From Nanobdellati archaeon (lineage in GTDB: Archaea > EX4484-52 > GLR71), in the NCBI GenBank assembly GCA_019429125.1, contig JAHYJO010000001.1:32001-96000 (forward strand): 64,000 nucleotides of DNA. The letters run 5' to 3'. Positions 1 through 64,000 of the stretch are shown here, in pieces. How positions within the stretch are numbered: the stretch's first letter is position 1; the number at the start of each line of letters is the position of its first letter. A program made the position numbers and the translations under genes. The notes beneath the pieces are model-generated. The model had not been told where the DNA came from. It ran no database searches and saw only the letters and a program-made list of their open reading frames with translations.

Positions 1-2
1 TG

Positions 3-413
3 GTTTCTGGACTTGTAAAAAGAGCTAAGATGCTTCTTGAGACATCATCAAAAATTGAAGATCTTGATGATGGGAATATTTGGATTACTGCTTTGAAAGT
101 GTTAGTTGTTATGGGGCTATTTGCGCTGGTCAGTGTATGGTGGATACGTAAAAAGGATAAGTTCAAGCTAAAAAAATCATTGAATAAATTTAAGAAAAAA
201 ACATTGAGTAAAGAGGAGATTGAGATACGTCAAAAAGAGTTAATTTATGATAAAACTAAAATTCAAAGAGTATTGAAGCTTTTAGAGCGTGAGTCCAAAG
301 ATGGAACAATAAATAAAGATGCGTATGATGAATTAAAGAATATTAACGATAAAAAGTTATCTGCAATTGATAAAAAAATAAAAAGTTTGGGCGCCAATAA
401 AGGAAGCAAATGA
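3..413 (+). CDS. 5'-truncated membrane-anchored protein (C-terminal TM helix plus charged SHOCT-like tail)
   Basis: Frame is open from position 3 to TGA at 411-413; TM segment IWITALKVLVVMGLFALVSVWWI followed by a Lys-rich helical tail. Confidence 0.7.
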   Translation, partial: VSGLVKRAKMLLETSSKIEDLDDGNIWITALKVLVVMGLFALVSVWWIRKKDKFKLKKSLNKFKKKTLSKEEIEIRQKELIYDKTKIQRVLKLLERESKDGTINKDAYDELKNINDKKLSAIDKKIKSLGANKGSK

Positions 414-425
414 TTAGTGTTTTTT

Positions 426-770
426 TCATTGTTTACACAGATTAACAATTGCTAACTTTTTTCTCATCTCAGATTTATATTCTCTTTTTTCAAAAAACAT
501 AATTAAGAATATAAGACACATAAAGATAGTTAATATCAGTATGTTTATAGTATGATTAATAAGGTCATTTATTGTGTGGTATATAGCACCTTCGTCTGTG
601 GAACATAATGTTTTTCCGTTCTGCATGGCAAAGGAATACTCGATTGATGAAGTGCCTTCGAAATCGTTGCAGATGTCTGCGTGTATGGATTCATGAAAAT
701 ATGTTTGTGTAGAATTGATGAATATGAATATGATGAGTATTACAAGTATCTCTTTTGAAAATTGTTTCAT
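426..770 (-). CDS. Small membrane protein with HExxH motif
   Basis: 114 aa, hydrophobic at both ends, YFHESIH motif. Confidence 0.6.
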   Translation of the reverse strand: MKQFSKEILVILIIFIFINSTQTYFHESIHADICNDFEGTSSIEYSFAMQNGKTLCSTDEGAIYHTINDLINHTINILILTIFMCLIFLIMFFEKREYKSEMRKKLAIVNLCKQ

Positions 771-870
771 AAATATCTTTTAATAGTATGGTGCTTAAAT
801 AGGTGTATGTTTTTTGTATGATTGATAAATCCTATAATTATTTTTGTGGATTATTATGTTGTGGAGTCAG

Positions 871-1878
871 ATGAGGTTAAGATATTTTAAAAAACAATTC
901 TGCTTGGGCAGTCTTATTATATATGTTAGTTTTATGGTATGTTTATTCATCTTTACTAATCCAATTTATGCAAAAGAACTTCAGGTTGGTGTGTCTCCTT
1001 TAATGCTTGATCTTGGAACTGTGAAAAAAGGAGAAAGTGTTGTGGGGTCATTTTTTATTGTGACGTCATCACAAGATGATATTATTGTGAAATTAAAATC
1101 ATCACGTTCTAATTTTGATTTCTTTAAAAAACCTATAAATATAGATATTGTTAATTATGTGTCTGAAGAAGATAGTTCCGGATGGGTTTATTTTCCTGAG
1201 AATCCATATGTTCTCAAATCTACAGAGTATGTGTTAAATACCAAAGGCGGAACAATATCTGATTGGAAAAATGTTAATTTTGTGTTGAATGTCCCTGAGG
1301 ATGCTGAGTCATGCTATCATGCATTTAAGATTGAACCTACACCTTATACAACAAAAGAAGAGGCTAGTTCTGTAAGTATTGTTGCAATGGTAACGATTAC
1401 TGTGAAATTTCAGGTTGCTGGTGGATGTGAGGTCAATGGAAATATATTGGATGTCATGCAGGATACTTCAAGTAAATATATTGATTTAGGTGTATATTTT
1501 AAGAATACAGGTAATGCAACGTTTTCAGCGTATAGTCCTGACGTGATGATATTTTATGAGAATGGCACATTGCTTGATAAGCAACGTTCGGGATATGCTT
1601 ATTTTACTCCTGGAGATATTGGTGTGTTGAATGCACGGTTTGATCCAAAAAAGATTGTTCCTGGTAATTATATTGTAAATACTACAGTATTATATGGTGC
1701 TAATACAACATCAAAACAAGTGCCACTTACTATTGAAAGATCAGTGGTTGCAAAAATATCGACAGTAGTTTCAAAGACACCTGATGGTACTGATAATACT
1801 TTTTGGATATTGCTACTTGCAATAATTCTGATAATTGTTGGCGCCTATAAATTCTATAAGGTCGAAGATAAAAGATAA
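871..1878 (+). CDS. Secreted two-domain beta-sandwich protein with C-terminal TM anchor (DUF916/DUF3324 WxL-interacting-protein-like)
   Basis: Signal peptide ending IYA; VGVSP...GES, WV.F, VNFVLNVPEDA, FKNTGN motifs; C-terminal TM plus basic tail; GGAG before ATG 871. Confidence 0.6.
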   Translation: MRLRYFKKQFCLGSLIIYVSFMVCLFIFTNPIYAKELQVGVSPLMLDLGTVKKGESVVGSFFIVTSSQDDIIVKLKSSRSNFDFFKKPINIDIVNYVSEEDSSGWVYFPENPYVLKSTEYVLNTKGGTISDWKNVNFVLNVPEDAESCYHAFKIEPTPYTTKEEASSVSIVAMVTITVKFQVAGGCEVNGNILDVMQDTSSKYIDLGVYFKNTGNATFSAYSPDVMIFYENGTLLDKQRSGYAYFTPGDIGVLNARFDPKKIVPGNYIVNTTVLYGANTTSKQVPLTIERSVVAKISTVVSKTPDGTDNTFWILLLAIILIIVGAYKFYKVEDKR

Positions 1879-1880
1879 AT

Positions 1881-1973
1881 GCTAATAGATGTTAATAGAT
1901 GATAATCTAGAATAATTGATGATAATTGATGATAATTGATGATAATTGATGATAATTGATGATAATTGATGAT
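1881..1973. repeat. 10-bp tandem repeat (GATAATTGAT)n
   Basis: Five exact copies at 1921-1970, with degenerate copies at 1881-1920. Confidence 0.95.
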
Positions 1974-2013
1974 ATATCTATATTTTTTTGGTTTTTGTTA
2001 ATTATTATTTTAT

Positions 2014-2708
2014 TCAAACTTTGACATTTCTGACTTTTTTGTTTTTTATCGTTTTTTAAACACCTGAATTGGACAGATATTAGTACAGTACTAGATTGCG
2101 TTTTTTATGTTTTTTAACTTATTTTTCAATACCTCATTTGACAATTTGTATTCATAAATCAAAATATGTTATTAGGGGTTTGATATATATTGAAATTCCG
2201 ATTTAATCTATAATAAAAATTAAGAAAATTCATAAAAAGTAGCCAAATGAATTTGACAGTTGGGCTAAAATTTAAAAAAATGATTAAACAAATAGATATT
2301 TATTCGTACTTGTTTAGCAAAAAAATAATCGGCATACTACGATCATCATGATGTGATTTACATACATTATACTTTTTATAAAATCAATAGCTACAGCTTG
2401 AAAATGTGTAGTTAATTTTTGTTAAAAAATATTTACTCCTTTTTTGTAAAATCGATAGCTTGCAAGTAACGTAGAAAATTATAACTTAAAAATATTTCAA
2501 CAAATAATGACCGTATCAAAAAAATCGTAAGCAAGTAAGACAAAATTTAGCTAAACAAGTACATTTATTCTTATTTTTTACCATAAATTAACTTATTTTT
2601 AGTCAAAAAGAAAGAAAATTATATGGAAAATGGAAGTAAAGTACTAAAAATAGCTAACTGTCAAATAGATATTCTGAATGAAATAGTTAACAAACTGTCA
2701 AACTTAGG
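2014..2708. mobile_element. MITE family A, copy 1 (430 bp once the nested element is removed)
   Basis: Colinear with 48467-48896; imperfect TIRs (tcaaactttgaca...tgtcaaacttagg); 695 - 257 - 8 = 430 bp, the same length as copy 2; no ORF. Confidence 0.85.
2306..2562. mobile_element. MITE family B, copy 1 (257 bp), nested in MITE A
   Basis: Perfect 13-bp TIR gtacttgtttagc/gctaaacaagtac; exact 8-bp TSD atttattc (2298-2305 and 2563-2570); near-identical to 38596-38852. Confidence 0.95.
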
Positions 2709-2802
2709 TTTCATCTCTAGTTCAGTGGGTAATGTGGGCTCTTGAGAGCAATTATTATGAACCTATATAAGTACTTAAAACCAATAATATTTTGTGTTCT
2801 CT

Positions 2803-3351
2803 ATGAAAAAACAGTCAAAAAACTCAAAAAAAATAAATTTAATTAAATCTTTACCAATAATCATGCTTGCTGTATTGATTGTTTCTTTGTTTGCTATCGT
2901 TTTTCATACACCCTCCTTTGAATCTGATAATCCTGTTAAGAATCATACTGTGCTGTATGAGGAAGGTATGTTTTACACTTATGAGATTAATAAGTATCCC
3001 ACTTCTGTGGAGATAAGTGATATTGATGAACGTAACCTGTCTGTTGGTTTTTCACTTGAGACATCAAGTCTTAATTTCGGGGTAGTTCCTACAGGAGGGA
3101 ATATGGGTAAGAGGTTTTTGACTTTAAAGAATACGCAGGACAGTAAAGCAAAGATGATGTTTGTGGTATATGGTGGTATATCTCCTCTGATAAAGTTTAA
3201 TGATAACGAATTTTATCTTTTGCCCGAAGTTCTTAAAGACATTGAGATTGTGCTTGAGACAAAACAGGACACAATGGTTGGTAATTATTCTGGTGAAATT
3301 AATATTGTTGTCAAAAGGTCAAAATATGAATTTTTAGAATGGTTGTTATGA
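2803..3351 (+). CDS. N-terminally anchored beta-rich protein of the surface cluster
   Basis: N-terminal TM; LNFGVVPTGG and GNYSGEINIVV motifs. Confidence 0.75.
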   Translation: MKKQSKNSKKINLIKSLPIIMLAVLIVSLFAIVFHTPSFESDNPVKNHTVLYEEGMFYTYEINKYPTSVEISDIDERNLSVGFSLETSSLNFGVVPTGGNMGKRFLTLKNTQDSKAKMMFVVYGGISPLIKFNDNEFYLLPEVLKDIEIVLETKQDTMVGNYSGEINIVVKRSKYEFLEWLL

Positions 3352-3359
3352 GGGTGTAG

Positions 3360-4178
3360 TTGATGCTTAAGGATAAATATTTTTCATTTTATTATGTTTC
3401 TGTTATTTTGTTATCTATATTTTTTTTATGTACTTCTTTGGTGTACAGTGCGGAAATAAATGTTAATGTGGCTGAACATTTAGATACTGTATTAAAAGAG
3501 ATTGATTGCTGCAAGTTAAATGATAAAGTAATGACTGCCAGTTTTGATGTGTTTAATTCCGGAAGTATTGCATATGCTGCGCGCATAAGGCTTGATGTGT
3601 TTGATGAGGATAATGATAAGAAGATTACATCTGTTTGGAGTAGCAGTTCCGAATTTAATCCTGGACAGAGAGATAGCATCAGTCTTTATTGGTATGAGCC
3701 GTCAGACACTACACGTATTGCAAAAGTAAGACTTTATAGGGGATATGATATTTTAAATCTTGAAGAGATTACTTGGCGGTTTAATAAGTCAGTTGAATCT
3801 CAATTATCAAAAGGGTTCGGAGAGTTTGCAGATTCTGATAATATTTTTGGAAATATTAATTTTGAGGATGTTCGGGTTTATGAGCATAATATAAGATTTA
3901 AGATAACAGCAGATGAAGACATTGAAAAAGTAATAGTCTATCCAGTACAATACAAAGAGGGATGGATTTTTGAACAGACTGTTGTAGAGGATGTCATTGC
4001 GGATAAACCAAGAATTGTGGATGTCAATTATGATACTGGTTTTTTCTATGAAAATGAAATAACGTTGGTTGCGGTAAGTTCTGATGGCGAATATTACGGT
4101 GAACAGAAGGTGTTACTTAAGAAAGAGTCAGGTATCCGAAAATGGTTGAATCTTTTTGTAGATATGTTGAAGATATAA
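3360..4178 (+). CDS. Secreted beta-rich protein
   Basis: Signal peptide ending VYSA; FDVFNSGS Ig-like strand; operon spacing. Confidence 0.8.
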   Translation: MMLKDKYFSFYYVSVILLSIFFLCTSLVYSAEINVNVAEHLDTVLKEIDCCKLNDKVMTASFDVFNSGSIAYAARIRLDVFDEDNDKKITSVWSSSSEFNPGQRDSISLYWYEPSDTTRIAKVRLYRGYDILNLEEITWRFNKSVESQLSKGFGEFADSDNIFGNINFEDVRVYEHNIRFKITADEDIEKVIVYPVQYKEGWIFEQTVVEDVIADKPRIVDVNYDTGFFYENEITLVAVSSDGEYYGEQKVLLKKESGIRKWLNLFVDMLKI

Positions 4179-4202
4179 TATGGGATGCTTAAGGAGATTT
4201 GT

Positions 4203-7016
4203 ATGAAATTTGGATATGTATGTTTTATTGTTTTTATCTCCTTGTTATCTTTAGGAAATTGTGTGTATGCAGTGCCAGTATTGAATGATTTATCTGTTCA
4301 GAATCAAGAAATTTGGCTTGGTGAAACAGAGATAATATTTGTAAATTGTACAGATGATAATCAGATTGTATCTGAGGTGTATGCAGATATAAGTACAACG
4401 AGCGCATTGTATCCCGGTAATTCTTTCTTGTTGGATGCAGACGGTACTTATTATTTGCCTGTGTCTACATCTTTACAGTCTAATTTCAATAAGGTTGGTA
4501 TCTTTGATGTGGTGGTCTATTGTCGGAATGAGAATGGGGATTCTGTAAATTCGTCCATATCATTTACTGTCTCAAATTTGAGTCTTGAGATTAGTAGTAT
4601 GTCATCTTCTGTATATATCGGAGACATAGCGGAGATTAATCTTTTTGTCAAGAAAGATGGAAGTTCAATAAGTTCTGATGTCATTGATTTTGAGGTGTTT
4701 TATGCAGGCAAAACAATATCTTTATTGTCACCACCTTATTATGATTTTGAAAAAGGGTGGGTATTAAGATACTCTACTGCTACTTTTGTGGCTGGGACTT
4801 ATACATTTTCTATTGTTGCAAATTATTCTGGTAGTGAGATTGAGGCAACTAAAGGAGTAAGTATATATAATCCTGTTGATTTTTCAATAGTTAATGTTGG
4901 TTCTTCATGGATTTCAATAGAAGAGACTGTCACTGTCTCGGTGAAAGCAACTGAGAGAGGTAATCCTATAAAAATAGATGAAAATAAGATGTCTGTACGT
5001 ATCGATTCAACAACTGTAAGTAGCTTTGAGGTATTGGCGGCGTCAACAAGTAATGTTTATGATATAATATTTACAGCACCATCATTGTCTTCTGGAAAAC
5101 ATACACTTAAAGTATATTTTAAGTATGAGAATGATTCATTATATGATTCTGAGAATGTAATATATGTAATATCTGCTTCAGGGGTCATGTTTATTGAAAC
5201 AGATAATACTCATGTGGTTGACTTAAAGTTTAAGTCAGATAAAATAACCAAAGATGTGCGGACGGATAATAAAGGGAAATATTTGTTATCTTTTCCTCCT
5301 GATGTTTATAATATAGAAATTAAAGATAGTTTTTTTACGCTTGGTATATCTAATGTGGAAATAGATGAGTTTGATGATGCGATAAAATATCAGTATCTCC
5401 CAACATCATATGTGGATGGGATTTCGGGGAGTGGTATATTTTATTATGGTATTGCATCTGAACTGGATTATGATTATCTCAGTCTGAAATTAAAGTATGA
5501 TTCAAGTAAGATTCATGATATTTCTTTGCTTGAAGTATATGTATGTACTGATTGGGATACTGGAAATAAGAAATGTCTCTCTGAATGGAATGTTATTGAT
5601 TCTGAGATTGACAGTTTGAGGAAAACTGCAACAATTAGTCAGGCAGTGCTTAATGCAGCATATATAGTTGGAAATATTGATTCGTTGAATGTTGCAGGAA
5701 CCATTGAAAAGGCGATATATAATATTAATGATGAGATAAAGATAACAGGACTTAGTCAGGACACTGCAAAAAATGTGGTTTCTGATGTAACATTTGATGC
5801 ATATATTTCAGGAACATCTATTGAAGCTTCAGGTGTGTCTGATTCAAAAGGATTGTTCTCATTCAGTATTTCAAATCCAAAAGATGAAGGCAATTATACT
5901 CTTATCATAAATGCATCTAAAGATCCGTTTTTATCGGCACAAAAAAAAATTTATTTTGAGGTCTTGAAGAGAAAAGATGTGGCTATTGTCAGTCCTGATA
6001 CAATCCGTTTGTATCCGGGGGATTCGTCGGAGGTTGAATTTTTAATAATAAATACGGGAGAATCTGCTCTGTCAAATATGTCTGTATCATTGAATGGTTT
6101 ACCATCGAGTTATTATCAGATGATATATCCGGATAATATCTTGAATCTGAAAGAATCTGAAGAGAGCTCAATTATTGTTTATTTTGATATACCTATTAAT
6201 GCGTCAAAAGAGATGATTAGTGTGTCATTTGAACTATCAGGGTCTGGGATATCTAAGAAACAAAATGTTGTTATGAATATATTTGCGCCAAAAAATGATA
6301 GTTTAGGGGTAATATCTGCATCTTTATCTGAATCATCAATGTCTGATAATAATTACGGTTTTTTTTCTTTGGATAAATTATCATTATTTAGTATGCCTAC
6401 AGGGAATTCTATTGCACTTTTGGCATCAGGTGAAACCATATATGTGTTCTTGTTTGCGATGTTAAGTTTTTCAACTGCATTCTTATTTAGGAAACGAAGG
6501 TTGACAAATGTATACAGCAACAGATTAAGGGAAAGTAACAGATTGCTCATATTTGAGATAAGAAAGCATATGTTTAAGGTGACGGGTTCTGATACTATTG
6601 ATAATTTTAATGTGTGCGGTTGGGGTAGAAGATATGAACAACATAAAAAGCATACAAAAACAAATATGAATATGAATATGAATATGAATATGAATATGAA
6701 TACGGATAATGATATAAATACAAATACAAATAAATCAACAAGTGATATTTCAACAAGATTAGAGAGGGCGATTGTAGCGTCGTGTCCTGTGGATAAGAGA
6801 GTTATTGAACCGAACATTGAATCTGATACAAGATTAGACAAGAAGAAAGACTTAAAATTAGATTTGATCTCTGACATATATGACAATCTGAATAAAGATT
6901 CAAATGAGAAAAAAGGATTAGATAATTCTGGAGATATAGAGAAATCAGAGGACAATGATGATGTCGATTCAAGCATGAGTGGTGAAGAATCAGAAACGAA
7001 GGTGTTGGAAAATTGA
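4203..7016 (+). CDS. Large multi-Ig-domain surface protein with TM anchor and low-complexity cytoplasmic tail
   Basis: AAGGAG RBS; signal peptide; repeated GxYTxxxxA strands; CARDB/COG1470-like IINTGES motif; TM near aa 750. Confidence 0.8.
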   Translation: MKFGYVCFIVFISLLSLGNCVYAVPVLNDLSVQNQEIWLGETEIIFVNCTDDNQIVSEVYADISTTSALYPGNSFLLDADGTYYLPVSTSLQSNFNKVGIFDVVVYCRNENGDSVNSSISFTVSNLSLEISSMSSSVYIGDIAEINLFVKKDGSSISSDVIDFEVFYAGKTISLLSPPYYDFEKGWVLRYSTATFVAGTYTFSIVANYSGSEIEATKGVSIYNPVDFSIVNVGSSWISIEETVTVSVKATERGNPIKIDENKMSVRIDSTTVSSFEVLAASTSNVYDIIFTAPSLSSGKHTLKVYFKYENDSLYDSENVIYVISASGVMFIETDNTHVVDLKFKSDKITKDVRTDNKGKYLLSFPPDVYNIEIKDSFFTLGISNVEIDEFDDAIKYQYLPTSYVDGISGSGIFYYGIASELDYDYLSLKLKYDSSKIHDISLLEVYVCTDWDTGNKKCLSEWNVIDSEIDSLRKTATISQAVLNAAYIVGNIDSLNVAGTIEKAIYNINDEIKITGLSQDTAKNVVSDVTFDAYISGTSIEASGVSDSKGLFSFSISNPKDEGNYTLIINASKDPFLSAQKKIYFEVLKRKDVAIVSPDTIRLYPGDSSEVEFLIINTGESALSNMSVSLNGLPSSYYQMIYPDNILNLKESEESSIIVYFDIPINASKEMISVSFELSGSGISKKQNVVMNIFAPKNDSLGVISASLSESSMSDNNYGFFSLDKLSLFSMPTGNSIALLASGETIYVFLFAMLSFSTAFLFRKRRLTNVYSNRLRESNRLLIFEIRKHMFKVTGSDTIDNFNVCGWGRRYEQHKKHTKTNMNMNMNMNMNMNTDNDINTNTNKSTSDISTRLERAIVASCPVDKRVIEPNIESDTRLDKKKDLKLDLISDIYDNLNKDSNEKKGLDNSGDIEKSEDNDDVDSSMSGEESETKVLEN
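6663..6698 (+). repeat. (AATATG)6 in-frame microsatellite encoding (NM)6
   Basis: Six exact hexamer copies. Confidence 0.95.
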
Positions 7017-9498
7017 AAGGAAAAGATATCTTATTTTTTTGATGTTGGTATTTATTTTTCTGTTGCCGTTAATTTATTCACTTCAGCAGAATTTTATAAT
7101 TAATGGTAATTTTACATCTGGAAGTTCTTTAGGATGGACTTATTCTGAAGAGGATTTGTCGGGTGTTGGGTCCTCAAATTTTAATGTGTCTGGTGGTAAT
7201 GATGATTCTGGAGTATGGTATCTTGAAGTCAATGATAGTCTGTCTGATATAGGGTATAATGTTACCAGCAACTTGACTAATGATGGAGGATTGTGGTTAA
7301 ATTCTGGTACTGTTGTTTCTGCTACGGTGCCATTCTCTTATAAACAGACCTGGACAATATCTGCACCTACAGTAAATCTTATTAAGGTGTTTTTGGTAAA
7401 ACCTGACAGTTCAGAAGTCATTCTTTTTTCACGTTCGTCAATAGTTGATGATGCTTCATATATGACAGAATCAATAGATGTAGGTATTAATAATTTCTCA
7501 GACAGTGGGGTGTATAAATTAAAACTGTATAATTATGTTGAGACGTCAGTTTCTGATGTGCTTATTATTCGGAACTTTTGGGACGATATTGATCTTGTTG
7601 TGGTATATCAGGATGAGGTGGTGCCAGAGATTACGGTGCAGTCGCCACTGAACAAATCTTATGATAATGATTCAGTATGGGCTAACTTAACATTGAATGA
7701 GGATGGTTCATGGTGTGGATATTCGCTTGACGGTGCAGTAAATATCACTATGTCAAATACATCAGGCAACTGGAACAGTCTTGTTGGTGGATTGTCTGAG
7801 GGTGCACATAAAATTACGTTTTCGTGTAATGATACGGTAGGCAATATGAATACATCTGAAGTCATTGTATATTTTACTGTTGATACGACATATCCTCAAT
7901 ATGCATATAATAGTACAAATTCTACGGAAATTGGAAGTTATGTCCTTTTCAGTTTATATTGGACTGACAATTCAGTTTCAGGGTACATATTCTCGTTTGA
8001 TAATGGTACTGGTACATTTGTGAATGACAGTTATGTCAATATGGCTGGTGTTTCTGTTTGGTCAAATGTTAGTAAGCAGATTAATTCAACTGTTGGTGCA
8101 CTCATACAGTGGCGCGTGTATGCAAATGATACGGGGGGAAATATGAATGCATCTGAAATATATAGTTTTTATACAGTTGATTCTGAGGCTCCGGAGATTA
8201 CGGTGCATTCGCCACAGAATAAATCGTATGGTGCTGATTCAGTATGGGCTAACTTAACATTGAATAAGGCTGGTTCATGGTGCGGATATTCTCTTGATGG
8301 GAGGCTAAATGTCACTATGTCAAATACATCAGGCAACTGGAACAGTCTTGTTGAAGGATTGTCTGAATTGACACATAACATTACTTTCTCATGCAATGAT
8401 ACCTTAGGCAATATGAATACATCTGAGGTCATTGTATATTTTACTGTAGATACTATTAAACCTACATTGTATGTCTACTCACCTGATAATATCTCATATA
8501 CTACAAAATTAATTAATCTGACTGTGGGTGCGGATGAGACTATAGATACTTGGCAATACAGTCTTAATGGTATGACAAATGTGATGTTTTCACCAAATAC
8601 AACAATAATTATGCTTGCTGGAGTCAATAACATAACAGTCTATGCTAATGATACTTCCGGAAATATGAATAGTACTGTGGTTTACTTTTTATTAAATACG
8701 ACGCTTGAGGTTGAACTTGTGGAACCAAGCACTATCTTTGTTACAAATATCATAAAAGGTACACAATTCATCATAAATGCAACTGTCATATGTAGGGAAG
8801 GTGATTGTGGGGATGTGTCTGCTACGGTGCGATATAATGAGACATCAGTCAATCCGGATACAGCAGTCAATATAACTGTGGGTGCTGAACCATTCTTTAT
8901 TGATGAAGCATCACCAGTATCTACAAAATCTTGTTCTACAAATCCATTGTCTGAAAATGAATATTGCAATGTGTCTTGGGTGATTAATGCGACTGATTCA
9001 GGTCTTGATTTATGGAAATTTGATGTCAATTTCAGTTCTGATACGGGTTGGACGACAATCAATAATACATTATTTTCTGAGATTTCAGTTGTACCGTGTG
9101 TTGTTGATTTTACTGTTACTTGGACATCTATAGATTTTGATAAGGCTCTAGTGCCTAATACATATCAAAATCCTGCAGTAGGCAATGATGGTAATATTTA
9201 TAACATAACAATCAATGATGGCAGTTGTAATACGGATGTGTATATTAAGGGTACGGATATGGTGGGTGAGGATACCAATAATATTCTGGGTGCAGGGAAC
9301 CTTACATGGAGCAACAGTTCTAATTTGTATAGCACTTCATATAATATGACCGAAATATATATGCCATTGAAGTTTGATGTGCAGTCATCTACAAATATTA
9401 CTACATGGTACTGGATTGATATACCACCAATATTTGCTGAGAGCTATAATGGGACTGTATATATACAAGGTGTTAAAAATGGGGATCCACAACCGTAG
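6979..9498 (+). CDS. Secreted adhesin-like glycoprotein: N-terminal jelly-roll/CBM-like domain, Ig-like repeats, C-terminal WxL-like domain
   Basis: Signal peptide; IINGNFT...GW; repeated DTxxP / CxYSLDG / NDTxGN; many NxS/T sequons; ends WIDIP...YNGTVYIQG with no TM; start codon uncertain. Confidence 0.75.
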   Translation: MVKNQKRRCWKIERKRYLIFLMLVFIFLLPLIYSLQQNFIINGNFTSGSSLGWTYSEEDLSGVGSSNFNVSGGNDDSGVWYLEVNDSLSDIGYNVTSNLTNDGGLWLNSGTVVSATVPFSYKQTWTISAPTVNLIKVFLVKPDSSEVILFSRSSIVDDASYMTESIDVGINNFSDSGVYKLKLYNYVETSVSDVLIIRNFWDDIDLVVVYQDEVVPEITVQSPLNKSYDNDSVWANLTLNEDGSWCGYSLDGAVNITMSNTSGNWNSLVGGLSEGAHKITFSCNDTVGNMNTSEVIVYFTVDTTYPQYAYNSTNSTEIGSYVLFSLYWTDNSVSGYIFSFDNGTGTFVNDSYVNMAGVSVWSNVSKQINSTVGALIQWRVYANDTGGNMNASEIYSFYTVDSEAPEITVHSPQNKSYGADSVWANLTLNKAGSWCGYSLDGRLNVTMSNTSGNWNSLVEGLSELTHNITFSCNDTLGNMNTSEVIVYFTVDTIKPTLYVYSPDNISYTTKLINLTVGADETIDTWQYSLNGMTNVMFSPNTTIIMLAGVNNITVYANDTSGNMNSTVVYFLLNTTLEVELVEPSTIFVTNIIKGTQFIINATVICREGDCGDVSATVRYNETSVNPDTAVNITVGAEPFFIDEASPVSTKSCSTNPLSENEYCNVSWVINATDSGLDLWKFDVNFSSDTGWTTINNTLFSEISVVPCVVDFTVTWTSIDFDKALVPNTYQNPAVGNDGNIYNITINDGSCNTDVYIKGTDMVGEDTNNILGAGNLTWSNSSNLYSTSYNMTEIYMPLKFDVQSSTNITTWYWIDIPPIFAESYNGTVYIQGVKNGDPQP
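7624..8453 (+). repeat. Intragenic direct duplication of one Ig-like domain (about 7624-7886 vs 8191-8453)
   Basis: Long identical stretches such as gattcagtatgggctaacttaacattgaat and cactatgtcaaatacatcaggcaactggaacagtcttgttg; offset 567 bp, in frame. Confidence 0.9.
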
Positions 9499-10156
9499 TC
9501 TTATATTATTTGCAATGTTGTTTGCGTTATTATTAGTGGAACCTGTGTGTGCATTCAATCTTGGTACTTTACAGAAAACTACAAGTTATAATGTCACTTC
9601 TGGGGAGACTGTTCAATTTGATATTTTATTCTGGAACACGGAAGCTATAGGTTATAATTTACAATTGGAAATTGTTCACGTACCTAAAGATTGGGTTGTA
9701 ATCTCTGACCCTTCTATGTTTTATCTTGATAATAATTATTCGGGTAAGATTGAACATATGTATATTTCCCGACTTAAGAAAACTGTTAATGCAGCTTTAG
9801 TAAATGTTTATGTTTATGTTCCTAAATCAGAAAAGTTGGGTAAATATACTGTGGTGTTGAAAGCTGTGGCAGGTGAGGGGGATTCTATATCTGGTTTTTC
9901 GTTGAGGCAGGAACGCACTTTCTTTTTTGATGTCTATGTGACAGAAGATTTATATCTGGACGCACACAATGATGAAATAGAATCAAAAAGTGTTTCTATA
10001 GATATAAAGCCTATTATTAACCATAAAAAAAGCGATGTATTGTATAGGGGTTCAGAACGACCTGTTAGTATATTTCAATATATGAAGGGTGTTATTTTTT
10101 TGTTGATAATTATAATGATTTTATGGATTGCACGGAGGATATATGAATATGATTGA
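9479..10156 (+). CDS. Single Ig-like (COG1470-like) domain protein with signal peptide and C-terminal TM
   Basis: ATG at 9479 gives a signal peptide ending VCA; VPKDW and GKYTVVLKA motifs; C-terminal TM. Confidence 0.75.
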   Translation: MGIHNRSLILFAMLFALLLVEPVCAFNLGTLQKTTSYNVTSGETVQFDILFWNTEAIGYNLQLEIVHVPKDWVVISDPSMFYLDNNYSGKIEHMYISRLKKTVNAALVNVYVYVPKSEKLGKYTVVLKAVAGEGDSISGFSLRQERTFFFDVYVTEDLYLDAHNDEIESKSVSIDIKPIINHKKSDVLYRGSERPVSIFQYMKGVIFLLIIIMILWIARRIYEYD

Positions 10157-11492
10157 CAAGAAATATTTTATCTTTCTGTTTGGAATTATTGGTCTTCTTA
10201 TTATAATACAGGTTCAGTCATCAATTCTTGAATCCTCCATAACTGGAAATCTATTATTGAGTGAGGTAAATGTTTCTATAAATGCCTATGATAATGGTAA
10301 GGTTAGCATCTTGAATTATTCCGATAGGATTGAACAGTATTCAAAGTTAGTTATAGGTGCTGAATTTTTAAATACTGGGAGCACTTCATATTCAAAAAGT
10401 TTGTTATTGCAGATTGGTACTTATGATGAGAATATGACTATTAGTGCAAACCGTACGGGAACTACAATAGTTATGAAACCAGGGGATAGAAGTTTTGATA
10501 AATTGACATACACACCGTTATATTATGGATTTTATTGGATGCATTTGATAGTTTCTTATGGGAATAAGACTGCGGATGCGTGGGGGACATTTTATGTTGA
10601 TCCATATTATATCATAGTTATTCCGCCTAATGTAACTGAGGGTGAACCAGGGGGTCCTCTTGATGTAGAAGATACAACAGGTGGCGATGGTGATGGTTTA
10701 AGTATGGGTGGTGGTGGTGATGATGTGGTTCTGTCTGCGTTATTGGATTCAGGTATATATGATACGGGTCGGATATTGGTCACACTTTCACATCCAGATA
10801 AGATTTCTGTTAGACCTGGGCAATCTTCTGTAGTCTATGTTATTGTCAATAATACGGGGACTATGACGCTTAGGAGGATGATGCTCTTACCGCGTATTAT
10901 TGGAAATATTAAGATTGAAGCACAACCTATGAATATCCAGACATTGAAAGGTGGGCAATCTGCAATCTTTATGATTACTCTTGATGTGCCTTATGATATT
11001 TATAATCGTACATATCCATTGGATTTCAAGGTTTTATTTGATAAGGATAGTAGGGCGGGACATATTGATGTTGAAGTGGGACCTGGAAACCTTGAGGATG
11101 ATCTTTTAAATATCATACTTAATTATAGGTATATTATAACAAGGCTTACAAGTGAAAGGGATAAACTTTATTTTGAGGGAAAAAATACAACACTTCTTGA
11201 TGAATACATATCTGATGCAGATTATGATTTGGTAATTGCAAAAGAGAATTATGATCTGGGTGATTATGGTCCTGTACGTGAATATCTTAATGAAACACTG
11301 AATCATCTTGAGGATGCTGTTCTTGAACTTGCCAGTCTAAGAAAATCTGATACATTTGTCCTGTTTGCTACCAATGTCTGGTTCTTGATAGTGCTGATGA
11401 TTATAATATCTATTGTGATAGCTGAGGTCTATATGCATAAACGAAAGCATAAGAAATATATTAAATATGAAGGCGAAGATGCGATTGTTTAG
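10143..11492 (+). CDS. Membrane-anchored Ig-like protein with Gly/Asp linker and helical stalk
   Basis: N-terminal hydrophobic segment; FLNTGS and VNNTGT strands; helical region; C-terminal TM plus basic tail. Confidence 0.75.
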   Translation: MNMIDKKYFIFLFGIIGLLIIIQVQSSILESSITGNLLLSEVNVSINAYDNGKVSILNYSDRIEQYSKLVIGAEFLNTGSTSYSKSLLLQIGTYDENMTISANRTGTTIVMKPGDRSFDKLTYTPLYYGFYWMHLIVSYGNKTADAWGTFYVDPYYIIVIPPNVTEGEPGGPLDVEDTTGGDGDGLSMGGGGDDVVLSALLDSGIYDTGRILVTLSHPDKISVRPGQSSVVYVIVNNTGTMTLRRMMLLPRIIGNIKIEAQPMNIQTLKGGQSAIFMITLDVPYDIYNRTYPLDFKVLFDKDSRAGHIDVEVGPGNLEDDLLNIILNYRYIITRLTSERDKLYFEGKNTTLLDEYISDADYDLVIAKENYDLGDYGPVREYLNETLNHLEDAVLELASLRKSDTFVLFATNVWFLIVLMIIISIVIAEVYMHKRKHKKYIKYEGEDAIV

Positions 11493-11913
11493 GGTTTTTA
11501 TTTTAAGTCGTATCTTTTCCGTCTTTTTGTATTTATTTACCGATTGAGTCGTTTAATCAGTGTGTTTGATTTTGGTGGTTTTTTTATTTTTCTATTGGTT
11601 GGTTTATTCTAACTCGTTATTTGGTCTGTTTTATTTGTTTGGTTATTGGGTTCTTGTTGTTTATATTTTGGTATTAATTTAATACTATTTATTTTGTTAC
11701 AGAAATAGATTCATGAGTGGAGTGGTAAATTAAGCATTGTTAAATGTTTTTGGTTTGGCAGGGGGGGGTAATATGTTTGTTTGAGGAAAGAGAACAAATT
11801 AATTAAATTGGATTATAGATTTTGTGTTTTGAATAAAAATGAGATAAAAAGAAAAAGAATTTTAAAAAATAAAAATGAACCTGACGGGGATTCAGGTTCA
11901 TTTATTACTGTAA

Positions 11914-12801
11914 TTAATATGATGCAACGATTGTTAGTGTTCCTGAAGTTGTGTCTCCGTAAGGGATTCCATTTGGTACTGATGCATATATACTAATTGC
12001 GTCTTCTGATCCGGGTATAAGATTATCAGTTATTAAACTTCCACTATTATCACAGTTTGGAAATTGACTTGACATATCATATTTATAGAGGTATATCTTA
12101 TCACAAGTATTTGCTGTTGCAATGCAGTATCCTACAAGTGGTCCAGTGGAACATGTAAAGGTTCCCCAGGTAGTGCCTGGTGTAACAGTAGTACAAGTAG
12201 ATGCTCCAACTGTTATATCACGATTTAAAGTTGTGTCATTTTCAGGTATAGAACTTATTTGAAATATCGTACCGGTATTATTACATACTCCATCTGTTCC
12301 ATTTTCAACTTTCCATAAATATTCATTACCTGTTGAGTTTCGGTACCACCCGTGAGCAAAAGCATTTGTGTTCTCATTAATATTTAATTCTTCTCCAGTT
12401 AGTATTGATGAAAGGTTCCATTCAAGACGGCCTGCGTGTGAATGTGCGGAGTCTGTTGAATTCTTTACAAATATAAGACCTGCAGCAGAATAAGCAGTTA
12501 CATCTGCTGTTGGTAGTGGGTTTGTTGATTCTACTGTGATTGTATCTGTAGTCATGTATATACCACTAACATTTACTGATCCTGTATTTTTGATAATTAT
12601 ATATTCTGAAGCGCCATTTGAACCTGGTTGTAGCAGTGTCCAGTTTATGACATTTGGACTTACAACTATTGTCCCAACAGCTGATATATTAATATTTACA
12701 GTTACAGTATCATTTGTATCTACTGCAAATGTGATAGGACCATTTATTAGGGTCAAAAGAATTATTGCCAATGCAAGGGGCATTATGTATTTTTTATTCA
12801 T
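11914..12801 (-). CDS. Secreted Thr/Asn-rich protein, candidate major filament subunit (WxL/TasA-like)
   Basis: Signal peptide ending TFA; alternating N-terminal strand TVTVNINIS; INWTLLQPG; IKNTGSVNV; C-terminal VP.G...SGTLTIVA; no TM. Confidence 0.6.
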   Translation of the reverse strand: MNKKYIMPLALAIILLTLINGPITFAVDTNDTVTVNINISAVGTIVVSPNVINWTLLQPGSNGASEYIIIKNTGSVNVSGIYMTTDTITVESTNPLPTADVTAYSAAGLIFVKNSTDSAHSHAGRLEWNLSSILTGEELNINENTNAFAHGWYRNSTGNEYLWKVENGTDGVCNNTGTIFQISSIPENDTTLNRDITVGASTCTTVTPGTTWGTFTCSTGPLVGYCIATANTCDKIYLYKYDMSSQFPNCDNSGSLITDNLIPGSEDAISIYASVPNGIPYGDTTSGTLTIVASY

Positions 12802-12873
12802 ATTAATCACTTGTCTAAATGTTTTTATAGTTTTATTTTGTGATCATGTCGTATATATGTCTTTCGGTTATAT

Positions 12874-12894
12874 GGCACTGTTCAAAAAGTGAGT
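12874..12894 (+). mobile_element. Isolated left end of MITE family C
   Basis: ggcactgttcaaaaagtgagt is identical to 62229-62249. Confidence 0.65.
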
Positions 12895-12957
12895 GAGTTT
12901 TGAGGATATATCTGATAATGTCTTTTTGCGAGTATCATATATTCTGGTGTTATTATT

Positions 12958-14157
12958 TCACATTTTAAAAAAGAATATGATTGTCGGAATTATCAGGCAA
13001 CCCATTAACATTGATCTTCTTGCGCCTATTGTCTGCGCATATATGCCTAAGGAGGTTGACGTTATAAGAAGTATGAGTCCTGTTATACTTGTGAAAATTA
13101 TTGTCATAAGAGTAAGAAGAATGATTATTGAGGTACCTAAGATTCTGTAGTCTATCTTTTCTATGATGGTTGTTGCTATCTTTCCGATTTTCATTGTTAG
13201 TATTGCTGACAGTCCGGCTGACAGGAATGCTACACCAATAAATATTGATAATGTGTTTTTTGTTAGGTCTCCTATTATTGAGTCAACCGCTATTGCCACA
13301 CCTGATCTTGCGTTACCTATTAGGTATATCGCTATAAATGACAGGATTATGTCAATTGTTCCGATTGTGCCGACGGCTATTATGAAGTTTTTTGCGCCTT
13401 TTATCTTTCCTATGTGTTGGACAAGCATTGCTGACTGGGAGGAGCCAAGACCGGGGATTATGCCTGCTACAAGGCCACCTGCAAACCCTGCAAAGGAGCT
13501 TTTGATTGTTCCTTTTGTTTTTATCTTTATTTTTGTGTTTTGTTTTGGTATTTTTGATTTGTTTTCAAGACTCATCAGTATGTTGCTTATGCCGAAAAGG
13601 CCAGCAAAGAGTGGGAATAAGGTGTAGTTTGAGTTTATCATGTGTAAATCAAGGGTTATGGTGCCTAATATCCCTGATAATATGAAAATTAAAAGCGATC
13701 TTTTCCAGTTGCTACTTCTTGAGATTATGAATGTTATTGCAAGGACTAAAATGTAGGGGATTGATGGTTTTATTGTCTTGTATGCAGGAGTTACAAGGTC
13801 TGCAATCGTTATGAGGAATATCATAAGTATTATCATACCTAAAAGACCACCAATGACTGATAATGCCAGTGCTTCATATCCTTTTCCTTTAAACAGCATC
13901 AGGTGAGTGGGTAGTGTTGTCAAGGCTGTTGCCGGGTCGGGTGCACCGAAAAAGATTGAAGGGATGAAATCCATGAATGAGTGGGTTGTGCTCATGGTTA
14001 TTATGAAACAGCTTAAAAGAAGCGGGTCTGTGTCGTAGGTTCTGTGGACTGCGAGCGCAAGGATTGCAATCGTGTTTATGTGAAGGCCAGGTGTGAGTCC
14101 TGTTACTGTTCCAGTTAGGATTCCAGCGATTGAGAATAAGAGTATTAGTTCAAGCAT
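12958..14157 (-). CDS. TctA-family (tripartite tricarboxylate transporter) membrane protein, archaeal COG1784 type
   Basis: GLTPGLHIN, FIPSIFFGAP and the second repeat GIIPGLG; highly hydrophobic. Confidence 0.85.
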   Translation of the reverse strand: MLELILLFSIAGILTGTVTGLTPGLHINTIAILALAVHRTYDTDPLLLSCFIITMSTTHSFMDFIPSIFFGAPDPATALTTLPTHLMLFKGKGYEALALSVIGGLLGMIILMIFLITIADLVTPAYKTIKPSIPYILVLAITFIISRSSNWKRSLLIFILSGILGTITLDLHMINSNYTLFPLFAGLFGISNILMSLENKSKIPKQNTKIKIKTKGTIKSSFAGFAGGLVAGIIPGLGSSQSAMLVQHIGKIKGAKNFIIAVGTIGTIDIILSFIAIYLIGNARSGVAIAVDSIIGDLTKNTLSIFIGVAFLSAGLSAILTMKIGKIATTIIEKIDYRILGTSIIILLTLMTIIFTSITGLILLITSTSLGIYAQTIGARRSMLMGCLIIPTIIFFFKM

Positions 14158-14380
14158 TTAATTAATTTGGTTGGATATGTGGGTTATAAATTGGTAAACA
14201 CTTAAGAGGGTGAATTTGAGGAGATGGATAGGTCTGTTTTTACAGTCTTTGCAAATTGTATCTTTACAAGTTTTTGTGTATAGATAATCTTATTTATTGA
14301 GGAGCGGTCTTATCTTGTTTGTTATGTCTTCTGATTTTTCTATTAATTGTCATCTTGTTTGTTATAATTTTTATAGAAAT

Positions 14381-16162
14381 TTAAAGTTCCTCATCATGTG
14401 TTCGAGTATATCTGTTCCAAACTGTCCTGAATATTTTTGAGTCTTTTATCAGGTCGGCAAATGATCCGTTTGCAATAACTTTTCCGTCATGGAAATAGTA
14501 TATCATGTCAAACATGGGCAGGAGATGAAGCCTGTGGATGGATGATATGATTGTCCTGTCACTGAATTCATTGAATATATTTTTGTAGATGTCAATTTCG
14601 TTTTTTGAGTCCACACTGCTAGTTGGCTCGTCAAGTAATATGATTGATTTGTCTTTACAGGCCATAAGACCTCGTGCTAGTGCAAGGCGCTGTTTCTCGC
14701 CACCACTTAAATTGACGCCTTTTTCAACAATTGAAGATTCTAGTTTATTTGGTAGGCGCTCGAGGACATCTGTGAAACGGGCCAGGTCTGTGTATTTTTT
14801 TATTTCTTCTTTGCTGTGTTTTACACCCATCGTTATGTTCTCTTTTATGGTTGTTGAAAATATTTCTGGGTCTTGTGGGATGAGCGCAATTGATGAGCTT
14901 ATGTCTCTGAAATTGTTTTTAAGGTGTTTTCCGTCAACTGATAAGTCTACATGTTGAGGTCTATATAATTGCCGTATAATTTTTAGTAATGTGGTCTTTC
15001 CGCTACCGCTCTCACCTATGAGCGCTATCCTTTTTCCGTTCTCAATCGATAAAGATATGTTGTCTAGGTGCTGGTCGCAACATTCTTTATTGCTGTATGA
15101 GAATGTCAGGTTTTCTATTTTTAGTTCTTGCCAGTCTTTTTTTATCAGTTTAATTTCATGAACCTTTATCTTTTCAAATTCGTCTGATATCTCCTCAGCA
15201 TTCATGACTGCAGTTCTTTCACGGACTATATCACCGTAGCGGTAGGCGAACCTGAAAAATAGTTGGTTTATCTTGTTCACATAGCCGTAAAGTGCGAATA
15301 TGCTACCTACAAGCACTGTCGTGCCGGACCTTAAGCTGAAATATATGTAAGTTGCAAGGACTAGAAATTTCATTAGCGATGTGCATGTGGATACGAGGAA
15401 CCATTTGGTCTCGTTTAATTTATGGTTTCGTACGAAAAGTTTGAAAGGTTCCATGATGCTTTTAAATACTGATTTTGAAATTAGGTTTTCAGTACGCAAT
15501 ATTATAACTGTTGTTATGTTGCTTATGGTGTCATATATCTTTTCGGATATTTTGTTTTCAGAATGGTTCAATTTTATATATTGTTTTATGAGTGTCTTGT
15601 CAAATTTGAGAATTATGTTTAAGGTTATTATTACTATGAAAAGTACGATGTAGCTTGAATGAAGATTGAAATATATAAGCGCTATGTAGGAACCTATGAA
15701 TCTTATAAGTGTCTCTATAACTTCATAGGTGTTTGAGGAATATTTGTATAGTGCGTCTGTGGACTTATTGATTTTATCTATGGTGTCTCCTGAATGATGG
15801 TCTGTGTGCCATTTTGCATGTAAGGACATTGTGCCGTTAAGAAGGTATTTTTTGTAGTTTGCGCGAACCAAAAATGCGTTTCTGTATTCTAGGATACGGG
15901 CGGGACCGTGGAATATCCAGAATATGATGGAAAGTACTACGAAGAGGAACAAGTAAAATATGATAGTGTTAAAGTTGGTTGCGCTCAATCCTTCGAGCTG
16001 TATAGTATTTAGGATTTTTGCGATTAGTAAAGGTTCAATCAGGTTCAGTATGTTTGCGATTATGAACATTATAAAATAGAGGATTACCTGTTTTCTGTTG
16101 CCTTTTGAGTATTTCCACATGGTGCGGGTGAGGTAGATTACTGGGTTGTCTTTTATGGCCAT
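14381..16162 (-). CDS. ABC exporter, fused permease and ATP-binding domain
   Basis: N-terminal TMD; Walker A GESGSGKT; LSGGEKQR; Walker B IILLDEP; H-loop IHRL. Confidence 0.95.
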   Translation of the reverse strand: MAIKDNPVIYLTRTMWKYSKGNRKQVILYFIMFIIANILNLIEPLLIAKILNTIQLEGLSATNFNTIIFYLFLFVVLSIIFWIFHGPARILEYRNAFLVRANYKKYLLNGTMSLHAKWHTDHHSGDTIDKINKSTDALYKYSSNTYEVIETLIRFIGSYIALIYFNLHSSYIVLFIVIITLNIILKFDKTLIKQYIKLNHSENKISEKIYDTISNITTVIILRTENLISKSVFKSIMEPFKLFVRNHKLNETKWFLVSTCTSLMKFLVLATYIYFSLRSGTTVLVGSIFALYGYVNKINQLFFRFAYRYGDIVRERTAVMNAEEISDEFEKIKVHEIKLIKKDWQELKIENLTFSYSNKECCDQHLDNISLSIENGKRIALIGESGSGKTTLLKIIRQLYRPQHVDLSVDGKHLKNNFRDISSSIALIPQDPEIFSTTIKENITMGVKHSKEEIKKYTDLARFTDVLERLPNKLESSIVEKGVNLSGGEKQRLALARGLMACKDKSIILLDEPTSSVDSKNEIDIYKNIFNEFSDRTIISSIHRLHLLPMFDMIYYFHDGKVIANGSFADLIKDSKIFRTVWNRYTRTHDEEL

Positions 16163-16274
16163 GTTTTATAATTTGTATTTTGGTTTAAATATATTTGTAT
16201 ATTGTTTTGTTTTTTGAGGGTTTTTACAAAATTAATTTAAAACTATGTTACCATTTTAATATTAAGTGATAATT

Positions 16275-16613
16275 ATGATGCCAGGAATGAATCCGAAACA
16301 GATGAAAAACATGATGAAGCAGATGGGTATGCAGATGGTTGAGATAAAGGCGTCTGAAGTTGTAATCAAGTGCGCAGACAAAGAAATAATAATAATAAAT
16401 CCGCAGGTTTCAAAAGTTAAGGCAATGGGTCAGGAAACGTTTCAGATTGTAGGTGACATCTCTGAAAGGTCTTTTGTGCCTGTCGAAAAGTTTACGCAGT
16501 CGGATGTCCATATAGTTGTTGATCAGACTGGGGTTTCTGAAGAGAAAGCGCGCACAGCACTTGAAGAGACAGACGGTGACCTTGCGGAAGCCATAATGAA
16601 AGTTCAGGAATAA
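16275..16613 (+). CDS. nac: Archaeal nascent polypeptide-associated complex protein
   Basis: MNPKQMKNMMKQMGM...EVVI...PQVS; C-terminal UBA domain QTGVSEE.A..AL...GDLAEAI. Confidence 0.95.
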   Translation: MMPGMNPKQMKNMMKQMGMQMVEIKASEVVIKCADKEIIIINPQVSKVKAMGQETFQIVGDISERSFVPVEKFTQSDVHIVVDQTGVSEEKARTALEETDGDLAEAIMKVQE

Positions 16614-16630
16614 ATTTGATTGTGATTTGA

Positions 16631-16840
16631 GTGAGTGGTTTAAAGGCTAGTGTATATGGGTTTGTTCGCGGACCTTCTGGTATGGTTGATTCAATAACTG
16701 ATGAGGATATCAATAAGTATCTGGAATGTGGGACTGATTTTTATTTAAAGGTCAGGTGTTATCTTGACAGGTGTCTTGGAATACCTTTAGTTACTATATA
16801 TGATTCTCCGAAAATATATGAAGCAATAAAAGATTGTTGA
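16631..16840 (+). CDS. Hypothetical protein
   Basis: 69-aa GTG ORF directly after nac. Confidence 0.4.
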   Translation: MSGLKASVYGFVRGPSGMVDSITDEDINKYLECGTDFYLKVRCYLDRCLGIPLVTIYDSPKIYEAIKDC

Positions 16841-16905
16841 GATTCTGATTTATTTAGGTATTGATTTAAATATTTTAGGAGATATACTGTATTATTGGTG
16901 ATGAT

Positions 16906-17277
16906 ATGGATGTTGTATGTACTGAGGAGTTAACATTAAAAGAAGCATATATGCAGGATCTTGGATATTCAACTAAGGGTGCTGTGTCTCAATATGCTGT
17001 TGATTATTCTTGTGCTATGCCTTGTTTTCAATCGCGAGATAAACAAGAATATAGTGGGGAATCTGTCTGGTTTGAAATTCCGATGTGTCCAGAGACTTTT
17101 GAAGATGCATACACACGAGAATATTTAGACTCTTTATTACCTTATCAATCTGAAGAGTATTGGTCAAAATTTATGCCTTTGCTTTTGGAGGAGATAAGAC
17201 AGAATATATGCGATGCTACTGAAAGAGCTGAAAAATGGCAAAATAATGCTCTTCCATATTCTGTTAGGTGTGGTTAG
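16906..17277 (+). CDS. Hypothetical acidic protein
   Basis: GGTGA RBS before ATG; 123 aa. Confidence 0.65.
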   Translation: MDVVCTEELTLKEAYMQDLGYSTKGAVSQYAVDYSCAMPCFQSRDKQEYSGESVWFEIPMCPETFEDAYTREYLDSLLPYQSEEYWSKFMPLLLEEIRQNICDATERAEKWQNNALPYSVRCG

Positions 17278-17437
17278 AAATAATCATGTTTTATATATAA
17301 TCATTCTTTTAATTATCTTAGTCTTTACAAAATTATTTTTTCTCTTTAAGTTTTGATATTGTTGTTCTTTTATGTGTTCTAGAAAGGTTATTAAGTGTTT
17401 ATACACCATTATATTGTAGTTTAAGGGGTGAATTTGT

Positions 17438-18217
17438 ATGTCAAAACACGATATTCCAAAGAATCCGTTAGTAACTGCGGTTATGGATTTGACTAATTAT
17501 TGAATTAAACAGTTAAATGTTGGTCATAATAATACAATAGGGATTGTTTTAGACCAACAACGACAATTTATAGACGGATTATTTAAGTTGTCTAATCAAA
17601 TCAATAAATATAATGAGAACCTAGATGCATCTCTTTTGATTAAAGGCGAAAGTCCCATTTATATTGCATCTTTGTGTGATAGTGCAAATAAAAAATTAGC
17701 TTATTTAGAATTTGATAAAAAACGTGAATACAATTCTTTTGATTCAATCCCTTTGGTAATCAATGCGGGATTGTCTGCTGTTTTTAACAGTGTTAATCTT
17801 GATGAACTTTATATTACAATAAAGAAAGAGCTATGTTACAGTGGGGATTATTATGTTGATGAGCCTGCTGAAATAATTGAACATAAAGAACCTCAAGATA
17901 TTCCAATATTTAAGTTACTGGATGAGCTTTGTTTGTATATTGATAATTATTCTAATACTGATGATAAATTTGAGAATGTTGTAAATCATTTGGGTGCTGG
18001 GTTTTCATTTAATTTAGATATGAGCCTGTATCTGCAGGCAATTTTAAAGGAGTATGATATGGATTTGATATCAATTGTGGGGTCTGTTGATAAAAAAGAA
18101 TTGTATATAAAATTGACTAATCGGGATTATGAAATGATTAGGGAGTTGTTTAAGGTATCTAATGAAAATGACTTTAGTAATTTTAATATTATTTTGTATA
18201 AAGAAAGGTTCAAGTAG
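17438..18217 (+). pseudogene. Hypothetical protein interrupted by an in-frame TGA (17501-17503)
   Basis: GGGGTGA RBS and ATG 17438 are in frame with the 17588-18217 ORF; one stop at codon 22. Confidence 0.55.
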
Positions 18218-18220
18218 TTT

Positions 18221-18871
18221 TTATCTTAATTTTCTTTTTACTATCTTTGTCCTTGTGAAATCTTCTCGAGCGCGTTCGTCAAGTTTAGATATTATCATCC
18301 TCTTGTCATTGTTGAGGGATGGGATGATGTAGTCTTCAAGCGCTGTTACCTTGCGTCTTGTATTTGCAATCTCTTTCTTTAATATTCTTGAGTTTGAGTC
18401 GATTTCGCCAACTTTTAGAATTAATGGTAAAGTATCCTCAAAAAGTGTTGCTGTGCCGTCAAGCGTGGCATCTGAGTCTGTGATGCTATAGCCACGTTCA
18501 AGGATTTTTCTTGAGTAGTCGGGGGCATTGATCTTTAACAGGTTGACACCCATTATTTTTTTTTCTGTGAGGTCTGTGTTTTTTGCTTTCTGGACGGATG
18601 CACCCAAGTATCGTGTCTCTATGTGACCTAAGCTTACTTGCGCATCTTTTAATATGTTAAATGCTTCAGTCATCTTTTTTTGCATGGTTTCTTTTTTTTG
18701 TATACTGTCTTTTGACATTGAGAAATATTCAAGTATTAATGCTTCGTTTTTTTCTTCAAGAAGTGTGTGGCCGGTTCTGCTCAGGTCAAGTGTTTCACTT
18801 ATTCGTTTTAGTTCAGTTCGTGTAGGTTTTGATTGTTCTCTAATCATGTCGTTCATACCAGAATCTTTCAA
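18221..18871 (-). CDS. atpD: A/V-type ATP synthase subunit D
   Basis: PTRTEL...GHTLLEEK, IMGV, TRRKVTALE..IIP, LDERAREDF.R.K. Confidence 0.95.
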   Translation of the reverse strand: MKDSGMNDMIREQSKPTRTELKRISETLDLSRTGHTLLEEKNEALILEYFSMSKDSIQKKETMQKKMTEAFNILKDAQVSLGHIETRYLGASVQKAKNTDLTEKKIMGVNLLKINAPDYSRKILERGYSITDSDATLDGTATLFEDTLPLILKVGEIDSNSRILKKEIANTRRKVTALEDYIIPSLNNDKRMIISKLDERAREDFTRTKIVKRKLR

Positions 18872-20195
18872 TTATGTCTTTGTCAATTTTTGTTAGTTCT
18901 TCTTTTGGAAGAATCTTCAGTAGTTTCCAGCCAAGGTCAAGGGTGTCTCTAATACTTCTTTTTTGGTTCTGGCTTATGAATTCCCTGTCAATTGCGGTCT
19001 TGAATTTGAGATATTTTTTGTCAATGTCAGTTAGTGCGTCTTCACCTATTATGGCTTTTAATTGTTCAAGTTTTTTTCCTCGCGTGTAGAATGCATAAAT
19101 TTGGTCTGATACAGCTTTATGGTCTTCTCGTGTCTTATCTAATCCTATGCCATGGTGCATCATTCTTGAAAGTGAGGGTATGATATCTATCGGAGGGAAG
19201 ATGTTTTGCCTGTGAAGAGCGGGTGATAAGAGTATCTGGCCTTCTGTGATGTATCCTGTTAAATCAGGTATGGGGTGCGTGATGTCACCTTCGGGCATGG
19301 TGAGAATAGGAATCTGGGTAATTGAACCTTTCTTGTCTTTTATTCTGCCTGTTCTTTCATAGATTGATGCTAAGTCTGAATAAAGGTATGGAGGGTAACC
19401 TCGTCTGCTTGGTACTTCTTCTTTTGATGCGGATATCTCTCTTAGTGCATTTGCGTAGTTTGTCATGTCTGAAAGTATGACCACTACGTTTCGGTCTTGT
19501 TCCCATGCGAAATATTCGGCAGTTGCAAGTGCTGCGCGAGGGGTGACTATACGTTCTATTACAGGGTCGCCTGCAAGGTTGGCAAAGACTATTATGTTTT
19601 CCAGCGCTCCTGTCTTTTCAAATTCTGAGACAAAATAGTTCAGTTCGTCATTTGTGACGCCTATTGCTGCAAATATTACAAGATCAGATTTTATGTTTTT
19701 GGCTATGTCTGCGGCTAGCTTGTTGTGGGGCATGCCGTTCTCTGAGAAGATGGGCAGTTTCTGTCCTCTGACAAGACTTAAGAGTCCGTCAATTGAGGAC
19801 AGACCTGTTTCTATGAATTTGTTGGGTACATCGCGCGAGGAGGGGTTTATAGGGTTGCCGTTTATGCTTATTTTTTGGTTAGGTATGAATTTCATACTTT
19901 TTGGTCTTCCAAGACCGTCAAAGATGCCACCTACCATGTCAGGCCCCACACCAATTGTGAAACTTTTGCCTAAGAACCGTATCTTTGTGCCTTTGGTGTC
20001 AATGTCTTGCGTGCCTTCAAAGACTTCGATTATTGCCAAGTCATCTTTTAGTTCAAGTACCTGCCCAGTACGTTCTGTGCCGTCTTCAAGTATGATCTTG
20101 ACCAGTTCATGGTATCTTGCGCCGTTTATGCCTTCGGCTATAATCAGAGGTCCTGCAACTTTAGTTATGGTCTCGTATTCTTTCAAGTTATTCAC
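18840..20195 (-). CDS. atpB: A/V-type ATP synthase subunit B
   Basis: VRGQKLPIFS, DMTNYANALREIS, EEVPSRRGYP, DITHPIPDLTGYITEGQ. Confidence 0.98.
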   Translation of the reverse strand: MNNLKEYETITKVAGPLIIAEGINGARYHELVKIILEDGTERTGQVLELKDDLAIIEVFEGTQDIDTKGTKIRFLGKSFTIGVGPDMVGGIFDGLGRPKSMKFIPNQKISINGNPINPSSRDVPNKFIETGLSSIDGLLSLVRGQKLPIFSENGMPHNKLAADIAKNIKSDLVIFAAIGVTNDELNYFVSEFEKTGALENIIVFANLAGDPVIERIVTPRAALATAEYFAWEQDRNVVVILSDMTNYANALREISASKEEVPSRRGYPPYLYSDLASIYERTGRIKDKKGSITQIPILTMPEGDITHPIPDLTGYITEGQILLSPALHRQNIFPPIDIIPSLSRMMHHGIGLDKTREDHKAVSDQIYAFYTRGKKLEQLKAIIGEDALTDIDKKYLKFKTAIDREFISQNQKRSIRDTLDLGWKLLKILPKEELTKIDKDIIERFWYERHD

Positions 20196-21924
20196 CTTTA
20201 TCTAAAAGGTCGTCAAGGTCTATCATGTCGGTTTTACCTAACAGTGTTTCTTCAATTTTTCGTGTTAGTGCGCCAAATTCGTATCTTTTTTCAAATTTCA
20301 TGCCGGCAATATTTTCAATGAGGTCTGTGTCTAATATATCTTTTAATTCTTTGTCGTGTTCAAGTGCTATAAGTCCCATTTCATAGTAGATTGCAAATAT
20401 CTTTAGCATCTCGTATTGCTTATCAAATCTACAGTACATGTCAACTTCGTGGAATGCGCTCTGTTGTAGGAAATTTTCGCGGAACAGTTCTGCAACTTTT
20501 AATAAGAACCGGTCTTTGTCTTCCAAGCCTTCATAACCTACAAGACGGACTATTTTTTCCAGTTCTTTTTCGTTTTGTAGTATTGTCATGAGTAAGTCTC
20601 GTAGTTCTGACCAGTCTTCGTAATTGTCGTCATTTATCTTTTTTAGGTCGTCTGTGTAATGTGAATAGCTTTCAAGCCAGTCAATGGCTGGGTAGTGGCG
20701 CATGTAGGCAAGGTCGCTTCTTAGTGCCCAGAAACAGCGGGTTATACTTTTTGTGGCCTGAACTACAGGTTCTGAAAAGTCACCTCCTGGGGGGGATACT
20801 GTACCCATGATGGTTAGGCTGCCAACGTTATCGTTTAATGTTTTTACAATGCCTGACCGTTCATAGAATGATGTTATTTTAGAGGCAAGGTATGCAGGAT
20901 AACCTTCGTCACCAGGCATTTCTTCAAGCATGCCTGATATTTCTCTGACTGCTTCGGCCCAACGTGATGTTGAGTCAGCAATGAGTAGAACGTTTAAGCC
21001 CATGTCACGGTAATATTCGCCTATTGTTGTTGCAAGGTATATGCTTGAGATTCTGGCTGAGACTGGCATGTTTGAGGTGTTTGCAATTATTATGCTTCTT
21101 TCCATTATGCTTTTTCCGGTTTTAATATCTTTTATTTTCGGGAAGCTTGAGAGGACGTCTGCACATTCGTTGCCACGCTCACCAACAAGTGCCATGATGA
21201 CTATGTCGGCGTCTGCGAATTTGGCTATGGTCTGTGTGGTTATGGTCTTTCCACAACCGAACCCGCCAGGGATTGCGGCACAACCACCTTTTGCGATGGG
21301 AAACATGGTGTCTATTACTCTCTGACCTGTAATTAGCATGTCTTTCGGTGTATATTTTTTCTTGAATGGTCTTTTTGTGTAGACGGGCCAGGTGATCTGC
21401 ATGGTAAGGTCTAATGTCTTGTCTTTGGTTTTTAATGTTCCGAAAATGTCTGTCACTGTGTAATTGCCGTCTTTTATTTTTATTGTGCCATCAGTTGTCG
21501 CAAATATCTTGTGGGTGATGTTGTCTGTCTCTTTTACTTCAGCTATTATGTCGCCTTTGTTTACGGGACCGTCTTTTGTTTTTTTAAGGTTCCATATTGT
21601 TTTTTGGTTTAGTGGGTCTTTTGAAATGCCTTTTTCTATGAATTGGTTCATGTCTTTCAGTGGTCTTTGGAGACCGTCAAATATACTTCCTATTAGTCCC
21701 GGGCCTAAAGTTGCGGTAATCTGTGTGCCTACTGATTTTACAGGGTCACCAATTTTTAGTCCGTCTGTCTCTTCAAATGCCTGGATTATGGCTTTACTAT
21801 TTTCTAGTTTTATGATTTCACCTATCAGTTTCTCGTTTCCTATGAGTACTTTTGAGTTCATCTTTGCGTTTTCAAGGTCTCTTGCTTCAATTATGTGACC
21901 TGCAATCCGTGTTATTTTTCCCAT
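20188..21924 (-). CDS. atpA: A/V-type ATP synthase catalytic subunit A
   Basis: Walker A GGFGCGKT, GERGNE, ADSTSRWAEA, VSPPGGDFSEPV; no intein. Confidence 0.98.
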   Translation of the reverse strand: MGKITRIAGHIIEARDLENAKMNSKVLIGNEKLIGEIIKLENSKAIIQAFEETDGLKIGDPVKSVGTQITATLGPGLIGSIFDGLQRPLKDMNQFIEKGISKDPLNQKTIWNLKKTKDGPVNKGDIIAEVKETDNITHKIFATTDGTIKIKDGNYTVTDIFGTLKTKDKTLDLTMQITWPVYTKRPFKKKYTPKDMLITGQRVIDTMFPIAKGGCAAIPGGFGCGKTITTQTIAKFADADIVIMALVGERGNECADVLSSFPKIKDIKTGKSIMERSIIIANTSNMPVSARISSIYLATTIGEYYRDMGLNVLLIADSTSRWAEAVREISGMLEEMPGDEGYPAYLASKITSFYERSGIVKTLNDNVGSLTIMGTVSPPGGDFSEPVVQATKSITRCFWALRSDLAYMRHYPAIDWLESYSHYTDDLKKINDDNYEDWSELRDLLMTILQNEKELEKIVRLVGYEGLEDKDRFLLKVAELFRENFLQQSAFHEVDMYCRFDKQYEMLKIFAIYYEMGLIALEHDKELKDILDTDLIENIAGMKFEKRYEFGALTRKIEETLLGKTDMIDLDDLLDKGE

Positions 21925-21937
21925 CGGTATTTCCTCA

Positions 21938-22135
21938 TCAATCTAGTTTGATTATAATTTTCCCCTCATCTTCAAGAGTTTCCAGTTCTTCGGTGAATCT
22001 GTCTGCATTAGTCTTGTCTACTATGAATATCTTTTCATCTTTTGCGTCTTTAGGGTTGTCGTAACTGTTTTTAATGCCTGCAAGGTTGAAACCGGTGACG
22101 GTATCTTTAGTGCCTATAATGCATATCATTTCCAA
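21938..22135 (-). CDS. atpF: A/V-type ATP synthase subunit F (short)
   Basis: IIGTKDTVTGFNLAGI signature; lies between C and A. Confidence 0.9.
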   Translation of the reverse strand: MEMICIIGTKDTVTGFNLAGIKNSYDNPKDAKDEKIFIVDKTNADRFTEELETLEDEGKIIIKLD

Positions 22136-22932
22136 ACACTTCTTAAAACGCTCTTTATTAGTTTTGTTTCCATCTCTTTTCTGAACATGAACTCAATGTA
22201 GAGGCCGATGCCGAATGGGTCAGACATTAGTTGCTGTCTTGCGCGGGCTTCAAGAGTTTTTTGTGAGGTATTTTCGTTGTTATCCTTGTTGAAGAGGTAT
22301 GGCTCGGCGCAGTCTTTGCCCAACCTTGATATTGTTTTTTGGTCTATCATTTGTTTGTATGTTTTCACGAAATTTCGGATAGGCTCGGTTGATATCTTTT
22401 CAAGTTCTGCCATGTATCTTTTGTCTAGTGCGTGTTCAAGGTCGGATATTTTTTGTGTCTTTTTATAATTTGTCAAACCTTCCTTATATGCTTGATACCA
22501 GAGGGTGTCTTCAAGGCTATTTTCTAGTGTGTTTAGGTCTTTTAGGGTGTCTGAGATATTGTAGATTGCGCCGTAAGCGGTTAGGTCTTTTTGTATTTGG
22601 GTTATGGGTATGTTTGCGCTTAGGCCACGGATTATCAGTTTCAAGTTTTGGAGATCAAATCTGATTAGGTATCGTTTGAAGTCGTCAGAGTAGCGTTTAG
22701 GTAGAAATCCTGTTACTTTGATTAGGTTTTGTATGAGCGCATTGTTTAGGTTTGCTTCAATTTCTTCTAGGTCAGTTGAGGCAAACATGGATTCGTATGT
22801 TGTGTCTTCAAGGTGTGTGATTAGTTCTTCTTTGGATTTTGCTGTCTGGGTTTCGGTTTTTGTTTCTGGTTTTAAGAGTTTGGAACGTAGGACGCGGACT
22901 CTTGCCGATGCGTATTCAAGGTCAAATATCAT
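22126..22932 (-). CDS. atpC: A/V-type ATP synthase subunit C (d)
   Basis: YASARVRVLRSKLL, L..T.Y, DLQNLKLIIRG, LEHALDKRY. Confidence 0.9.
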   Translation of the reverse strand: MIFDLEYASARVRVLRSKLLKPETKTETQTAKSKEELITHLEDTTYESMFASTDLEEIEANLNNALIQNLIKVTGFLPKRYSDDFKRYLIRFDLQNLKLIIRGLSANIPITQIQKDLTAYGAIYNISDTLKDLNTLENSLEDTLWYQAYKEGLTNYKKTQKISDLEHALDKRYMAELEKISTEPIRNFVKTYKQMIDQKTISRLGKDCAEPYLFNKDNNENTSQKTLEARARQQLMSDPFGIGLYIEFMFRKEMETKLIKSVLRSVWK

Positions 22933-22985
22933 GTGTATCTTAAGAATTAATTGGGGGCGGGTGGTATATATAGGGGGTGTGGTTT

Positions 22986-23044
22986 GGCATTGTTTAAGAT
23001 ATGAGTGATTTTGAATATTTTTTAATATTGTTTGTTTATAAACT
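22986..23044 (+). mobile_element. Degenerate left part of MITE family C
   Basis: ggcattgtttaagatatgagtg...atattgtttgtttataaact aligns with about 62229-62288. Confidence 0.65.
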
Positions 23045-23160
23045 TTTTCAAGGTTCTAAGTTTACTAAAGTAGTATTGAAATAGGGGTATCAAATAGGTA
23101 GATATCTTTATGAGCAATATAAATATTATCATTTATAAGATTAAAATGATAATCAATGGT

Positions 23161-23766
23161 ATGATTAAAGCAATCATATTTGATTTTGATGGTGTTATAC
23201 ATGATACTTTTGAGTTTCATAGGTCTAAATTGAAAGAGTTTACAGGGCATGAGGTATCAGAAAAAAGTTATAGGGATATTCATGACGGTAATTTCTATGA
23301 GCATAAAGGTAATGCGTTTACAAATACTGACTGGGATGGGTATGTTAAGTTTATACATCTTGAACAATCGGCACTGAAGATAAAGGTTGATATTCGGCAA
23401 GTGCTGATTGAATTGAATAAAAAGTATGAACTTTTTATCATATCGTCTGGGTGCGCAAAAAATATTTCTGCTTATCTTGGTAATAATGGTATATCGAAGA
23501 TATTTACTGAGGTTTTAGGTTTTGAGAATCATAGATCTAAAGTTGAGAAGTTCAAGATGTTGTTTGATAAGTATAGACTTTGTCATGATAATTGCATATT
23601 TATAACTGATACGTTGGGCGACATACTGGAAGCCAACAAGGTTGGTGTTGAGACTGTAGCTGTTGATTTTGGGTTCCACTCTAAAGAACGGTTAGAAAAA
23701 GGAAATCCATATAAGATTATTTCTTGTTTCAGGGAGATTATACCTGTTATTGATGCTGGTTTCTGA
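23161..23766 (+). CDS. HAD-family hydrolase (phosphoglycolate-phosphatase-like)
   Basis: Motif I IIFDFDGVIHDT; motif II ISS; K; motif IV FITDTLGDI; FGFH. Confidence 0.93.
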   Translation: MIKAIIFDFDGVIHDTFEFHRSKLKEFTGHEVSEKSYRDIHDGNFYEHKGNAFTNTDWDGYVKFIHLEQSALKIKVDIRQVLIELNKKYELFIISSGCAKNISAYLGNNGISKIFTEVLGFENHRSKVEKFKMLFDKYRLCHDNCIFITDTLGDILEANKVGVETVAVDFGFHSKERLEKGNPYKIISCFREIIPVIDAGF

Positions 23767-23830
23767 AATTTAAACATTTTTCACTAAATAATATCATTTT
23801 TTAAAATTATTCTGTGCTTATTAACTACGT

Positions 23831-24259
23831 ATGGATAAAATATTGAAAAAGTATATGAGTCAGGTTGTGATTGAAAATGCGGGGCCTGATACAACTGATA
23901 ATGATGAGTTGGGTACTGATTATATATGTATGATTTTACGGATTCCTATAGCTATGCTTACTGAATATTAAAAGAATAAAAGAGAGGTTAAAGGTTCTCC
24001 TGATTTGGTAGGATTTTGGAAAGATACGGGATTTTATGAGAAGTTGTGCATTATTGCAGAATGTGATTATAGGTATAATTTTGCAATTGATGCTTTGGAA
24101 TTTTTAGGTGGTGAAGTTAGTGGTAAATATCTTGGGATTTTAAATGATAAAACATTACGTGTGGAAATATGTGAGGAATGGTCTGAGGATTATAGATGTG
24201 CTTACACTTTAGATTCTTATCAAAAAACTTTTGATTATTTTGAAGAAGAGTTGTTTTAA
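23831..24259 (+). pseudogene. Hypothetical protein interrupted by an in-frame TAA (23969-23971)
   Basis: ATG 23831 is in frame with the 24005-24259 ORF; a single stop lies between them. Confidence 0.45.
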
Positions 24260-24462
24260 TTCTAGTTCTGGGCACTTTAAGAACTATATGGTTTCTAAAA
24301 AGGTTGTATAGTCTTTTATGTGCATACATATGGTTAAAAATTTAAAAAAGATTGATTTGCATAATAATTAGAATGTATATTTAAAAGTATTAGATTAGTT
24401 TTGTTCAGCATCAAATATACAGATGCTTAGAACCGATTTATATTTTAAATTATAGATATCAT

Positions 24463-25131
24463 TTAAATTATATCTATTTGATACTTTGCATTTTTATATA
24501 CAATATCTTTGTATGCTATTGCATCTTCTTCTCTTGTGAAATACTGTGGAAAACTATTTATTTTTGGATTAAGATTTATGCCACCTGAATCAAGGCTGAA
24601 TGTCTTATCTTTTTCAGAAGATAATATGTCTAAATCTTTAAGATGTAAAATGATTTGTGTATATAATTTAGAACCTGAGTATTTTTGAGTATCTATTGAA
24701 TCTATAAGTTTCCATTTAACAGTTGCTTCTCCTTTATTAAATATTATAGGTTCTTTAACATCATTATATATTTTTTTGAATTCATCTATGATTGATTGAC
24801 AGCATTTTGTATCTATATCAATTCCACTATAGAAGGGGTTATAAAATGGTGGAGGGGTTTGGGTTTCATATTGTTTGGGTATTGGTATGTTTAGTTCCTG
24901 TTCAAGATATAAAATTATTCTGTTATATAATTCGTTTGGGTCTGTCTGGTCTTTAAGCTCTATAGAATCTATTAGTTTCCAGTCAACAATTGCTTTTCCT
25001 TTATCGAAGGTTATAGGTTCTGTGACATTATCATATATATTTTTGATGTTATCTAATACTGATTTACAACATGTTTTTTGTGTTGAAATTCCGCAGTATA
25101 TACTAATACTGGGCTTATATTTTTGAGGCAT
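24463..25131 (-). CDS. Hypothetical protein with tandem duplicated domain
   Basis: Two copies of Y.GI....CC.S..D..K.IY..V.EPI.F.KG.A.V.WKLIDSI. Confidence 0.75.
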   Translation of the reverse strand: MPQKYKPSISIYCGISTQKTCCKSVLDNIKNIYDNVTEPITFDKGKAIVDWKLIDSIELKDQTDPNELYNRIILYLEQELNIPIPKQYETQTPPPFYNPFYSGIDIDTKCCQSIIDEFKKIYNDVKEPIIFNKGEATVKWKLIDSIDTQKYSGSKLYTQIILHLKDLDILSSEKDKTFSLDSGGINLNPKINSFPQYFTREEDAIAYKDIVYKNAKYQIDII

Positions 25132-25143
25132 ATATTAATTAGA

Positions 25144-25425
25144 TTAATTTAAATATAAAAATGTTTTGTATGTATTTGATTTATTTTTTATATTTTTGCA
25201 ACAGTATTGTTTATGATGTTTGTTGATGCATATAAGATTATTAATGCAACTCATAAGAATACCAAGATAAAGAATGTTTTTTTCTAAGCTCATATCTTTT
25301 TTTAAAAGCAGTAGGAAGTATGCTATGCTGCTACCTATTGCCGGGCCAACTGGGTCGAAGAACAATCCTGCAACAGGTAACAATGCATATAGATAATTGT
25401 ATCTGTTGTTATTTTTATTTATCAT
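25144..25425 (-). CDS. Hypothetical small membrane protein
   Basis: 93 aa with hydrophobic segments; low-complexity C-terminus. Confidence 0.4.
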   Translation of the reverse strand: MINKNNNRYNYLYALLPVAGLFFDPVGPAIGSSIAYFLLLLKKDMSLEKNILYLGILMSCINNLICINKHHKQYCCKNIKNKSNTYKTFLYLN

Positions 25426-25468
25426 ATTGTGTATTTAGGTGATTTGTGTTTATATGTTGTAGAAAATG

Positions 25469-26020
25469 TTAATTGTTGAGCATTTCTGCAATGCGTTTTT
25501 CTAGATTTTCTCGTTTTTTTTCAAGGTGCAGGTCAAAACTTTTGTTGATGTGTACTTTTTTGTCTGTGAATATGAATCCACCTATGATGTCTGTGTGTGT
25601 TGGTTTTATCTTTTTTTTTGTGAGCATGTCTTCAGCTTTCTTGTCACCTTTTTTTATTGATACAGTCATGCCTTTTTTGTAGTTGTCATTGAATGTTTTT
25701 TCAAGAAATGAGTCATAACTTTTAGATGTTATGAATTTTATTATGCTGTCATCTATCAATTTGTCAATCAGTTCTTTTCGTCGTTCCATTATCTTTAGTT
25801 TTTGTTTGAGGCGCGCACGACCAAGCATCTGTTTTTCGGTTGTAAGGATATCTGTTTCAGATTCTTCTTTAATTTTTTGTTCTTCTTTTGCCATACTGGT
25901 TGCAAGGTCAAGCTTTATCAGGTTCAACTTTTCTGTGTTTTGGTGCTGTATCTGGTATATTTTTTCATCTGCTTCTCTTTTTATTTCAGAGAGGAGATCT
26001 TCGGCATGCATAGGAGTCAC
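25469..26020 (-). CDS. atpE: A/V-type ATP synthase subunit E
   Basis: N-terminal coiled coil (LLSEIKREA), IIGGFIF, INKSFD; position in the canonical order. Confidence 0.9.
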   Translation of the reverse strand: MTPMHAEDLLSEIKREADEKIYQIQHQNTEKLNLIKLDLATSMAKEEQKIKEESETDILTTEKQMLGRARLKQKLKIMERRKELIDKLIDDSIIKFITSKSYDSFLEKTFNDNYKKGMTVSIKKGDKKAEDMLTKKKIKPTHTDIIGGFIFTDKKVHINKSFDLHLEKKRENLEKRIAEMLNN

Positions 26021-26148
26021 TATATTATTTGTGGTGTTTTCTGTATATATAGGTTGTATTGGTTATGGTTTTTTTTGATTTGTAGTGGGTGGGAAGTAGT
26101 GAAAAGAATAAGGTTTTTAAAGATTTATATTATATTAATTGATATTGA

Positions 26149-26811
26149 TTGGTGATTGTTTTGAGTGATACTGACGATAAATGGGATAGTTCAGAACTTG
26201 GAGATTATATGCATAATTTAAGTAATATGGTAAACTTTCTGATTAAAGAACATTTAAAGACATATTATCCTCCTGGAGGTTTACAATTTTCAGATTTATC
26301 TATAGATCTAAAGATGGAGCCTAAACCTATTATTCAAAATACATATGAGTCACATCAAAAGAATATTTCTTATGAACAGGTTAAATTGAGTATATATGCA
26401 ATTACTGAATGGTATAATTTATTTACAACAGTACTTGAGGCAGATGATGTTGAGACTATTTATGGCATGATTGGTTTTGATGAGTCGTCAGATTATTCAA
26501 ATCTTGAGAAGGTTGTAGGGACTGATAAGATAACTACATTTGATATGTTTAATTATTTAGACCCTATAGATGTTGAAGAAAGTAAGTATGATGGGTATTT
26601 ATCTGATATGTTTAATCATTCTGATTTAAAAATAGTTGTAGATAGTGATTATTCTGAACCCCATAAGAATTGTATTTGTTTTAATCTTTTTCCACAGGAC
26701 TGTTCAAAAAATATTTTAGTTATTTATCGAGTTGATACATGTGATGTGTTTGTGAATACTAGGGGTTATACTAATCTGAATCCAAATTATATAATTGATA
26801 AGTTTTTCTGA
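26149..26811 (+). CDS. Hypothetical acidic protein
   Basis: 220-aa ORF inserted on the opposite strand between atpK and atpE. Confidence 0.7.
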   Translation: MVIVLSDTDDKWDSSELGDYMHNLSNMVNFLIKEHLKTYYPPGGLQFSDLSIDLKMEPKPIIQNTYESHQKNISYEQVKLSIYAITEWYNLFTTVLEADDVETIYGMIGFDESSDYSNLEKVVGTDKITTFDMFNYLDPIDVEESKYDGYLSDMFNHSDLKIVVDSDYSEPHKNCICFNLFPQDCSKNILVIYRVDTCDVFVNTRGYTNLNPNYIIDKFF

Positions 26812-26824
26812 GGGTTTAAGTTTC

Positions 26825-27064
26825 TCAAACTGTCACCAATCCGAAACCGAATGCTATCAGAATTATTGCAATTGCAAACCCGTAAAGTGCTTGAGTCTCT
26901 GTTAATACAGCCATGGCAATGGATTTCCCAAATAGTTTTTCATTTTCTGCGGTTGCACCAATTGCTGCCGCTACTGCTTTGCCCTGGCCTATGCCTGACC
27001 CGGCAGCGGCAAAACCTACTGCGATTCCTGCGCCAATTGCTATTAGACCAATCTGTTCAAGCAT
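26825..27064 (-). CDS. atpK: ATP synthase c/K subunit (single hairpin, Na+-type Q...ETQxxY site intact)
   Basis: GSGIGQG and VLTETQALYG. Confidence 0.95.
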   Translation of the reverse strand: MLEQIGLIAIGAGIAVGFAAAGSGIGQGKAVAAAIGATAENEKLFGKSIAMAVLTETQALYGFAIAIILIAFGFGLVTV

Positions 27065-27079
27065 TTTTTATCATCTCTA

Positions 27080-27334
27080 TTAAATAATTATGAGGCCGAA
27101 GCCGAAAGCAATCAATATGAAGGCGATTGCAAAACCGTAGAGCGCCTGGGTCTGGACAAGGACCGACATCGCAAGCATCTTTCCGAATGCGTTCTGGTTC
27201 TTGGCTGTCCTCTCTATCGCTTCTCGTGTGGTTGTCCCTTGACCTATGCCTGATCCGGCAGATGCTACACCCACTGCAATTGCAGCGCCAATGGCTATAA
27301 GTCCAAGAGCTGCAAATTGTGTTTCAGCTATCAT
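27080..27334 (-). CDS. atpK: ATP synthase c/K subunit paralogue lacking the ion-binding Glu (E to Q)
   Basis: GSGIGQG and VLVQTQALYG; C-terminal half nearly identical to the neighbouring gene. Confidence 0.92.
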   Translation of the reverse strand: MIAETQFAALGLIAIGAAIAVGVASAGSGIGQGTTTREAIERTAKNQNAFGKMLAMSVLVQTQALYGFAIAFILIAFGFGLIII

Positions 27335-27409
27335 ATAGATTACTACCTGATTATTTTTTGGTGTTATATGTATAAATAAGTTATAACAAAAAGAAAATAA
27401 AAAATATTT

Positions 27410-27787
27410 TTATCTTGCAGTTTCGTCAGATTCCATAAGGCCTAATACATTCCCTTCAGGGTCCCTGAATACGGCCATGTAACCGATGGTCGGGATGGGG
27501 GTCTTGGGCATGAGTATTGTGCCATGGTTATCTTTTATTTTCGTTATGTAGATGTTAATTGAAAAAACCTCAATTGTGTTTCTTGCCAGATTAGCATCTT
27601 TTTCTCTTTTTACTAATCCACCATCTATGCCAGGCATATCTGGATTACCTGTCATGATCTGCCAGTATTCCATAGGGCCTTTCCATTTCTTAAATGTCCA
27701 GCCGAAGACATCTTTATAGAATTTTATGGCTCTTTCTGGTGTCTCTGTATCTATCTCAAAGTGAACAACTCTTGGCATTTTTATCAC
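27410..27787 (-). CDS. VOC/glyoxalase family protein
   Basis: VVHFEI...RAIKFY..VFGW, GIDGG, FRDPEGNVLGL. Confidence 0.95.
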   Translation of the reverse strand: MIKMPRVVHFEIDTETPERAIKFYKDVFGWTFKKWKGPMEYWQIMTGNPDMPGIDGGLVKREKDANLARNTIEVFSINIYITKIKDNHGTILMPKTPIPTIGYMAVFRDPEGNVLGLMESDETAR

Positions 27788-28084
27788 CTTTTATCAAGTT
27801 AATTAAGGTTATAATATATATTATGTAATATATATTCCAACGTATATAAACGTGTATTTATTATCTTGTTTGAAATATAGCAAACTCCGAAAGTAATTTC
27901 GTATTTGTATCAAATATTTATGTTATGGATACCTTTTTTTCAGAAAATTAATTGAAAAACATTGTTGGTTTGCTATAATTTAATCTTATTATTTTGTTAG
28001 TATGTAGGACTAATTGATATGGAGTCTGTTTTTTTTGTAAAGATTAAATGTAATATTTATATTATGTCGTTTTCAAATAAATGT

Positions 28085-28774
28085 ATGCGATATTCAATTG
28101 TGGGTAAAGATTTTGTCATTTGCAGTGATATGGATAAGTTATTGATTGATAGTGGTTTTATCTGTGACAATGATAATCCTGAGGTTGTATTTTCGTGTGG
28201 TGGCGATGGGGCTATACTTGTCTCTGAAAGATTGTATCCTGGAATTCCTAAAGTAACAATTAGATATAGTGACATGGGGCATAAATGCGTATTTGATAAG
28301 GCTGATATTGAAAATGTTATTGAGTGCATAAAAAATAATGATTATAAAATTCGTGAATATATAAAACTTGAAGCTGTCTGTGACGGTGAAAAAGGTGTGG
28401 CATCAAATGAGGTGCAGGTACATAACAAGAGACCCACACGGGCTGTAAGGTTCAATGTCTATGTCAACGGCAAGATTTTATATGATAATGTCGTAGGGGA
28501 TGGTATTGTAATTTCTACTCCTTTCGGGGCGAGCGCATATTACAGGTCTGTTGGTGGCAAACAGTTTGATAAAGGGATTGGTATTGCACTGAACAATCCG
28601 GTCGACAAGAAATCTAGTATGGTTGTTTCAGATTCGTCTGTGATTGAGATTGAGATGTTGCGAGAAGTTGGGCAGGTATTTTGTGACAATCATTGTGAGG
28701 GTATGATGCTTCTTGCGCCGGGTAAAAAGGTATTTATTAAGAAATCTGAGGGGACTGCTAAATTTATTGTTTGA
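28085..28774 (+). CDS. nadK: NAD kinase
   Basis: GGDG, NE, GDGIVISTPFGASAY.S.GG motifs. Confidence 0.9.
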   Translation: MRYSIVGKDFVICSDMDKLLIDSGFICDNDNPEVVFSCGGDGAILVSERLYPGIPKVTIRYSDMGHKCVFDKADIENVIECIKNNDYKIREYIKLEAVCDGEKGVASNEVQVHNKRPTRAVRFNVYVNGKILYDNVVGDGIVISTPFGASAYYRSVGGKQFDKGIGIALNNPVDKKSSMVVSDSSVIEIEMLREVGQVFCDNHCEGMMLLAPGKKVFIKKSEGTAKFIV

Positions 28775-28822
28775 TTTTTAAAGGATTTATTCATTTTTAT
28801 ATTGTTATAGGGTGTTGATTTT

Positions 28823-30010
28823 ATGGCTGAAGATATTTATCAAAGATCGTTGGATGCGCACAAGCGCGCTAAAGGTAAGATTGCAATACTGCCTAAGATG
28901 CCGGTTGCTACAAAAAATGATTTGTCTATAGCTTATACGCCGGGTGTTGCTGAACCTTGCAGGCAGATACATAAAAATTCTGGTTTGGTTTATGATTATA
29001 CATCAAAAGGTAATCTTGTGGCTGTCGTGACAGATGGTAGTGCGGTTTTAGGTCTCGGTAACATTGGGCCATTGGCTGCTCTGCCGGTCATGGAAGGTAA
29101 ATCTATTCTTTTTAAGGCGTTTGGTGACGTTGATGCGATACCAATTTGTCTTGATACACAAGATGTTGATGAGATTGTTAAGACTGTTAAGTTAATCGCG
29201 CCAACATTTGGTGGTATCAATCTTGAGGATATATCTGCACCGCGATGTTTTGAGGTTGAGAGTCAGCTTAAGGCTGAGCTTGATATACCAGTGTTCCATG
29301 ATGATCAGCACGGAACGGCTATTGTTGTACTTGCTGCGCTTATTAATGCGTCAAAGGTTGTGGGTAAAGATATACATAAGATGAATATTGTCATGTCTGG
29401 GGCAGGGGCTGCGGGCATAGCTATAGCTAATATTCTTTTGGATTATAGTATCGGTGACATGATTGTGTGCGATTCTGTGGGTGCAATTTATTTAGGCCGA
29501 AAAGATAATATGAACACTGAGAAGGAAATTTTGGCAAAGATTACGAATCGCGGTCTTAAAGACGGTAAACTTGGTTCTGTAATTTCAGGTGCTGATGTCT
29601 TTATAGGCGTATCAAAACCAGGTGTCCTCACAAAAGAGATGGTTGCAACTATGGCAACTGACGCTATCGTATTTGCTATGGCTAATCCTGTGCCTGAAAT
29701 TATGCCGGATGTTGCAAAAGAAGCAGGCGCAAAAGTTGTGGGCACTGGTCGGTCGGATTTTCCTAATCAGATAAACAATGTATTAGCGTTTCCTGGTATA
29801 TTTCGCGGTGCATTGGACGTGCGCGCAAGCGACATAAATAGTGAGATGAATCTTGCGGCTGCAATGGCTATTGCTGGTCTTGTTGATGATTCAAAGTTAG
29901 ATGCTGAGCATGTTATTCCTTTGGCGACAGATAAGAATGTTGCAAAAGCTGTTGCAAAAGCTGTGTCTGTAGCAGCAAGAAAAAGTGGGGTTGCTCGGGT
30001 TTTGGATTGA
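28823..30010 (+). CDS. NAD(P)-dependent malic enzyme (small prokaryotic type)
   Basis: AYTPGVA, TDGSAVLGLG, NLEDI, FHDDQHGTA, GAGAAG, MANP, GRSDFPNQINN. Confidence 0.97.
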   Translation: MAEDIYQRSLDAHKRAKGKIAILPKMPVATKNDLSIAYTPGVAEPCRQIHKNSGLVYDYTSKGNLVAVVTDGSAVLGLGNIGPLAALPVMEGKSILFKAFGDVDAIPICLDTQDVDEIVKTVKLIAPTFGGINLEDISAPRCFEVESQLKAELDIPVFHDDQHGTAIVVLAALINASKVVGKDIHKMNIVMSGAGAAGIAIANILLDYSIGDMIVCDSVGAIYLGRKDNMNTEKEILAKITNRGLKDGKLGSVISGADVFIGVSKPGVLTKEMVATMATDAIVFAMANPVPEIMPDVAKEAGAKVVGTGRSDFPNQINNVLAFPGIFRGALDVRASDINSEMNLAAAMAIAGLVDDSKLDAEHVIPLATDKNVAKAVAKAVSVAARKSGVARVLD

Positions 30011-30102
30011 TTTGTGGATGATGGTATTTTTTTAGTTTTTTATTCATTTTAAGTTATAATGTGTGGTTTATTTTATATTTTATCTTGTGTAAAATTAGAG
30101 TT

Positions 30103-30930
30103 ATGTCTGTTAAAGCGTCAGATTATAGTATTGAGTATTCATTAGTTGATGGGATGCCTACTCATAATATTTTTATCCGGCTTAATGATACTTTTGCAGA
30201 TTATTTAAAAAACTCGTATTATCCTAATAATAAGGATAAGTATGATGAAATTGCATTGAATGCTATGAAAATCAATAATTGTTCTGAAGATAATATTGAT
30301 ATCATTGAAAACAAAAGTGTATGTAATTGGGAGGGTGGAGTATTAGATAATATAATGTTTCCAGTAGGCAGTGCTGTTAGTTTAGTGATTGAATATAATA
30401 CTGATTTTGGAACAATATATAGGTCACATAATGTGGATAATATTTCCAAGATGTCTGTTCTTATGACTGTCATTACAAATTATCTTTCAAATATGAGCAT
30501 GTCTTTTGAACATTTTAAGTCTGGTGAGCGAGGGAATTATAAGATTTGGTATAATATAAATGATAAGACACCCTATCATGATATTTCTGTAGAGATTTCG
30601 GATGATTTTCTAGAATCATTGAAATATTTAGATGTGAATAAAAAATATTATGATAAAATTGCTATTGATGCTATGAAAATTTGTGGCGTAGATAAAATCT
30701 TTATAGATGCTGCAGAAGTTACAGAGGTTTGTGATTGGGATGATGGGTTATTAAAACATATTATCTTGCCTTATAGGGATGCAACTGAATTGGTTCTTGA
30801 ATTTGATACACCTTATGGGAATGTTTATAAATCACATAATGTGAATGGTTACGTACAGATGGCTGTTCTTATGACAGTAATTACAAATTATTTTTCTGAT
30901 ATGGATTTGATATTATCACGTGATTTTTAG
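30103..30930 (+). CDS. Hypothetical protein with tandem duplicated domain
   Basis: Two copies of YD.IA..AMKI...VC.W..G.L..I..P...Y.SHNV...M.VLMTVITNY.S.M. Confidence 0.8.
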   Translation: MSVKASDYSIEYSLVDGMPTHNIFIRLNDTFADYLKNSYYPNNKDKYDEIALNAMKINNCSEDNIDIIENKSVCNWEGGVLDNIMFPVGSAVSLVIEYNTDFGTIYRSHNVDNISKMSVLMTVITNYLSNMSMSFEHFKSGERGNYKIWYNINDKTPYHDISVEISDDFLESLKYLDVNKKYYDKIAIDAMKICGVDKIFIDAAEVTEVCDWDDGLLKHIILPYRDATELVLEFDTPYGNVYKSHNVNGYVQMAVLMTVITNYFSDMDLILSRDF

Positions 30931-30941
30931 GGATTTATTTT

Positions 30942-31223
30942 TTATTCGTGATTGAATTTCTTTCTTATTGAAAGGATTATAAAGCCGTATTTTTCTATAT
31001 CTTCTTTTGTGTGATATTTCTCCATGTCTTTTGTGTTGAACTTGTAGAGAATCTCACAGTCTTGGGTCTTGTCTGTAAGTGTATCTGTTCCGTTTTTTTG
31101 TTCTTTCAATACTAATGTGTCGTCTTCTTTGCAATCAAAATCTGCAAGTCTTACTTCAAATCGTTTTGCGCTCTCACTAATTGCATTGAAATATTTTTAT
31201 TAAACCATTTTTTCAATTTTCAT
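30942..31223 (-). pseudogene. DUF3850/ASCH(PUA)-like protein pseudogene (not in the ORF track)
   Basis: MKIEKMV**KYFNAISESAKRFEVRLADFDCKEDDTLVLKE...IEKYGFIILSI; two consecutive TAA at codons 8-9. Confidence 0.75.
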
Positions 31224-31287
31224 AGTTTTCACTTTTATATTTATTATTTCTTATTTTGATTTGTGGTATTATCTTTATTACTTGTAA

Positions 31288-33078
31288 TTATCTACTATAT
31301 TTGTTCTTGTTCTCTAACGGTTTGAATTCTTCACCGCCTGATTCGTAGAATCTTTCAAAGAATTCCACATAGTGTAATCGCATTGAATGGACAAATGCGC
31401 TCACAACGTTTAATGCCATGTTTAAGCTGTGGCCGATAACAAAGACTAGTCCTGCAAGGATGATTGATAATTTTGCGGCTGCAGTCACACCCATGTTTAT
31501 CACGAACTGGAGCCAGGAGGTTGCAACGGCCAAGGCCATAAGACGTATGTAGGATATCCAGGATCCGAAAAATGAGGGTACTGATAATATCCCTGTTGGG
31601 CCGTCTTTTGATCTGTAGATGATGGTTGCTATTATTAATATGCATCCGATTGATTTAGGTATTCCTTGTCCTATGACTAGTATTGTTACTCCTATTTCAA
31701 GCGATACCCAGGATAGGGGGTCAAGGATATTTTTGCTTTTTGATTTTATCTTTGAATATAGGTCAAGCGCTAGGCCGAAATTTATGTGGACTAGACCTAT
31801 AGCTAAAGATACTTTTAAGATGGTTATTGGGTCGCGGAGCGCGTCAAAAACTGAGACGAAACCTAAGAAGTCACCGAATATGCTCCCGAAAATGAGACCT
31901 GCAAAAATTGTTGCGACAGAAGACACTATCATAATATAGGATAATGCTTTGAGATCTTTGTCGTCTGTCTTTAAATATGCGAAAAGCGATGCTGCAAGGA
32001 GTATGAGACCGTAGGCCATATCTGTCAACATTATCGCGAAAAATATTGGGAATGCGACGGCGATAAATATTGTGGGGTCAATGCCTTCATATTCTGGAAG
32101 GCCGAACCATCTTGTCAATTTTTCAAAAGGTTGCGCAAAATTCGGGTTTTTCAGTTTTATTGGTGGTTCTGTTTTTGGTTTTTGTGTGTATACTACTATG
32201 TTTTCTATAGTTTCAAGCTCTTTTATGTTTGTAGTGGGTATCCAGCCTCGTAAGACAAATGTCTTTTCTGTATGGTTCAATAGTTTTTCTTTTGAAAGGC
32301 GGGTTTTTATGTTTTCCCATCGCTCTTCGTAGGCTAGGATTTTGTTTTTTTCTTTTTGAATAAGTTTTTCTGATTCTTTTATTTTGAGCGTCTCTTTGTC
32401 TATGGTGTCTAGTTCTGTTTTGGTTTCTTTTATGTTATCTTTTATTGTTTTTGTTGCGTCTATTTTTTCAAGATACATGTATTTTTTAATATCAATCCAG
32501 ATCTCTTTTTTTGCTATGAATATGATATATTTCGTATCTTCTGTTTCATCTATGACCTTTAGGTCGCAGTTATCTTTTATCTTGTCAAAATCTTTTGTTT
32601 TGACTGATGCTATTGAACTTATGTATTTTTTTGTATCTGAAAATGCATTGTCTTTTATGTTGACGTGTGCGAAATGGTTTAAGAAATCTAGTTTTTTTTC
32701 TGTTGCATTTTTTTTGTCACTAAATATTTTTTCACTTTCAAGGATGTTTTTTGCATTTTTAAATAGTGGTTCTATGTATATTTTTGATACTGTTGCAAAA
32801 GCTATGTCTTCTGTTTCTGGTATTTGTATTATTTTTGTATCTTTTTTAAATATGTTCTTTTTTGTGTCAAGTACTTTTTTAATCGTTCTTATATGGTCAA
32901 GATTTATGACTGTCTCGTGTATGAGTTCTTTTGGTGTTTCTAAATTGCCTGTATTTTCCGTTTTGGTCAAGTGTATGGTGCCTAAATGTTGCAATCTTTT
33001 CAAGATATCATCTTTCTCCTTTCGTAGCCCAAGGATGTATATCTCTTCCATCTTTTCGGGTCTGAACATAAATATCAC
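31288..33078 (-). CDS. atpI: A/V-type ATP synthase subunit I (a)
   Basis: MFRPEKM, LRGWIP, IDPT, D..YG, SYIRLMAL, HSMRLHYVEFF. Confidence 0.97.
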   Translation of the reverse strand: MIFMFRPEKMEEIYILGLRKEKDDILKRLQHLGTIHLTKTENTGNLETPKELIHETVINLDHIRTIKKVLDTKKNIFKKDTKIIQIPETEDIAFATVSKIYIEPLFKNAKNILESEKIFSDKKNATEKKLDFLNHFAHVNIKDNAFSDTKKYISSIASVKTKDFDKIKDNCDLKVIDETEDTKYIIFIAKKEIWIDIKKYMYLEKIDATKTIKDNIKETKTELDTIDKETLKIKESEKLIQKEKNKILAYEERWENIKTRLSKEKLLNHTEKTFVLRGWIPTTNIKELETIENIVVYTQKPKTEPPIKLKNPNFAQPFEKLTRWFGLPEYEGIDPTIFIAVAFPIFFAIMLTDMAYGLILLAASLFAYLKTDDKDLKALSYIMIVSSVATIFAGLIFGSIFGDFLGFVSVFDALRDPITILKVSLAIGLVHINFGLALDLYSKIKSKSKNILDPLSWVSLEIGVTILVIGQGIPKSIGCILIIATIIYRSKDGPTGILSVPSFFGSWISYIRLMALAVATSWLQFVINMGVTAAAKLSIILAGLVFVIGHSLNMALNVVSAFVHSMRLHYVEFFERFYESGGEEFKPLENKNKYSR

Positions 33079-33398
33079 TTTTTATCTTCTGTGTTAAGGT
33101 ATTTTATTATGAAGGTGAGTAGTTCTTTCTTTTTGTCTTTATAGTTCTCTTCAAGTAGCCTTATGTTTTTGTCTGTCTCCTTGTTCATTGCGTGTATCTC
33201 GTTTTCAACAAGTTTCAATCGTTCTGCCTTTTCTATCTCTATCTTTGTCTTGACAGTTTTTTTGTGCTCTTTAAGTTTTTTTATATTTGTTATCTTTTCA
33301 GATTTCAATCTAAGGTTCCAGCTTTTTTCAAGGAGAGTTATGTTTTTCTCCATTTTATTTTCAGTTTCTGTGATTTTTTCTATGGTGCGCTCTATCAT
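33075..33398 (-). CDS. atpH: A/V-type ATP synthase subunit H/G (peripheral stalk)
   Basis: 107-aa charged helical protein (IEKITETE) overlapping atpI by ATGA. Confidence 0.75.
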   Translation of the reverse strand: MIERTIEKITETENKMEKNITLLEKSWNLRLKSEKITNIKKLKEHKKTVKTKIEIEKAERLKLVENEIHAMNKETDKNIRLLEENYKDKKKELLTFIIKYLNTEDKK

Positions 33399-33510
33399 AG
33401 TTCTTATTTTGGTGGCTTGTGTATATATTGGTTAATGGGTTTATTATTTTTGTGCACATCAAGATGGTAACTTATTTATACGCATGTGATAAATATGTGT
33501 TGTGTCTATT

Positions 33511-34242
33511 ATGGCTTTTTACAATGTCATATTTTACAGTGTGCTTGCTGCCATTATTACAGTAGCTTCAGCTGGTATATTTTTGCATTATAAAAAGTGG
33601 ACACGTCAAAATCTTGTATTCCTCATATCTTTTGCATCTGGGTTTTTGCTTTCTGTGGCATTTATTCATCTGATTCCTGAAGCTATTGAACTTGCAGGGA
33701 GCAATTCAATGCTTGTTCTTCTTTCGGGGTTTTTTTTGATATATTTTTTAGAGAAGACTATAATGATTCATTCATGTGTTGAGGCGGGAGAAGAGAAGTG
33801 CGATGTGCATAAGATGGGTATGGGTGCATTGATTGGGCTTTCGCTTCACTCTGTTTTTGACGGGATTGCAATCGGTGCCGGTTTTGAGGTGAGTAACACA
33901 ATTGGTCTAATTGCAGCAATCGGTGTACTGATACATAAGCTTCCTGAAGGTCTTTCGATTATGAGTGTCATGCTTGCGGCAGACTACAAGGAGAAGCAGG
34001 CTATGTTGCGCGTGGTATTGATTGCGTTCGGGACGCCAGTAGGTGCATTGATATCATATTTTTTGCTTGCTGGTATAGTGCCGTTTTTTATTGGTTATGC
34101 ACTTGCGTTCTCTGCCGGGACTTTCATATATATAGCGGCATCAGACCTTATTCCGCAGACACATGACTGCAAAAGCATAAATACGCTTGTCATGTTTGCA
34201 TTTGGGATAATTACATTGTTGTCTGTTATGGTGCTTTTTTGA
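33511..34242 (+). CDS. ZIP-family metal transporter
   Basis: HLIPEA, LHSVFDGIAIG, HKLPEG, GTFIYIAASDLIP. Confidence 0.95.
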   Translation: MAFYNVIFYSVLAAIITVASAGIFLHYKKWTRQNLVFLISFASGFLLSVAFIHLIPEAIELAGSNSMLVLLSGFFLIYFLEKTIMIHSCVEAGEEKCDVHKMGMGALIGLSLHSVFDGIAIGAGFEVSNTIGLIAAIGVLIHKLPEGLSIMSVMLAADYKEKQAMLRVVLIAFGTPVGALISYFLLAGIVPFFIGYALAFSAGTFIYIAASDLIPQTHDCKSINTLVMFAFGIITLLSVMVLF

Positions 34243-34289
34243 GAAATTGAGATGAAAAAACAAGAAAAACTGTATTTATTTTTATTTGT

Positions 34290-34460
34290 CTATTTTATAA
34301 TGCAGTTTGCGGGACAGATATCTATACAGTCGCCACAGTCTATGCATTTTTTTGCGTTAACCACAGGACCTTTGTCACCCTCAACTAAAGCGCCATGTAC
34401 ACATGTGCTGACACAGGCCATGCATTGCATACAATCATCAAGATTTATTTTTACTGCCAT
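34290..34460 (-). CDS. 2x[4Fe-4S] ferredoxin (56 aa, below the ORF-track cutoff)
   Basis: MAVKINLDDCMQCMACVSTCVHGALVEGDKGPVVNAKKCIDCGDCIDICPANCIIK; two CxxCxxCxxxC motifs. Confidence 0.95.
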   Translation of the reverse strand: MAVKINLDDCMQCMACVSTCVHGALVEGDKGPVVNAKKCIDCGDCIDICPANCIIK

Positions 34461-34827
34461 AATATTCACATCTATATTTTTATTTTATTGTTTTTGATTT
34501 ATATTTATTTATTGTTGTGATTTATATATTTTATAGTTTTGATGTTCTTTGATGTTTTGTTCTGTGGGTGTTATTTTTTTGTATTTATTGGTTGTTATTT
34601 GTTATTTATTTTTTTTATTTTTATTTTTATTTTTATTTTTAGAATCGGTATATTTGTCAGATGAACTACTAATAGATGAACCTTAATTCAGATACATTTA
34701 TATCCATTTCGTAATAAATATATTTTCCAATCAATATCCTTTTTAATCTTTCCCTACAAATATCTTTTACTTTTGGAAGTAGTTTGTATTATCTGAAATT
34801 TTATAGATTTTATATATGGTGGATTAG

Positions 34828-36828
34828 ATGGCTGGTAAAAAAAATAATGATTCTGAAGACAAGACACTTTTTGTGAGGACAAGCGATGATGACATAAGGT
34901 CATGGGATAAGATGTTTATTGTTAAGTCACTTGTTGCTGAAGTAGGTATGCCCGAACCTGACGCACTTAAAGTGGCGATTGATGTTGAGTTTTTCATTAA
35001 ACATTCTAATCTTAAATTCGTGTCGGCACCACTTGTCCGTGAGATAACAAATACCAAGCTTCTAGAGCATGGGTATGAGACTTATAGGAAAAGGTATACG
35101 CGTCTCGGTCTGCCACTAAATGACATGACTGATCTTTTTTTCAATAGTAATAAGGAAAATTCAAATGTGCATCATTCTTCTGAAGCTATAAATATGACAA
35201 TATCTGGCATTGCAAAGAAAGAGTATGCGCTTTTAAATGTGTTTTCAGATGATGTTGCGACTGCACATCAGAACGGTACGATTCATCTTCATGATCTTGA
35301 CTTTATTGATAGGCCATACTGTACTGGCAACTCTGTTGAGTACCTTAAAAAGTTCGGGCTTGTCATGGATGGTCGCGGTAACCTTACTGTCGCAAAACCT
35401 GCCAAGCATGCTGAGGTTCTGATACTTCACCTTACAAAGTTTGCGGCTGCGTTACAGGGTCAGTTTGCAGGGGCTATCGGGTGGGATGCAGTCAATCTGT
35501 TCCTTGCACCATACCTTGTGGGGATGAAAGAAGATAAGATTAAACAACTTGCGCAGATGATGATATATGAGTTTGCACAGCAGGCAGTGTCTCGAGGGGG
35601 CCAGGTGACTTTCACTGACACCAATTATTTCTGGGAAGTGCCAAAACATTTTATGGATGTGCCCGCAATAGGTCCCGGCGGTAAATTTACAGGAAACAAT
35701 TATTCTGAGTATGAAGAGGAATCACAGGCGTTTGCAAAAGCTGCATTTGAAGTGTACCTTAAAGGTGATGCATACGGCAGACCATTCTTTTTCCCTAAAC
35801 CGGACCTTCATATAACTGAGAGATTTTTCAAGACGGATAATCATAAGGAGTTCATGGATCTTGCAACTGATGTCGCTACAAAGATGGGTAATACTTATTT
35901 CATATTTGATCGTGGTGATGAAGTTAAGATATCTGAGTGTTGTAGGTTGCAATTCAAGCTTAACGAGACTGATCTTTTGGATGTGAAGCAGCCGTGGAAG
36001 ATGCGTTATTCTGCAATGCAGAACGTGACTGTCAACCTGCCAAGGGCGGCTTATTGTTCTCGTGGCAATGAAGAAGTACTTTTTGAAAAGATTTCCCAGG
36101 CTATGGAACTTGCAGCAAAGGCGCACGTGCAGAAAAAGCAGTTTATAGGTAAGATACTTGCTCTTGGTTCTTCAAGCTCTTTACCTATACTTACTATGAA
36201 TCTTGATGGTGAACCATATTATCGTTTTAATCGTGCGTCATTTTTAGTTGGTATGTTGGGTCTAAATGAGCTGGTGCAGTTCATGACTGGTAAACAGATG
36301 CATGAGACTACTGATGCTTACAAGTATGGGCTTAAGGTAATTGCTTTCATGAGAAAGAAAACGGATGAGTTAGGTAAAAAGTATGGGATACACATGCCAC
36401 TGGAACAGACACCGGCTGAGTCAACTGCATATAGGATGGCAAAACTTGACATGGAACATTATCCTATCCCTACGGCTAAAGTGGTCAAGGGGCAGATGGG
36501 GGTACCTTATATATATTATACCAACTCTACATATTTCAATATTGGTGCACCTATGTCACCTATAGACAGGGTAACAAAGGAAGGAGCATTTCATCCCATG
36601 ATTGATGCGGGCGCAATGACACATGTATGGTTAGGCGAGAGTCAATCTGATCCTCGGTCTCTTACAAATTTTGTTATGAAGACTTTCAAGAATACTCAGA
36701 ATACTCAGATTGCTTTTTCACCTGAGATTACATTCTGTAAGACATGCAACAATAAGATGACAGGGCTTAGAGATAGATGTGACAAGTGCGCAAGTGTCAA
36801 GGTTGAAGGGATAACACAATCTAAGTGA
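34828..36828 (+). CDS. nrdD: Class III anaerobic ribonucleotide reductase; C-terminal glycyl-radical motif absent
   Basis: N-terminal ATP cone, IHLHDL, PYC, FPKP, SECCRL, VNLPR, EQTPAES, YYTNS, CxxC...CxxC zinc site, then EGITQSK-stop. Confidence 0.93.
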   Translation: MAGKKNNDSEDKTLFVRTSDDDIRSWDKMFIVKSLVAEVGMPEPDALKVAIDVEFFIKHSNLKFVSAPLVREITNTKLLEHGYETYRKRYTRLGLPLNDMTDLFFNSNKENSNVHHSSEAINMTISGIAKKEYALLNVFSDDVATAHQNGTIHLHDLDFIDRPYCTGNSVEYLKKFGLVMDGRGNLTVAKPAKHAEVLILHLTKFAAALQGQFAGAIGWDAVNLFLAPYLVGMKEDKIKQLAQMMIYEFAQQAVSRGGQVTFTDTNYFWEVPKHFMDVPAIGPGGKFTGNNYSEYEEESQAFAKAAFEVYLKGDAYGRPFFFPKPDLHITERFFKTDNHKEFMDLATDVATKMGNTYFIFDRGDEVKISECCRLQFKLNETDLLDVKQPWKMRYSAMQNVTVNLPRAAYCSRGNEEVLFEKISQAMELAAKAHVQKKQFIGKILALGSSSSLPILTMNLDGEPYYRFNRASFLVGMLGLNELVQFMTGKQMHETTDAYKYGLKVIAFMRKKTDELGKKYGIHMPLEQTPAESTAYRMAKLDMEHYPIPTAKVVKGQMGVPYIYYTNSTYFNIGAPMSPIDRVTKEGAFHPMIDAGAMTHVWLGESQSDPRSLTNFVMKTFKNTQNTQIAFSPEITFCKTCNNKMTGLRDRCDKCASVKVEGITQSK

Positions 36829-36972
36829 TGTCTACTGTTAAAAAACATTATTGGTAAAGTAAAGACTGTGATATATATAATTAAAAACCTAAAATCTTTT
36901 TAAGGTGTGCATGTTATAGATAGTATAATGTAGTATTTTATTTTTATACTAAATTTAAAGAGGTAATATTGT

Positions 36973-37233
36973 ATGGAAATTAAAGTTTTCTGGCAGGCTA
37001 ACTGTCCTAATTGTGCTCCCGCAAAACAGCTTGTCCGTGATGTTGTGGGTATTATGGATATTAAAGTTAGGGAATTGGATATTTCTGATATCAACGGCAT
37101 GAGTGAAGCTGCATTCCATGCTGTTATGGGAACACCGACTACAATTGTTGTTGACTCAAATGATTCTGAGATTGCTTCTTGGAGATCACAGATTCCGTCT
37201 AAAGAGGAGCTTTTGGATGTCATCAGTAACTGA
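36973..37233 (+). CDS. Thioredoxin/NrdH-like redoxin
   Basis: CPNC active site and the cis-Pro motif GTPT. Confidence 0.9.
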   Translation: MEIKVFWQANCPNCAPAKQLVRDVVGIMDIKVRELDISDINGMSEAAFHAVMGTPTTIVVDSNDSEIASWRSQIPSKEELLDVISN

Positions 37234-37945
37234 AGAGCTTGAGATTTCTGGTTTTTTAGAGACCTCTTTTGTGGACTGGGACGGATTTATAACGTCTGTC
37301 ATTTTTTTACCTGGTTGCAATTTAAGATGTCCGTTCTGTCATAATCATGAGCTTATATTTTCTGATAAAAGTCCAGATGATATGAAGATTAATTCTCAAC
37401 TTGTGCTGGATCATTTAAAATATAAGACTAAATGGATAGATGGGCTTACTGTGACTGGGGGGGAACCTACTTTTCATATGACAACACTCGTTCCTTTTCT
37501 TGAGACTATTAAACAAATGGGTCTTAAGGTCAAGCTTGATACGAATGGTTCTAATCCATATGCGTTAAAAAAACTCATTGATATGAGTCTTGTGGATTAT
37601 TTTGCAATGGATGTAAAAACTAGGCTTAATGACTCTGAATATCATAAGGCTACTGGTGTGGATATATCTGTTGACAAGATACGGGAAAGCATAAGGTTAA
37701 TAATTAATTCTGGGGTAAATCATGAATTCAGGACTACAGTTGTTCCTACTTTAGTTTCTGTTTCGGATTTGGTATCTATTGCAAAAGATCTTAATGGTTG
37801 CAGGTTGTATGTTCTTCAAAAGTTTCATAATGAGAATGCATGGAAAGAACCTTTTAAATCATTGGTATCTTATACTGATGATGAAATGAAAGTTATGGGT
37901 GATGCAATACCTAGGTCTGTGACTGTCAAGCTGAGATTAAGGTGA
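37217..37945 (+). CDS. nrdG: Anaerobic RNR activating radical SAM enzyme
   Basis: GCNLRCPFCHN, TGGEPT, KLDTNGS, MDVK, EFRTT; GAGGAG RBS before ATG 37217. Confidence 0.93.
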   Translation: MSSVTEELEISGFLETSFVDWDGFITSVIFLPGCNLRCPFCHNHELIFSDKSPDDMKINSQLVLDHLKYKTKWIDGLTVTGGEPTFHMTTLVPFLETIKQMGLKVKLDTNGSNPYALKKLIDMSLVDYFAMDVKTRLNDSEYHKATGVDISVDKIRESIRLIINSGVNHEFRTTVVPTLVSVSDLVSIAKDLNGCRLYVLQKFHNENAWKEPFKSLVSYTDDEMKVMGDAIPRSVTVKLRLR

Positions 37946-38026
37946 TGTTTTTTGTATTTCTATTTTGTTTTTTGTAATAATTATATATGTCTGTAACTAA
38001 TAAGATATTGTTATAGTTGTTTGCTT

Positions 38027-38578
38027 ATGTATCTGGCGTATATCTTACCATTTATTGAATTGGTTGAAAGTCTGCAGCTGTCTGCAATACTTTCACAGAT
38101 ATATTTTATTATTTCAGTGCCATTTTTTAATTCAGATATATTGTGGACTGTATTTCCTTTGATTACTACAACTATTATAATTGAACTTTATTTCGGGTCG
38201 CATAAAGAAGAGTCTCTCGGGTGGAACAGTGCAACTGCAAATGGTCTTGTGCTTGTCTATGTTGGCATTAATATTGTAAAAGACCTGCTTGATTCGGGTG
38301 CATTTAATACTGATTTGTTGGGGTCTCAGATTGCTTTGGGTATACTTGGTATGGGTGGTCTTTTGGTTTTTGTAAGTTTTTTCCATATATTGCCTAAAGA
38401 GATTGCATTTTTTATATCCTCTGGGCTTGTTGTGCATTACCTTGCATTTTTAGGTGTGGTGTTCATATATACGGGTATTGTATATACTGAATTGACACTT
38501 TATGCAGCTATATTGATATTTGTGGCACTTGTTTTGTTCTTTAATATTGTAAAATATTTTGAGCCTGATTTGGACTGA
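38027..38578 (+). CDS. Conserved-looking multi-pass membrane protein
   Basis: Several TMs; ELYFGSHKEESLGWNSA..N motif. Confidence 0.75.
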   Translation: MYLAYILPFIELVESLQLSAILSQIYFIISVPFFNSDILWTVFPLITTTIIIELYFGSHKEESLGWNSATANGLVLVYVGINIVKDLLDSGAFNTDLLGSQIALGILGMGGLLVFVSFFHILPKEIAFFISSGLVVHYLAFLGVVFIYTGIVYTELTLYAAILIFVALVLFFNIVKYFEPDLD

Positions 38579-38595
38579 GAATTAATAGATGTTCT

Positions 38596-38852
38596 GTACT
38601 TGTTTAGCAAAAAAATAATAGGCATGCTACGACCATTATGATGTAACTTACATACATTATACTTTTTATAAAATCAATAGCTACAGCTTGAAAATGTGTA
38701 GTTAATTTTTGTTAAAAAATATTTACTCCTTTTTTGTAAAATCGATAGCCTGCAAGTAACGTAGAAAATTATAACTTAAAAATATTTCAACAAATAATGA
38801 CCCTATCAAAAAAATCGTAAGCAAGTAAGACAAAATTTAGCTAAACAAGTAT
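38596..38852. mobile_element. MITE family B, copy 2 (257 bp)
   Basis: Same length as and near-identical to 2306-2562; flanks gatgttct/gaggttct match 7/8 (TSD). Confidence 0.93.
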
Positions 38853-38882
38853 GAGGTTCTTATTTATAATTATTAAAAAAAG

Positions 38883-38968
38883 CGTGGGGGACGAGATTTG
38901 AACTCGTGTGAGTCGAAGACTCAGTAACTTAGCAGGCTACCGCCATGGCCGGGCTAGGCGACCCCCAC
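38883..38968 (-). tRNA. tRNA-Ser(GCT)
   Basis: Acceptor GTGGGGG/CCCCCAC, anticodon arm GTAGC-CTGCTAA-GTTAC, long variable arm TGAGTCTTCGACTCA, T arm ACGAG-TTCAAAT-CTCGT, G discriminator; CCA not encoded. Confidence 0.95.
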
Positions 38969-39128
38969 AAAAAAATATTTGTTTATCTTTTCTTTTCGAG
39001 GCAAAACTTTAAATTCTTGTTTGATTGAAATATATTTACTGAAACAACAAAACTTAATAAAGATTTATATATAATGTGTTATTAAGTATAATTAGTCAAG
39101 TATAATTAAATTATTATCTGGTGGTCAA

Positions 39129-39413
39129 ATGGTTGTAAACGAGAAAGAAATTAATAGTATCGTAGGTCTTGACACATTTACTGACAAAGGCTTCTATTGC
39201 GGAAAAGTTTCAGATGTGGAACTTGACCTTTCAAAGTTTAGAGTAAGGACAATTGTCATTGATGCCGCAAAAGGCTCATATCTTGCAAGTGTTGTGGGTA
39301 GTAAGAAAGGTGTCAAGGTGCCATTTCAGATGGTTCAGGCAGTAAATGATATTGTTATAATTAAGCATATAAAACATTCAGTACCTGATGATATGCCTGA
39401 TGATGATGAATAA
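39129..39413 (+). CDS. PRC-barrel domain protein (CdpB-like archaeal cell division protein)
   Basis: G..TFTDKG.YCGKVSDVELD, VPFQMVQAVNDIVII. Confidence 0.85.
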   Translation: MVVNEKEINSIVGLDTFTDKGFYCGKVSDVELDLSKFRVRTIVIDAAKGSYLASVVGSKKGVKVPFQMVQAVNDIVIIKHIKHSVPDDMPDDDE

Positions 39414-39454
39414 TCTTTTATTATTTTTCTATTTTTTGTGTTTTTAATTTGATT

Positions 39455-39490
<36 letters not shown>

Positions 39491-39513
39491 TTTGATTATA
39501 GTATTAATTTATT

Positions 39514-40341
39514 TTATATTTTTTTTACTACTTTTAAATAGAATTCTTTGTCTTTTGGATGAGTTAGAAGTTCTGAAACTTTTTCTTTTTGTATCCATTT
39601 GGCTTCGGGATTGTGAGGGTCTGTAGGTCTAAGTTTTGTCTGGTCTGTCTCAAAGAGAAATATATGGATTGTTTTTAATTCTGTTGTGTCTACTTCTTTA
39701 GGGTTTTTACCAATTCTGTATCTTTTATAGCTTCCTAGGTCTTTTATCAGTTTAAGCTCGGTTATTCCTGTCTCTTCTTCAATCTCTCTTATGGCAGCTT
39801 GGAGTTTGTCTTCACCGGGTTCTATGTGGCCTTTAGGGAGTGACCAGGAAGTTCCTCTTTGGCTTACTACTACTACTTTGCTGTCGTTTACTACTATTCC
39901 ACCTGCAGTCTCTGTGTTTTTTGTAGGTATCATTTTTTGATTTATAAGTTCTTCCAGTTTTAATATTATTTCATTAATATTTTTTTCATTTCTTGTCAGA
40001 TAATCTGTCTTAACGAAAAAACCATTGTAATTTATTTTGTTCCTAATTAATCTTAATTCATCTAAAAAATATATATCTGATTTCTGAAATTTTGTATTGT
40101 ATGTGTCTCCTATATATTCGATAAGTGCTTTATGTGCGCCGTCACATTTTATTTTGTATCCATCAAGCATAAGAATTGAAGATATAAGTTCTGTTATTAT
40201 TTCATAATATCTTTCTACAATAAGTGAGGGATATTTTGAACTGTTTAGAGTTGACATCATTTCTTGTCTTTTAGTTGCCATGTTCATTAATGATTTGGCC
40301 TTTTCTTTGTCTGGTGTTATCTTAATCAATCTGTTTTTCAT
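39514..40341 (-). CDS. HEPN domain fused to an Ap4A-hydrolase-like Nudix domain
   Basis: N-terminal half has YY.I..L, GYK, HKALIEY and LRLIRNKINYNG (HEPN); C-terminal half has WSLPKGHIEPGE..LQAAIREIEEETGI (Nudix box). Confidence 0.85.
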   Translation of the reverse strand: MKNRLIKITPDKEKAKSLMNMATKRQEMMSTLNSSKYPSLIVERYYEIITELISSILMLDGYKIKCDGAHKALIEYIGDTYNTKFQKSDIYFLDELRLIRNKINYNGFFVKTDYLTRNEKNINEIILKLEELINQKMIPTKNTETAGGIVVNDSKVVVVSQRGTSWSLPKGHIEPGEDKLQAAIREIEEETGITELKLIKDLGSYKRYRIGKNPKEVDTTELKTIHIFLFETDQTKLRPTDPHNPEAKWIQKEKVSELLTHPKDKEFYLKVVKKI

Positions 40342-40880
40342 TAAAACACCTTCAAGTATCCATTTAAGACAATCCCATTTATTATGTTGTTTTTTAGTTC
40401 TTCACTGAGTATTCTGAAATTGTTGCAATAGAATATGTTTATTTTCCTTTTTAATCGTTTTTCATATTTATTTAGGTTAAGTTTGGTTTCTTCGCATAAT
40501 AAGAATAAATTAATATCACTCTCTTTTAGGTCTTCACCTTTTGATGCTGAACCGAATAGGATTATTACGTCGGGCATACATGTATCTTTTAGTAATGTAA
40601 GCAGACCTGAATTTTGAATGTCAAATATCATGTCTATTTTCTTTAGTGATCTGAATTTTTCGTTTTCTCTATTTGCCCAATATACTGGGTATTGATGTAT
40701 TCTGTGTTTTGATTTTATGACTAAATTTTCGGTTATAAGCTCATCTAAATATTTTTTTACAGATGTTGGTGCTATTTTTGAAATTCTGCTTATTTCTCTT
40801 AGTTGGAAACCTGCATCTTTTGGTGCGGGATTATCAAAAAAGACGTTTAAAACAGTCCATCTGTTATATTTTTGTAACAT
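40341..40880 (-). CDS. wHTH plus minimal nucleotidyltransferase (MNT); catalytic DxD changed to DxN
   Basis: LREISRISKIAPTSV HTH; LFGSASKGE...SDINL; TAATG overlap with the HEPN gene; alternative start at 40907. Confidence 0.9.
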   Translation of the reverse strand: MLQKYNRWTVLNVFFDNPAPKDAGFQLREISRISKIAPTSVKKYLDELITENLVIKSKHRIHQYPVYWANRENEKFRSLKKIDMIFDIQNSGLLTLLKDTCMPDVIILFGSASKGEDLKESDINLFLLCEETKLNLNKYEKRLKRKINIFYCNNFRILSEELKNNIINGIVLNGYLKVF

Positions 40881-40912
40881 ATGTAATAATATTGTTACAA
40901 TTGTCATATAAA
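40872..40912 (-). promoter_or_regulatory. Putative TATA box and palindromic operator of the MNT-HEPN operon
   Basis: ttgtaaca-N13-tgttacaa (40872-40900) overlaps the ATG at 40880; TTTATA on the minus strand at 40907-40912. Confidence 0.5.
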
Positions 40913-40929
40913 TGTTATGGTTGTGTTAA

Positions 40930-41943
40930 TTATTCTAATCTATATCTTAAAAAACAGATAATTCCACCAAGACCTATTAGTTTTTCACCTGCTTCATGTG
41001 TTGAGCCGATGACTTCAACTTTACCTGCTGTGTTTTCGACTGCATTAACAATATTTTGTATCTCTTCGTTTTTTATTATACTGTCTGAAACTATGACTTT
41101 ATCTATTGCACTCATAGTTGCTGCTTTTTTGACTTCGCTTATTCCATAAGTTACAAGATGGGAGTCTTTGCCAAGAGCTTCCAAGAATTTTTCAATTTCT
41201 TTTGTCTCTCTTGATATTTCTGAGGATTTTGCAATCAGGTCTACAAAACCACGTTTTATTACTTCATAGATGCCGGTCTCCCCTGTGACAGACGATATAC
41301 CCATTACACATTTATTGTTTAATGACGTGTTTTTTTCTATCAGTTTTGTGATGTTTTCTTTTGTGAATCCGGGGCCTGCAATGATTATCTTGTCATATCT
41401 TTTTGAGTATTCTTCGAGCGCCTTTATGATCTCTGAATAATATTTGTTGTTTTCATGCGTGTCAAACATTTTTCCTTTGTTTTCGGCTTCAATTGTTCCA
41501 AGCATGTTTACTTGTGTTGCCATCACTTCGCCAAAATCTGCCTTTCTTTCGTCAAGGACTAAAATGAGGATTGTTGTCTTTACGATTTTTGTGCATTTTT
41601 CAAGCTTGTCTATCTCATAATTTTTCCATTGTTTTGTTATAGATATTATGTCATTTGTTTGTATTCTGAAACTGTGATAGCCAAAACTTATGTCATCAGG
41701 ACCTTCCAGTATCTTTCCTTTAAGCCTTAATGATTCTGTCACTTCGTCAAATTCTACAGATTCAATTGATATCTTAAGGTACATTGGGCGTTTTTCTTTC
41801 TTGTCTGTTGTCTCTACAGTGCGGACTGTTTTTGTGCCTATAATGTCACCCTCAGATATAATTTTTGATAAGTTCCAGAGGTCATCTATTGTCTCGGCTT
41901 TGACTTTTGTCTCTTTTTTTAGATCTTTTGCGAGGATTTTCAT
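40930..41943 (-). CDS. pelA: mRNA surveillance protein pelota (Dom34)
   Basis: ETIDDLWNL, LRLKGKI, YHS, IIAGPGF, TYG..EV, HEAGEKL.GLGGI...LRY. Confidence 0.97.
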   Translation of the reverse strand: MKILAKDLKKETKVKAETIDDLWNLSKIISEGDIIGTKTVRTVETTDKKEKRPMYLKISIESVEFDEVTESLRLKGKILEGPDDISFGYHSFRIQTNDIISITKQWKNYEIDKLEKCTKIVKTTILILVLDERKADFGEVMATQVNMLGTIEAENKGKMFDTHENNKYYSEIIKALEEYSKRYDKIIIAGPGFTKENITKLIEKNTSLNNKCVMGISSVTGETGIYEVIKRGFVDLIAKSSEISRETKEIEKFLEALGKDSHLVTYGISEVKKAATMSAIDKVIVSDSIIKNEEIQNIVNAVENTAGKVEVIGSTHEAGEKLIGLGGIICFLRYRLE

Positions 41944-42040
41944 AAATCATCACTTTTTATATCAATTAATCATCAATATTTAAAAACTGATGACAACAAA
42001 TATATACAGATACAGGTATTTAATTATATAGGTAATATAA

Positions 42041-43237
42041 ATGGCAGTTATAAAGCCCGCACCAACGGAACCGTTCACATTTGTGTTTGCAGCGGCAGTA
42101 GTGATATTTTTTACGTTATTTCTGCTTTTTGGGCAGGAACCTCTAACTGATACAACCTCTGATAATCCCATTACAATATCTGATAAAGGTGAAATCATAT
42201 TTTTTGCAGATTCTTTAAATCTTATATCTAATAAGACACAGAGCGCAAGGACTGTTGATTTTGGGGATTTTGATGTGGGTCACATTTCAAAAGAAAGGAT
42301 TGTAGAGAGCATTGATTCACTTTTGGTTGAGAAAGGGCTATTTAAATCAGCGTCAAAAGAATTTAGTTTTGATGGCGCAACTCTTGAAAATGCTCATTTG
42401 GTGTTTACTGTTTCTGATACTAATGAGTATGGCAATCTGAGGATATATTTAAATGATAAACCTATTTTTGATAATAAGACTGTCAAAGGTGCAGAATATA
42501 CTGTTGAATTTAACAATCTCTTGGCACAAAATTATATCCGTATTGAGAGTCAGTCAAGTGGTATACGATTCTGGGCACCTGCAACTTATTTGCTTTCTGA
42601 TGTGAAAGTTTCTGCTGCATCTTTTGATAATGTTGACAAGATGTACTCATTTATTGTCTATGATTATGAGATGGCTGGTTTTGATGCTATGTTGAGTTAT
42701 GAGGTAGGGGCTGGTTCAGTAAGACTTGATGACATGAATGTTGAGATTAATGGAAATGATATCAATAGTGAAAAAAGGCCAATGTTCGGAATTCTCTATA
42801 AGGAAACTTTTGATAGAACTGACGGCGTTATAGCTTCTAAGCCCGATACTAATTACATCAAATTCTTTGCTGATGGTGAGGCAATGTATGAGGTTGAGGG
42901 TGCACAATTGACAATAACTTATTTTGATTCTGATAAGGCTGCGGTGTCTGAGTATACTGTAGTTATTGATGAAGATACTTATGACAAGATGGCTAACAAG
43001 ACAATAGTATTGGAATATTATGCTGATAAAGTGTCAAATGATGCGCTTTTAGATGTCTCTTTGAATGAACAGATGTTCAATCATAAGACTGTAGTTTATG
43101 AGAACCAGATTGTTTTGAGTCAGGATAATTTCAGGCGTGGCAAGACTAATTTGCTTAAGTTTTCAACTTATGGGATATACAAGATTTCAGATATTGATAT
43201 AAGAATAGTTGAAGATAAGAATTTTAAGTTGTTTTAG
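42041..43237 (+). CDS. N-terminally anchored beta-rich extracellular protein
   Basis: N-terminal TM; GNLRIYLND and SSGIRFWAPATY motifs. Confidence 0.75.
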   Translation: MAVIKPAPTEPFTFVFAAAVVIFFTLFLLFGQEPLTDTTSDNPITISDKGEIIFFADSLNLISNKTQSARTVDFGDFDVGHISKERIVESIDSLLVEKGLFKSASKEFSFDGATLENAHLVFTVSDTNEYGNLRIYLNDKPIFDNKTVKGAEYTVEFNNLLAQNYIRIESQSSGIRFWAPATYLLSDVKVSAASFDNVDKMYSFIVYDYEMAGFDAMLSYEVGAGSVRLDDMNVEINGNDINSEKRPMFGILYKETFDRTDGVIASKPDTNYIKFFADGEAMYEVEGAQLTITYFDSDKAAVSEYTVVIDEDTYDKMANKTIVLEYYADKVSNDALLDVSLNEQMFNHKTVVYENQIVLSQDNFRRGKTNLLKFSTYGIYKISDIDIRIVEDKNFKLF

Positions 43238-43331
43238 GTGTTTTGTTGGGTGATGGAGATATTTACAGGATTGTGTGATTATGTTTTATGAGCTGTTTTT
43301 TTGTGTTAGTGTTATGATTTGAGGTTTTTGG

Positions 43332-45281
43332 ATGGATGCTGTTATAGATGAGATGGAGCACAAACGGATTGAATTAACACAGAAAGCGGCTGCTGTGCAG
43401 TTTGAAATTAATGATTTGAATACAAAAATTAGTTCAAGAAAAATGCAAATTCAAAATTTTAAAAATCAAGGTAATAATTTGTTAGTAAATTCTACTTTTC
43501 AAAGTATGAAAGCTCTTCAGTACAGGGTTGGTGCAAAAGAACGGATTCTTAAATCTTTGGAAAATGAGATTAATAATCTTCGGAATGCTGAAGTCAGTGA
43601 AGTTAAGGAAGAAGCTAAAGTTGAAGAAGAGGGTATTAAGTCGGGAAATAAATATTTAGCGGGTGCAATGGCTACTCATGGTTATATTAAAAATGTTCAT
43701 GGGCGTTTTAAAGGTTTTAATCTTTTTTTTTATTTAATTGTTATTCTTGCTCTATATATTGATATTTTTAGTGTTTCAAGTACACCTTTTGGTGTGATGG
43801 TTATACCTTTTTTAGGTGTTATTCCTGTATTTATCCTAATTGAACTTTTTTTTATAGTCTGGTTTTTTATTGAGACAAAGGATGCTGGCAGTCTTGTTCT
43901 TATTTCTATAATTTTTGCGTTAAAGAGAATTATACCTATTTTTATGGATGTACCTTTTGAAAGTTATTTAAAATATGTTCCATTTTTAATTGTTATATTA
44001 CTAATTAAATATAAATTACCTTATGAAGGTGGGGGTACTTCTGTAAATTTAAGAAGTATTATATGGACAAGTGTACTTTTTGTAATTTTTGCTATTATAA
44101 TATCTCTAATACCTATGGTGACATCTTTGCCATCTTATTGGGGTATTGAAACTGCATCTGTAGCGTCTTATGATACAACTGCACCAGATAGTTCTTCAAC
44201 GTCTTCTGCAGTGCCGGGGATATCAGATTTATGGTGTAAGATTGCTCCTATATTTTGTGATACGTCTACAGATACATCTGGTGATAATTCTAATATGGTG
44301 GGTAGTGGTGGAACTTCGGATGGGACTGTGAATACAGTTGATTTAGCTTTAGCTGTTCCTTTGAAAACTATTTCAACGAGGGTTGATGATTTAGTGTCTA
44401 CTGGTGAGTTTAATTGGGAAATAAAAAATGATGGTTTAAAATCAATTGATAGTGTATTATTTTTGATGGATGGTTCTCAAATACATGGTAATCATAGTGG
44501 TGAAATATATGATTTAGCCAGGGGGTATAATTCTCTATCAGATAGGCTAGAATATTCTGGAATTGACATTGATGATGGATTATTTTATAAATCATTGGGC
44601 TTGATTCCTCAAGGAAGAATAAGTTCAATAAATGTTGAATTTGGTAGTCCTGAATGTTCACTTACACAATTTAAAGCTCCAGTGTATTTATTATATACTT
44701 ATGAGATTGATTCTAATATTATGCTTACTTTAGGAAGTAAGGATTGGTGGAATAAACTTGATGAGCAAGGTGTTGCACCTAAATTGAATCCTACTAAATC
44801 AGTTTCGACTGTAGGACCGTTTTCTATATCTATTTATCCTGGTGAAATAAAACAACCGGTTCTTATTGATAAAGATGAATCTTTTAAAATATTTATTGAA
44901 ATATCTAAGAATCATCCGGGACGTGCAGCAATAAGTAGTTTTGATATATATCTCTCTCCTAAGCTTGTACCTCAAGATATTGATACTACTAGGTGTTCTT
45001 TTGTAGGTTCTACTTCTGATTCATCTTCAAATTTGGATTCGTATGTTCTGAGAGATATATTATTTAATCGAATAAATACTGCAGATCTTAGTTTAAATAA
45101 TGGATTAAATCAGGATATGGAATATAAATGTTCATTTAAATATGATTCTGCGGATTTTGATAAGGATTTTAGTGGTGGTTCTGTTCAAAGGTATATAGGT
45201 GTACATGTAGAGTATACATATATTTATGATGGTCTTTTTATCTTAAATACTGGCAATTTTACTGATATTGATGTTTGTTAA
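43332..45281 (+). CDS. Coiled-coil plus multi-TM protein with a C-terminal domain related to the downstream lipoproteins
   Basis: aa 1-100 coiled coil; about 5 TMs; Ser/Thr linker; LYTYEIDS, VGPFSISI and VEYTY motifs. Confidence 0.75.
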   Translation: MDAVIDEMEHKRIELTQKAAAVQFEINDLNTKISSRKMQIQNFKNQGNNLLVNSTFQSMKALQYRVGAKERILKSLENEINNLRNAEVSEVKEEAKVEEEGIKSGNKYLAGAMATHGYIKNVHGRFKGFNLFFYLIVILALYIDIFSVSSTPFGVMVIPFLGVIPVFILIELFFIVWFFIETKDAGSLVLISIIFALKRIIPIFMDVPFESYLKYVPFLIVILLIKYKLPYEGGGTSVNLRSIIWTSVLFVIFAIIISLIPMVTSLPSYWGIETASVASYDTTAPDSSSTSSAVPGISDLWCKIAPIFCDTSTDTSGDNSNMVGSGGTSDGTVNTVDLALAVPLKTISTRVDDLVSTGEFNWEIKNDGLKSIDSVLFLMDGSQIHGNHSGEIYDLARGYNSLSDRLEYSGIDIDDGLFYKSLGLIPQGRISSINVEFGSPECSLTQFKAPVYLLYTYEIDSNIMLTLGSKDWWNKLDEQGVAPKLNPTKSVSTVGPFSISIYPGEIKQPVLIDKDESFKIFIEISKNHPGRAAISSFDIYLSPKLVPQDIDTTRCSFVGSTSDSSSNLDSYVLRDILFNRINTADLSLNNGLNQDMEYKCSFKYDSADFDKDFSGGSVQRYIGVHVEYTYIYDGLFILNTGNFTDIDVC

Positions 45282-45332
45282 ATGTGATATTTTGTGAATG
45301 ATATATAAACAATCTAGCCCTAAATATATATT

Positions 45333-46274
45333 ATGAATAAAGGGATTATGTTTTTGGTTTTTTTTATTTTGGTTATTAGTGGCTGTACAGGTGATGGTAA
45401 TAGTAATGGTGGTTTATCTGTTTCAGGAAATAAAGATACTGAAATACTTGCAATTGATATTCTTTCAATAAATGATTTTGAAATTATTCCTTCTGAACAA
45501 CTTACTCCTGGTAAATCTTTTATACTACGGCTTGAAGCGGAGAATATTGGTAATAATCCTGTAACACTTAAAGTTGATGATTTTGGAAGTTATGATGGTG
45601 ATAAGATTCTTTATGATTATTGTTCTGATATATTTAGCTTAGATGACTCTACCACTTCATTTCGATTGAATCCGTCACCTGTTGGTATTCATAATGATAT
45701 TGAGATTAAATCAAATGCTTTGCAGTTTTTTGAATGGAGAATGAAAACATCTGATGATTTAAACACAATGAATGATGCAGGTATTACTTGTAATTTTATG
45801 TCTCAATTGTCTTATGATGCGGTTGCTTCAACAAATACTTATGTTTATTTTGCAACACCATTTGAGATACTACGAAGTTTTTATACAAAGCAAAATATGT
45901 ATCTTTTAGGAAGTAATATTGCAACAAATGGACCTTTGAAAATAAATATAGTGACTGATTATGAACAACCTATTGCAATCGATAATAATGCATGGACAAT
46001 ATCTATAAATATTGAAAATGTCGGTGATGGTCTTGCTGAGATTATAAGTCTCAATCTTGTGCAACCTAAAGAAATTAGTTATGATATAAATTTTGAGTGC
46101 GATCTTAATAAGGCTGAGAATCTTGATATTTATAAAGGGGGTTCTGATTTTATAACTTGTATGTTTACACCACCTCATGAAGATGTACTTATTGCTACTG
46201 CTTATAAGATTAAGGCTGTGGCAAAGTATACATATACAGTTACTGATAGTATTCAAGTAACTGTCAAGCCGTAA
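45333..46274 (+). CDS. Putative lipoprotein (paralogue 1)
   Basis: LVISGC lipobox-like motif; ENIG, LSYDA...T, NGPLKI, AKYTY. Confidence 0.75.
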   Translation: MNKGIMFLVFFILVISGCTGDGNSNGGLSVSGNKDTEILAIDILSINDFEIIPSEQLTPGKSFILRLEAENIGNNPVTLKVDDFGSYDGDKILYDYCSDIFSLDDSTTSFRLNPSPVGIHNDIEIKSNALQFFEWRMKTSDDLNTMNDAGITCNFMSQLSYDAVASTNTYVYFATPFEILRSFYTKQNMYLLGSNIATNGPLKINIVTDYEQPIAIDNNAWTISINIENVGDGLAEIISLNLVQPKEISYDINFECDLNKAENLDIYKGGSDFITCMFTPPHEDVLIATAYKIKAVAKYTYTVTDSIQVTVKP

Positions 46275-46351
46275 ATATTGTTTTTATGGAATATAACCAA
46301 AAAGTATATATAGGGGGTATAATAAAGTTATTATTGTTAGCTGGTGATATA

Positions 46352-47347
46352 ATGTCTTTGAATATCAGAAAAATGTTTGTGTATGTGATGGTTTTTATGA
46401 CTGTTTTTGTACTTGGTTGTACTGGCAGTGGAAATATGACCTCGGGAGCATCGGATGTTGGTGTTGTGATAACTGAATTTATGTTTGATACTCCTGCTGT
46501 ATATCATAAAGATCAAGTAAATTTATGGCTTGTCCTTGAAAATCAGGGTGCAAAACAGGTTGCAGGTGATACTTCTGTGTTTATATATGGACAGACAATA
46601 TCTACTACTAATAAATCTTGGCAAGTATTTGGTGTACCTTCTTTAGAGCCTAAAACAGAGGATAGTAATATGGATTCTGTAACTTTGGAGGGTTCATGGA
46701 AAATACCGAATTATGATTTCCTTCCACCACAGCCTGATATGGGTGTGCCTGGTGGTGTTGCTACGTTTGAAGCAACAATGGTTGCACCTGAATTAGAACA
46801 AGGTGAATCAACACAATATACATTTTATACAAGGGTGTGTTATCCATATGAAACAAGCATGTTATCAACTGTTACTTCAAGTTCTAGGCAAGAAATGAGG
46901 ATACAGCAGGATACAAGTGCAGTTGAGAATGTAAATACTGCTGGACCTATTCATGTTAATCTTGCAGGACAACAGAACATTGTTGCAAGAGGCAGTACAA
47001 TCCCTGTAATTTTCACAATAACTGATGTTGGTGGTGGGTTCTCGACATCTATGGGGACTGTATGTGCTTCAACTCCTAGTAGTATGGATCGCGGTAAAGT
47101 TGATGTTAAAATTGAGGTTGAAGGTGTAATACTTGATGGTAGTAATACAATGCCTTATGGTGATGCTAATGGGACTCCTAACTGTAATAAAACAGTTAAA
47201 TTAATAAATGGTCAAGCAGAGATGAGATGTTCTATACCTGTTGATCCTAATCAACCTACAAGAGAATATCATATTCGTGCTGTTGCTGAATATAAGTATT
47301 ATGTTGGTAGTGATGCACCGATAACAGTTGATTACATTTCGGATTAA
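46352..47347 (+). CDS. Putative lipoprotein (paralogue 2)
   Basis: GGTGA RBS; FVLGC; ENQGAK, RVCYPYET, TAGPIHV, DVGGG, AEYKY. Confidence 0.8.
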   Translation: MSLNIRKMFVYVMVFMTVFVLGCTGSGNMTSGASDVGVVITEFMFDTPAVYHKDQVNLWLVLENQGAKQVAGDTSVFIYGQTISTTNKSWQVFGVPSLEPKTEDSNMDSVTLEGSWKIPNYDFLPPQPDMGVPGGVATFEATMVAPELEQGESTQYTFYTRVCYPYETSMLSTVTSSSRQEMRIQQDTSAVENVNTAGPIHVNLAGQQNIVARGSTIPVIFTITDVGGGFSTSMGTVCASTPSSMDRGKVDVKIEVEGVILDGSNTMPYGDANGTPNCNKTVKLINGQAEMRCSIPVDPNQPTREYHIRAVAEYKYYVGSDAPITVDYISD

Positions 47348-47440
47348 TCATCTCTCTTTTTTTTTATTTTTTCAATAGTTCTCTTATTTTTTTGGTTTTT
47401 GTATTTAATCTATTTAAATATGGGTGATACAAGAATTAGT

Positions 47441-48445
47441 ATGAGTTCTAATAGTCATTCTTATATCTATTTATTTGTTGCAGTTGTGCTTTTTTTATCA
47501 GGATGCACTGGTGATACTTATTCAACAGGGAGTTCATCTTCAGGTTTTTCAGGTTATGGTAACGGAATAAAGATACAATCTTTCGGGTTTTCGTCAGATA
47601 AGGTCTATAGTGGTATTCCTGCAGTCCTTTCTGTTGAAATGCAAAATCTTGGTGCAAAAGATACAGAAAATATTTATGTGTATCTTTATGGGTTGAGCAG
47701 GGGTGAGAATGAGTGGTTCAATGATATTTCTGATATAGATTATAGTGGTGCTGAGATGGCTTCAGGAGACCCTAGGATACTTGTTATTGATTCACTTATG
47801 GCACCTGTTAAAAGTATGGATTCAAGTGGTGAGTCTGCATATATCTCATGGGTCATGGATGCACCTCGAGATCTGCCTGAGGAACAGGTGTTTAAGTATT
47901 CAGCAGGAGTACGTATATGTTATCCTTATGAAACAACAGCTGTTGCTAAAATTGAGGTTTTAGGCAAAGAAGAATATCTTTCAAGGAATAGTAATGGTCG
48001 TCTTAAAATGCATCCTATTGTACTTTCTACAACAGCAGGACCTATTGAAGTTGTTATGACAACAGAACAGCCCATGCTGCTTACAGAGGGGGATAAATTG
48101 ACATTTAGGGCAAAGCTTGTTGATCGTGGTGGTGGCACAATTACTATGAATGATTGTATTGGTGCGGTTGATTGGGAAAATAATGTTCTTGACCTTTTTA
48201 CGCTTCATGATAAGGTTATTATTACATTGGGGGGTAGAGATTGCGAGTTAGGTCTTCGGGAATTATATTTTAAAATTTCAAATTCGGAGCCACCAACAGC
48301 GGACTTTCCTGTAACTTGTAGTGTTCCATCATTTGATACTCCCGAACTTAGTCTTGATCTCGCTATGAAGCTTGATTACAATTACTTTATTGACAAGAGT
48401 GCAGTAATCAGTGTTGAGGGCATGGGTGAAAAAAAACTTGAATAG
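47441..48445 (+). CDS. Putative lipoprotein (paralogue 3)
   Basis: LFLSGC; QNLGAK, RICYPYET, TAGPIEV, DRGGG, LDYNY; start could be 47420. Confidence 0.8.
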   Translation: MSSNSHSYIYLFVAVVLFLSGCTGDTYSTGSSSSGFSGYGNGIKIQSFGFSSDKVYSGIPAVLSVEMQNLGAKDTENIYVYLYGLSRGENEWFNDISDIDYSGAEMASGDPRILVIDSLMAPVKSMDSSGESAYISWVMDAPRDLPEEQVFKYSAGVRICYPYETTAVAKIEVLGKEEYLSRNSNGRLKMHPIVLSTTAGPIEVVMTTEQPMLLTEGDKLTFRAKLVDRGGGTITMNDCIGAVDWENNVLDLFTLHDKVIITLGGRDCELGLRELYFKISNSEPPTADFPVTCSVPSFDTPELSLDLAMKLDYNYFIDKSAVISVEGMGEKKLE

Positions 48446-48466
48446 AGGATTTAATTGTTATAGTGT

Positions 48467-48896
48467 CATAACTTTGACATTTATGACCTTTTTTATTTTT
48501 TAGCGTTTTTTCAAAACCTGAATTTGACAGATATTAGTATTTTAATTGATTGCGTTTATTACGTTTTTTCACACATTTTTTAATACTTTATTTGACAGTT
48601 TGTATGCCAAAGTCAAAATATTGTATTATTGTTTGATCTATATCGAAATTCAGATTTAATCTTTAATAAAAATTGATAAAATTCACAAAAATTAGCCAAA
48701 TGAATTTGACATTTGGGCTAAAATTCACAAAAATTATGAAAAAAAGAGACATTTAGTCTTATTTTTATCCAAAAATTAGTATATTTTACTAAAAAATAAA
48801 GAAATTTCATGATTAACTCAAGCAAAAATGCTCAAAAATTGCCAACTGTCAAATAGGTTTTCAGAATTAAATAGAGATTAAACTGTCAAACTTAGG
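48467..48896. mobile_element. MITE family A, copy 2 (430 bp, no nested insertion)
   Basis: TIR cataactttgaca / tgtcaaacttagg; flanks atagtgt/atagtat (possible imperfect TSD); homologous to 2014-2708. Confidence 0.85.
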
Positions 48897-48938
48897 ATAG
48901 TATATAAAAAATAAAAAAAGAGAAGGTATGGGGGGTTT

Positions 48939-51014
48939 TTAGATATTATCTAAAATCTGCTTGATATCTTCTTTTCGTTCTTCGCGGACTGCTTTTCTTT
49001 TTGGTGTTGCTTTCTTGACTTCTGCTTTTTTATCTGTGTCTTTTTTAGTCTCATTTTTTTTAACTGGTTTTTTAGCAGGTGTAATTTCAGCTTTTTTTGT
49101 GTCTTCTTTTTTTACTTCCGCTTTCTTTTCTGTAGTTGACTTTTTTTCAGTCTTGTCAGATTTCTTTTCTTCTTTTTTATCTTTAGTTTCTTTTTCTTCC
49201 TTTTTGTTCTCTTCATCTTTGTCTTCTTTTAGAAGTTCAGGGCCAAAGATAATAAGAAGAATTATTATAATTCCAACAATGATTGCAGTTAGGATGTTTG
49301 TAGGAAATTTTTTGTCTTCTTTGTCTATGTTATTTGTTTTGGTGTCTTGTGATTGTATTGTATCTTTTTTGTCATCTGTAACAGTTACTTTTCCTGTTAT
49401 TGGGGCAACTGTATCTTCTGATTTGAAAGCAAATGCAAGTTCTTTTTCAACAAGTGTTCCTAGATTAGATTTTATAGATACTTTTATTTTATATGTACCT
49501 TCTGCAGTGTTATATTCTGGAGATGCATAGACATATATTTCTGTTGATTCGCCTGGTTTTAGGGATAGTGTATCTGGGTTGATTGTTGTCCATTTTGGGC
49601 CATCTAAAACTGCTGTGTATTCTGCATCAAATTCACCTTCATTTTTTATTGTCAATGTGTAAAGGTAGCCTTTCATATCTTCAGCAAATATGGAATCACT
49701 GTCGCTTGTCACACTTGTACCATAACATGTGTCAAATTCTTTTATTGATACAATGAATTCTTTACTGTCTCCAATTCTTTTGGAATTGATTGTCAATAAT
49801 ATGTTAGTGTCTTTTGTATCTGCTTTTTCGGTTTCGATAATAAGCAATATTTTTTTACTTTCACCAGCACCAAGCGTTAGCTCTGTATCAGATACAGATC
49901 CTTTACTTGTGGCAATTGTGTATGTATCTTCTTTTTTACCTGTATTTTTTATCTCAACTTCAAAACCAGTTGATGCACCTGGACAAATTTTTGTTGTAGT
50001 CTTGTCTGCTAAAATTTCTGCGGTGTAACATTTTTCAACTGTTATTGTACCGTATGCAGTATCTTTAGCATTTTCTGAATTGATTTTTATGCTGTAATCT
50101 ATATCACCTATATCAAGTCCTTCTGTTGAGATTTCAAGATATGTATCTGCAACTTCTTTTGATTTAAGTTCAAGTTCGTTTTTGTTGAAGTATGCATTTG
50201 GTGTGTCTGTAGATAATGTGAATGTTTCGGTCTTGTAACCTGTATTTTTTGTAGTTACAACTATTTTTGCACTGTCACCTTTACAGACTGTTGTTTTTGG
50301 TGGGATGTTAAGCACTGCAATACCGTAGCATGCGCCTTCAGAAACAACTTCTATATCTGCTGTTGCTGTTGCGTATGATGTTGTGGATTGTGCTTGTATG
50401 ATTACAGTCTCTTTGTTTTTTGCAACAGGTATGGATAGTGTTTTTGTCTTTTCACTATTTGATTTTATCGTTATTGTATTTGTACCAAATGTGCCTGTTG
50501 AGGATTTTAATATGAATGTCTCTTCAGTTTTTCCTGTGTTTGAGAATGTTATGTCAACTGTCTTTGTATCACCAATACATGCTTCAACAAGTTCTGTTTC
50601 AGGTGATAGTTCTATACCGTGGCATTTCATGACAATGAAATTTATGGTGTCTTTGTATTTTTTAGTTCTGTCAGAATCGGGTGTTGCAGTTAATGTTAAT
50701 GTGTATTGACCATCTTCAGCATTAATTGCTGGTTTTATCCAAAGCGCAAATGTTTTTGATTTACCTGCGTCAAGAGTAATTATGTCATTACCTATAGTTA
50801 TCCAGTTACTGTCTGAGGTTATTTTGTATCGTTGTGTATCAGTACCTAAATTCTTTAGTGTTGCGGTAATCATCGTGTCTTCAACAGGACATGATGCTGC
50901 GGTCTGAGTACTTAACTCAAGAGCTGCATTATTATCAGCACCAAAAACTGGTTGTAATGTTACCAGTATGATTATGATACTTAATGCGAAAAAAGCGTAT
51001 TTATTCATTTTCAT
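48939..51014 (-). CDS. COG1470-like tandem Ig-domain surface protein with TM anchor and Lys/Glu-rich tail
   Basis: Signal peptide; about 5 repeats of C.G......I.NTG...ET(F/Y); C-terminal TM. Confidence 0.85.
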   Translation of the reverse strand: MKMNKYAFFALSIIIILVTLQPVFGADNNAALELSTQTAASCPVEDTMITATLKNLGTDTQRYKITSDSNWITIGNDIITLDAGKSKTFALWIKPAINAEDGQYTLTLTATPDSDRTKKYKDTINFIVMKCHGIELSPETELVEACIGDTKTVDITFSNTGKTEETFILKSSTGTFGTNTITIKSNSEKTKTLSIPVAKNKETVIIQAQSTTSYATATADIEVVSEGACYGIAVLNIPPKTTVCKGDSAKIVVTTKNTGYKTETFTLSTDTPNAYFNKNELELKSKEVADTYLEISTEGLDIGDIDYSIKINSENAKDTAYGTITVEKCYTAEILADKTTTKICPGASTGFEVEIKNTGKKEDTYTIATSKGSVSDTELTLGAGESKKILLIIETEKADTKDTNILLTINSKRIGDSKEFIVSIKEFDTCYGTSVTSDSDSIFAEDMKGYLYTLTIKNEGEFDAEYTAVLDGPKWTTINPDTLSLKPGESTEIYVYASPEYNTAEGTYKIKVSIKSNLGTLVEKELAFAFKSEDTVAPITGKVTVTDDKKDTIQSQDTKTNNIDKEDKKFPTNILTAIIVGIIIILLIIFGPELLKEDKDEENKKEEKETKDKKEEKKSDKTEKKSTTEKKAEVKKEDTKKAEITPAKKPVKKNETKKDTDKKAEVKKATPKRKAVREERKEDIKQILDNI

Positions 51015-51089
51015 ATTAATTCACCACCAAATAGAGTTAAAATATATTTAAGTTGTATAAACTTATAAATATTACTATATTTGTCTGTT

Positions 51090-52529
51090 TTAGAGTATTA
51101 TATTGCCCCAAGGAACAAGGTATGTAGTATCTGTGTTTTTGTTCATTGTAGGTTTTGGCTGTGTATTATTGTGTATTCTCTTTAGCATGCTTGCGTTCGG
51201 CCTTTGAATGTCTGAAAGCTCAAGGGGTTTAATTGTTTTTTTGGTTATTTTGTGAGCTATACTAAGTATGAGGCTTATTGTAAATATCGTGAGTAACATG
51301 ATAATTAGATTTATGTCTGAAGGACCTAGGAATGGTTGAGCTATTGTTTTTTTTAGATAATCATTCTCGCTTACAAAAAGCGTAAGAGGGATTTCTTTTA
51401 CAATTCGTTCTTCATTTCTGACATATATTATACCATAGTATCTGCCTAGCTTATCATCAATGCTAAAATAGACTGGCAATATCTTGCTTTGTCCTGATTT
51501 GATAACTTCTGCTTCTGGAAGGAAAATAATTTTGTCTGAGAAATCGCTTGATACAGAAAAAAGATGACTTACATTTTCGTTGTTTGTTATTGTCAATCTT
51601 AATAAATTGCTTTCATATTGGTTTATATCAAGCTCTTTGTTGCTAGTTTCAACTTTTATGTAGTTAAAGTCTGTATCTTCATCTTGATTATTGTTGGTGG
51701 TCTCTGTGATCTTTTCGATTTTTGTGTTAATATCTTTAATTTTTAGTTCAATATTTTCTATTTTGGTTTCAAGTTCTTTATTTCCTGATGGTATCTCTTC
51801 GTTTTTTGGTTCTATTATTGTGATTATTACGTCCTTTTTTGGTTCTTTAGGTAATATTTCTGTTTCTTTTGGTATTTGTGCTATATTTATAATTTTGTGT
51901 ATTTTTGTGTTTCCAACGATGATTGTTATTACATGGTCTCCAGGTTTATCTATTTTTATAAAAGTTGAATAATAGCCATTTATGTTTGCGATTATTGTTG
52001 TTTTTGGCATGCCGTTAACAAGAATTTCAATTAGTTCATCAGTTGGGTCTACATAGCCGAAAATATGTAGGTTATCGTTAATCTTTGCTTTTTTTGGATA
52101 AATATTCATTGTAAGATCAGGTGTTGGTTTTTTTTCAAGAATTTCAAATTTTTCAGTTCTGCTGTCTTCAGCCTTTAGCACACTTGTTCCTTTATATATG
52201 CGTGTGATTACTTCTGCTGTGTGCGTGCCTATTTCTAGGTCTTTGGTGTCATAGCTATATGTGTATGATTCTGATTTTTCAGAATAGTACCTTGTGATTT
52301 TTGTTTCAAGTCTGCCGTCTATATAGAAACTTAGAGTGACCTTTGATTCGTCTTCTGTTGTTTCAACATCAAAGTCTACTGTAATTTGTGCCATGTCACC
52401 TTTGTATATATTTTTTTGGGATATATCAAGGTCTGATATTGATATATCTGTTATTGCATACGCAGTTCCTGATAGTAGTGCTAATAATATAATTGTGCTG
52501 AGTATAATATATTTCATAATTTTTACCAC
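51090..52529 (-). CDS. Ig-like surface protein with TM anchor
   Basis: Signal peptide ending AYA; GTHTAEV strands; short coiled coil; C-terminal TM. Confidence 0.8.
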   Translation of the reverse strand: MVKIMKYIILSTIILLALLSGTAYAITDISISDLDISQKNIYKGDMAQITVDFDVETTEDESKVTLSFYIDGRLETKITRYYSEKSESYTYSYDTKDLEIGTHTAEVITRIYKGTSVLKAEDSRTEKFEILEKKPTPDLTMNIYPKKAKINDNLHIFGYVDPTDELIEILVNGMPKTTIIANINGYYSTFIKIDKPGDHVITIIVGNTKIHKIINIAQIPKETEILPKEPKKDVIITIIEPKNEEIPSGNKELETKIENIELKIKDINTKIEKITETTNNNQDEDTDFNYIKVETSNKELDINQYESNLLRLTITNNENVSHLFSVSSDFSDKIIFLPEAEVIKSGQSKILPVYFSIDDKLGRYYGIIYVRNEERIVKEIPLTLFVSENDYLKKTIAQPFLGPSDINLIIMLLTIFTISLILSIAHKITKKTIKPLELSDIQRPNASMLKRIHNNTQPKPTMNKNTDTTYLVPWGNIIL

Positions 52530-52653
52530 TTATTGAAGATATATACATTATTAATTTTATAAAGGTATCGTTAAGTTTTAACTAGCAAGTAGTATAAATA
52601 TTGAGTTTAACAAACATATAAAATAAAATATAAGAAAAAAAGAGTGTTTTTGA

Positions 52654-55600
52654 TTATTTTTTAATGACTATTGTGCGTATTTTTTCTCTTTTGAAGTAGA
52701 CTGCGATTATTATCAACAGTATCAATAGGTAGATAATCAAGTTTGAGCTACCTATTGTTGATAAGATATTGCCAGTTGGCCCGTTAATTACAGTTACATT
52801 TGTTTGTTCTTTATCTTCTTTGTAGTCTGTAAGCACATATTGGTATATAAGAACATCTTTTGAGTAAAGTGTTGCTTCACCTTGCTTTATTGCAATGTTG
52901 TGTGTTCCTGTAGCAAGGTTTTCAATCTTGTATGTGATTGAAAAACAATCATTTTCATCTAATTCTTGTGTCTTTACAATTTTATAATCTATTACAAGAT
53001 CTACAGTATTTGATTTAGGATTTGTTAGACATCCCTTTAAAGTCATTGTCTGGCCTATGTATAGGCTGTCTGAGAGTTCTATTTCAGAAATGTATGTTGT
53101 TGCGACGTTTTCGTCTGTTGTTTCTGTATTGGTTTCATTTACAATGATTATTGTTGAACTTCTGCTACTGCCTGAACGGCTACTGCTCCCACCACCATTA
53201 TTAGTTTCAGTTGTTACAGTTATTGTTCCTGATAGATTATTGTTTGATGTGTTCTGATCATATGGTATGTATGCTGACAGTTTCAATGTATGTGTTCCTT
53301 CGGAAGCGGTCCATCCAAATTCAACTCCGGTTGTGTTTCCGCTTGCAAGATTATATGTTTTTGTGGTTATTATGTGCCCATTTATTGATAATGTGACATT
53401 TATTCCGTTCTCGTCGTATAGACCTGCGTTTTCAAGTACGCCTGATATAACTATAGTGTTGCCGGTGTTTGCGCTTGTAGGTGCATTGAAACTATTAATG
53501 CGTACGTCATGGGCATACCTAATATCAAAATTGGTCTTATCTGAAAATTGATGTTCTATTTCTGTAATTGTTATTTGTGGATTAAATGTGCCTGTAGTTG
53601 TTGCATTCAAAGTCCATGTGATTGTTGTTTCTTGATTTATTTCAAGTATGTCAATGTCTATTGTCTGAGTTGTAATAAATTCAAGACCGTCTACGCCTGA
53701 GAGTTGTGCCTTTGTGTTTATTGAAGCATCAGTACCTATGTTATTTATCTTTGCAGTTATATTAAACGTTGTACCATAGAGTATTGTTTTATTAACATCT
53801 GATTCTATTGTGATGAATGGTTGCACTGGTTCAGGGAGGTCAAGTATGTTTATCATAACACTTTCTGATGCATTGTATTCTGGTTCAAAAAGACTTATGA
53901 TTGTCATATTTATCTGTTTTGGACCTGATGATGTGCTATTAATAATCCATTCTTGTCTTATTGGTGGTATTCCGTTTACAGTTGGTTCTATGTCTCCAAG
54001 CAATACTGGGTTTGTTGATGATGTTTCAAGACCTGTTTCTAAAGCAATCTCTGCTTTTGTTGCAAGTGATGTGCTATTTCCAGTATTATAGATTACTGCA
54101 GTCACTAAAAATGATCGTCCAAGTGATATGTTGAAAGGCGCTATAGAGCTTACAGAAAGGTCAATGTATAGATGTGTATTTTTTACTGTTATTGTCTTTT
54201 CCTGCGTTATTCCATCAACTGTGATGTATATTGTTCCAGTGCCTGAACTTATGCCTTTAATTTCAAAATCAATCCATGATGCGTTCTGCTCGGTTGTGTT
54301 TGCATATATGGTTGTTATCTCCTTTGAGGATGAACCTACTATTGCTAAGTTTGATGTTGTTGAGATATTTATTGTGGCATTATTACCATTTACAATACCT
54401 TTGTTGTATATACCTATTGCAACTTGTGTTGTATCATTTTCGACAAGTTCTTCAGGGGATGCAATTCTGAATTCATATATTGGTATGGGTGTGGATTGGA
54501 CATAAATTTTTGAAGTTTTAATTTGATTATTATAATCTGCTTCTATATTTATGACATAGTCTCCCCACCATGTAGCTTCCAGTTCAAGTTCATAAGTATT
54601 ATTGTATCCTACAATAATTGATATATTATCAGTTGTGTTTCCCGATATAAGTGTTAACCTTTCAGGGATAGTTATTGTTAATATACCTTCTGCAGTTGAG
54701 TATCCATAGTTTTCAAGATTTATACTTATATTGAACCTATCTGTCTGGTTAATAGTTATATTGTCTGTAGATATTTTAATGTATGGTTTTGTGTCTATTG
54801 TGAAAGATGTCATGTTTGATTCTTGGTTTGAGTTTCCATAGTTGTCTTGACATCTTGTATAAAATGTGTATGCACCGTCTGTAAGAGTTAGTTCTTGCGT
54901 ATGGATCGTTGTGCCAGTTGTTGTGAATGTGTTTGCCATTGCGCTGTAATCTGTATCTATTGTATCATATTTACAGGTTGCATTTTCATTGGTTGTAGCT
55001 CCAAGATTGAATGTGTTTACATGTTGATCTTCTGTTGGTGTAAATGTAAGTATTTGTGGGGGTGTTGTGTCTCTGATTTCAAGTTCAAGATATTTTTCAT
55101 TGTTTGTTTCATTAGATTCATAAATACTATTTGTAGGGTCTACGATGACTTTAAAGTTGTGTATGCCTAGTTTTCCTAATGTGTCATAATTAAATATTAT
55201 TTCTTCAGAACTAATAGTATTTATAGTGATATCTTTTGTTGCAATTAATACTAGATTATCCCATAATTGTATCTGTGTATTTAGAACTTCATCTCCACCG
55301 TTTACAACATGAGCTATAAGATTTATTATTAAGCCTTCACTAACGGGACTAGGTATGTTTGATTCAAATGCAGATATATGAAGGTCTGGTTTGCTTCTTA
55401 CTTCAAGTGTTATTGCGTCTTTTGCAATATTACCTAAAGTATCATTTGCAATAATCATAATAGTATATTCTGTTGGTATCTCTGGTGTTGTAAATGTTCC
55501 GGTATATATATCACCTGCTTTATTCATAGTGATTGTTCCTGCAATACCATTTATTTTTGTGTATACAGTGTCTACAGCGTTTAAATCTGTAATTGTTGCT

Positions 55601-57054
55601 GTAACTGTTACAGTATTTCCAAGTCTTACTGGGTTTGGCGAAAGGTTACTATTTGTTATGATTGGTGCTTCAGTATCAACATAAAATGACCAACTTGTAA
55701 CAGTAGGGTTTCCAAAATAGTCTTTTACTCTAATTTCTATGTTATGTGTTTCATCAGAAAGGTTTTCTGAGGGTGTGTATGAGGCATAATTTCCAGAGGT
55801 TATCATAGTTTTTGTTGTACTGTCAAGAGTAAGTTCTAATGTTGACCAATTTATTCCAAAACCTTGATCTGTTATTTTTACTTTTATTTCTTGTCTTGGA
55901 TTTGATATGATTTCATTTATAGTTGGAGTTATTATATCTATATTTGGGGGTGTTGAATCTGCTTCTCTTGAGTCAACATAAACCCAATTACTTCCTGATG
56001 CAGTATTATTATTTGAATCAGTTGCAGTTATGTTAATATAGTAAGTATTTGTTGAAACAACAGTTCCAGAATTATCTGTTCCATCCCATAATTGTACTAT
56101 TGCATAATCTAAGGATGTACTTGAGAATGTTTGTACAATGTTGCCATATTCATTTTTTTCCCTTATTGTTATAGTGTATTTAACATCTTGTGTGGATACT
56201 GTTGCAGATATTGTTGAGGTGTCTCCCCATGTTGGTATATTTGGATATATTGTTTCTGGATTTGCTGAGACTTCGTATATTCTGAAACCTTCTGCAGTTT
56301 CATAAATGTTAAGATAATTAAATGCTGAGTCTTGAGCGGATTCTATACATGAACAGTCATCTAAAAGACCAATGACTTCATATTTATATTTGTCTGCGAT
56401 AGAGGGTGACCATTCTGTTGTTATTTCTGCAACACCATCTTTAATTATTGTGCCATTACTATCTTTTTTTGTTGGTATTGTAACTGTTATTTCGCCACTT
56501 GTATATGCTAGACTTCCATTACTGTAATATACATTAAAGATTACTGTGTTATCTAGATCATATATGTCAAGAGGTACTCCTGGCACGTAATTTTCTGTCC
56601 AAGATGTAATCTTATCTGTAAATGTTACGACATTATCTACTATGTAACTTGAGGATTTAACTGTAGGATTTTCAACATTTACAGTACATGTTCTTTTTTT
56701 GAGATTGATTGTATATTGTGGAGTATAATTTGGATCATTTATTAGGAAATTATTTTTGTAAGTAGGGACATAACAACTTCTATACATTATAAGGTCATAA
56801 TATCCATTGTCTAAATCATCATAGACATAATTATTTATTCCTGTATTTTGATTGAAATAAATATTATTTATGTTATTAACTTCAGATCTTATGAATGTTG
56901 TTTGGTTTAATGATGCGTTTGTGTAGAAGTCTTTAGCATAATATGTAAATTGTTCAGCTGAAACAAGAGTTATTGATGCTGTAAACAGTATAACTAAGAT
57001 AATTAGCAATATGTTGAATCTGTTTAATAGTTTTATATTATTTAATATTTTCAT
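52654..57054 (-). CDS. Very large surface glycoprotein (Ig-like, FlgD-Ig-like and CARDB repeats) with TM anchor
   Basis: 1466 aa; WDGTDNSG (FlgD-Ig-like), DTxPP, PDL...VDP.N.I.ESNETNN (CARDB), GGGSS linker, C-terminal TM. Confidence 0.88.
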   Translation of the reverse strand: MKILNNIKLLNRFNILLIILVILFTASITLVSAEQFTYYAKDFYTNASLNQTTFIRSEVNNINNIYFNQNTGINNYVYDDLDNGYYDLIMYRSCYVPTYKNNFLINDPNYTPQYTINLKKRTCTVNVENPTVKSSSYIVDNVVTFTDKITSWTENYVPGVPLDIYDLDNTVIFNVYYSNGSLAYTSGEITVTIPTKKDSNGTIIKDGVAEITTEWSPSIADKYKYEVIGLLDDCSCIESAQDSAFNYLNIYETAEGFRIYEVSANPETIYPNIPTWGDTSTISATVSTQDVKYTITIREKNEYGNIVQTFSSTSLDYAIVQLWDGTDNSGTVVSTNTYYINITATDSNNNTASGSNWVYVDSREADSTPPNIDIITPTINEIISNPRQEIKVKITDQGFGINWSTLELTLDSTTKTMITSGNYASYTPSENLSDETHNIEIRVKDYFGNPTVTSWSFYVDTEAPIITNSNLSPNPVRLGNTVTVTATITDLNAVDTVYTKINGIAGTITMNKAGDIYTGTFTTPEIPTEYTIMIIANDTLGNIAKDAITLEVRSKPDLHISAFESNIPSPVSEGLIINLIAHVVNGGDEVLNTQIQLWDNLVLIATKDITINTISSEEIIFNYDTLGKLGIHNFKVIVDPTNSIYESNETNNEKYLELEIRDTTPPQILTFTPTEDQHVNTFNLGATTNENATCKYDTIDTDYSAMANTFTTTGTTIHTQELTLTDGAYTFYTRCQDNYGNSNQESNMTSFTIDTKPYIKISTDNITINQTDRFNISINLENYGYSTAEGILTITIPERLTLISGNTTDNISIIVGYNNTYELELEATWWGDYVINIEADYNNQIKTSKIYVQSTPIPIYEFRIASPEELVENDTTQVAIGIYNKGIVNGNNATINISTTSNLAIVGSSSKEITTIYANTTEQNASWIDFEIKGISSGTGTIYITVDGITQEKTITVKNTHLYIDLSVSSIAPFNISLGRSFLVTAVIYNTGNSTSLATKAEIALETGLETSSTNPVLLGDIEPTVNGIPPIRQEWIINSTSSGPKQINMTIISLFEPEYNASESVMINILDLPEPVQPFITIESDVNKTILYGTTFNITAKINNIGTDASINTKAQLSGVDGLEFITTQTIDIDILEINQETTITWTLNATTTGTFNPQITITEIEHQFSDKTNFDIRYAHDVRINSFNAPTSANTGNTIVISGVLENAGLYDENGINVTLSINGHIITTKTYNLASGNTTGVEFGWTASEGTHTLKLSAYIPYDQNTSNNNLSGTITVTTETNNGGGSSSRSGSSRSSTIIIVNETNTETTDENVATTYISEIELSDSLYIGQTMTLKGCLTNPKSNTVDLVIDYKIVKTQELDENDCFSITYKIENLATGTHNIAIKQGEATLYSKDVLIYQYVLTDYKEDKEQTNVTVINGPTGNILSTIGSSNLIIYLLILLIIIAVYFKREKIRTIVIKK

Positions 57055-57066
57055 ATAAATACACCT

Positions 57067-58485
57067 CTAAACTTTTGGTCTGTGGTCGCCGCCACCGTCG
57101 CCATCGTCGCCATCATCCTCTCTATCTTTTTTACCATCGGTTAAGGTTCCAGAGGATCCACTTTGTGGAAATAAATTTGAATTATCTTTTTCTATTTTGT
57201 TTAATTGATCCCATGCGTTTCCTGAATTATATTCACCCTTTACATATCCACATTGATTTTCAATACCTACAAGTAAGTATGTTGATTCATCCTCTTTACC
57301 TTCTAAATTCTTAAATACAACATTATTACGTTTTGTTGTAAAAATTATACCTGGTGGAACTGTGGATTTATCCTTTCTGAAATAATATTTTTTAAGAATA
57401 TGCGTTAGTTGATCTTCATCAGTATAACTTTGTTTTATTGCTAAATCTAATTCTTTTGAGCTATCTTTTGTTAAATAATTAGTAGTGTCTTCAATTGTAT
57501 CTTTAGGTACGATTTTTAAGAGCATACCAGTAGGGCCTTTTTTTAGATCTTTATTTTTATAAACAATCTCTGTTATATAATCAGAATCCAAAATCAATGA
57601 AAAATTGTCATCAATTGAATATGTATTTACAAATGGTATATCTGTTTTTTTATCAGATTCTTCTAAGATTTTCTTTGTTATTTGAGTGTAATCGTCATAG
57701 GGAACTGTATATTTTTTGTCATCCCAATAAATTAGGTTTCCTTTTGGATTAGATAATATTTCTATTATTGCATCTTTAATTGCATCTGGTATATCTATTT
57801 CGCTATCATTTTCAGGAAGATATTGTACTAAATCGTCAATCTCTTCTGTAAGTATTCCTTCTTGTTTTAGGTCTTCAAAGAAAGAGAGATAAGATCTCCA
57901 AAAAGCATTATCAAAGAATGGATTGTGTTCTTGTGTATACTCAGGAAAACTAAATTTTTCTAAGATTTTTTTTATATCGTTTGATGTAGTTTTTAGTTTT
58001 TCTCCTACTGTAAGACTACCAAATGTAAGTAGACCTAATGCTATAATACCTGTTCCTATTTTATAGATAAGAGGTCTTTCTGTTGATGTATCAGAAATTA
58101 GAAGTTCATCTGGGATGTAATTAATTGGTGTGGTTGTCTTATTAATCAATGTTTTTTCTGAGTCATTATCAACTTGTGTGTATTCTGGTTGTGAAGATTT
58201 AAGTTGTGTATCTATTGTATATAATGCGTTTATTTGTCCTTTAATAAGATTATCTAAATTTTTCAGTTTTTTTGAGTTTGTATCATTATTTGGTTCATTT
58301 AAAAGTTCTAGAGATGTTTTGATGGTTTCTCTAAGGTATGAGGGACTTAAACTTTTTGGGTTAGTCATATCATATGTGTTATCAAGATAATTTGTTAGTG
58401 GTGTACCTAAATTATTTAATTCTTCAAGTACTCCATTTAAAAGTTCAATTTTTGTCGTATTATTTTTTAATCCCATAATTTTCAA
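57067..58485 (-). CDS. Hypothetical single-pass membrane protein
   Basis: 472 aa; TM at about aa 140-160; Gly/Asp-rich C-terminus. Confidence 0.7.
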   Translation of the reverse strand: MKIMGLKNNTTKIELLNGVLEELNNLGTPLTNYLDNTYDMTNPKSLSPSYLRETIKTSLELLNEPNNDTNSKKLKNLDNLIKGQINALYTIDTQLKSSQPEYTQVDNDSEKTLINKTTTPINYIPDELLISDTSTERPLIYKIGTGIIALGLLTFGSLTVGEKLKTTSNDIKKILEKFSFPEYTQEHNPFFDNAFWRSYLSFFEDLKQEGILTEEIDDLVQYLPENDSEIDIPDAIKDAIIEILSNPKGNLIYWDDKKYTVPYDDYTQITKKILEESDKKTDIPFVNTYSIDDNFSLILDSDYITEIVYKNKDLKKGPTGMLLKIVPKDTIEDTTNYLTKDSSKELDLAIKQSYTDEDQLTHILKKYYFRKDKSTVPPGIIFTTKRNNVVFKNLEGKEDESTYLLVGIENQCGYVKGEYNSGNAWDQLNKIEKDNSNLFPQSGSSGTLTDGKKDREDDGDDGDGGGDHRPKV

Positions 58486-58788
58486 CCTATGATGATTATA
58501 TTCTATTTTAATTATTGATGTTTATTTTTATAAACTTTTCTATTACTTTTAGGGGATAACATCTACAATTTATTTGGGTATGGGTTTGTCTGCTATGTAA
58601 ATTCCCTTTGTATTAATCCACCCCTGATACAAATTGGTATCTGCATCAATTATACTGACTAGTAATATAATTGTTTTTAATCTTTATATATTTCAAATTT
58701 CTGCCTGTCTGTACAAAATTTATGTTTAAAATGTAGTTTTTAAGTATTATTGAATATAATATAATGTAGGTATTAGTTGGAGTTAAAT

Positions 58789-59787
58789 ATGAAAAAGGCA
58801 ATGTTCTTTAAATCAATTGAAGGTTCAAGGGTACAGTGTCAGCTTTGTCCTAATAACTGTATTATTTCTGAAGGGGGTATTGGTTCGTGTCGTGTGCGAA
58901 AAAAGGTTGATGGTATTCTTTATTCTCTTAATTATGGTAAAATTGTATCTTTGGCAGTTGATCCTATCGAGAAGAAACCGCTGTATCATTTCTATCCTGG
59001 TTCTGAGTCTCTGTCTATTGCTACTGTCGGCTGTAATTTTCATTGCAAGTTCTGTCAGAATTGGGAGATTTCGCAGTCTTCTTTTATATTTGGTGAGGAT
59101 ATGACTCCTCAGGATGTTGTTAATCTTGCTTTGTTGAAAGGGGTGAAATCAATATCTTATACTTATACTGAACCAACTATATTTTTTGAGTTTGCATATG
59201 ATACTGCAAAGCTTGCACATAGTTGTGGCATTCAGAATGTATTTGTTACAAACGGGTTCATTAATTCTCTTCCTTTTAAGAAGATTGTACCGTATCTTGA
59301 TGCTGTAAATATTGATTTGAAATCGTTTAATGATATATTTTATCAGAAACTTTGTAGTGTTAGGGGGGTCAGTCCAGTATTAGATACTATACAGTTGGCT
59401 TATGGGTTAGGGATTCATATTGAACTTACAAATCTTCTCATTCCTGGATGGAATACTTCATCTGTTCAGATAAAAGCGTTGTGTGAGTGGGTTTATGCGT
59501 TGGATAAGCGCATACCTCTTCATTTCTCAAGGTATTTTCCTGCATATAAGATGACTGTTGAATCTACACCTGTTGCGGTTCTTGAGAGCGCATATGGTAT
59601 TGCAAAAAAGGTAGGGCTTGAATATGTGTATGTTGGTAATGTTGTTAATGGTGTGCAAGAGACATATTGTCCTTCTTGCGGTGAGCTTTTGGTGGATAGA
59701 GGGAGAAGGGTTGAACCATTGCAAAAACTAATTAAGGGTGCATGTCCTAAATGTAAATATAAAGTTTATGGAGTGGGGTTATTATGA
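58789..59787 (+). CDS. amrS: AmmeMemoRadiSam system radical SAM enzyme
   Basis: C.LCP..C...G.C.VR, DPIEKKPLYHF.PG, GCNFHCKFCQNWEISQ, YTYTEPTIF, LHFSRYFP, YVYVGNV, CPSCG. Confidence 0.93.
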   Translation: MKKAMFFKSIEGSRVQCQLCPNNCIISEGGIGSCRVRKKVDGILYSLNYGKIVSLAVDPIEKKPLYHFYPGSESLSIATVGCNFHCKFCQNWEISQSSFIFGEDMTPQDVVNLALLKGVKSISYTYTEPTIFFEFAYDTAKLAHSCGIQNVFVTNGFINSLPFKKIVPYLDAVNIDLKSFNDIFYQKLCSVRGVSPVLDTIQLAYGLGIHIELTNLLIPGWNTSSVQIKALCEWVYALDKRIPLHFSRYFPAYKMTVESTPVAVLESAYGIAKKVGLEYVYVGNVVNGVQETYCPSCGELLVDRGRRVEPLQKLIKGACPKCKYKVYGVGLL

Positions 59788-60728
59788 AAATGATTAAAAA
59801 TGTAAATATCTTATTTTGGAGTGTATTTATTTCTATGTTTATTTTTTATCCGTCATTTTCATTTGCTCATGAATCTGATGTTTTTGAGTCATATTCTATT
59901 TTTGTGGATGTAGGTCCTAATTTAATAAAATATAGTTATGACTTTGTATTGGTTTTGGAGGGGGGTAAACATGTCTATGATTTTGTTTTTGCGCCAGATT
60001 CAAAAGATGTGCGTGTGTTGTTAAATAATGTGCCTGTTGATTGTAGTAGTTCTTTTGAGGTAGGTAAGACTATTGTCTTATGTGATATGTCTAATGCGCT
60101 TTCTGGAAAAAATTATGTGTCTGCAGAATATATAAGTTCTTATTCATTGTTTGATTTTGAAAATATGAAGATGTTTAAGGATTCTTTTGATATTGGTGGT
60201 AATGCTATTTATTTTAAGTTATCAGTAAAACTTCCGTTAGGGTATATCCTTCCTGCTCGGTCGGATTATTTTGTGACTCCAACACCTGACATTATTTATT
60301 CTGATGGACGGCGACATATAATTTCATGGGATTATAATAATGTCTCATCATTTGATGTTTCAGTTATTTTTGAACCATCATCTGGTATTGATAGTGGTGT
60401 GTCTTATGTATCTTTATTGTTTTATTTATTGTTTGGATTTTTAGTTGTGCGTTATTTCATATATTATCGTGTCAATCGAAAAAAAACTGAAATTAAGGAA
60501 ATTGTATATTCGCATCTTCTTGAAAGTGAGAGTGCAGTTGTGGATGCGCTTCAAGCTAATATGGGTGTTCTTAAACAGAAAGAGTTGCAGGATATAACTA
60601 GCTTTTCAAAGGCAAAATTGAGTAGGGTTATTACTAATCTTGAATCTCGTGGTATTGTTAAAAAGAAACCTTTCGGTAACAGTAACAAGATATTTTTGAT
60701 TGTTGCTGATAAAGTCAAAAAGCAATAA
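59784..60728 (+). CDS. Transmembrane regulator: extracellular beta domain, TM, cytoplasmic wHTH (COG2512-like)
   Basis: Signal peptide; LPxG...P...SDGR; TM; L.ESE..VV..L...G...QKELQ..TSFSKAKLSRVITNLESRGIVKK. Confidence 0.88.
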   Translation: MKMIKNVNILFWSVFISMFIFYPSFSFAHESDVFESYSIFVDVGPNLIKYSYDFVLVLEGGKHVYDFVFAPDSKDVRVLLNNVPVDCSSSFEVGKTIVLCDMSNALSGKNYVSAEYISSYSLFDFENMKMFKDSFDIGGNAIYFKLSVKLPLGYILPARSDYFVTPTPDIIYSDGRRHIISWDYNNVSSFDVSVIFEPSSGIDSGVSYVSLLFYLLFGFLVVRYFIYYRVNRKKTEIKEIVYSHLLESESAVVDALQANMGVLKQKELQDITSFSKAKLSRVITNLESRGIVKKKPFGNSNKIFLIVADKVKKQ

Positions 60729-60746
60729 AGTATGCAATAGGGGTTA

Positions 60747-60789
60747 TTGTTTCATCTTGTTCCACATTGTTTCAAGGAATGTTTATATA
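60747..60789 (+). promoter_or_regulatory. Three 10-bp-phased direct repeats (TTGTT[T/C]CA) upstream of a TATA box
   Basis: ttgtttca at 60747, ttgttcca at 60757, ttgtttca at 60767; tttatata at 60782-60789. Confidence 0.65.
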
Positions 60790-60864
60790 GGAGTATTATT
60801 GATTAGTTCTATGGATTGCTATTAGGTTGGCAATATTTTGTATATTTAAAAATGGTGAAATGAT

Positions 60865-62178
60865 ATGAAACGACAAAATTTAATGAAATTGTTTGCGCTT
60901 CTTGTCGCAGCTATGTATATGGTAGTTCCTGCAGCTTTTGCAGAGGATGCAGTAACTATGTTAACTAATACTGCTATAAATACTGCTGTTGGTGATGATG
61001 TCGCTGATCTTAATGACATTGCTGTACAAAGTGACGAAGAGGATTCAGCAGAGGCTGGTGTAACTCCTGATTCTCCGTTATACAGGTTGGATGTTGCGAT
61101 GGATAATATTGGTCTTATGTTTACATTCAATAAGGCAAAGAAAGCTGAGAAGAAGCTTGAGATTGCTAAGGAAAGGCTTAAGGAAGCAAAGATGATGGCT
61201 ATTGCTAATAATTTGGATGCTATGGAAAAAGCAAAAAATCGTCATGATGCGATGCTTCTTTCGGCTGAAGAAGATATTGAAGCAATTAATGGTAATGAGA
61301 CTAAAGCATTGATGAGCAATATTAGAATTAAGTCTATGTTAAAATTACATAATCAGGAAGTTGCTGATGTTGAACAGGAACTTACATTGAGAGTTCGTGG
61401 AAATCTTAAGGATAAACAGCAAGAAAAACTTGATTCATTTATTGAAAGTATGAAAGGCAGTTCTAAGTCTATTGAAGTAAAAGTTCAGAATAAGGAAGAA
61501 AAGATGAAAGCAGTGGTTAAGAGGACACGTAATCTGTCTGATGATGATGTTGATGCTGAATTTGAGAAGATTAATCGTGAAACCTTACGGGAACATATGA
61601 GTGTTAAGGCTCTTGATGTTATAGGTCAGGCTGAAGATGCAATTGGTCGTGCAGAAGATTTGATTGAAAAAAAATCTGAAGCAGGTAAGGATGTGACTTA
61701 TTCAATTGAGCAACTTGACGAAGCTAAAATTATTCTTTTAAAAGCAAAAGAATCTCTTGATAATGATGATGTTGAGGATTCTATTGAACAGGCTTTTAAG
61801 GCTAAAAGGATGGCTGTATATGCTGCAAGCGGGTTTTCTGTTGAGAAACTTATGAATACGCCTATGAAAGATAATGTGGAATTTAATGAAATGAAAGAAC
61901 AGATTCGTGAAAATATGGAAGAACGAGTACAAGTTCGTGAAAATATTCGTGAGCCGAAAGAAGAAATGATGCGGAATCGTGAAAATATTCGTGAGCCAAT
62001 GAAAGATAATAAGGGTGACAAAGATGTTGATTCTGATGATGACTTTGATGATGACTCTGATGATGAGAATAGTAATAATTCATCTAATATATCTTTGAAT
62101 GCATCTGTGTCAGGTACAGATAATAGTATGTCTGGTTCTGTGTCTGGTAATATCGGCAGTAAAAATTCCGGCCAATAA
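60865..62178 (+). CDS. Secreted helical DUF5667-like protein
   Basis: Signal peptide; AGVTPDSPLY.LD..., A.ERLKEA; coiled coils; RENIRE repeats; acidic and Ser-rich tail. Confidence 0.8.
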   Translation: MKRQNLMKLFALLVAAMYMVVPAAFAEDAVTMLTNTAINTAVGDDVADLNDIAVQSDEEDSAEAGVTPDSPLYRLDVAMDNIGLMFTFNKAKKAEKKLEIAKERLKEAKMMAIANNLDAMEKAKNRHDAMLLSAEEDIEAINGNETKALMSNIRIKSMLKLHNQEVADVEQELTLRVRGNLKDKQQEKLDSFIESMKGSSKSIEVKVQNKEEKMKAVVKRTRNLSDDDVDAEFEKINRETLREHMSVKALDVIGQAEDAIGRAEDLIEKKSEAGKDVTYSIEQLDEAKIILLKAKESLDNDDVEDSIEQAFKAKRMAVYAASGFSVEKLMNTPMKDNVEFNEMKEQIRENMEERVQVRENIREPKEEMMRNRENIREPMKDNKGDKDVDSDDDFDDDSDDENSNNSSNISLNASVSGTDNSMSGSVSGNIGSKNSGQ

Positions 62179-62228
62179 TAAATTTTAATTTAAAGGGGTT
62201 TTTATAACTCTCCTTTTTTTCTTTTTTC

Positions 62229-62396
62229 GGCACTGTTCAAAAAGTGAGTTATTTTTAATATTTTTAAAATATTGTTTGTTTATAAACTCCGGCAGAAATC
62301 CATTTAATATACACATTTTACGTAGAATTACAAAATAAATGAAGGTATTTAATTAACTACATTTTGTTTGAAATCACTCAAAAAATGAACTGTGCC
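62229..62396. mobile_element. MITE family C (168 bp) with IS6-like ends
   Basis: Imperfect TIRs ggcactgttca / tgaactgtgcc; exact 8-bp TSD cttttttc (62221-62228 and 62397-62404). Confidence 0.88.
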
Positions 62397-62547
62397 CTTT
62401 TTTCAAAAGATATATAAACTTGTATTGCTATTATTATGTGTGGAACGGTTTTATTTAAACGTTTCATCGGTTATTTTATTGTTCAATAAGGTCATTTTGA
62501 CTTTTTTTTCGATTTATGTTTTTAATTGATAATTATAGGTGATTTAA

Positions 62548-62988
62548 ATTAGTGAATTAAATGTAGACAAGCTTGTAAGTGAAGGTTGGATTAATGCGTG
62601 GCTTGTGTTTGATACTCAGGCTGTTGATAAAACTGTTCTAAAAGGACTTTTATCTGGTCTTTTGAATAAGATGAAACTTATTAAAGATGTAAAATTTATT
62701 AGTGATTCTCTAACTGAGCCTGAACCAATTGAACCTTCCGAACAGTTTACTAAAAAAGGTATAACTAAAGTCTTCAGTCAGGTGCTTGAGGTTGAGATTC
62801 TTGCAAAAGATTTTGAGACTTTATTGTATTTTGTCATAACATTCGGACCTACAACACTTGATGTTCTTGCTCCGAAATCTATAAAGTTTGATATGCGCCA
62901 GATGCAGAATACGCTTATACTTGTTTCTGAACTGATGCATAGTTATGCGGCGGCCGGTGCTGGTGGCATGGTACTTACAAAAGTATGA
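62548..62988 (+). CDS. Conserved-looking hypothetical protein, possible ATT start
   Basis: Frame is open from ATT 62548, 5 nt after AGGTGA; first canonical start is GTG 62605; SQVLEVE and FGPTTLDVLAP motifs. Confidence 0.7.
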   Translation: MSELNVDKLVSEGWINAWLVFDTQAVDKTVLKGLLSGLLNKMKLIKDVKFISDSLTEPEPIEPSEQFTKKGITKVFSQVLEVEILAKDFETLLYFVITFGPTTLDVLAPKSIKFDMRQMQNTLILVSELMHSYAAAGAGGMVLTKV

Positions 62989-62997
62989 TTGGTTTAG

Positions 62998-63921
62998 ATG
63001 TTTAAAAATAAATATTATGGGATATGTGTATCTTTTCTTTTACTCTTATTAATATCTGTTCCTGTGTCTGCTTCGCAGATAAGAAATCATGATATTGTTA
63101 TTGCAATTGATGATTTTGGGGTTGCTAAGACCTCTGTTATTGTGGATTATGAATCTTTGACTACTGACGAGATTTATTATTTTGTGTTTGCACAGATTGA
63201 TTCTTTTGGTGCACGGGATGATTATGGGATGCTGTTGTGTAATACTAATAGGTATTCATATGGGACTCAGATAACGTGTAAGCCAAACATTGTTGAAACT
63301 GTAAATTATACTGTATATCTTGATTTTAATATGGTCGGGTTGCAGTCTGTTTCTGCTGATGGTTTCTTTTTCTCTTATGATTATGGTATGAAAATTCCAA
63401 CAAATAATTTTAGCATATCATTTGTGCTTCCTACTGGTACTGCTATGGTCAAGCAGAATTCAGGTATTGCTCCATATTTTCCTGAAGGCGCAGTTATTGG
63501 TAGCACTGATGATGGCAGGCATATTACTGTTACTTGGAGTGTGGATGAACCTGAATTAGGTAGTGATTATTCTTATAAGGTTTTTTATGAGAAAGTTGTG
63601 GAGATTTATGCAAATCGTTGGTTTTATCCTGTTGTTGCATTTTTGAGTATTTTGCTTGTATTATTGTCGTTTATGTTGTTTAAGTTTAAGAAAGCAAGAA
63701 AGATAAAGACTGTTCTTTCTGTTTTGCATGATAGTGAGCGTAAGGTCATTGAGATTCTTATGGCAAATGAAGGTAAGTGCGACCAAAGGCAACTTGTTAA
63801 AGAAACTGGGTTTTCAAAGGCAAAGATGAGTAGGATGATGCTTGACCTTGAGGAGCGGGGTCTGATTACTAAGACTCGCCGTGGCAGGACTAATATTATT
63901 GAGCTTGTTGAGAAAAAGTAA
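62998..63921 (+). CDS. Second transmembrane wHTH regulator (paralogue of 59784-60728)
   Basis: Signal peptide; LPTG...FPE...TDDGR; TM; LHDSERKVIEIL...QRQLVKETGFSKAKMSRMMLDLEERGLI. Confidence 0.88.
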   Translation: MFKNKYYGICVSFLLLLLISVPVSASQIRNHDIVIAIDDFGVAKTSVIVDYESLTTDEIYYFVFAQIDSFGARDDYGMLLCNTNRYSYGTQITCKPNIVETVNYTVYLDFNMVGLQSVSADGFFFSYDYGMKIPTNNFSISFVLPTGTAMVKQNSGIAPYFPEGAVIGSTDDGRHITVTWSVDEPELGSDYSYKVFYEKVVEIYANRWFYPVVAFLSILLVLLSFMLFKFKKARKIKTVLSVLHDSERKVIEILMANEGKCDQRQLVKETGFSKAKMSRMMLDLEERGLITKTRRGRTNIIELVEKK

Positions 63922-63969
63922 AGATTGAGTTTTTAAGTTTAGAGTTTTTGGTGGTATTTTTATTTATAA

Positions 63970-63998
63970 TGTCACCTTTTGTCACCTTGATTATATAA
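63970..63998 (+). promoter_or_regulatory. Two 10-bp-phased direct repeats (TGTCACCTT) upstream of a TATA-like box
   Basis: tgtcacctt at 63970 and 63980; ttatataa at 63991; the downstream gene is outside the window. Confidence 0.55.
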
Positions 63999-64000
63999 TA

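Follow-up and report, generated by a model that had tools for sequence, protein, structure and literature searches.

Eight genes for beta-rich proteins lie together on this contig of a DPANN archaeon. The question that they raise is whether their products build a surface filament by donor-strand exchange and whether a chaperone takes part in its assembly. The original prediction, made from the sequence, had proposed such a filament related to the bacterial WxL/csc systems, with the product of 11914–12801 as its major subunit and that of 871–1878 as its anchor or chaperone.

Locus organisation and export signals

The window (the whole stretch of 64,000 nucleotides analysed) contains the following features of the candidate system:

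844/871–1878, forward strand: two-domain PapD/WxLIP-like candidate chaperone; signal peptide, two beta domains (residues ca. 34–185 and 189–290), C-terminal membrane helix 309–334
2306–2562, no strand assigned: MITE-like repeat of 257 bp bounded by terminal inverted repeats of 17 nt (I3; complementarity 94%)
2794–3351, forward strand: 185-aa accessory protein; N-terminal anchor (hydrophobic residues 12–43), one PapD-like/ASH-type Ig domain, conserved amphipathic C-terminal tail; orthologues in nine loci
3360–4178, forward strand: 272-aa secreted two-domain beta protein; signal-like segment 6–35; orthologues in nine loci
4185–7016, forward strand: 943-aa multi-Ig surface protein; membrane segment at about 742–769, low-complexity, acidic and non-conserved cytoplasmic tail
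6979–9498, forward strand: 839-aa candidate tip adhesin/acceptor; 48 N-x-S/T sequons, Big_13 Ig repeats in a variable N-terminal part
9374–10156 (probable start 9479), forward strand: membrane-anchored accessory protein of about 225 aa; signal peptide, Ig-like domain opening with NLGTLQK, C-terminal membrane helix; orthologues in seven loci
10128/10143–11492, forward strand: 454-aa candidate membrane anchor/terminator; signal peptide, N-terminal Ig-like domain, Gly/Asp-rich linker, CARDB/NEW3-like domain, helical stalk, C-terminal membrane helix
11914–12810 (ATG at 12801), reverse strand: 295-aa candidate major subunit (pilin); signal peptide ending in TFA, predicted donor strand at residues 27–42

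Open reading frames and hydrophobic segments confirmed the predicted layout of seven co-oriented genes (871–11492) and one convergent gene (11914–12810), all encoding exported or membrane-anchored beta-rich proteins. An N-terminal hydrophobic segment was present in all eight proteins, and those of 871, 4185, 9374 and 10128 contained a second, C-proximal membrane segment. From 2794 onward, the genes were separated by 8, 6, −38, −20 and −14 bases (negative values denote overlap). The gap between 871–1878 and the 2794 gene was 915 bases, compared with approximately 85–116 bases between the chaperone-like gene and the operon in two other loci (L003 and L007). This gap harbours the MITE-like repeat, for which the genome contained 31 matches (14 at 95%–100% identity); the element interrupts the system and is no part of it.

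As predicted, a scan of 47 open reading frames in the window detected no family of pilus ATPases, prepilin peptidases or ushers. The locus had no LPxTG terminator or sortase, and several membrane-anchored proteins were found instead. The absence of SipW, also pointed out originally, carries little weight because the genome encodes one archaeal signal peptidase I elsewhere.

Predicted strand donation by the candidate pilin

In the AF2 monomer model of the subunit (pLDDT 91.3), residues 20–44 were without secondary structure, leaving the N-terminal segment free, and the Ig-like/jelly-roll core contained a large Cys-rich insertion and 10 sequons. The homotrimer model predicted insertion of this N-terminal strand into the neighbouring copy, which argues for the strand-donating role originally assigned to the protein and against self-contained Ig folds lacking strand complementation. 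Donor residues 27–42 of one copy contacted residues 43–59, 96–110 and 271–295 of the next, the last strand (286–295) paired with the incoming strand, and the pairs 291:31, 290:32 and 289:33 corresponded to an antiparallel arrangement. The ipSAE of this model, which is the predictor's own confidence, was 0.71 (runs 0.57, 0.71 and 0.81), against 0.00 for the best of three controls. In calibration, 20 of 30 solved pairs and one of 23 proteins solved as single chains attained the ipSAE mark, and the trimer job, with three copies and a custom alignment, was unlike that calibration. At least 66% of the contacts agreed among the runs, with a partner pLDDT of at least 86, and solved strand-exchange fibres could have taught the predictor this pattern.

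Homologues of the subunit formed 71 clusters, every one from DPANN or an unnamed source. The donor strand had the consensus D-T-V-T-V-N/D-V-N-I-S-S-V (residues 27–42); V, I or L occupied positions 35, 37 and 39 in all 70 aligned homologues, and T occupied position 34 in 60 of them. Structural matches of the subunit were weak (all Z ≤ 6.8; TasA fibre 6.2, CanA 6.0, FimA 6.0) and tied with non-filament ASH/MSP domains, and Foldseek with the subunit model returned nothing at E ≤ 1e-3. On a second look, the list consisted mostly of strand-exchange subunits (TasA, TLP-1a/b, CanA, FimA/F/G/I, Caf1, PapE, Tafi and CfaB). No WxL-domain chain was among these matches, and no protein of the locus reached the Pfam thresholds for WxL, WxLIP or TasA, which leaves this part of the WxL/csc proposal unsupported. 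Peptidase_M73 (TasA) matched residues 4–94 of the subunit below threshold (19.4 bits, cut-off 22.5); this sub-threshold match, the most recurrent family, was seen in eight of 70 homologues.

The four motifs quoted in the original prediction were all present in the proteins, and LDLGTVKKG, INWTLLQPG and IDFDKALVPN coincided with positions that are conserved or invariant among the aligned orthologues (G49/G54 in A2 and A4, W54/P59/G60 in A1, W166/F171/P177 in A3). However, this shared motif, with little information alone, is what PapD-like/ASH Ig domains usually show in their first strand; it is therefore not itself the donor strand but belongs to the acceptor side, as a signature of the fold. 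The similarity of three C-terminal strands proved to be real and conserved in the orthologue alignments.

A membrane-anchored chaperone-like protein

The AF2 model of the 871 protein (pLDDT 85.9) matched a WxL-interacting protein (WxLIP) of E. faecium best. Chain 9i1y_A ranked first in Foldseek (E 1.1e-10; 9i25_C ranked third) and in the VIA-wide search (Z 12.8, 228 aligned residues, rmsd 7.7), with both domains covered. Chaperones of chaperone-usher systems followed at Z 9.2–10.1 (FimC 10.1, SafB 10.0, FaeE 10.0, PapD 9.5; also YadV, CfaA, EcpB and CupB2), and PapD-like domains of HYDIN and CEP192 matched at Z of about 10. Since RbmA, a matrix protein, and numerous simple Ig tandems also matched (Foldseek E of about 1e-10), a chaperone role is not the sole reading of this fold. 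WxLIP clusters accounted for 16 of 30 feature matches in the ESM Atlas; at the sequence level, the WxLIP Pfam gave no match at E ≤ 10 in any of nine orthologues, and profile searches of PDB sequences did not recover WxLIP. The family was large (2265 representative clusters at E ≤ 1e-3) and included a Candidate Phyla Radiation (CPR) homologue of the same architecture (P0252, Liptonbacteria; hhalign 98%, E 1.6e-13). The model and its matches thus point to a membrane-anchored, chaperone-like protein with the DUF916/DUF3324 (WxLIP) fold, in agreement with the anchor/chaperone first proposed. The 871 protein has its C-terminal membrane helix in common with ElrE (10.64898/2026.10.17.759780) and PamC/D (PMC13278184), according to the accessible parts of these reports.

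Candidate adhesin, anchors and adaptors

The 839-aa protein of 6979–9498 combined Big_13 repeats (E 1.5e-9) with a strongly conserved, Cys/Trp-rich C-terminal domain (residues ca. 576–839). In five loci (L008, L013, L014, L015 and L016), conservation was limited to the C-terminal 260–450 residues, and the orthologue alignment (A3) had 50 invariant columns. No sequence relation to the pilin was detected (hhalign probability 3%), and the Atlas gave only weak WxL and SCPU leads (0.75–0.77). Judged from its variable N-terminal part and its conserved 260–300 C-terminal residues, this protein may be the tip adhesin.

The 943-aa protein of 4185–7016, with only sub-threshold Pfam matches (CarboxypepD_reg, Big_7 and CARDB), had orthologues in 10 loci (26%–75% identity) conserved to about residue 798; it is a core conserved component and may be a stalk or anchor. 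The 3360 protein, which has an alternating hydrophobic strand at its mature N-terminus and an amphipathic C-terminal tail, is a candidate minor subunit or adaptor, and the 10128 protein, with orthologues in eight loci, is a candidate membrane anchor or terminator. The pilin donor-strand HMM matched neither N-terminus. Among the orthologues of the 2794 protein, two of seven showed sub-threshold ASH/PapD-like/HYDIN matches over the motif.

Co-conservation across genomes

Searches with the subunit identified 17 loci, 13 of which contained at least one of the seven partner genes. All seven lay beside the subunit gene in five loci (L003, L007, L008, L013 and L015), at 24%–88% identity. This co-conservation of the whole set across genomes of DPANN archaea indicates that the grouping goes beyond chance, and the lack of co-conservation that would have counted against the original prediction was not found. 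The placement of the subunit gene varied: it was convergent at one end, co-oriented there or divergent at the other end, and in some loci the chaperone gene was preceded by two or three copies of it in tandem. Divergent neighbouring subunit and chaperone genes were seen in loci L012, L013 and L016 and in genomes G002, G004, G005, G017, G018 and G041. Among 42 genomes of the phylum, 27 encoded both the subunit and the chaperone-like protein, six the subunit alone, four the chaperone alone and five neither. Where both were encoded, the genes lay within 12 kb on one contig in 10 of 27 genomes and on different contigs in 16; in G036, they were 43 kb apart. At two loci (L006 and L010), the subunit genes were in tandem and not one of the seven partner genes lay within about 10 kb of them.

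Comparison with known donor-strand pili

The Elr/WxL pilus (ElrA–E) of Enterococcus faecalis and other Bacillota was found in Bacillota only, in a screen of 4,698 genera with Pfam models at gathering thresholds, as far as the accessible part of that report describes (10.64898/2026.10.17.759780). According to the same part, the chaperone occupies the groove of the unpolymerised subunit, and without it subunits aggregate or fail to polymerise, as shown for ElrE and ElrD (10.64898/2026.10.17.759780). Of the features described there, the present locus has candidate equivalents of the two-domain chaperone held by a C-terminal helix (the structure closest to the 871 model is of this WxLIP class) and of the large adhesin, whose head varies and whose C-terminal domain is conserved, and it likewise lacks an ATPase and usher. 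In contrast, the host here is an archaeon, and PF06030, PF11797 and PF13731 are not reached at threshold; the donor consensus, V-T-V-N-V-N-I, lacks Phe, whereas that of Elr is [S/T]-x-[G/A]-x-[V/I]-x-F; an LPxTG terminator and sortase are absent, and several membrane-anchored proteins are present instead; and the subunit core is rich in glycosylation sequons and contains a large Cys-rich insertion.

The Pam pilus of the CPR (PamA/B/E, PamT, PamC/D and PamR), as presented in the accessible text (PMC13278184), belongs to ultra-small episymbionts with a single membrane, a setting shared here. In that text, the PapD-like chaperones end in a membrane helix, assembly by strand exchange needs no machine spanning the envelope and the terminator is proposed to be membrane-anchored (PMC13278184). 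The same traits are predicted for the present system, and the CPR homologue of the 871 family provides a link in sequence. The Pam pilins, compared by description only, are two-domain proteins exclusive to the CPR in which an inter-domain linker strand donates (PMC13278184), whereas the subunit here has a single core and its mature N-terminus is the predicted donor. ATP synthase genes lie near the locus (18–33 kb of the window) and, as far as the accessible text indicates, near the Pam genes (PMC13278184), which may be a coincidence.

TasA/camelysin (PF12389) and AbpA, in the accessible description (PMC9245690), share with the present subunit a secreted beta-sandwich/jelly-roll core and, as predicted for it, signal peptidase I processing and strand donation; the likeness consists of weak structural similarity and a Pfam match below threshold. 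The TasA and Abp fibres are described there as needing no fold-completing chaperone (PMC9245690), whereas a chaperone-fold gene is linked here, and no TapA/AbpB-like partner was identified at the locus. Chaperone-usher pili (Fim, Pap, Caf and Csu) have the same chaperone fold class and, as predicted here too, incomplete Ig subunits and antiparallel strand exchange; unlike them, the present system has no outer membrane, usher or periplasm, and its candidate chaperone is membrane-anchored.

Alternative explanations and proposed assembly

We are inclined to believe that this DPANN archaeon uses the locus to build a surface fibre by donor-strand exchange with the help of a chaperone, both polymerisation and chaperoning being predictions. 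A chaperone-free matrix fibre of the TasA/AbpA type, in which the subunit would self-polymerise by strand donation in the manner of TasA, archaeal bundling pili, threads and cannulae and its neighbours would be TapA/AbpB-like anchors or adhesins, appears unlikely. It would fit the recurrent sub-threshold Peptidase_M73 match, the presence of TasA (8aur) and TLP-1a/b among the top subunit matches with the longest alignments (135–137 residues, Z 5.8–6.2), the separation of some subunit genes from the partners, and archaeal strand-donation filaments, described as chaperone-free in the accessible literature. However, the 871 protein most resembles, over both domains, a pilus chaperone of the WxLIP/ElrE class, with the C-terminal helix in common; its gene still adjoins the subunit gene after rearrangements, and the Pfam match to TasA stays below threshold.

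It is quite unlikely that the proteins form a membrane-anchored surface glycoprotein complex without a long fibre, such as a Csc-like display or S-layer accessory, in which strand insertion would only dock one or a few small subunits and the large adhesin onto anchored partners. Membrane anchors are present in five of the eight proteins, WxL/Csc clusters were formerly viewed, in the accessible sources, as encoding a multi-protein surface complex, and a trimer prediction cannot tell a short oligomer from a polymer. Nevertheless, identical subunits are predicted to contact one another head to tail, so that a groove and a strand stay free on each in the model and growth can be open-ended, and a genome may have two to five subunit genes in an array, an arrangement that is frequent for pilin genes. 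A chance juxtaposition of unrelated exported proteins is highly improbable: the shared motif has low information, and the only similarity among the eight proteins is a weak domain match between the 10128 protein and residues 596–684 of the 4185 protein (E 1e-4), but synteny contradicts this explanation, the full set remaining together in five distant loci (24%–60% identity) through rearrangements.

In the favoured chaperone-assisted fibre, all eight proteins would be exported via Sec and cleaved by the generic signal peptidase I. The Ig-like core of the subunit would leave a groove open next to the last strand, and the conserved amphipathic strand at the mature N-terminus of another subunit would insert there antiparallel, giving a linear glycosylated polymer. 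From its fold, architecture and gene linkage, we infer that the 871 protein, held by its C-terminal helix, caps the groove of newly exported subunits and hands them over at the membrane, so that no ATPase, usher or outer membrane would be needed. The 839-aa protein may sit at the tip, its variable Ig-repeat head acting as the adhesin and its conserved C-terminal domain as the strand acceptor, and the C-terminally anchored 4185, 9374 and 10128 proteins, with the small 2794 and 3360 proteins, could form the base, anchor or adaptors.

The original view of an undescribed appendage has to be restricted to archaea, for which the papers found report no case; the same design was described in Bacillota and CPR bacteria in 2026. 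On our reading, the system is the archaeal equivalent of the pili that Bacillota (Elr/WxL) and the CPR (Pam) assemble by chaperone-guided strand donation, as these are described in the accessible sources; it would work as they do but is a sequence member of neither. Membrane-tethered chaperones of this kind have so far been described in bacteria only, and the likely use of such a fibre in this archaeon would be attachment to a host cell or surface.

Locus Layout and Genomic Setting

The source genome is 1.16 Mb in size, 93% complete and ca. 32% in G+C content, and A-type ATP synthase and eRF1-family genes are present in the window, which marks the organism as a small archaeon. The locus at 871-12810 consists of seven co-oriented ORFs and one convergent ORF, referred to below by their start positions. 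The features considered are as follows:

871-1878, + strand: candidate membrane-anchored chaperone (871 protein)
2306-2562: MITE-like element
2794, + strand: anchored single-Ig protein
3360, + strand: locus protein
4185-7016, + strand: 943-aa multi-Ig protein
6979, + strand: 839-aa candidate tip adhesin
9374, + strand: anchored single-Ig protein
10128, + strand: protein with a helical stalk and membrane helix
11914-12810, - strand: convergent ORF, with the 295-aa candidate subunit at 11914-12801
12958-14157: TctA-family transporter gene
18221-33078: stretch containing scattered A-type ATP synthase genes
38596-38851 (approximate): second copy of the MITE-like element in the window
42041-58485: second surface-protein island

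All eight locus proteins have an N-terminal hydrophobic segment, and a second, C-proximal membrane segment is found in the 871, 4185, 9374 and 10128 proteins. From 2794 onwards the genes are tightly packed, with two gaps (8 and 6 bases) and three overlaps (38, 20 and 14 bases). N-glycosylation sequons are frequent (the 839-aa protein has 48, the 295-aa protein 10), and Big_13 in the 839-aa protein was the sole above-cut-off match of the locus proteins in Pfam and NCBIfam. The original prediction that the window lacks a pilus ATPase, prepilin peptidase and usher was borne out by a Pfam scan of 47 window ORFs, none of which matched; outside the window, the genome encodes one archaeal signal peptidase I and several T2SSE-type ATPases. 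An LP.TG motif was absent from the 12 proteins of 1-16162 and from the orthologues of four locus proteins.

The MITE-like element (257 bp, 17-nt terminal inverted repeats) lies between the chaperone-like gene and the remainder of the operon, in a gap of 915 bases that measures only ca. 85-116 bases in relatives. Its 31 genomic matches form two subfamilies, 14 at 95%-100% identity and 17 at 75%-78%. The insertion may affect co-expression of the chaperone-like gene with the operon. On the other side of the locus, the TctA-family gene adjoins the subunit gene and is also adjacent to it in the related locus L004, and the scattered ATP synthase genes lie 5-20 kb from the subunit gene. According to the part of the article available, ATP synthase genes also occur near the pam operons of CPR bacteria (PMC13278184); the proximity in both cases may be a coincidence. 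The surface-protein island at 42041-58485 encodes exported or anchored products. It includes five co-oriented genes without a Pfam match, with lipobox-like 'GCTG' N-termini in three, and four genes on the opposite strand, including those for a 1466-aa CARDB protein and a 691-aa NEW3/Cep192-like protein. BLASTP detected no similarity between the island proteins and the eight locus proteins.

Fold and Predicted Polymerisation of the Subunit

The AlphaFold2 model of the subunit, built from a 70-sequence alignment, had a pLDDT of 91.3. N-terminal strands (residues 45-128) and C-terminal strands (266-294) form a sandwich; a strand-rich segment containing the six cysteines lies between the two halves, and residues 20-44 are without secondary structure (pLDDT 58-79). 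Foldseek returned nothing at E ≤ 1e-3, its top rows being TLP-1a, the TasA fibre and CanA. In the VIA-wide comparison, Z did not exceed 6.8, and ASH, PapD and MSP domains (ca. 90 residues aligned) were level with the TasA fibre; TLP-1b, cannula subunits, the WxL-interacting protein (WxLIP; 5.6), AbpA (5.2) and Fim pilins also appeared. Among the chains bearing on a TasA-like jelly-roll fold, 8aur_A reached Z 6.2 (135 residues aligned, rmsd 4.0), 9ikk_A reached 6.0 and 7ueg_A 5.2, all level with ASH/MSP domains, and the Foldseek E-values were 0.017-0.04. When the top 990 Foldseek chains were re-ranked, strand-exchange subunits predominated (TasA, Z 6.2; CanA, 6.0; FimA, 6.0; TLP, 6.0 and 5.8), and the list also held FimF/G, Caf1, PapE, the Natrinema Tafi pilin and CfaB. 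The modelled fold class is thus compatible with strand-exchange subunits, and such scores alone prove little. Against PF12389 (Peptidase_M73), the profile of the TasA/camelysin family, the subunit scored 19.4 bits (E 0.001, residues 4-94), below the cut-off of 22.5 bits. Sub-threshold PF12389 matches were found in eight of 70 subunit homologues (best E 0.0016), and a genome-wide search for this family gave nothing above the cut-off.

The deciding computational test of polymerisation was a homotrimer model of the mature subunit (residues 27-295). Its ipSAE was 0.71 (runs of 0.57, 0.71 and 0.81), whereas the best of the three controls scored 0.00. Contacts agreed among runs to at least 66%, and partner pLDDT was at least 86. 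In the calibration, 20 of 30 solved pairs reached the ipSAE mark, as did one of 23 proteins solved as single chains; the trimer, with its three copies and custom alignment, departs from that setting. The predicted interface is formed by the free N-terminal segment, residues 27-42 packing against residues 43-59, 96-110 and 271-295 of the next copy. The pairs 291:31, 290:32, 289:33 and 289:35 would place this segment antiparallel to the last strand of the acceptor. The N-terminal strand insertion anticipated in the original prediction is therefore seen, at the level of a model.

The predicted donor strand is conserved. In all 70 aligned sequences, positions 35, 37 and 39 are V, I or L, and position 33 is hydrophobic in 64; polar T, N, D or S residues alternate between these positions. 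The consensus is D-T-V-T-V-(N/D)-V-N-I-S-S-V, in which a conserved Phe is absent. An HMM of residues 27-44 recovered only the pilin among 2181 genome ORFs (22.8 bits), the next score, 7.0 bits, belonging to an unrelated ORF. The N-termini of the 3360 (AEINVNVAE) and 10128 (SEVNVSINA) proteins were considered as pilin-type donor strands and fell outside the top 25 of this search; judged by sequence, their resemblance to the donor strand is a generic alternating pattern only.

The recurrent L/I-(N/D)-(F/W/L)...P/G element pointed out earlier in several locus proteins is real and conserved. It marks the first strand of PapD-like/ASH domains, and in the trimer residues 49-59, where it falls, belong to the accepting partner; the strand that is donated is a different one. 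According to the model, it is the similar C-terminal strands that would pair with a donor strand.

The 871 Protein as a Candidate Chaperone

The 871 model (30 sequences, pLDDT 85.9) comprises two beta domains and a C-terminal helix at 309-334. The first-ranked Foldseek match was 9i1y_A, the WxLIP of E. faecium (E 1.1e-10, TM 0.39/0.47), and the third was 9i25_C, WxLIP in complex with a long WxL protein; RbmA, CEP192 tandem domains, FimC and EcpB followed at similar E-values and lower TM. The VIA-wide comparison, which is independent of Foldseek, also ranked 9i1y_A first (Z 12.8, 228 of 267 residues aligned, rmsd 7.7) and placed the two-domain chaperones FimC, SafB, FaeE, YadV, PapD, CfaA, EcpB and CupB2 at Z 9.2-10.1. 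In the ESM Atlas feature search, 16 of 30 matches were clusters with WxLIP_PGBD (PF06030) and WxLIP_HBD (PF11797); CPR bacteria and Aenigmatarchaeota were the sources of the highest-ranking unnamed ones. As modelled, the 871 protein resembles a pilus chaperone anchored in the membrane; its earlier assignment as an anchor or chaperone agrees with a WxLIP fold match ranked first twice and with the C-terminal membrane helix.

Sequence profiles gave fainter signals. The 871 protein matched no Pfam family at E ≤ 1, and PF06030 and PF11797 were absent from nine orthologues at E ≤ 10. In the 35 distant family members among the 40 scanned in all, sub-threshold PF11797 was found in six and PF06030 in one, on the matching domains. 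Sub-threshold PF06030 occurred in eight of 16 remoter relatives (best 24.2 bits, cut-off 27.3), in which generic Ig families scored about as well. No protein with WxLIP Pfam domains was among the matches listed in the word-indexed search with the broad chaperone-like profile (A5). Searching PDB sequences with this profile, that of the 6979 C-domain (A3) and two others of locus proteins (A1 and A2) gave neither WxLIP nor TasA, only nanobody and ETV6 artefacts.

At E ≤ 1e-3 the 871 family comprises 2265 representative clusters, and 203 remain at E ≤ 1e-30; members from Nanohaloarchaea are included. A homologue from Liptonbacteria (CPR), P0252, shares the layout of the 871 protein (signal peptide, two domains, membrane helix) and matched the family at an hhalign probability of 98% (E 1.6e-13, 223 columns).

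Conservation and Linkage of the Gene Set

Subunit homologues formed 71 clusters at 30%-72% identity, all from DPANN archaea or unnamed, and the nearest public contigs were labelled DPANN, Aenigmatarchaeota or Nanohaloarchaea. Scanning one genome per species yielded 17 related loci (L-numbers), in which partners were sought by tblastn with the window proteins. All seven partner genes were found in five loci (L003, L007, L008, L013 and L015; 24%-88% identity). Partial sets were found in L016 (six genes), L014 (five), L017 (four), L012 (three) and L004 (two), most of which are cut by contig ends. A single partner gene was found in each of L005, L011 and L019, and none in L006, L009, L010 and L018. 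Since L006 and L010 each contain a tandem pair of subunit genes within 10-kb flanks free of partners, the linkage is not absolute.

The position of the subunit gene varies. In this genome, L003, L004 and L008 it follows the last gene in convergent orientation, whereas in L007 it follows in the same orientation; in L012, L013 and L016 it stands next to the 871 homologue and diverges from it; ahead of the 871 homologue, co-oriented, stand three tandem copies in L015 and one in L017. The gene set has been kept through these rearrangements and is therefore functionally linked. Co-conservation, which synteny had been expected to reveal if the prediction held, was accordingly observed, with the full set in five of 17 loci.

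Across 42 genomes of the phylum, the subunit was present in 33 and the 871 family in 31 (both in 27, subunit only in six, 871 family only in four, neither in five). In the 27 genomes with both, the pair lay within 12 kb on the same contig in 10, 43 kb apart in one, and on different contigs in 16, the assemblies being fragmented. There were up to five subunit matches per genome; this genome has one subunit gene and one chaperone-like gene, with no paralogues. Profile-profile comparison of the subunit gave a probability of 3% with the 6979 C-domain and of 19%, confined to the signal peptide, with the 871 protein; thus, no paralogy with either is detectable.

Other Locus Proteins

In more distant loci, conservation of the 839-aa protein is confined to its last 260-450 residues, and its Ig-repeat head is variable; Elr tip adhesins have the same layout of variable head and conserved tail. 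The C-domain alignment contains 50 invariant columns, Cys and Trp among them, and ESM Atlas gave weak WxL (0.76-0.77) and SCPU leads for this domain. PF13731 (WxL) was found neither in the eight locus proteins at E ≤ 1 nor in 70 subunit homologues at E ≤ 0.1, and a WxL-domain chain was absent from the structural matches listed for the subunit, which may still adopt that fold.

The 2794 and 9374 proteins each have one Ig domain, opening with an L-x-F/L-G motif, and a membrane anchor, whereas in the 10128 protein two Ig-like domains are combined with a helical stalk and a membrane helix. These three proteins might serve as base, anchor or adaptors. The C-termini of the 2794 and 3360 proteins (DNA 3300-3351 and 4120-4178) are short amphipathic tails, ..KYEFLEWLL and ..RKWLNLFVDMLKI, kept in orthologues; from their sequence, they may represent a shared peptide for docking or membrane association. 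The cytoplasmic tail of the 943-aa protein (residues ca. 770-943, DNA 6353-6976) is of low complexity, with an NM repeat and acidic runs, and is not conserved, orthologue alignments stopping near residue 798. At L008:11356-12996, a 10128 homologue carries an extra N-terminal part like the 4185 N-terminus (35% identity over 158 residues), which suggests domain shuffling between these anchored proteins.

Comparison With Known Pilus Systems

The available part of an October 2026 preprint describes an enterococcal WxL operon that builds a pilus, in which donor-strand exchange joins the ElrD subunits, ElrE, a membrane-anchored DUF916/DUF3324 protein, acts as chaperone, and ElrA and the LPxTG protein ElrB are modelled as tip and terminator, respectively (bioRxiv 10.64898/2026.10.17.759780). 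According to the same source, the donor-strand consensus is [S/T]8-x-[G/A]10-x-[V/I]12-x-F14, and Pfam screens at gathering thresholds placed the system in Bacillota only. The Pam pili of CPR bacteria, as far as the accessible text describes them, use membrane-anchored PapD-like chaperones, and their pilins are called CPR-exclusive (PMC13278184). Archaeal bundling pili (PMC9245690), cannulae and Tat-dependent pili are presented in the portions available as chaperone-free strand-donation filaments; threads are counted with them by title and abstract.

The present locus shares several features with the chaperone-dependent systems. Like ElrE, the modelled 871 protein has two domains and a C-terminal helix, which is also the layout of the PapD/FimC-like Pam chaperones, and the antiparallel donor-strand topology of Elr and chaperone-usher pili recurs in the homotrimer, as a prediction only. 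In the sequence definition of Elr, however, the chaperone exceeds the PF06030/PF11797 thresholds, whereas here only remoter relatives of the 871 protein give matches, all below them; the Elr pilin and adhesin are defined by PF13731, which has no match here; and the Elr donor strand has F14, which has no conserved counterpart in the subunit. An LPxTG motif, by which the Elr terminator is sortase-anchored, is lacking from the 12 proteins of 1-16162, and so, among the 47 window ORFs, is the outer-membrane usher of the chaperone-usher pathway. Unlike Pam pilins, compared here by description only, the subunit has a single core, and its donor is the mature N-terminus (27-42).

The locus is thus predicted to work like Elr and Pam while failing their sequence definitions, and it differs from them in donor-strand motif, anchoring and subunit architecture; it is therefore a counterpart and not a sequence member. 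The earlier description of the appendage as undescribed holds in part: the same design was reported in 2026 in Bacillota and CPR, but the accessible literature on DPANN/Aenigmarchaeota pili, donor strands and chaperone-usher systems yielded no archaeal system of this kind.

Implications

We tentatively propose, with slightly less than even confidence, that the locus encodes an archaeal chaperone-dependent donor-strand-exchange pilus whose chaperone belongs to one ancient family with WxLIP/ElrE and PamC/D-like proteins. Polymerisation and chaperoning are predictions; the 871 protein would cap the groove of the subunit, and the subunit would contact the tip. If this proposal is true, usher-free, ATP-independent, chaperone-guided fibre assembly at a single membrane would be common to both prokaryotic domains, and Pfam-threshold screens would overlook its archaeal branch. 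The two membrane-anchored chaperone pathways of 2026 are each said, in the text available, to be limited to one bacterial group, Bacillota or CPR. A conserved DPANN locus of the same logic would extend this route to Archaea and suggest a general solution for one-membrane cells. Host attachment of ultra-small episymbiotic archaea is hard to study because most of them are uncultured. Given the 2265 chaperone-like clusters at E ≤ 1e-3, the fibre would be widespread in DPANN; its role would be that of a host-attachment organ, and the locus would supply concrete candidate genes for host attachment by these archaea.

Follow-up and report, generated by a model that had tools for sequence, protein, structure and literature searches.

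The 64,000-nt window, i.e., the whole stretch of archaeal DNA analyzed here, contains two neighboring genes for single-hairpin rotor-ring subunits of an A-type ATPase. Both open reading frames of the interval 26825..27334 lie on the minus strand, 15 nt apart, with the gene that we refer to as K' positioned upstream of K. K' (27080..27334, minus strand) encodes an 84-aa protein that includes MSVLVQTQALYGF and the motif LVQTQALY; it is a single-hairpin paralogue of the A/V-type c (K) subunit in which Gln61, encoded by CAG, replaces the ion-binding Glu. K (26825..27064, minus strand) encodes a canonical single-hairpin c (K) subunit of 79 aa that includes MAVLTETQALYGF and the motif LTETQALY. Public annotations of K' simply read “V-type ATP synthase subunit K”.

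Between the two genes, the minus strand reads TAA TAG AGA TGA TAA AAA ATG, the last codon being the start of K. The 15-nt spacer (27065..27079, minus strand; TAGAGATGATAAAAA) holds extra in-frame stops and a purine-rich stretch, GAGATGAT, that reads as a putative Shine-Dalgarno-like element ahead of K. An earlier note on this DNA had reported the two motifs, their common frame and the separator TAA TAG AGA TGA TAA AAA, all of which match the minus strand exactly, and had concluded, naming no strand, that K' and K are distinct genes. That conclusion stands: four in-frame stops of three kinds (TAA, TAG, TGA, and TAA) lie between them in the window, and the pair recurs in six of six species. The two genes share a frame in all six, with one to four separating stops; in three sister species, the spacer is TAG GTG AAA AAY ATG, which contains AGGTGA, and a single in-frame TAG parts the genes. 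Readthrough or recoding into a fused protein was considered and is rejected for the window because its stops are of three kinds; for the three species with the single TAG, it is formally conceivable. Fused V-type proteolipids have two hairpins in one polypeptide; K' and K do not, as stops intervene. Upstream of the pair, ~35 nt from the K' start codon, is a TATA-box-like element, TTTATACA (27369..27376, minus strand). Its core (CTATTTATACA / TTATTTATACA) is kept in seven of seven aligned K' upstream regions, and DNA farther upstream is unrelated between subgroups. The element is likely the promoter of a K'-K transcription unit, as judged from this pattern.

Both proteins match the PF00137 (ATP-synt_C) profile over positions 1–60 of 60, with scores of 62.9 bits for K' and 74.3 bits for K against a cut-off of 24, and they are identical at 51 of 75 positions (68%). 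Both have a Gly/Ala-rich first helix, read from the sequence as GAAIAVGVASAGSGIGQG in K' and GAGIAVGFAAAGSGIGQG in K. The motif strings are ...GSGIGQG...LVQTQALYGF in K' and ...GSGIGQG...LTETQALYGF in K. K has the full set of Na+-type ligands in one hairpin: helix-1 Q27, E56, T57, Q58, and Y61. K' keeps helix-1 Gln32, Thr62, Gln63, and Tyr66, and the carboxylate is the sole missing Na+ ligand, i.e., the carboxylate in the middle of helix 2 is present in K (Glu56) and absent from K' (Gln61). The loop of K', TTREAIERTAKNQN, is divergent and charged. According to the rule given in a preprint (bioRxiv 10.64898/2026.10.01.756066), a Na+-type c subunit combines a helix-1 E/Q with E[STQ][STQ]xxY. By this motif rule, K is a Na+-type c subunit, and K' departs from the rule at Glu alone; the Na+ specificity of the enzyme is a reading of the motif only. 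K' is a PF00137 member by descent and fold and is a predicted non-carrier of ions.

The pair is encoded among the genes of a rotary ATPase. The type-1 A-type ATPase genes in the window, all on the minus strand, run in the order H, I, K', K, E, C, F, A, B, D, with I, E, C, F, A, and B sharing the strand of K'/K. The a-type stator subunit I (31288..33078, minus strand; PF01496) adjoins K in sister genera and is parted from K' here by inserted genes. Upstream of it is a putative subunit H (33075..33398, minus strand), which lacks a Pfam match and is named by position only; tblastn shows that it is kept upstream of I in loci L098, L099, and L034. Downstream of K are the peripheral stalk subunit E (25469..26020, minus strand; PF01991), which directly follows K in L034, subunit C, the d-type rotor socket on the ring (22126..22932, minus strand; PF01992), and subunit F (21938..22135, minus strand; PF01990). 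Catalytic subunit A (20188..21924, minus strand) has its PF00006 domain at G000:C16:52662-53327, i.e., window positions 20662-21327, and is 58% identical to its counterpart in G008, a genome of a sister genus; subunit B (18840..20195, minus strand) has PF00006 at G000:C16:51167-51805, i.e., window positions 19167-19805, and is 68% identical to the G008 gene. The last gene (18221..18871, minus strand) is, by position, a putative central stalk subunit D and matches the final gene of the G008 operon at 43% identity.

The genome, of 1.16 Mb and 93% complete, has two full A-type ATPase sets. The c subunit of the second (type-2) ATPase has a helix-1 Glu and the motif PETIVLFGF; in genomes G003 and G007, the type-2 ATPase has two adjacent K genes that encode identical proteins. 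The genome also encodes an Mrp/Mbh-like membrane module (MnhE, F, G, MbhD, MbhE, MnhB, 4L, and MnhD) and, on another contig, a group-4 hydrogenase-like module comprising 20-kDa, 30-kDa, and 49-kDa/NiFe subunits, a NuoH-like subunit, a 2x[4Fe-4S] protein, and HypA. Rnf/Nqr, a haem-copper oxidase, and an H+-PPase were looked for in the genome, and none was found. In the Thermococcales, Mbh is combined with a Na+ A1AO synthase. The resemblance of the gene set to this scheme suggests by analogy that the K'/K enzyme may be a synthase, a pump, or both.

K' followed by K is present in six of the eight genomes of the genus to which the window belongs (G000, G001, G002, G003, G005, and G007). In the remaining two, a genome search found no c-subunit match in G004, which is 68% complete, and the c and I subunits of the second ATPase type only in G006, which is 87% complete, with no K'/K pair found there. 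The key codon is CAG in all six K' genes and GAG in all six K genes. Across a broader set of 15 K' sequences from several sources, Gln is found at this position (Q61) in every one, as are Q32, T62, Q63, Y66, and the Gly/Ala pattern of helix 1. A sequencing error at the Gln codon was considered as an explanation and is ruled out by CAG in six of six species and Gln in 15 of 15 sequences; the earlier note's reading of Gln rather than Glu is correct. The note had also pointed to a more charged K' loop, TTTREAIERT. This loop is present, and nine of its residues (T35, T36, R37, E38, A39, I40, E41, T43, and A44) are invariant in all 15 sequences.

By the Nei-Gojobori (NG86) method over 75 codons, dN/dS is 0.02–0.20 for K' in 15 of 15 species pairs and 0–0.023 for K; dS in these pairs is as high as about 1.9–2.1, i.e., near saturation. 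This comparison, which the earlier note had proposed for K', indicates purifying selection, and neutral evolution was not seen. Because Gln is kept in six of six species and 15 of 15 sequences, dN/dS is low, and the TATA-like box is conserved, K' is a real gene under purifying selection.

The distribution of K' indicates where it arose. The phylum is small and of DPANN type; the sample comprised 42 genomes, with the class and the order consisting of the same 42. K' is confined to the genus of the window (g1), where six of the eight genomes have it, and is found nowhere else among the 42. Ten further genomes (genera g2, g3, g12, and g13) each have a single K of the type found in g1, matched at E <= 1e-12; the loci examined read ETQALY in all ten, one of them being partial. 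No type-1 c gene besides this single K was found in the sister genera. K of g1 is 83–85% identical to the single K of the sister genera, and K' is 61–64% identical to the same proteins. In G008 (g2), the operon is unbroken and has a single K, with the order H-I-K-E-C-F-A-B-D; in G025 (g12), tblastn gives the order I-K-C-F-A up to the contig end, again with a single K. In g1, genes on the opposite strand have been inserted between I and K', and the window genome also has an insertion between K and E.

For the hairpins, a quick maximum-likelihood tree was built from 75 columns, with the E/Q column removed, using 49 of 80 rows; the other 31 rows were the remaining hairpins of the two 13-hairpin proteins and the later hairpins of fused proteins, together with all hairpins of P0024, P0026, P0040, and P0062 and the single-hairpin row P0064. 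The K' group has an SH-aLRT value of 100, with a stem of 0.54 and tips of 0.03 or less. It nests in a clade (SH-aLRT 96) that contains only the K subunits of this phylum and one metagenomic K; a clade of K' with K of g1 is weakly supported (59). The AU tests, which are soft with so few columns (75), disfavor a group of K' with the hairpin 1s of fused proteolipids (p = 0.026) and do not reject its grouping with the Gln hairpins (QQTQY) inside 13-hairpin proteins (p = 0.077) or with stand-alone hairpins of MSBL1/Hadarchaeia (p = 0.20). A word-indexed sequence search with K' returned its own five clusters and no others, a result with little bearing on distant relatives.

Taken together with the synteny, the tree and AU tests point to K' as a tandem duplicate of K in the g1 ancestor that probably changed rapidly, acquiring Gln for Glu and a new charged loop, and then entered stasis. 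The earlier note had suggested that the pair may be an evolutionary intermediate in proteolipid duplication. This suggestion is not borne out: K' is a genus-level duplication inside the K clade of the phylum and an independent parallel. Because the duplication is confined to one genus and the sister genera have a single K, K' is not an ancestor of the fused V-type proteolipids. By these sequence comparisons, it independently repeats the path of duplication followed by loss of the carboxylate, this time with the copies left unfused.

Hairpins lacking the carboxylate are known inside fused proteolipids. An exhaustive representative-sequence search gave 310 matches at E <= 1e-3, and the best 150 of the 310 were inspected at five key positions per hairpin. 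Among these best 150 are 24 fused proteolipids with Gln at the Glu position of hairpin 1, T-Q-x-x-Y kept, and Glu-bearing hairpins following. In the same best 150 of 310, the helix-1 position of the fused first hairpins, where it could be read, is V/A/S/L/T/I/M, i.e., the helix-1 Gln is lost. Where read, these first hairpins lack both the carboxylate and the helix-1 Gln, unlike K', which keeps Gln32.

The best solved-structure match of K' is the Enterococcus hirae proteolipid NtpK (PDB 2bl2; E 6.3e-11). In this alignment, the K' Gln falls on the Gly of hairpin 1 (LPGTQGLYGF) and on the Glu of hairpin 2 (GIAQG...VETYAILGF), and the K' T-Q-x-x-Y aligns with TQGLY of hairpin 1. In the Na+ site of NtpK, T-Q-x-x-Y comes from hairpin 1, and Gln and Glu come from hairpin 2. 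NtpK resembles K'/K in that hairpin 1 has T-Q-x-x-Y and no carboxylate, hairpin 2 has a helix-1 Gln and a Glu, and the two come in the same order. It differs in being one four-helix polypeptide, and in its hairpin 1 the Glu position is Gly and the helix-1 Gln is missing; both positions are Gln in K', which appears to be a recent copy of K rather than a member of the hairpin-1 lineage. The earlier note had described K' and K as the unfused equivalent of a V-type proteolipid in the same order. The order and the carboxylate-less hairpin do correspond, and its proposal that K' may lend T-Q-x-x-Y to a neighboring site is backed by the conserved motif and its alignment with NtpK hairpin 1; equivalence by descent is countered by the helix-1 Gln of K' and by the AU test (p = 0.026).

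Some archaeal proteolipids consist of many hairpins. Two loci from metagenome-assembled genomes, L035 and L036, have open frames of 1048 and 1112 aa, respectively, that encode 13-hairpin single-polypeptide rings. In these, Gln replaces Glu in hairpin 1 and in one or two of the internal hairpins, i.e., in two to three of 13, and the internal Gln hairpins match the K' pattern exactly, with a helix-1 Q followed by QTQ..Y. Because L035 and L036 mix hairpins of the K' pattern with Glu-bearing hairpins, a minority of neutral positions appears to be tolerated in K-like rings. Methanopyrus kandleri has a proteolipid of the 13-hairpin type, as stated in bioRxiv 10.64898/2026.10.01.756066. In all of these multi-hairpin proteins, the hairpins are fused and their stoichiometry and order are fixed by the gene, whereas K'/K leave both to assembly.

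A close parallel is the hybrid rotor of the F1FO ATPases of Acetobacterium woodii and Clostridium aceticum. As described in PMC7911925, the c1 subunit of these species combines a “Q....ET” hairpin with a “Q....QT” hairpin that has no functional Na+ site; c1 joins the single-hairpin c2 in the ring, lowering the Na+/ATP ratio. In PMC9171764, the A. woodii ring is given as nine single-hairpin subunits plus one V-type subunit, and an enzyme with a V-type c subunit is shown to be still able to make ATP at 90–150 mV. K'/K share with the rotor described in PMC7911925 the arrangement of side-by-side, differing c genes with one Q....QT hairpin, the others being Q....ET single hairpins. In A. woodii c1, however, the Gln hairpin and a working hairpin form one covalent unit, the enzyme is bacterial and F-type, and co-assembly has been demonstrated; K' is a free-standing 84-aa protein in an archaeal A-type operon, known here from genes and prediction. 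Na+ rings that include a neutral Gln hairpin are therefore known to work, as with A. woodii c1 and the fused proteolipids. K' stands out in being a free protein, not a fused hairpin: the Q...QT solution is otherwise known only within fused proteins (A. woodii c1 and many fused archaeal proteolipids). In the literature searched, with most subscription journals outside its coverage, no description of a free-standing carboxylate-less single-hairpin c/K gene was found. Heteromeric rings of paralogous, separately encoded proteolipids do exist in eukaryotic V-ATPases (c, c', and c''), which resemble K'/K in this respect. To our knowledge, the eukaryotic proteins are all fused four- or five-helix forms with one carboxylate each, and none is a carboxylate-less single hairpin.

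Stand-alone PF00137 hairpins of 76–79 aa that lack the carboxylate also occur in MSBL1/Hadarchaeia (P0137, P0069, P0176, P0180, and P0184). The Glu position is Gln in P0069, P0176, and P0184, Gln together with loss of the helix-1 Gln in P0180, and Met in P0137. As in K', T-Q-x-x-Y is kept, the loop is divergent and charged, and Glu-bearing partners are likewise encoded as stand-alone proteins. In one MSBL1 assembly, the accession of P0137 (KXB08514.1) is directly followed by that of a Glu-bearing hairpin, P0304 (KXB08515.1), and the numbering suggests that their genes are adjacent. These hairpins differ from K' in being about 45% or less identical to it and in falling, on trees, beside the fused hairpin-1 clade and not with K'. 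A metagenome scan with P0069 gave 35 loci, none with a stand-alone neutral hairpin of the P0069 type. Their features suggest that MSBL1/Hadarchaeia represent a second unfused case.

Gene structure, motif content, conservation, purifying selection, local-duplication origin, and operon context are established for K'/K; from here on, we infer how the pair would be expressed and co-assemble, which ion it would use, and how it would gear the enzyme. Our preferred reading, to which we give a probability of roughly two in three, is that K', a paralogue of the rotor-ring subunit K in a Na+-type A1AO ATPase, is functional despite lacking the carboxylate and sits in a heteromeric ring with fewer ion sites. 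K' and K would be made from one small transcription unit and would co-assemble into one ring. Each K would provide a complete Na+ site (helix-1 Gln, Glu, Thr, Gln, and Tyr), and each K' would fill one ring position, from which a neighboring K could still borrow Thr, Gln, and a backbone carbonyl for its own site. With a neutral Gln, a K' position would carry no ion past stator subunit I. The number of ions per turn would be the number of K copies, not of hairpins, and the ions-per-ATP ratio would therefore fall. This would be the same gearing effect as that of the fused V-type proteolipids and the A. woodii c1 Q...QT hairpin. The K:K' ratio could be 1:1, or there could be a few K' per ring; analogy would allow one neutral hairpin in 11 (A. 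woodii), two to three in 13 (the giant proteolipids), or one in two (NtpK). More speculatively, the conserved new loop of K' may touch the rotor socket (subunit C) or mark a position in the ring.

Complex prediction for three copies of K with one K' gave a score of 0.39, the best of three controls scoring 0.15; since c-rings are among the solved structures, mere likeness to them may account for this result. Agreement between runs is at least 9% of contacts, and the partner pLDDT is at least 65. In calibration, 58 of 80 solved complexes passed the mark, as did two of 110 mismatched pairs; at scores of 0.60 or under, only seven of those 80 solved complexes passed, together with both passing mismatches. 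The prediction offers weak, model-based support for co-assembly. Tolerance of neutral positions is not universal: in the F-ATPase of E. coli, c subunits that lack the carboxylate act as dominant negatives when mixed into the ring. Two further points count against a mixed ring: K is 83–85% identical to the K of the sister genera, the only type-1 c gene found there, and nothing enforces a defined stoichiometry.

A strict version of the V-type comparison, in which K' and K alternate 1:1 as the halves of an NtpK-like four-helix unit and exactly half of the hairpins carry an ion, is in our view unlikely. Gene order favors it, since K' then K is the order of the fused forms, with the carboxylate-less hairpin first, as do the placement of both genes in one small unit behind one conserved TATA-like box and the alignment of K' T-Q-x-x-Y with NtpK hairpin 1. 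The three species with a single in-frame TAG between the genes lean the same way, although no firm inference is drawn from them. However, K' and K have no covalent link, K' has the helix-1 Gln that is missing from fused hairpin 1s, and the AU result (p = 0.026) marks it as a recent copy of K rather than a hairpin-1 homologue. K-K contacts evidently work in the sister genera, where the single K is the only type-1 c gene found. The known stoichiometries also differ from one half, with two to three Gln hairpins of 13 in single-polypeptide rings and, according to PMC9171764, one c1 per nine c2/3 in A. woodii; given these ratios, K' is at least as likely to be in the minority as to match K in number.

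It is improbable that K' is expressed without being a permanent ring member, whether as a plug, as a chaperone or template for assembly, or as a competitor of K that regulates the enzyme by braking or uncoupling it under some conditions. Such a role would leave the conservation of T62, Q63, Y66, and Q32 unexplained, as these residues matter only in a ring beside an ion site, and every fused analogue shows such hairpins sitting in working rings. It would fit the strongly diverged, conserved, charged loop, which could serve a new partner, and the inhibition of some F-type enzymes by mixed-in neutral c subunits. Least credible by far is a redundant dosage duplicate that is drifting or decaying, with the change from Glu to Gln being a neutral or slightly harmful accident. 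Tandem c duplicates do occur in the genus, the identical type-2 K pair of G003 and G007 being an example, but K' combines low dN/dS (0.02–0.20) at near-saturated dS with an invariant Gln (15 of 15), intact reading frames, and one long burst followed by stasis (stem of 0.54 vs tips of 0.03 or less). The preferred reading remains a mixed ring in which K' occupies neutral positions; in sequence terms, K' is a functional analogue of the carboxylate-less V-type hairpin that is recent, independent, and unfused rather than an ancestral intermediate.

The ions-per-ATP ratio decides between ATP synthesis at low driving force and work as a pump. Two ways of setting this ratio have been known so far, namely ring size and fused proteolipids that have lost sites; encoding a neutral ring position in a gene of its own would add a third, one that might be adjustable. 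With the neutral hairpin on its own gene, the cell could set or change K:K' by expression, making the number of ions per ATP adjustable. A wider proposal, possible though on balance doubtful, is that free-standing carboxylate-less hairpins are a recurrent and undescribed archaeal gear-down of the A-type rotor that has at least two origins, one in this DPANN genus and one in MSBL1/Hadarchaeia, with a ratio adjustable by expression. The textbook order of events is “duplicate, fuse, then lose the site”. If the proposal is true, ion-site loss can precede gene fusion, reversing this order. With its second A-type ATPase and its Mbh/Mrp-like complex, the very small genome gives the pair a minimal Na+ bioenergetic setting that resembles that of Thermococcus. 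K'/K, two 80-residue proteins that are 68% identical, are a natural, recent, and simple test case for how well a ring tolerates neutral positions, for what fixes their number and place, and for the order in which duplication, ion-site loss, and fusion occurred on the way to V-type proteolipids.

We compared the A-type ATPase operon of the window (18221-33398, minus strand) with three further loci (L098, L100 and L034). In G008, a genome of the sister genus g2, the operon is intact, with the order H-I-K-E-C-F-A-B-D (H and D being putative assignments), and in G025, from genus g12, I-K-C-F-A runs uninterrupted up to the contig limit. In the window's genus, by contrast, inserted genes break the operon up into three or more blocks (H-I / K'-K / E / ... 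C-F-A-B-D). Among the inserts are a malic-enzyme-like ORF (28823-30010) and three ORFs, at 24463-25131 (minus strand), 26149-26811 and 30061-30930 (plus strand), for which a Pfam search returned no match. The translations of the first and last of these three each contain an internally duplicated domain of ~100-130 aa.

In the window's own genome (G000), contig C24 carries another full set of A-type ATPase genes, I, K, E, A and B (loci L002, L084-L085, L088 and L090). The c subunit of this set has 74 aa, with a Glu in its first helix and PETIVLFGF in its second, an ion site of a different type from that of the window's K. The c gene of this second ATPase type occurs as a tandem pair in two species of the genus (L080 on G003:C85 and L081 on G007:C113). 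The duplicate copies encode identical proteins except for a short N-terminal extension on one, and both retain the Glu. This tandem pair is a plain dosage-type duplicate, unlike K'/K. The 1.16-Mb genome of the window's organism encodes two further modules on separate contigs: an Mrp/Mbh-type membrane module (C21, L101, 8334-12645) and, with HypA close by, a module like that of group-4 [NiFe] hydrogenases (C13, L102, 4677-8492). Taken as one, the two resemble a split energy-converting hydrogenase of the Mbh type.

Two MAG records, one of them titled Candidatus Woesearchaeota, each hold a 13-hairpin c protein in a single open frame: L035 7802-10945 (1048 aa) and L036 8579-11914 (1112 aa). Gln replaces Glu in 2 or 3 of the 13 hairpins, and each gene encodes an entire rotor ring as one polypeptide, as described for Methanopyrus kandleri (bioRxiv 10.64898/2026.10.01.756066). 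Among the representative-protein matches (the best 150 of 310 listed) are further long proteins of 1042, 784, 1139, 631 and 968 aa, with 12, 10, 15, 8 and 11 hairpins detected, respectively. A class of four- and five-hairpin proteolipids, ~320 to 410 aa long, confines Glu to hairpin 1 and has Gln in the remainder (e.g., EETAF AQTPF SQTPF SQSTY); its members among the matches listed include P0035, P0038, P0052, P0072, P0081 and P0131. At L061, a multi-hairpin gene of this class precedes an independent gene for one Glu-bearing hairpin.

Stand-alone single hairpins that have Met or Gln in place of the carboxylate occur in MSBL1 / Hadarchaeia records (P0137, P0069, P0176, P0180 and P0184), together with stand-alone Glu-bearing hairpins. 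The accession numbers of P0137 and the Glu-bearing P0304 are consecutive, which suggests that their genes are adjacent; these hairpins may represent a second, older unfused K'/K system.
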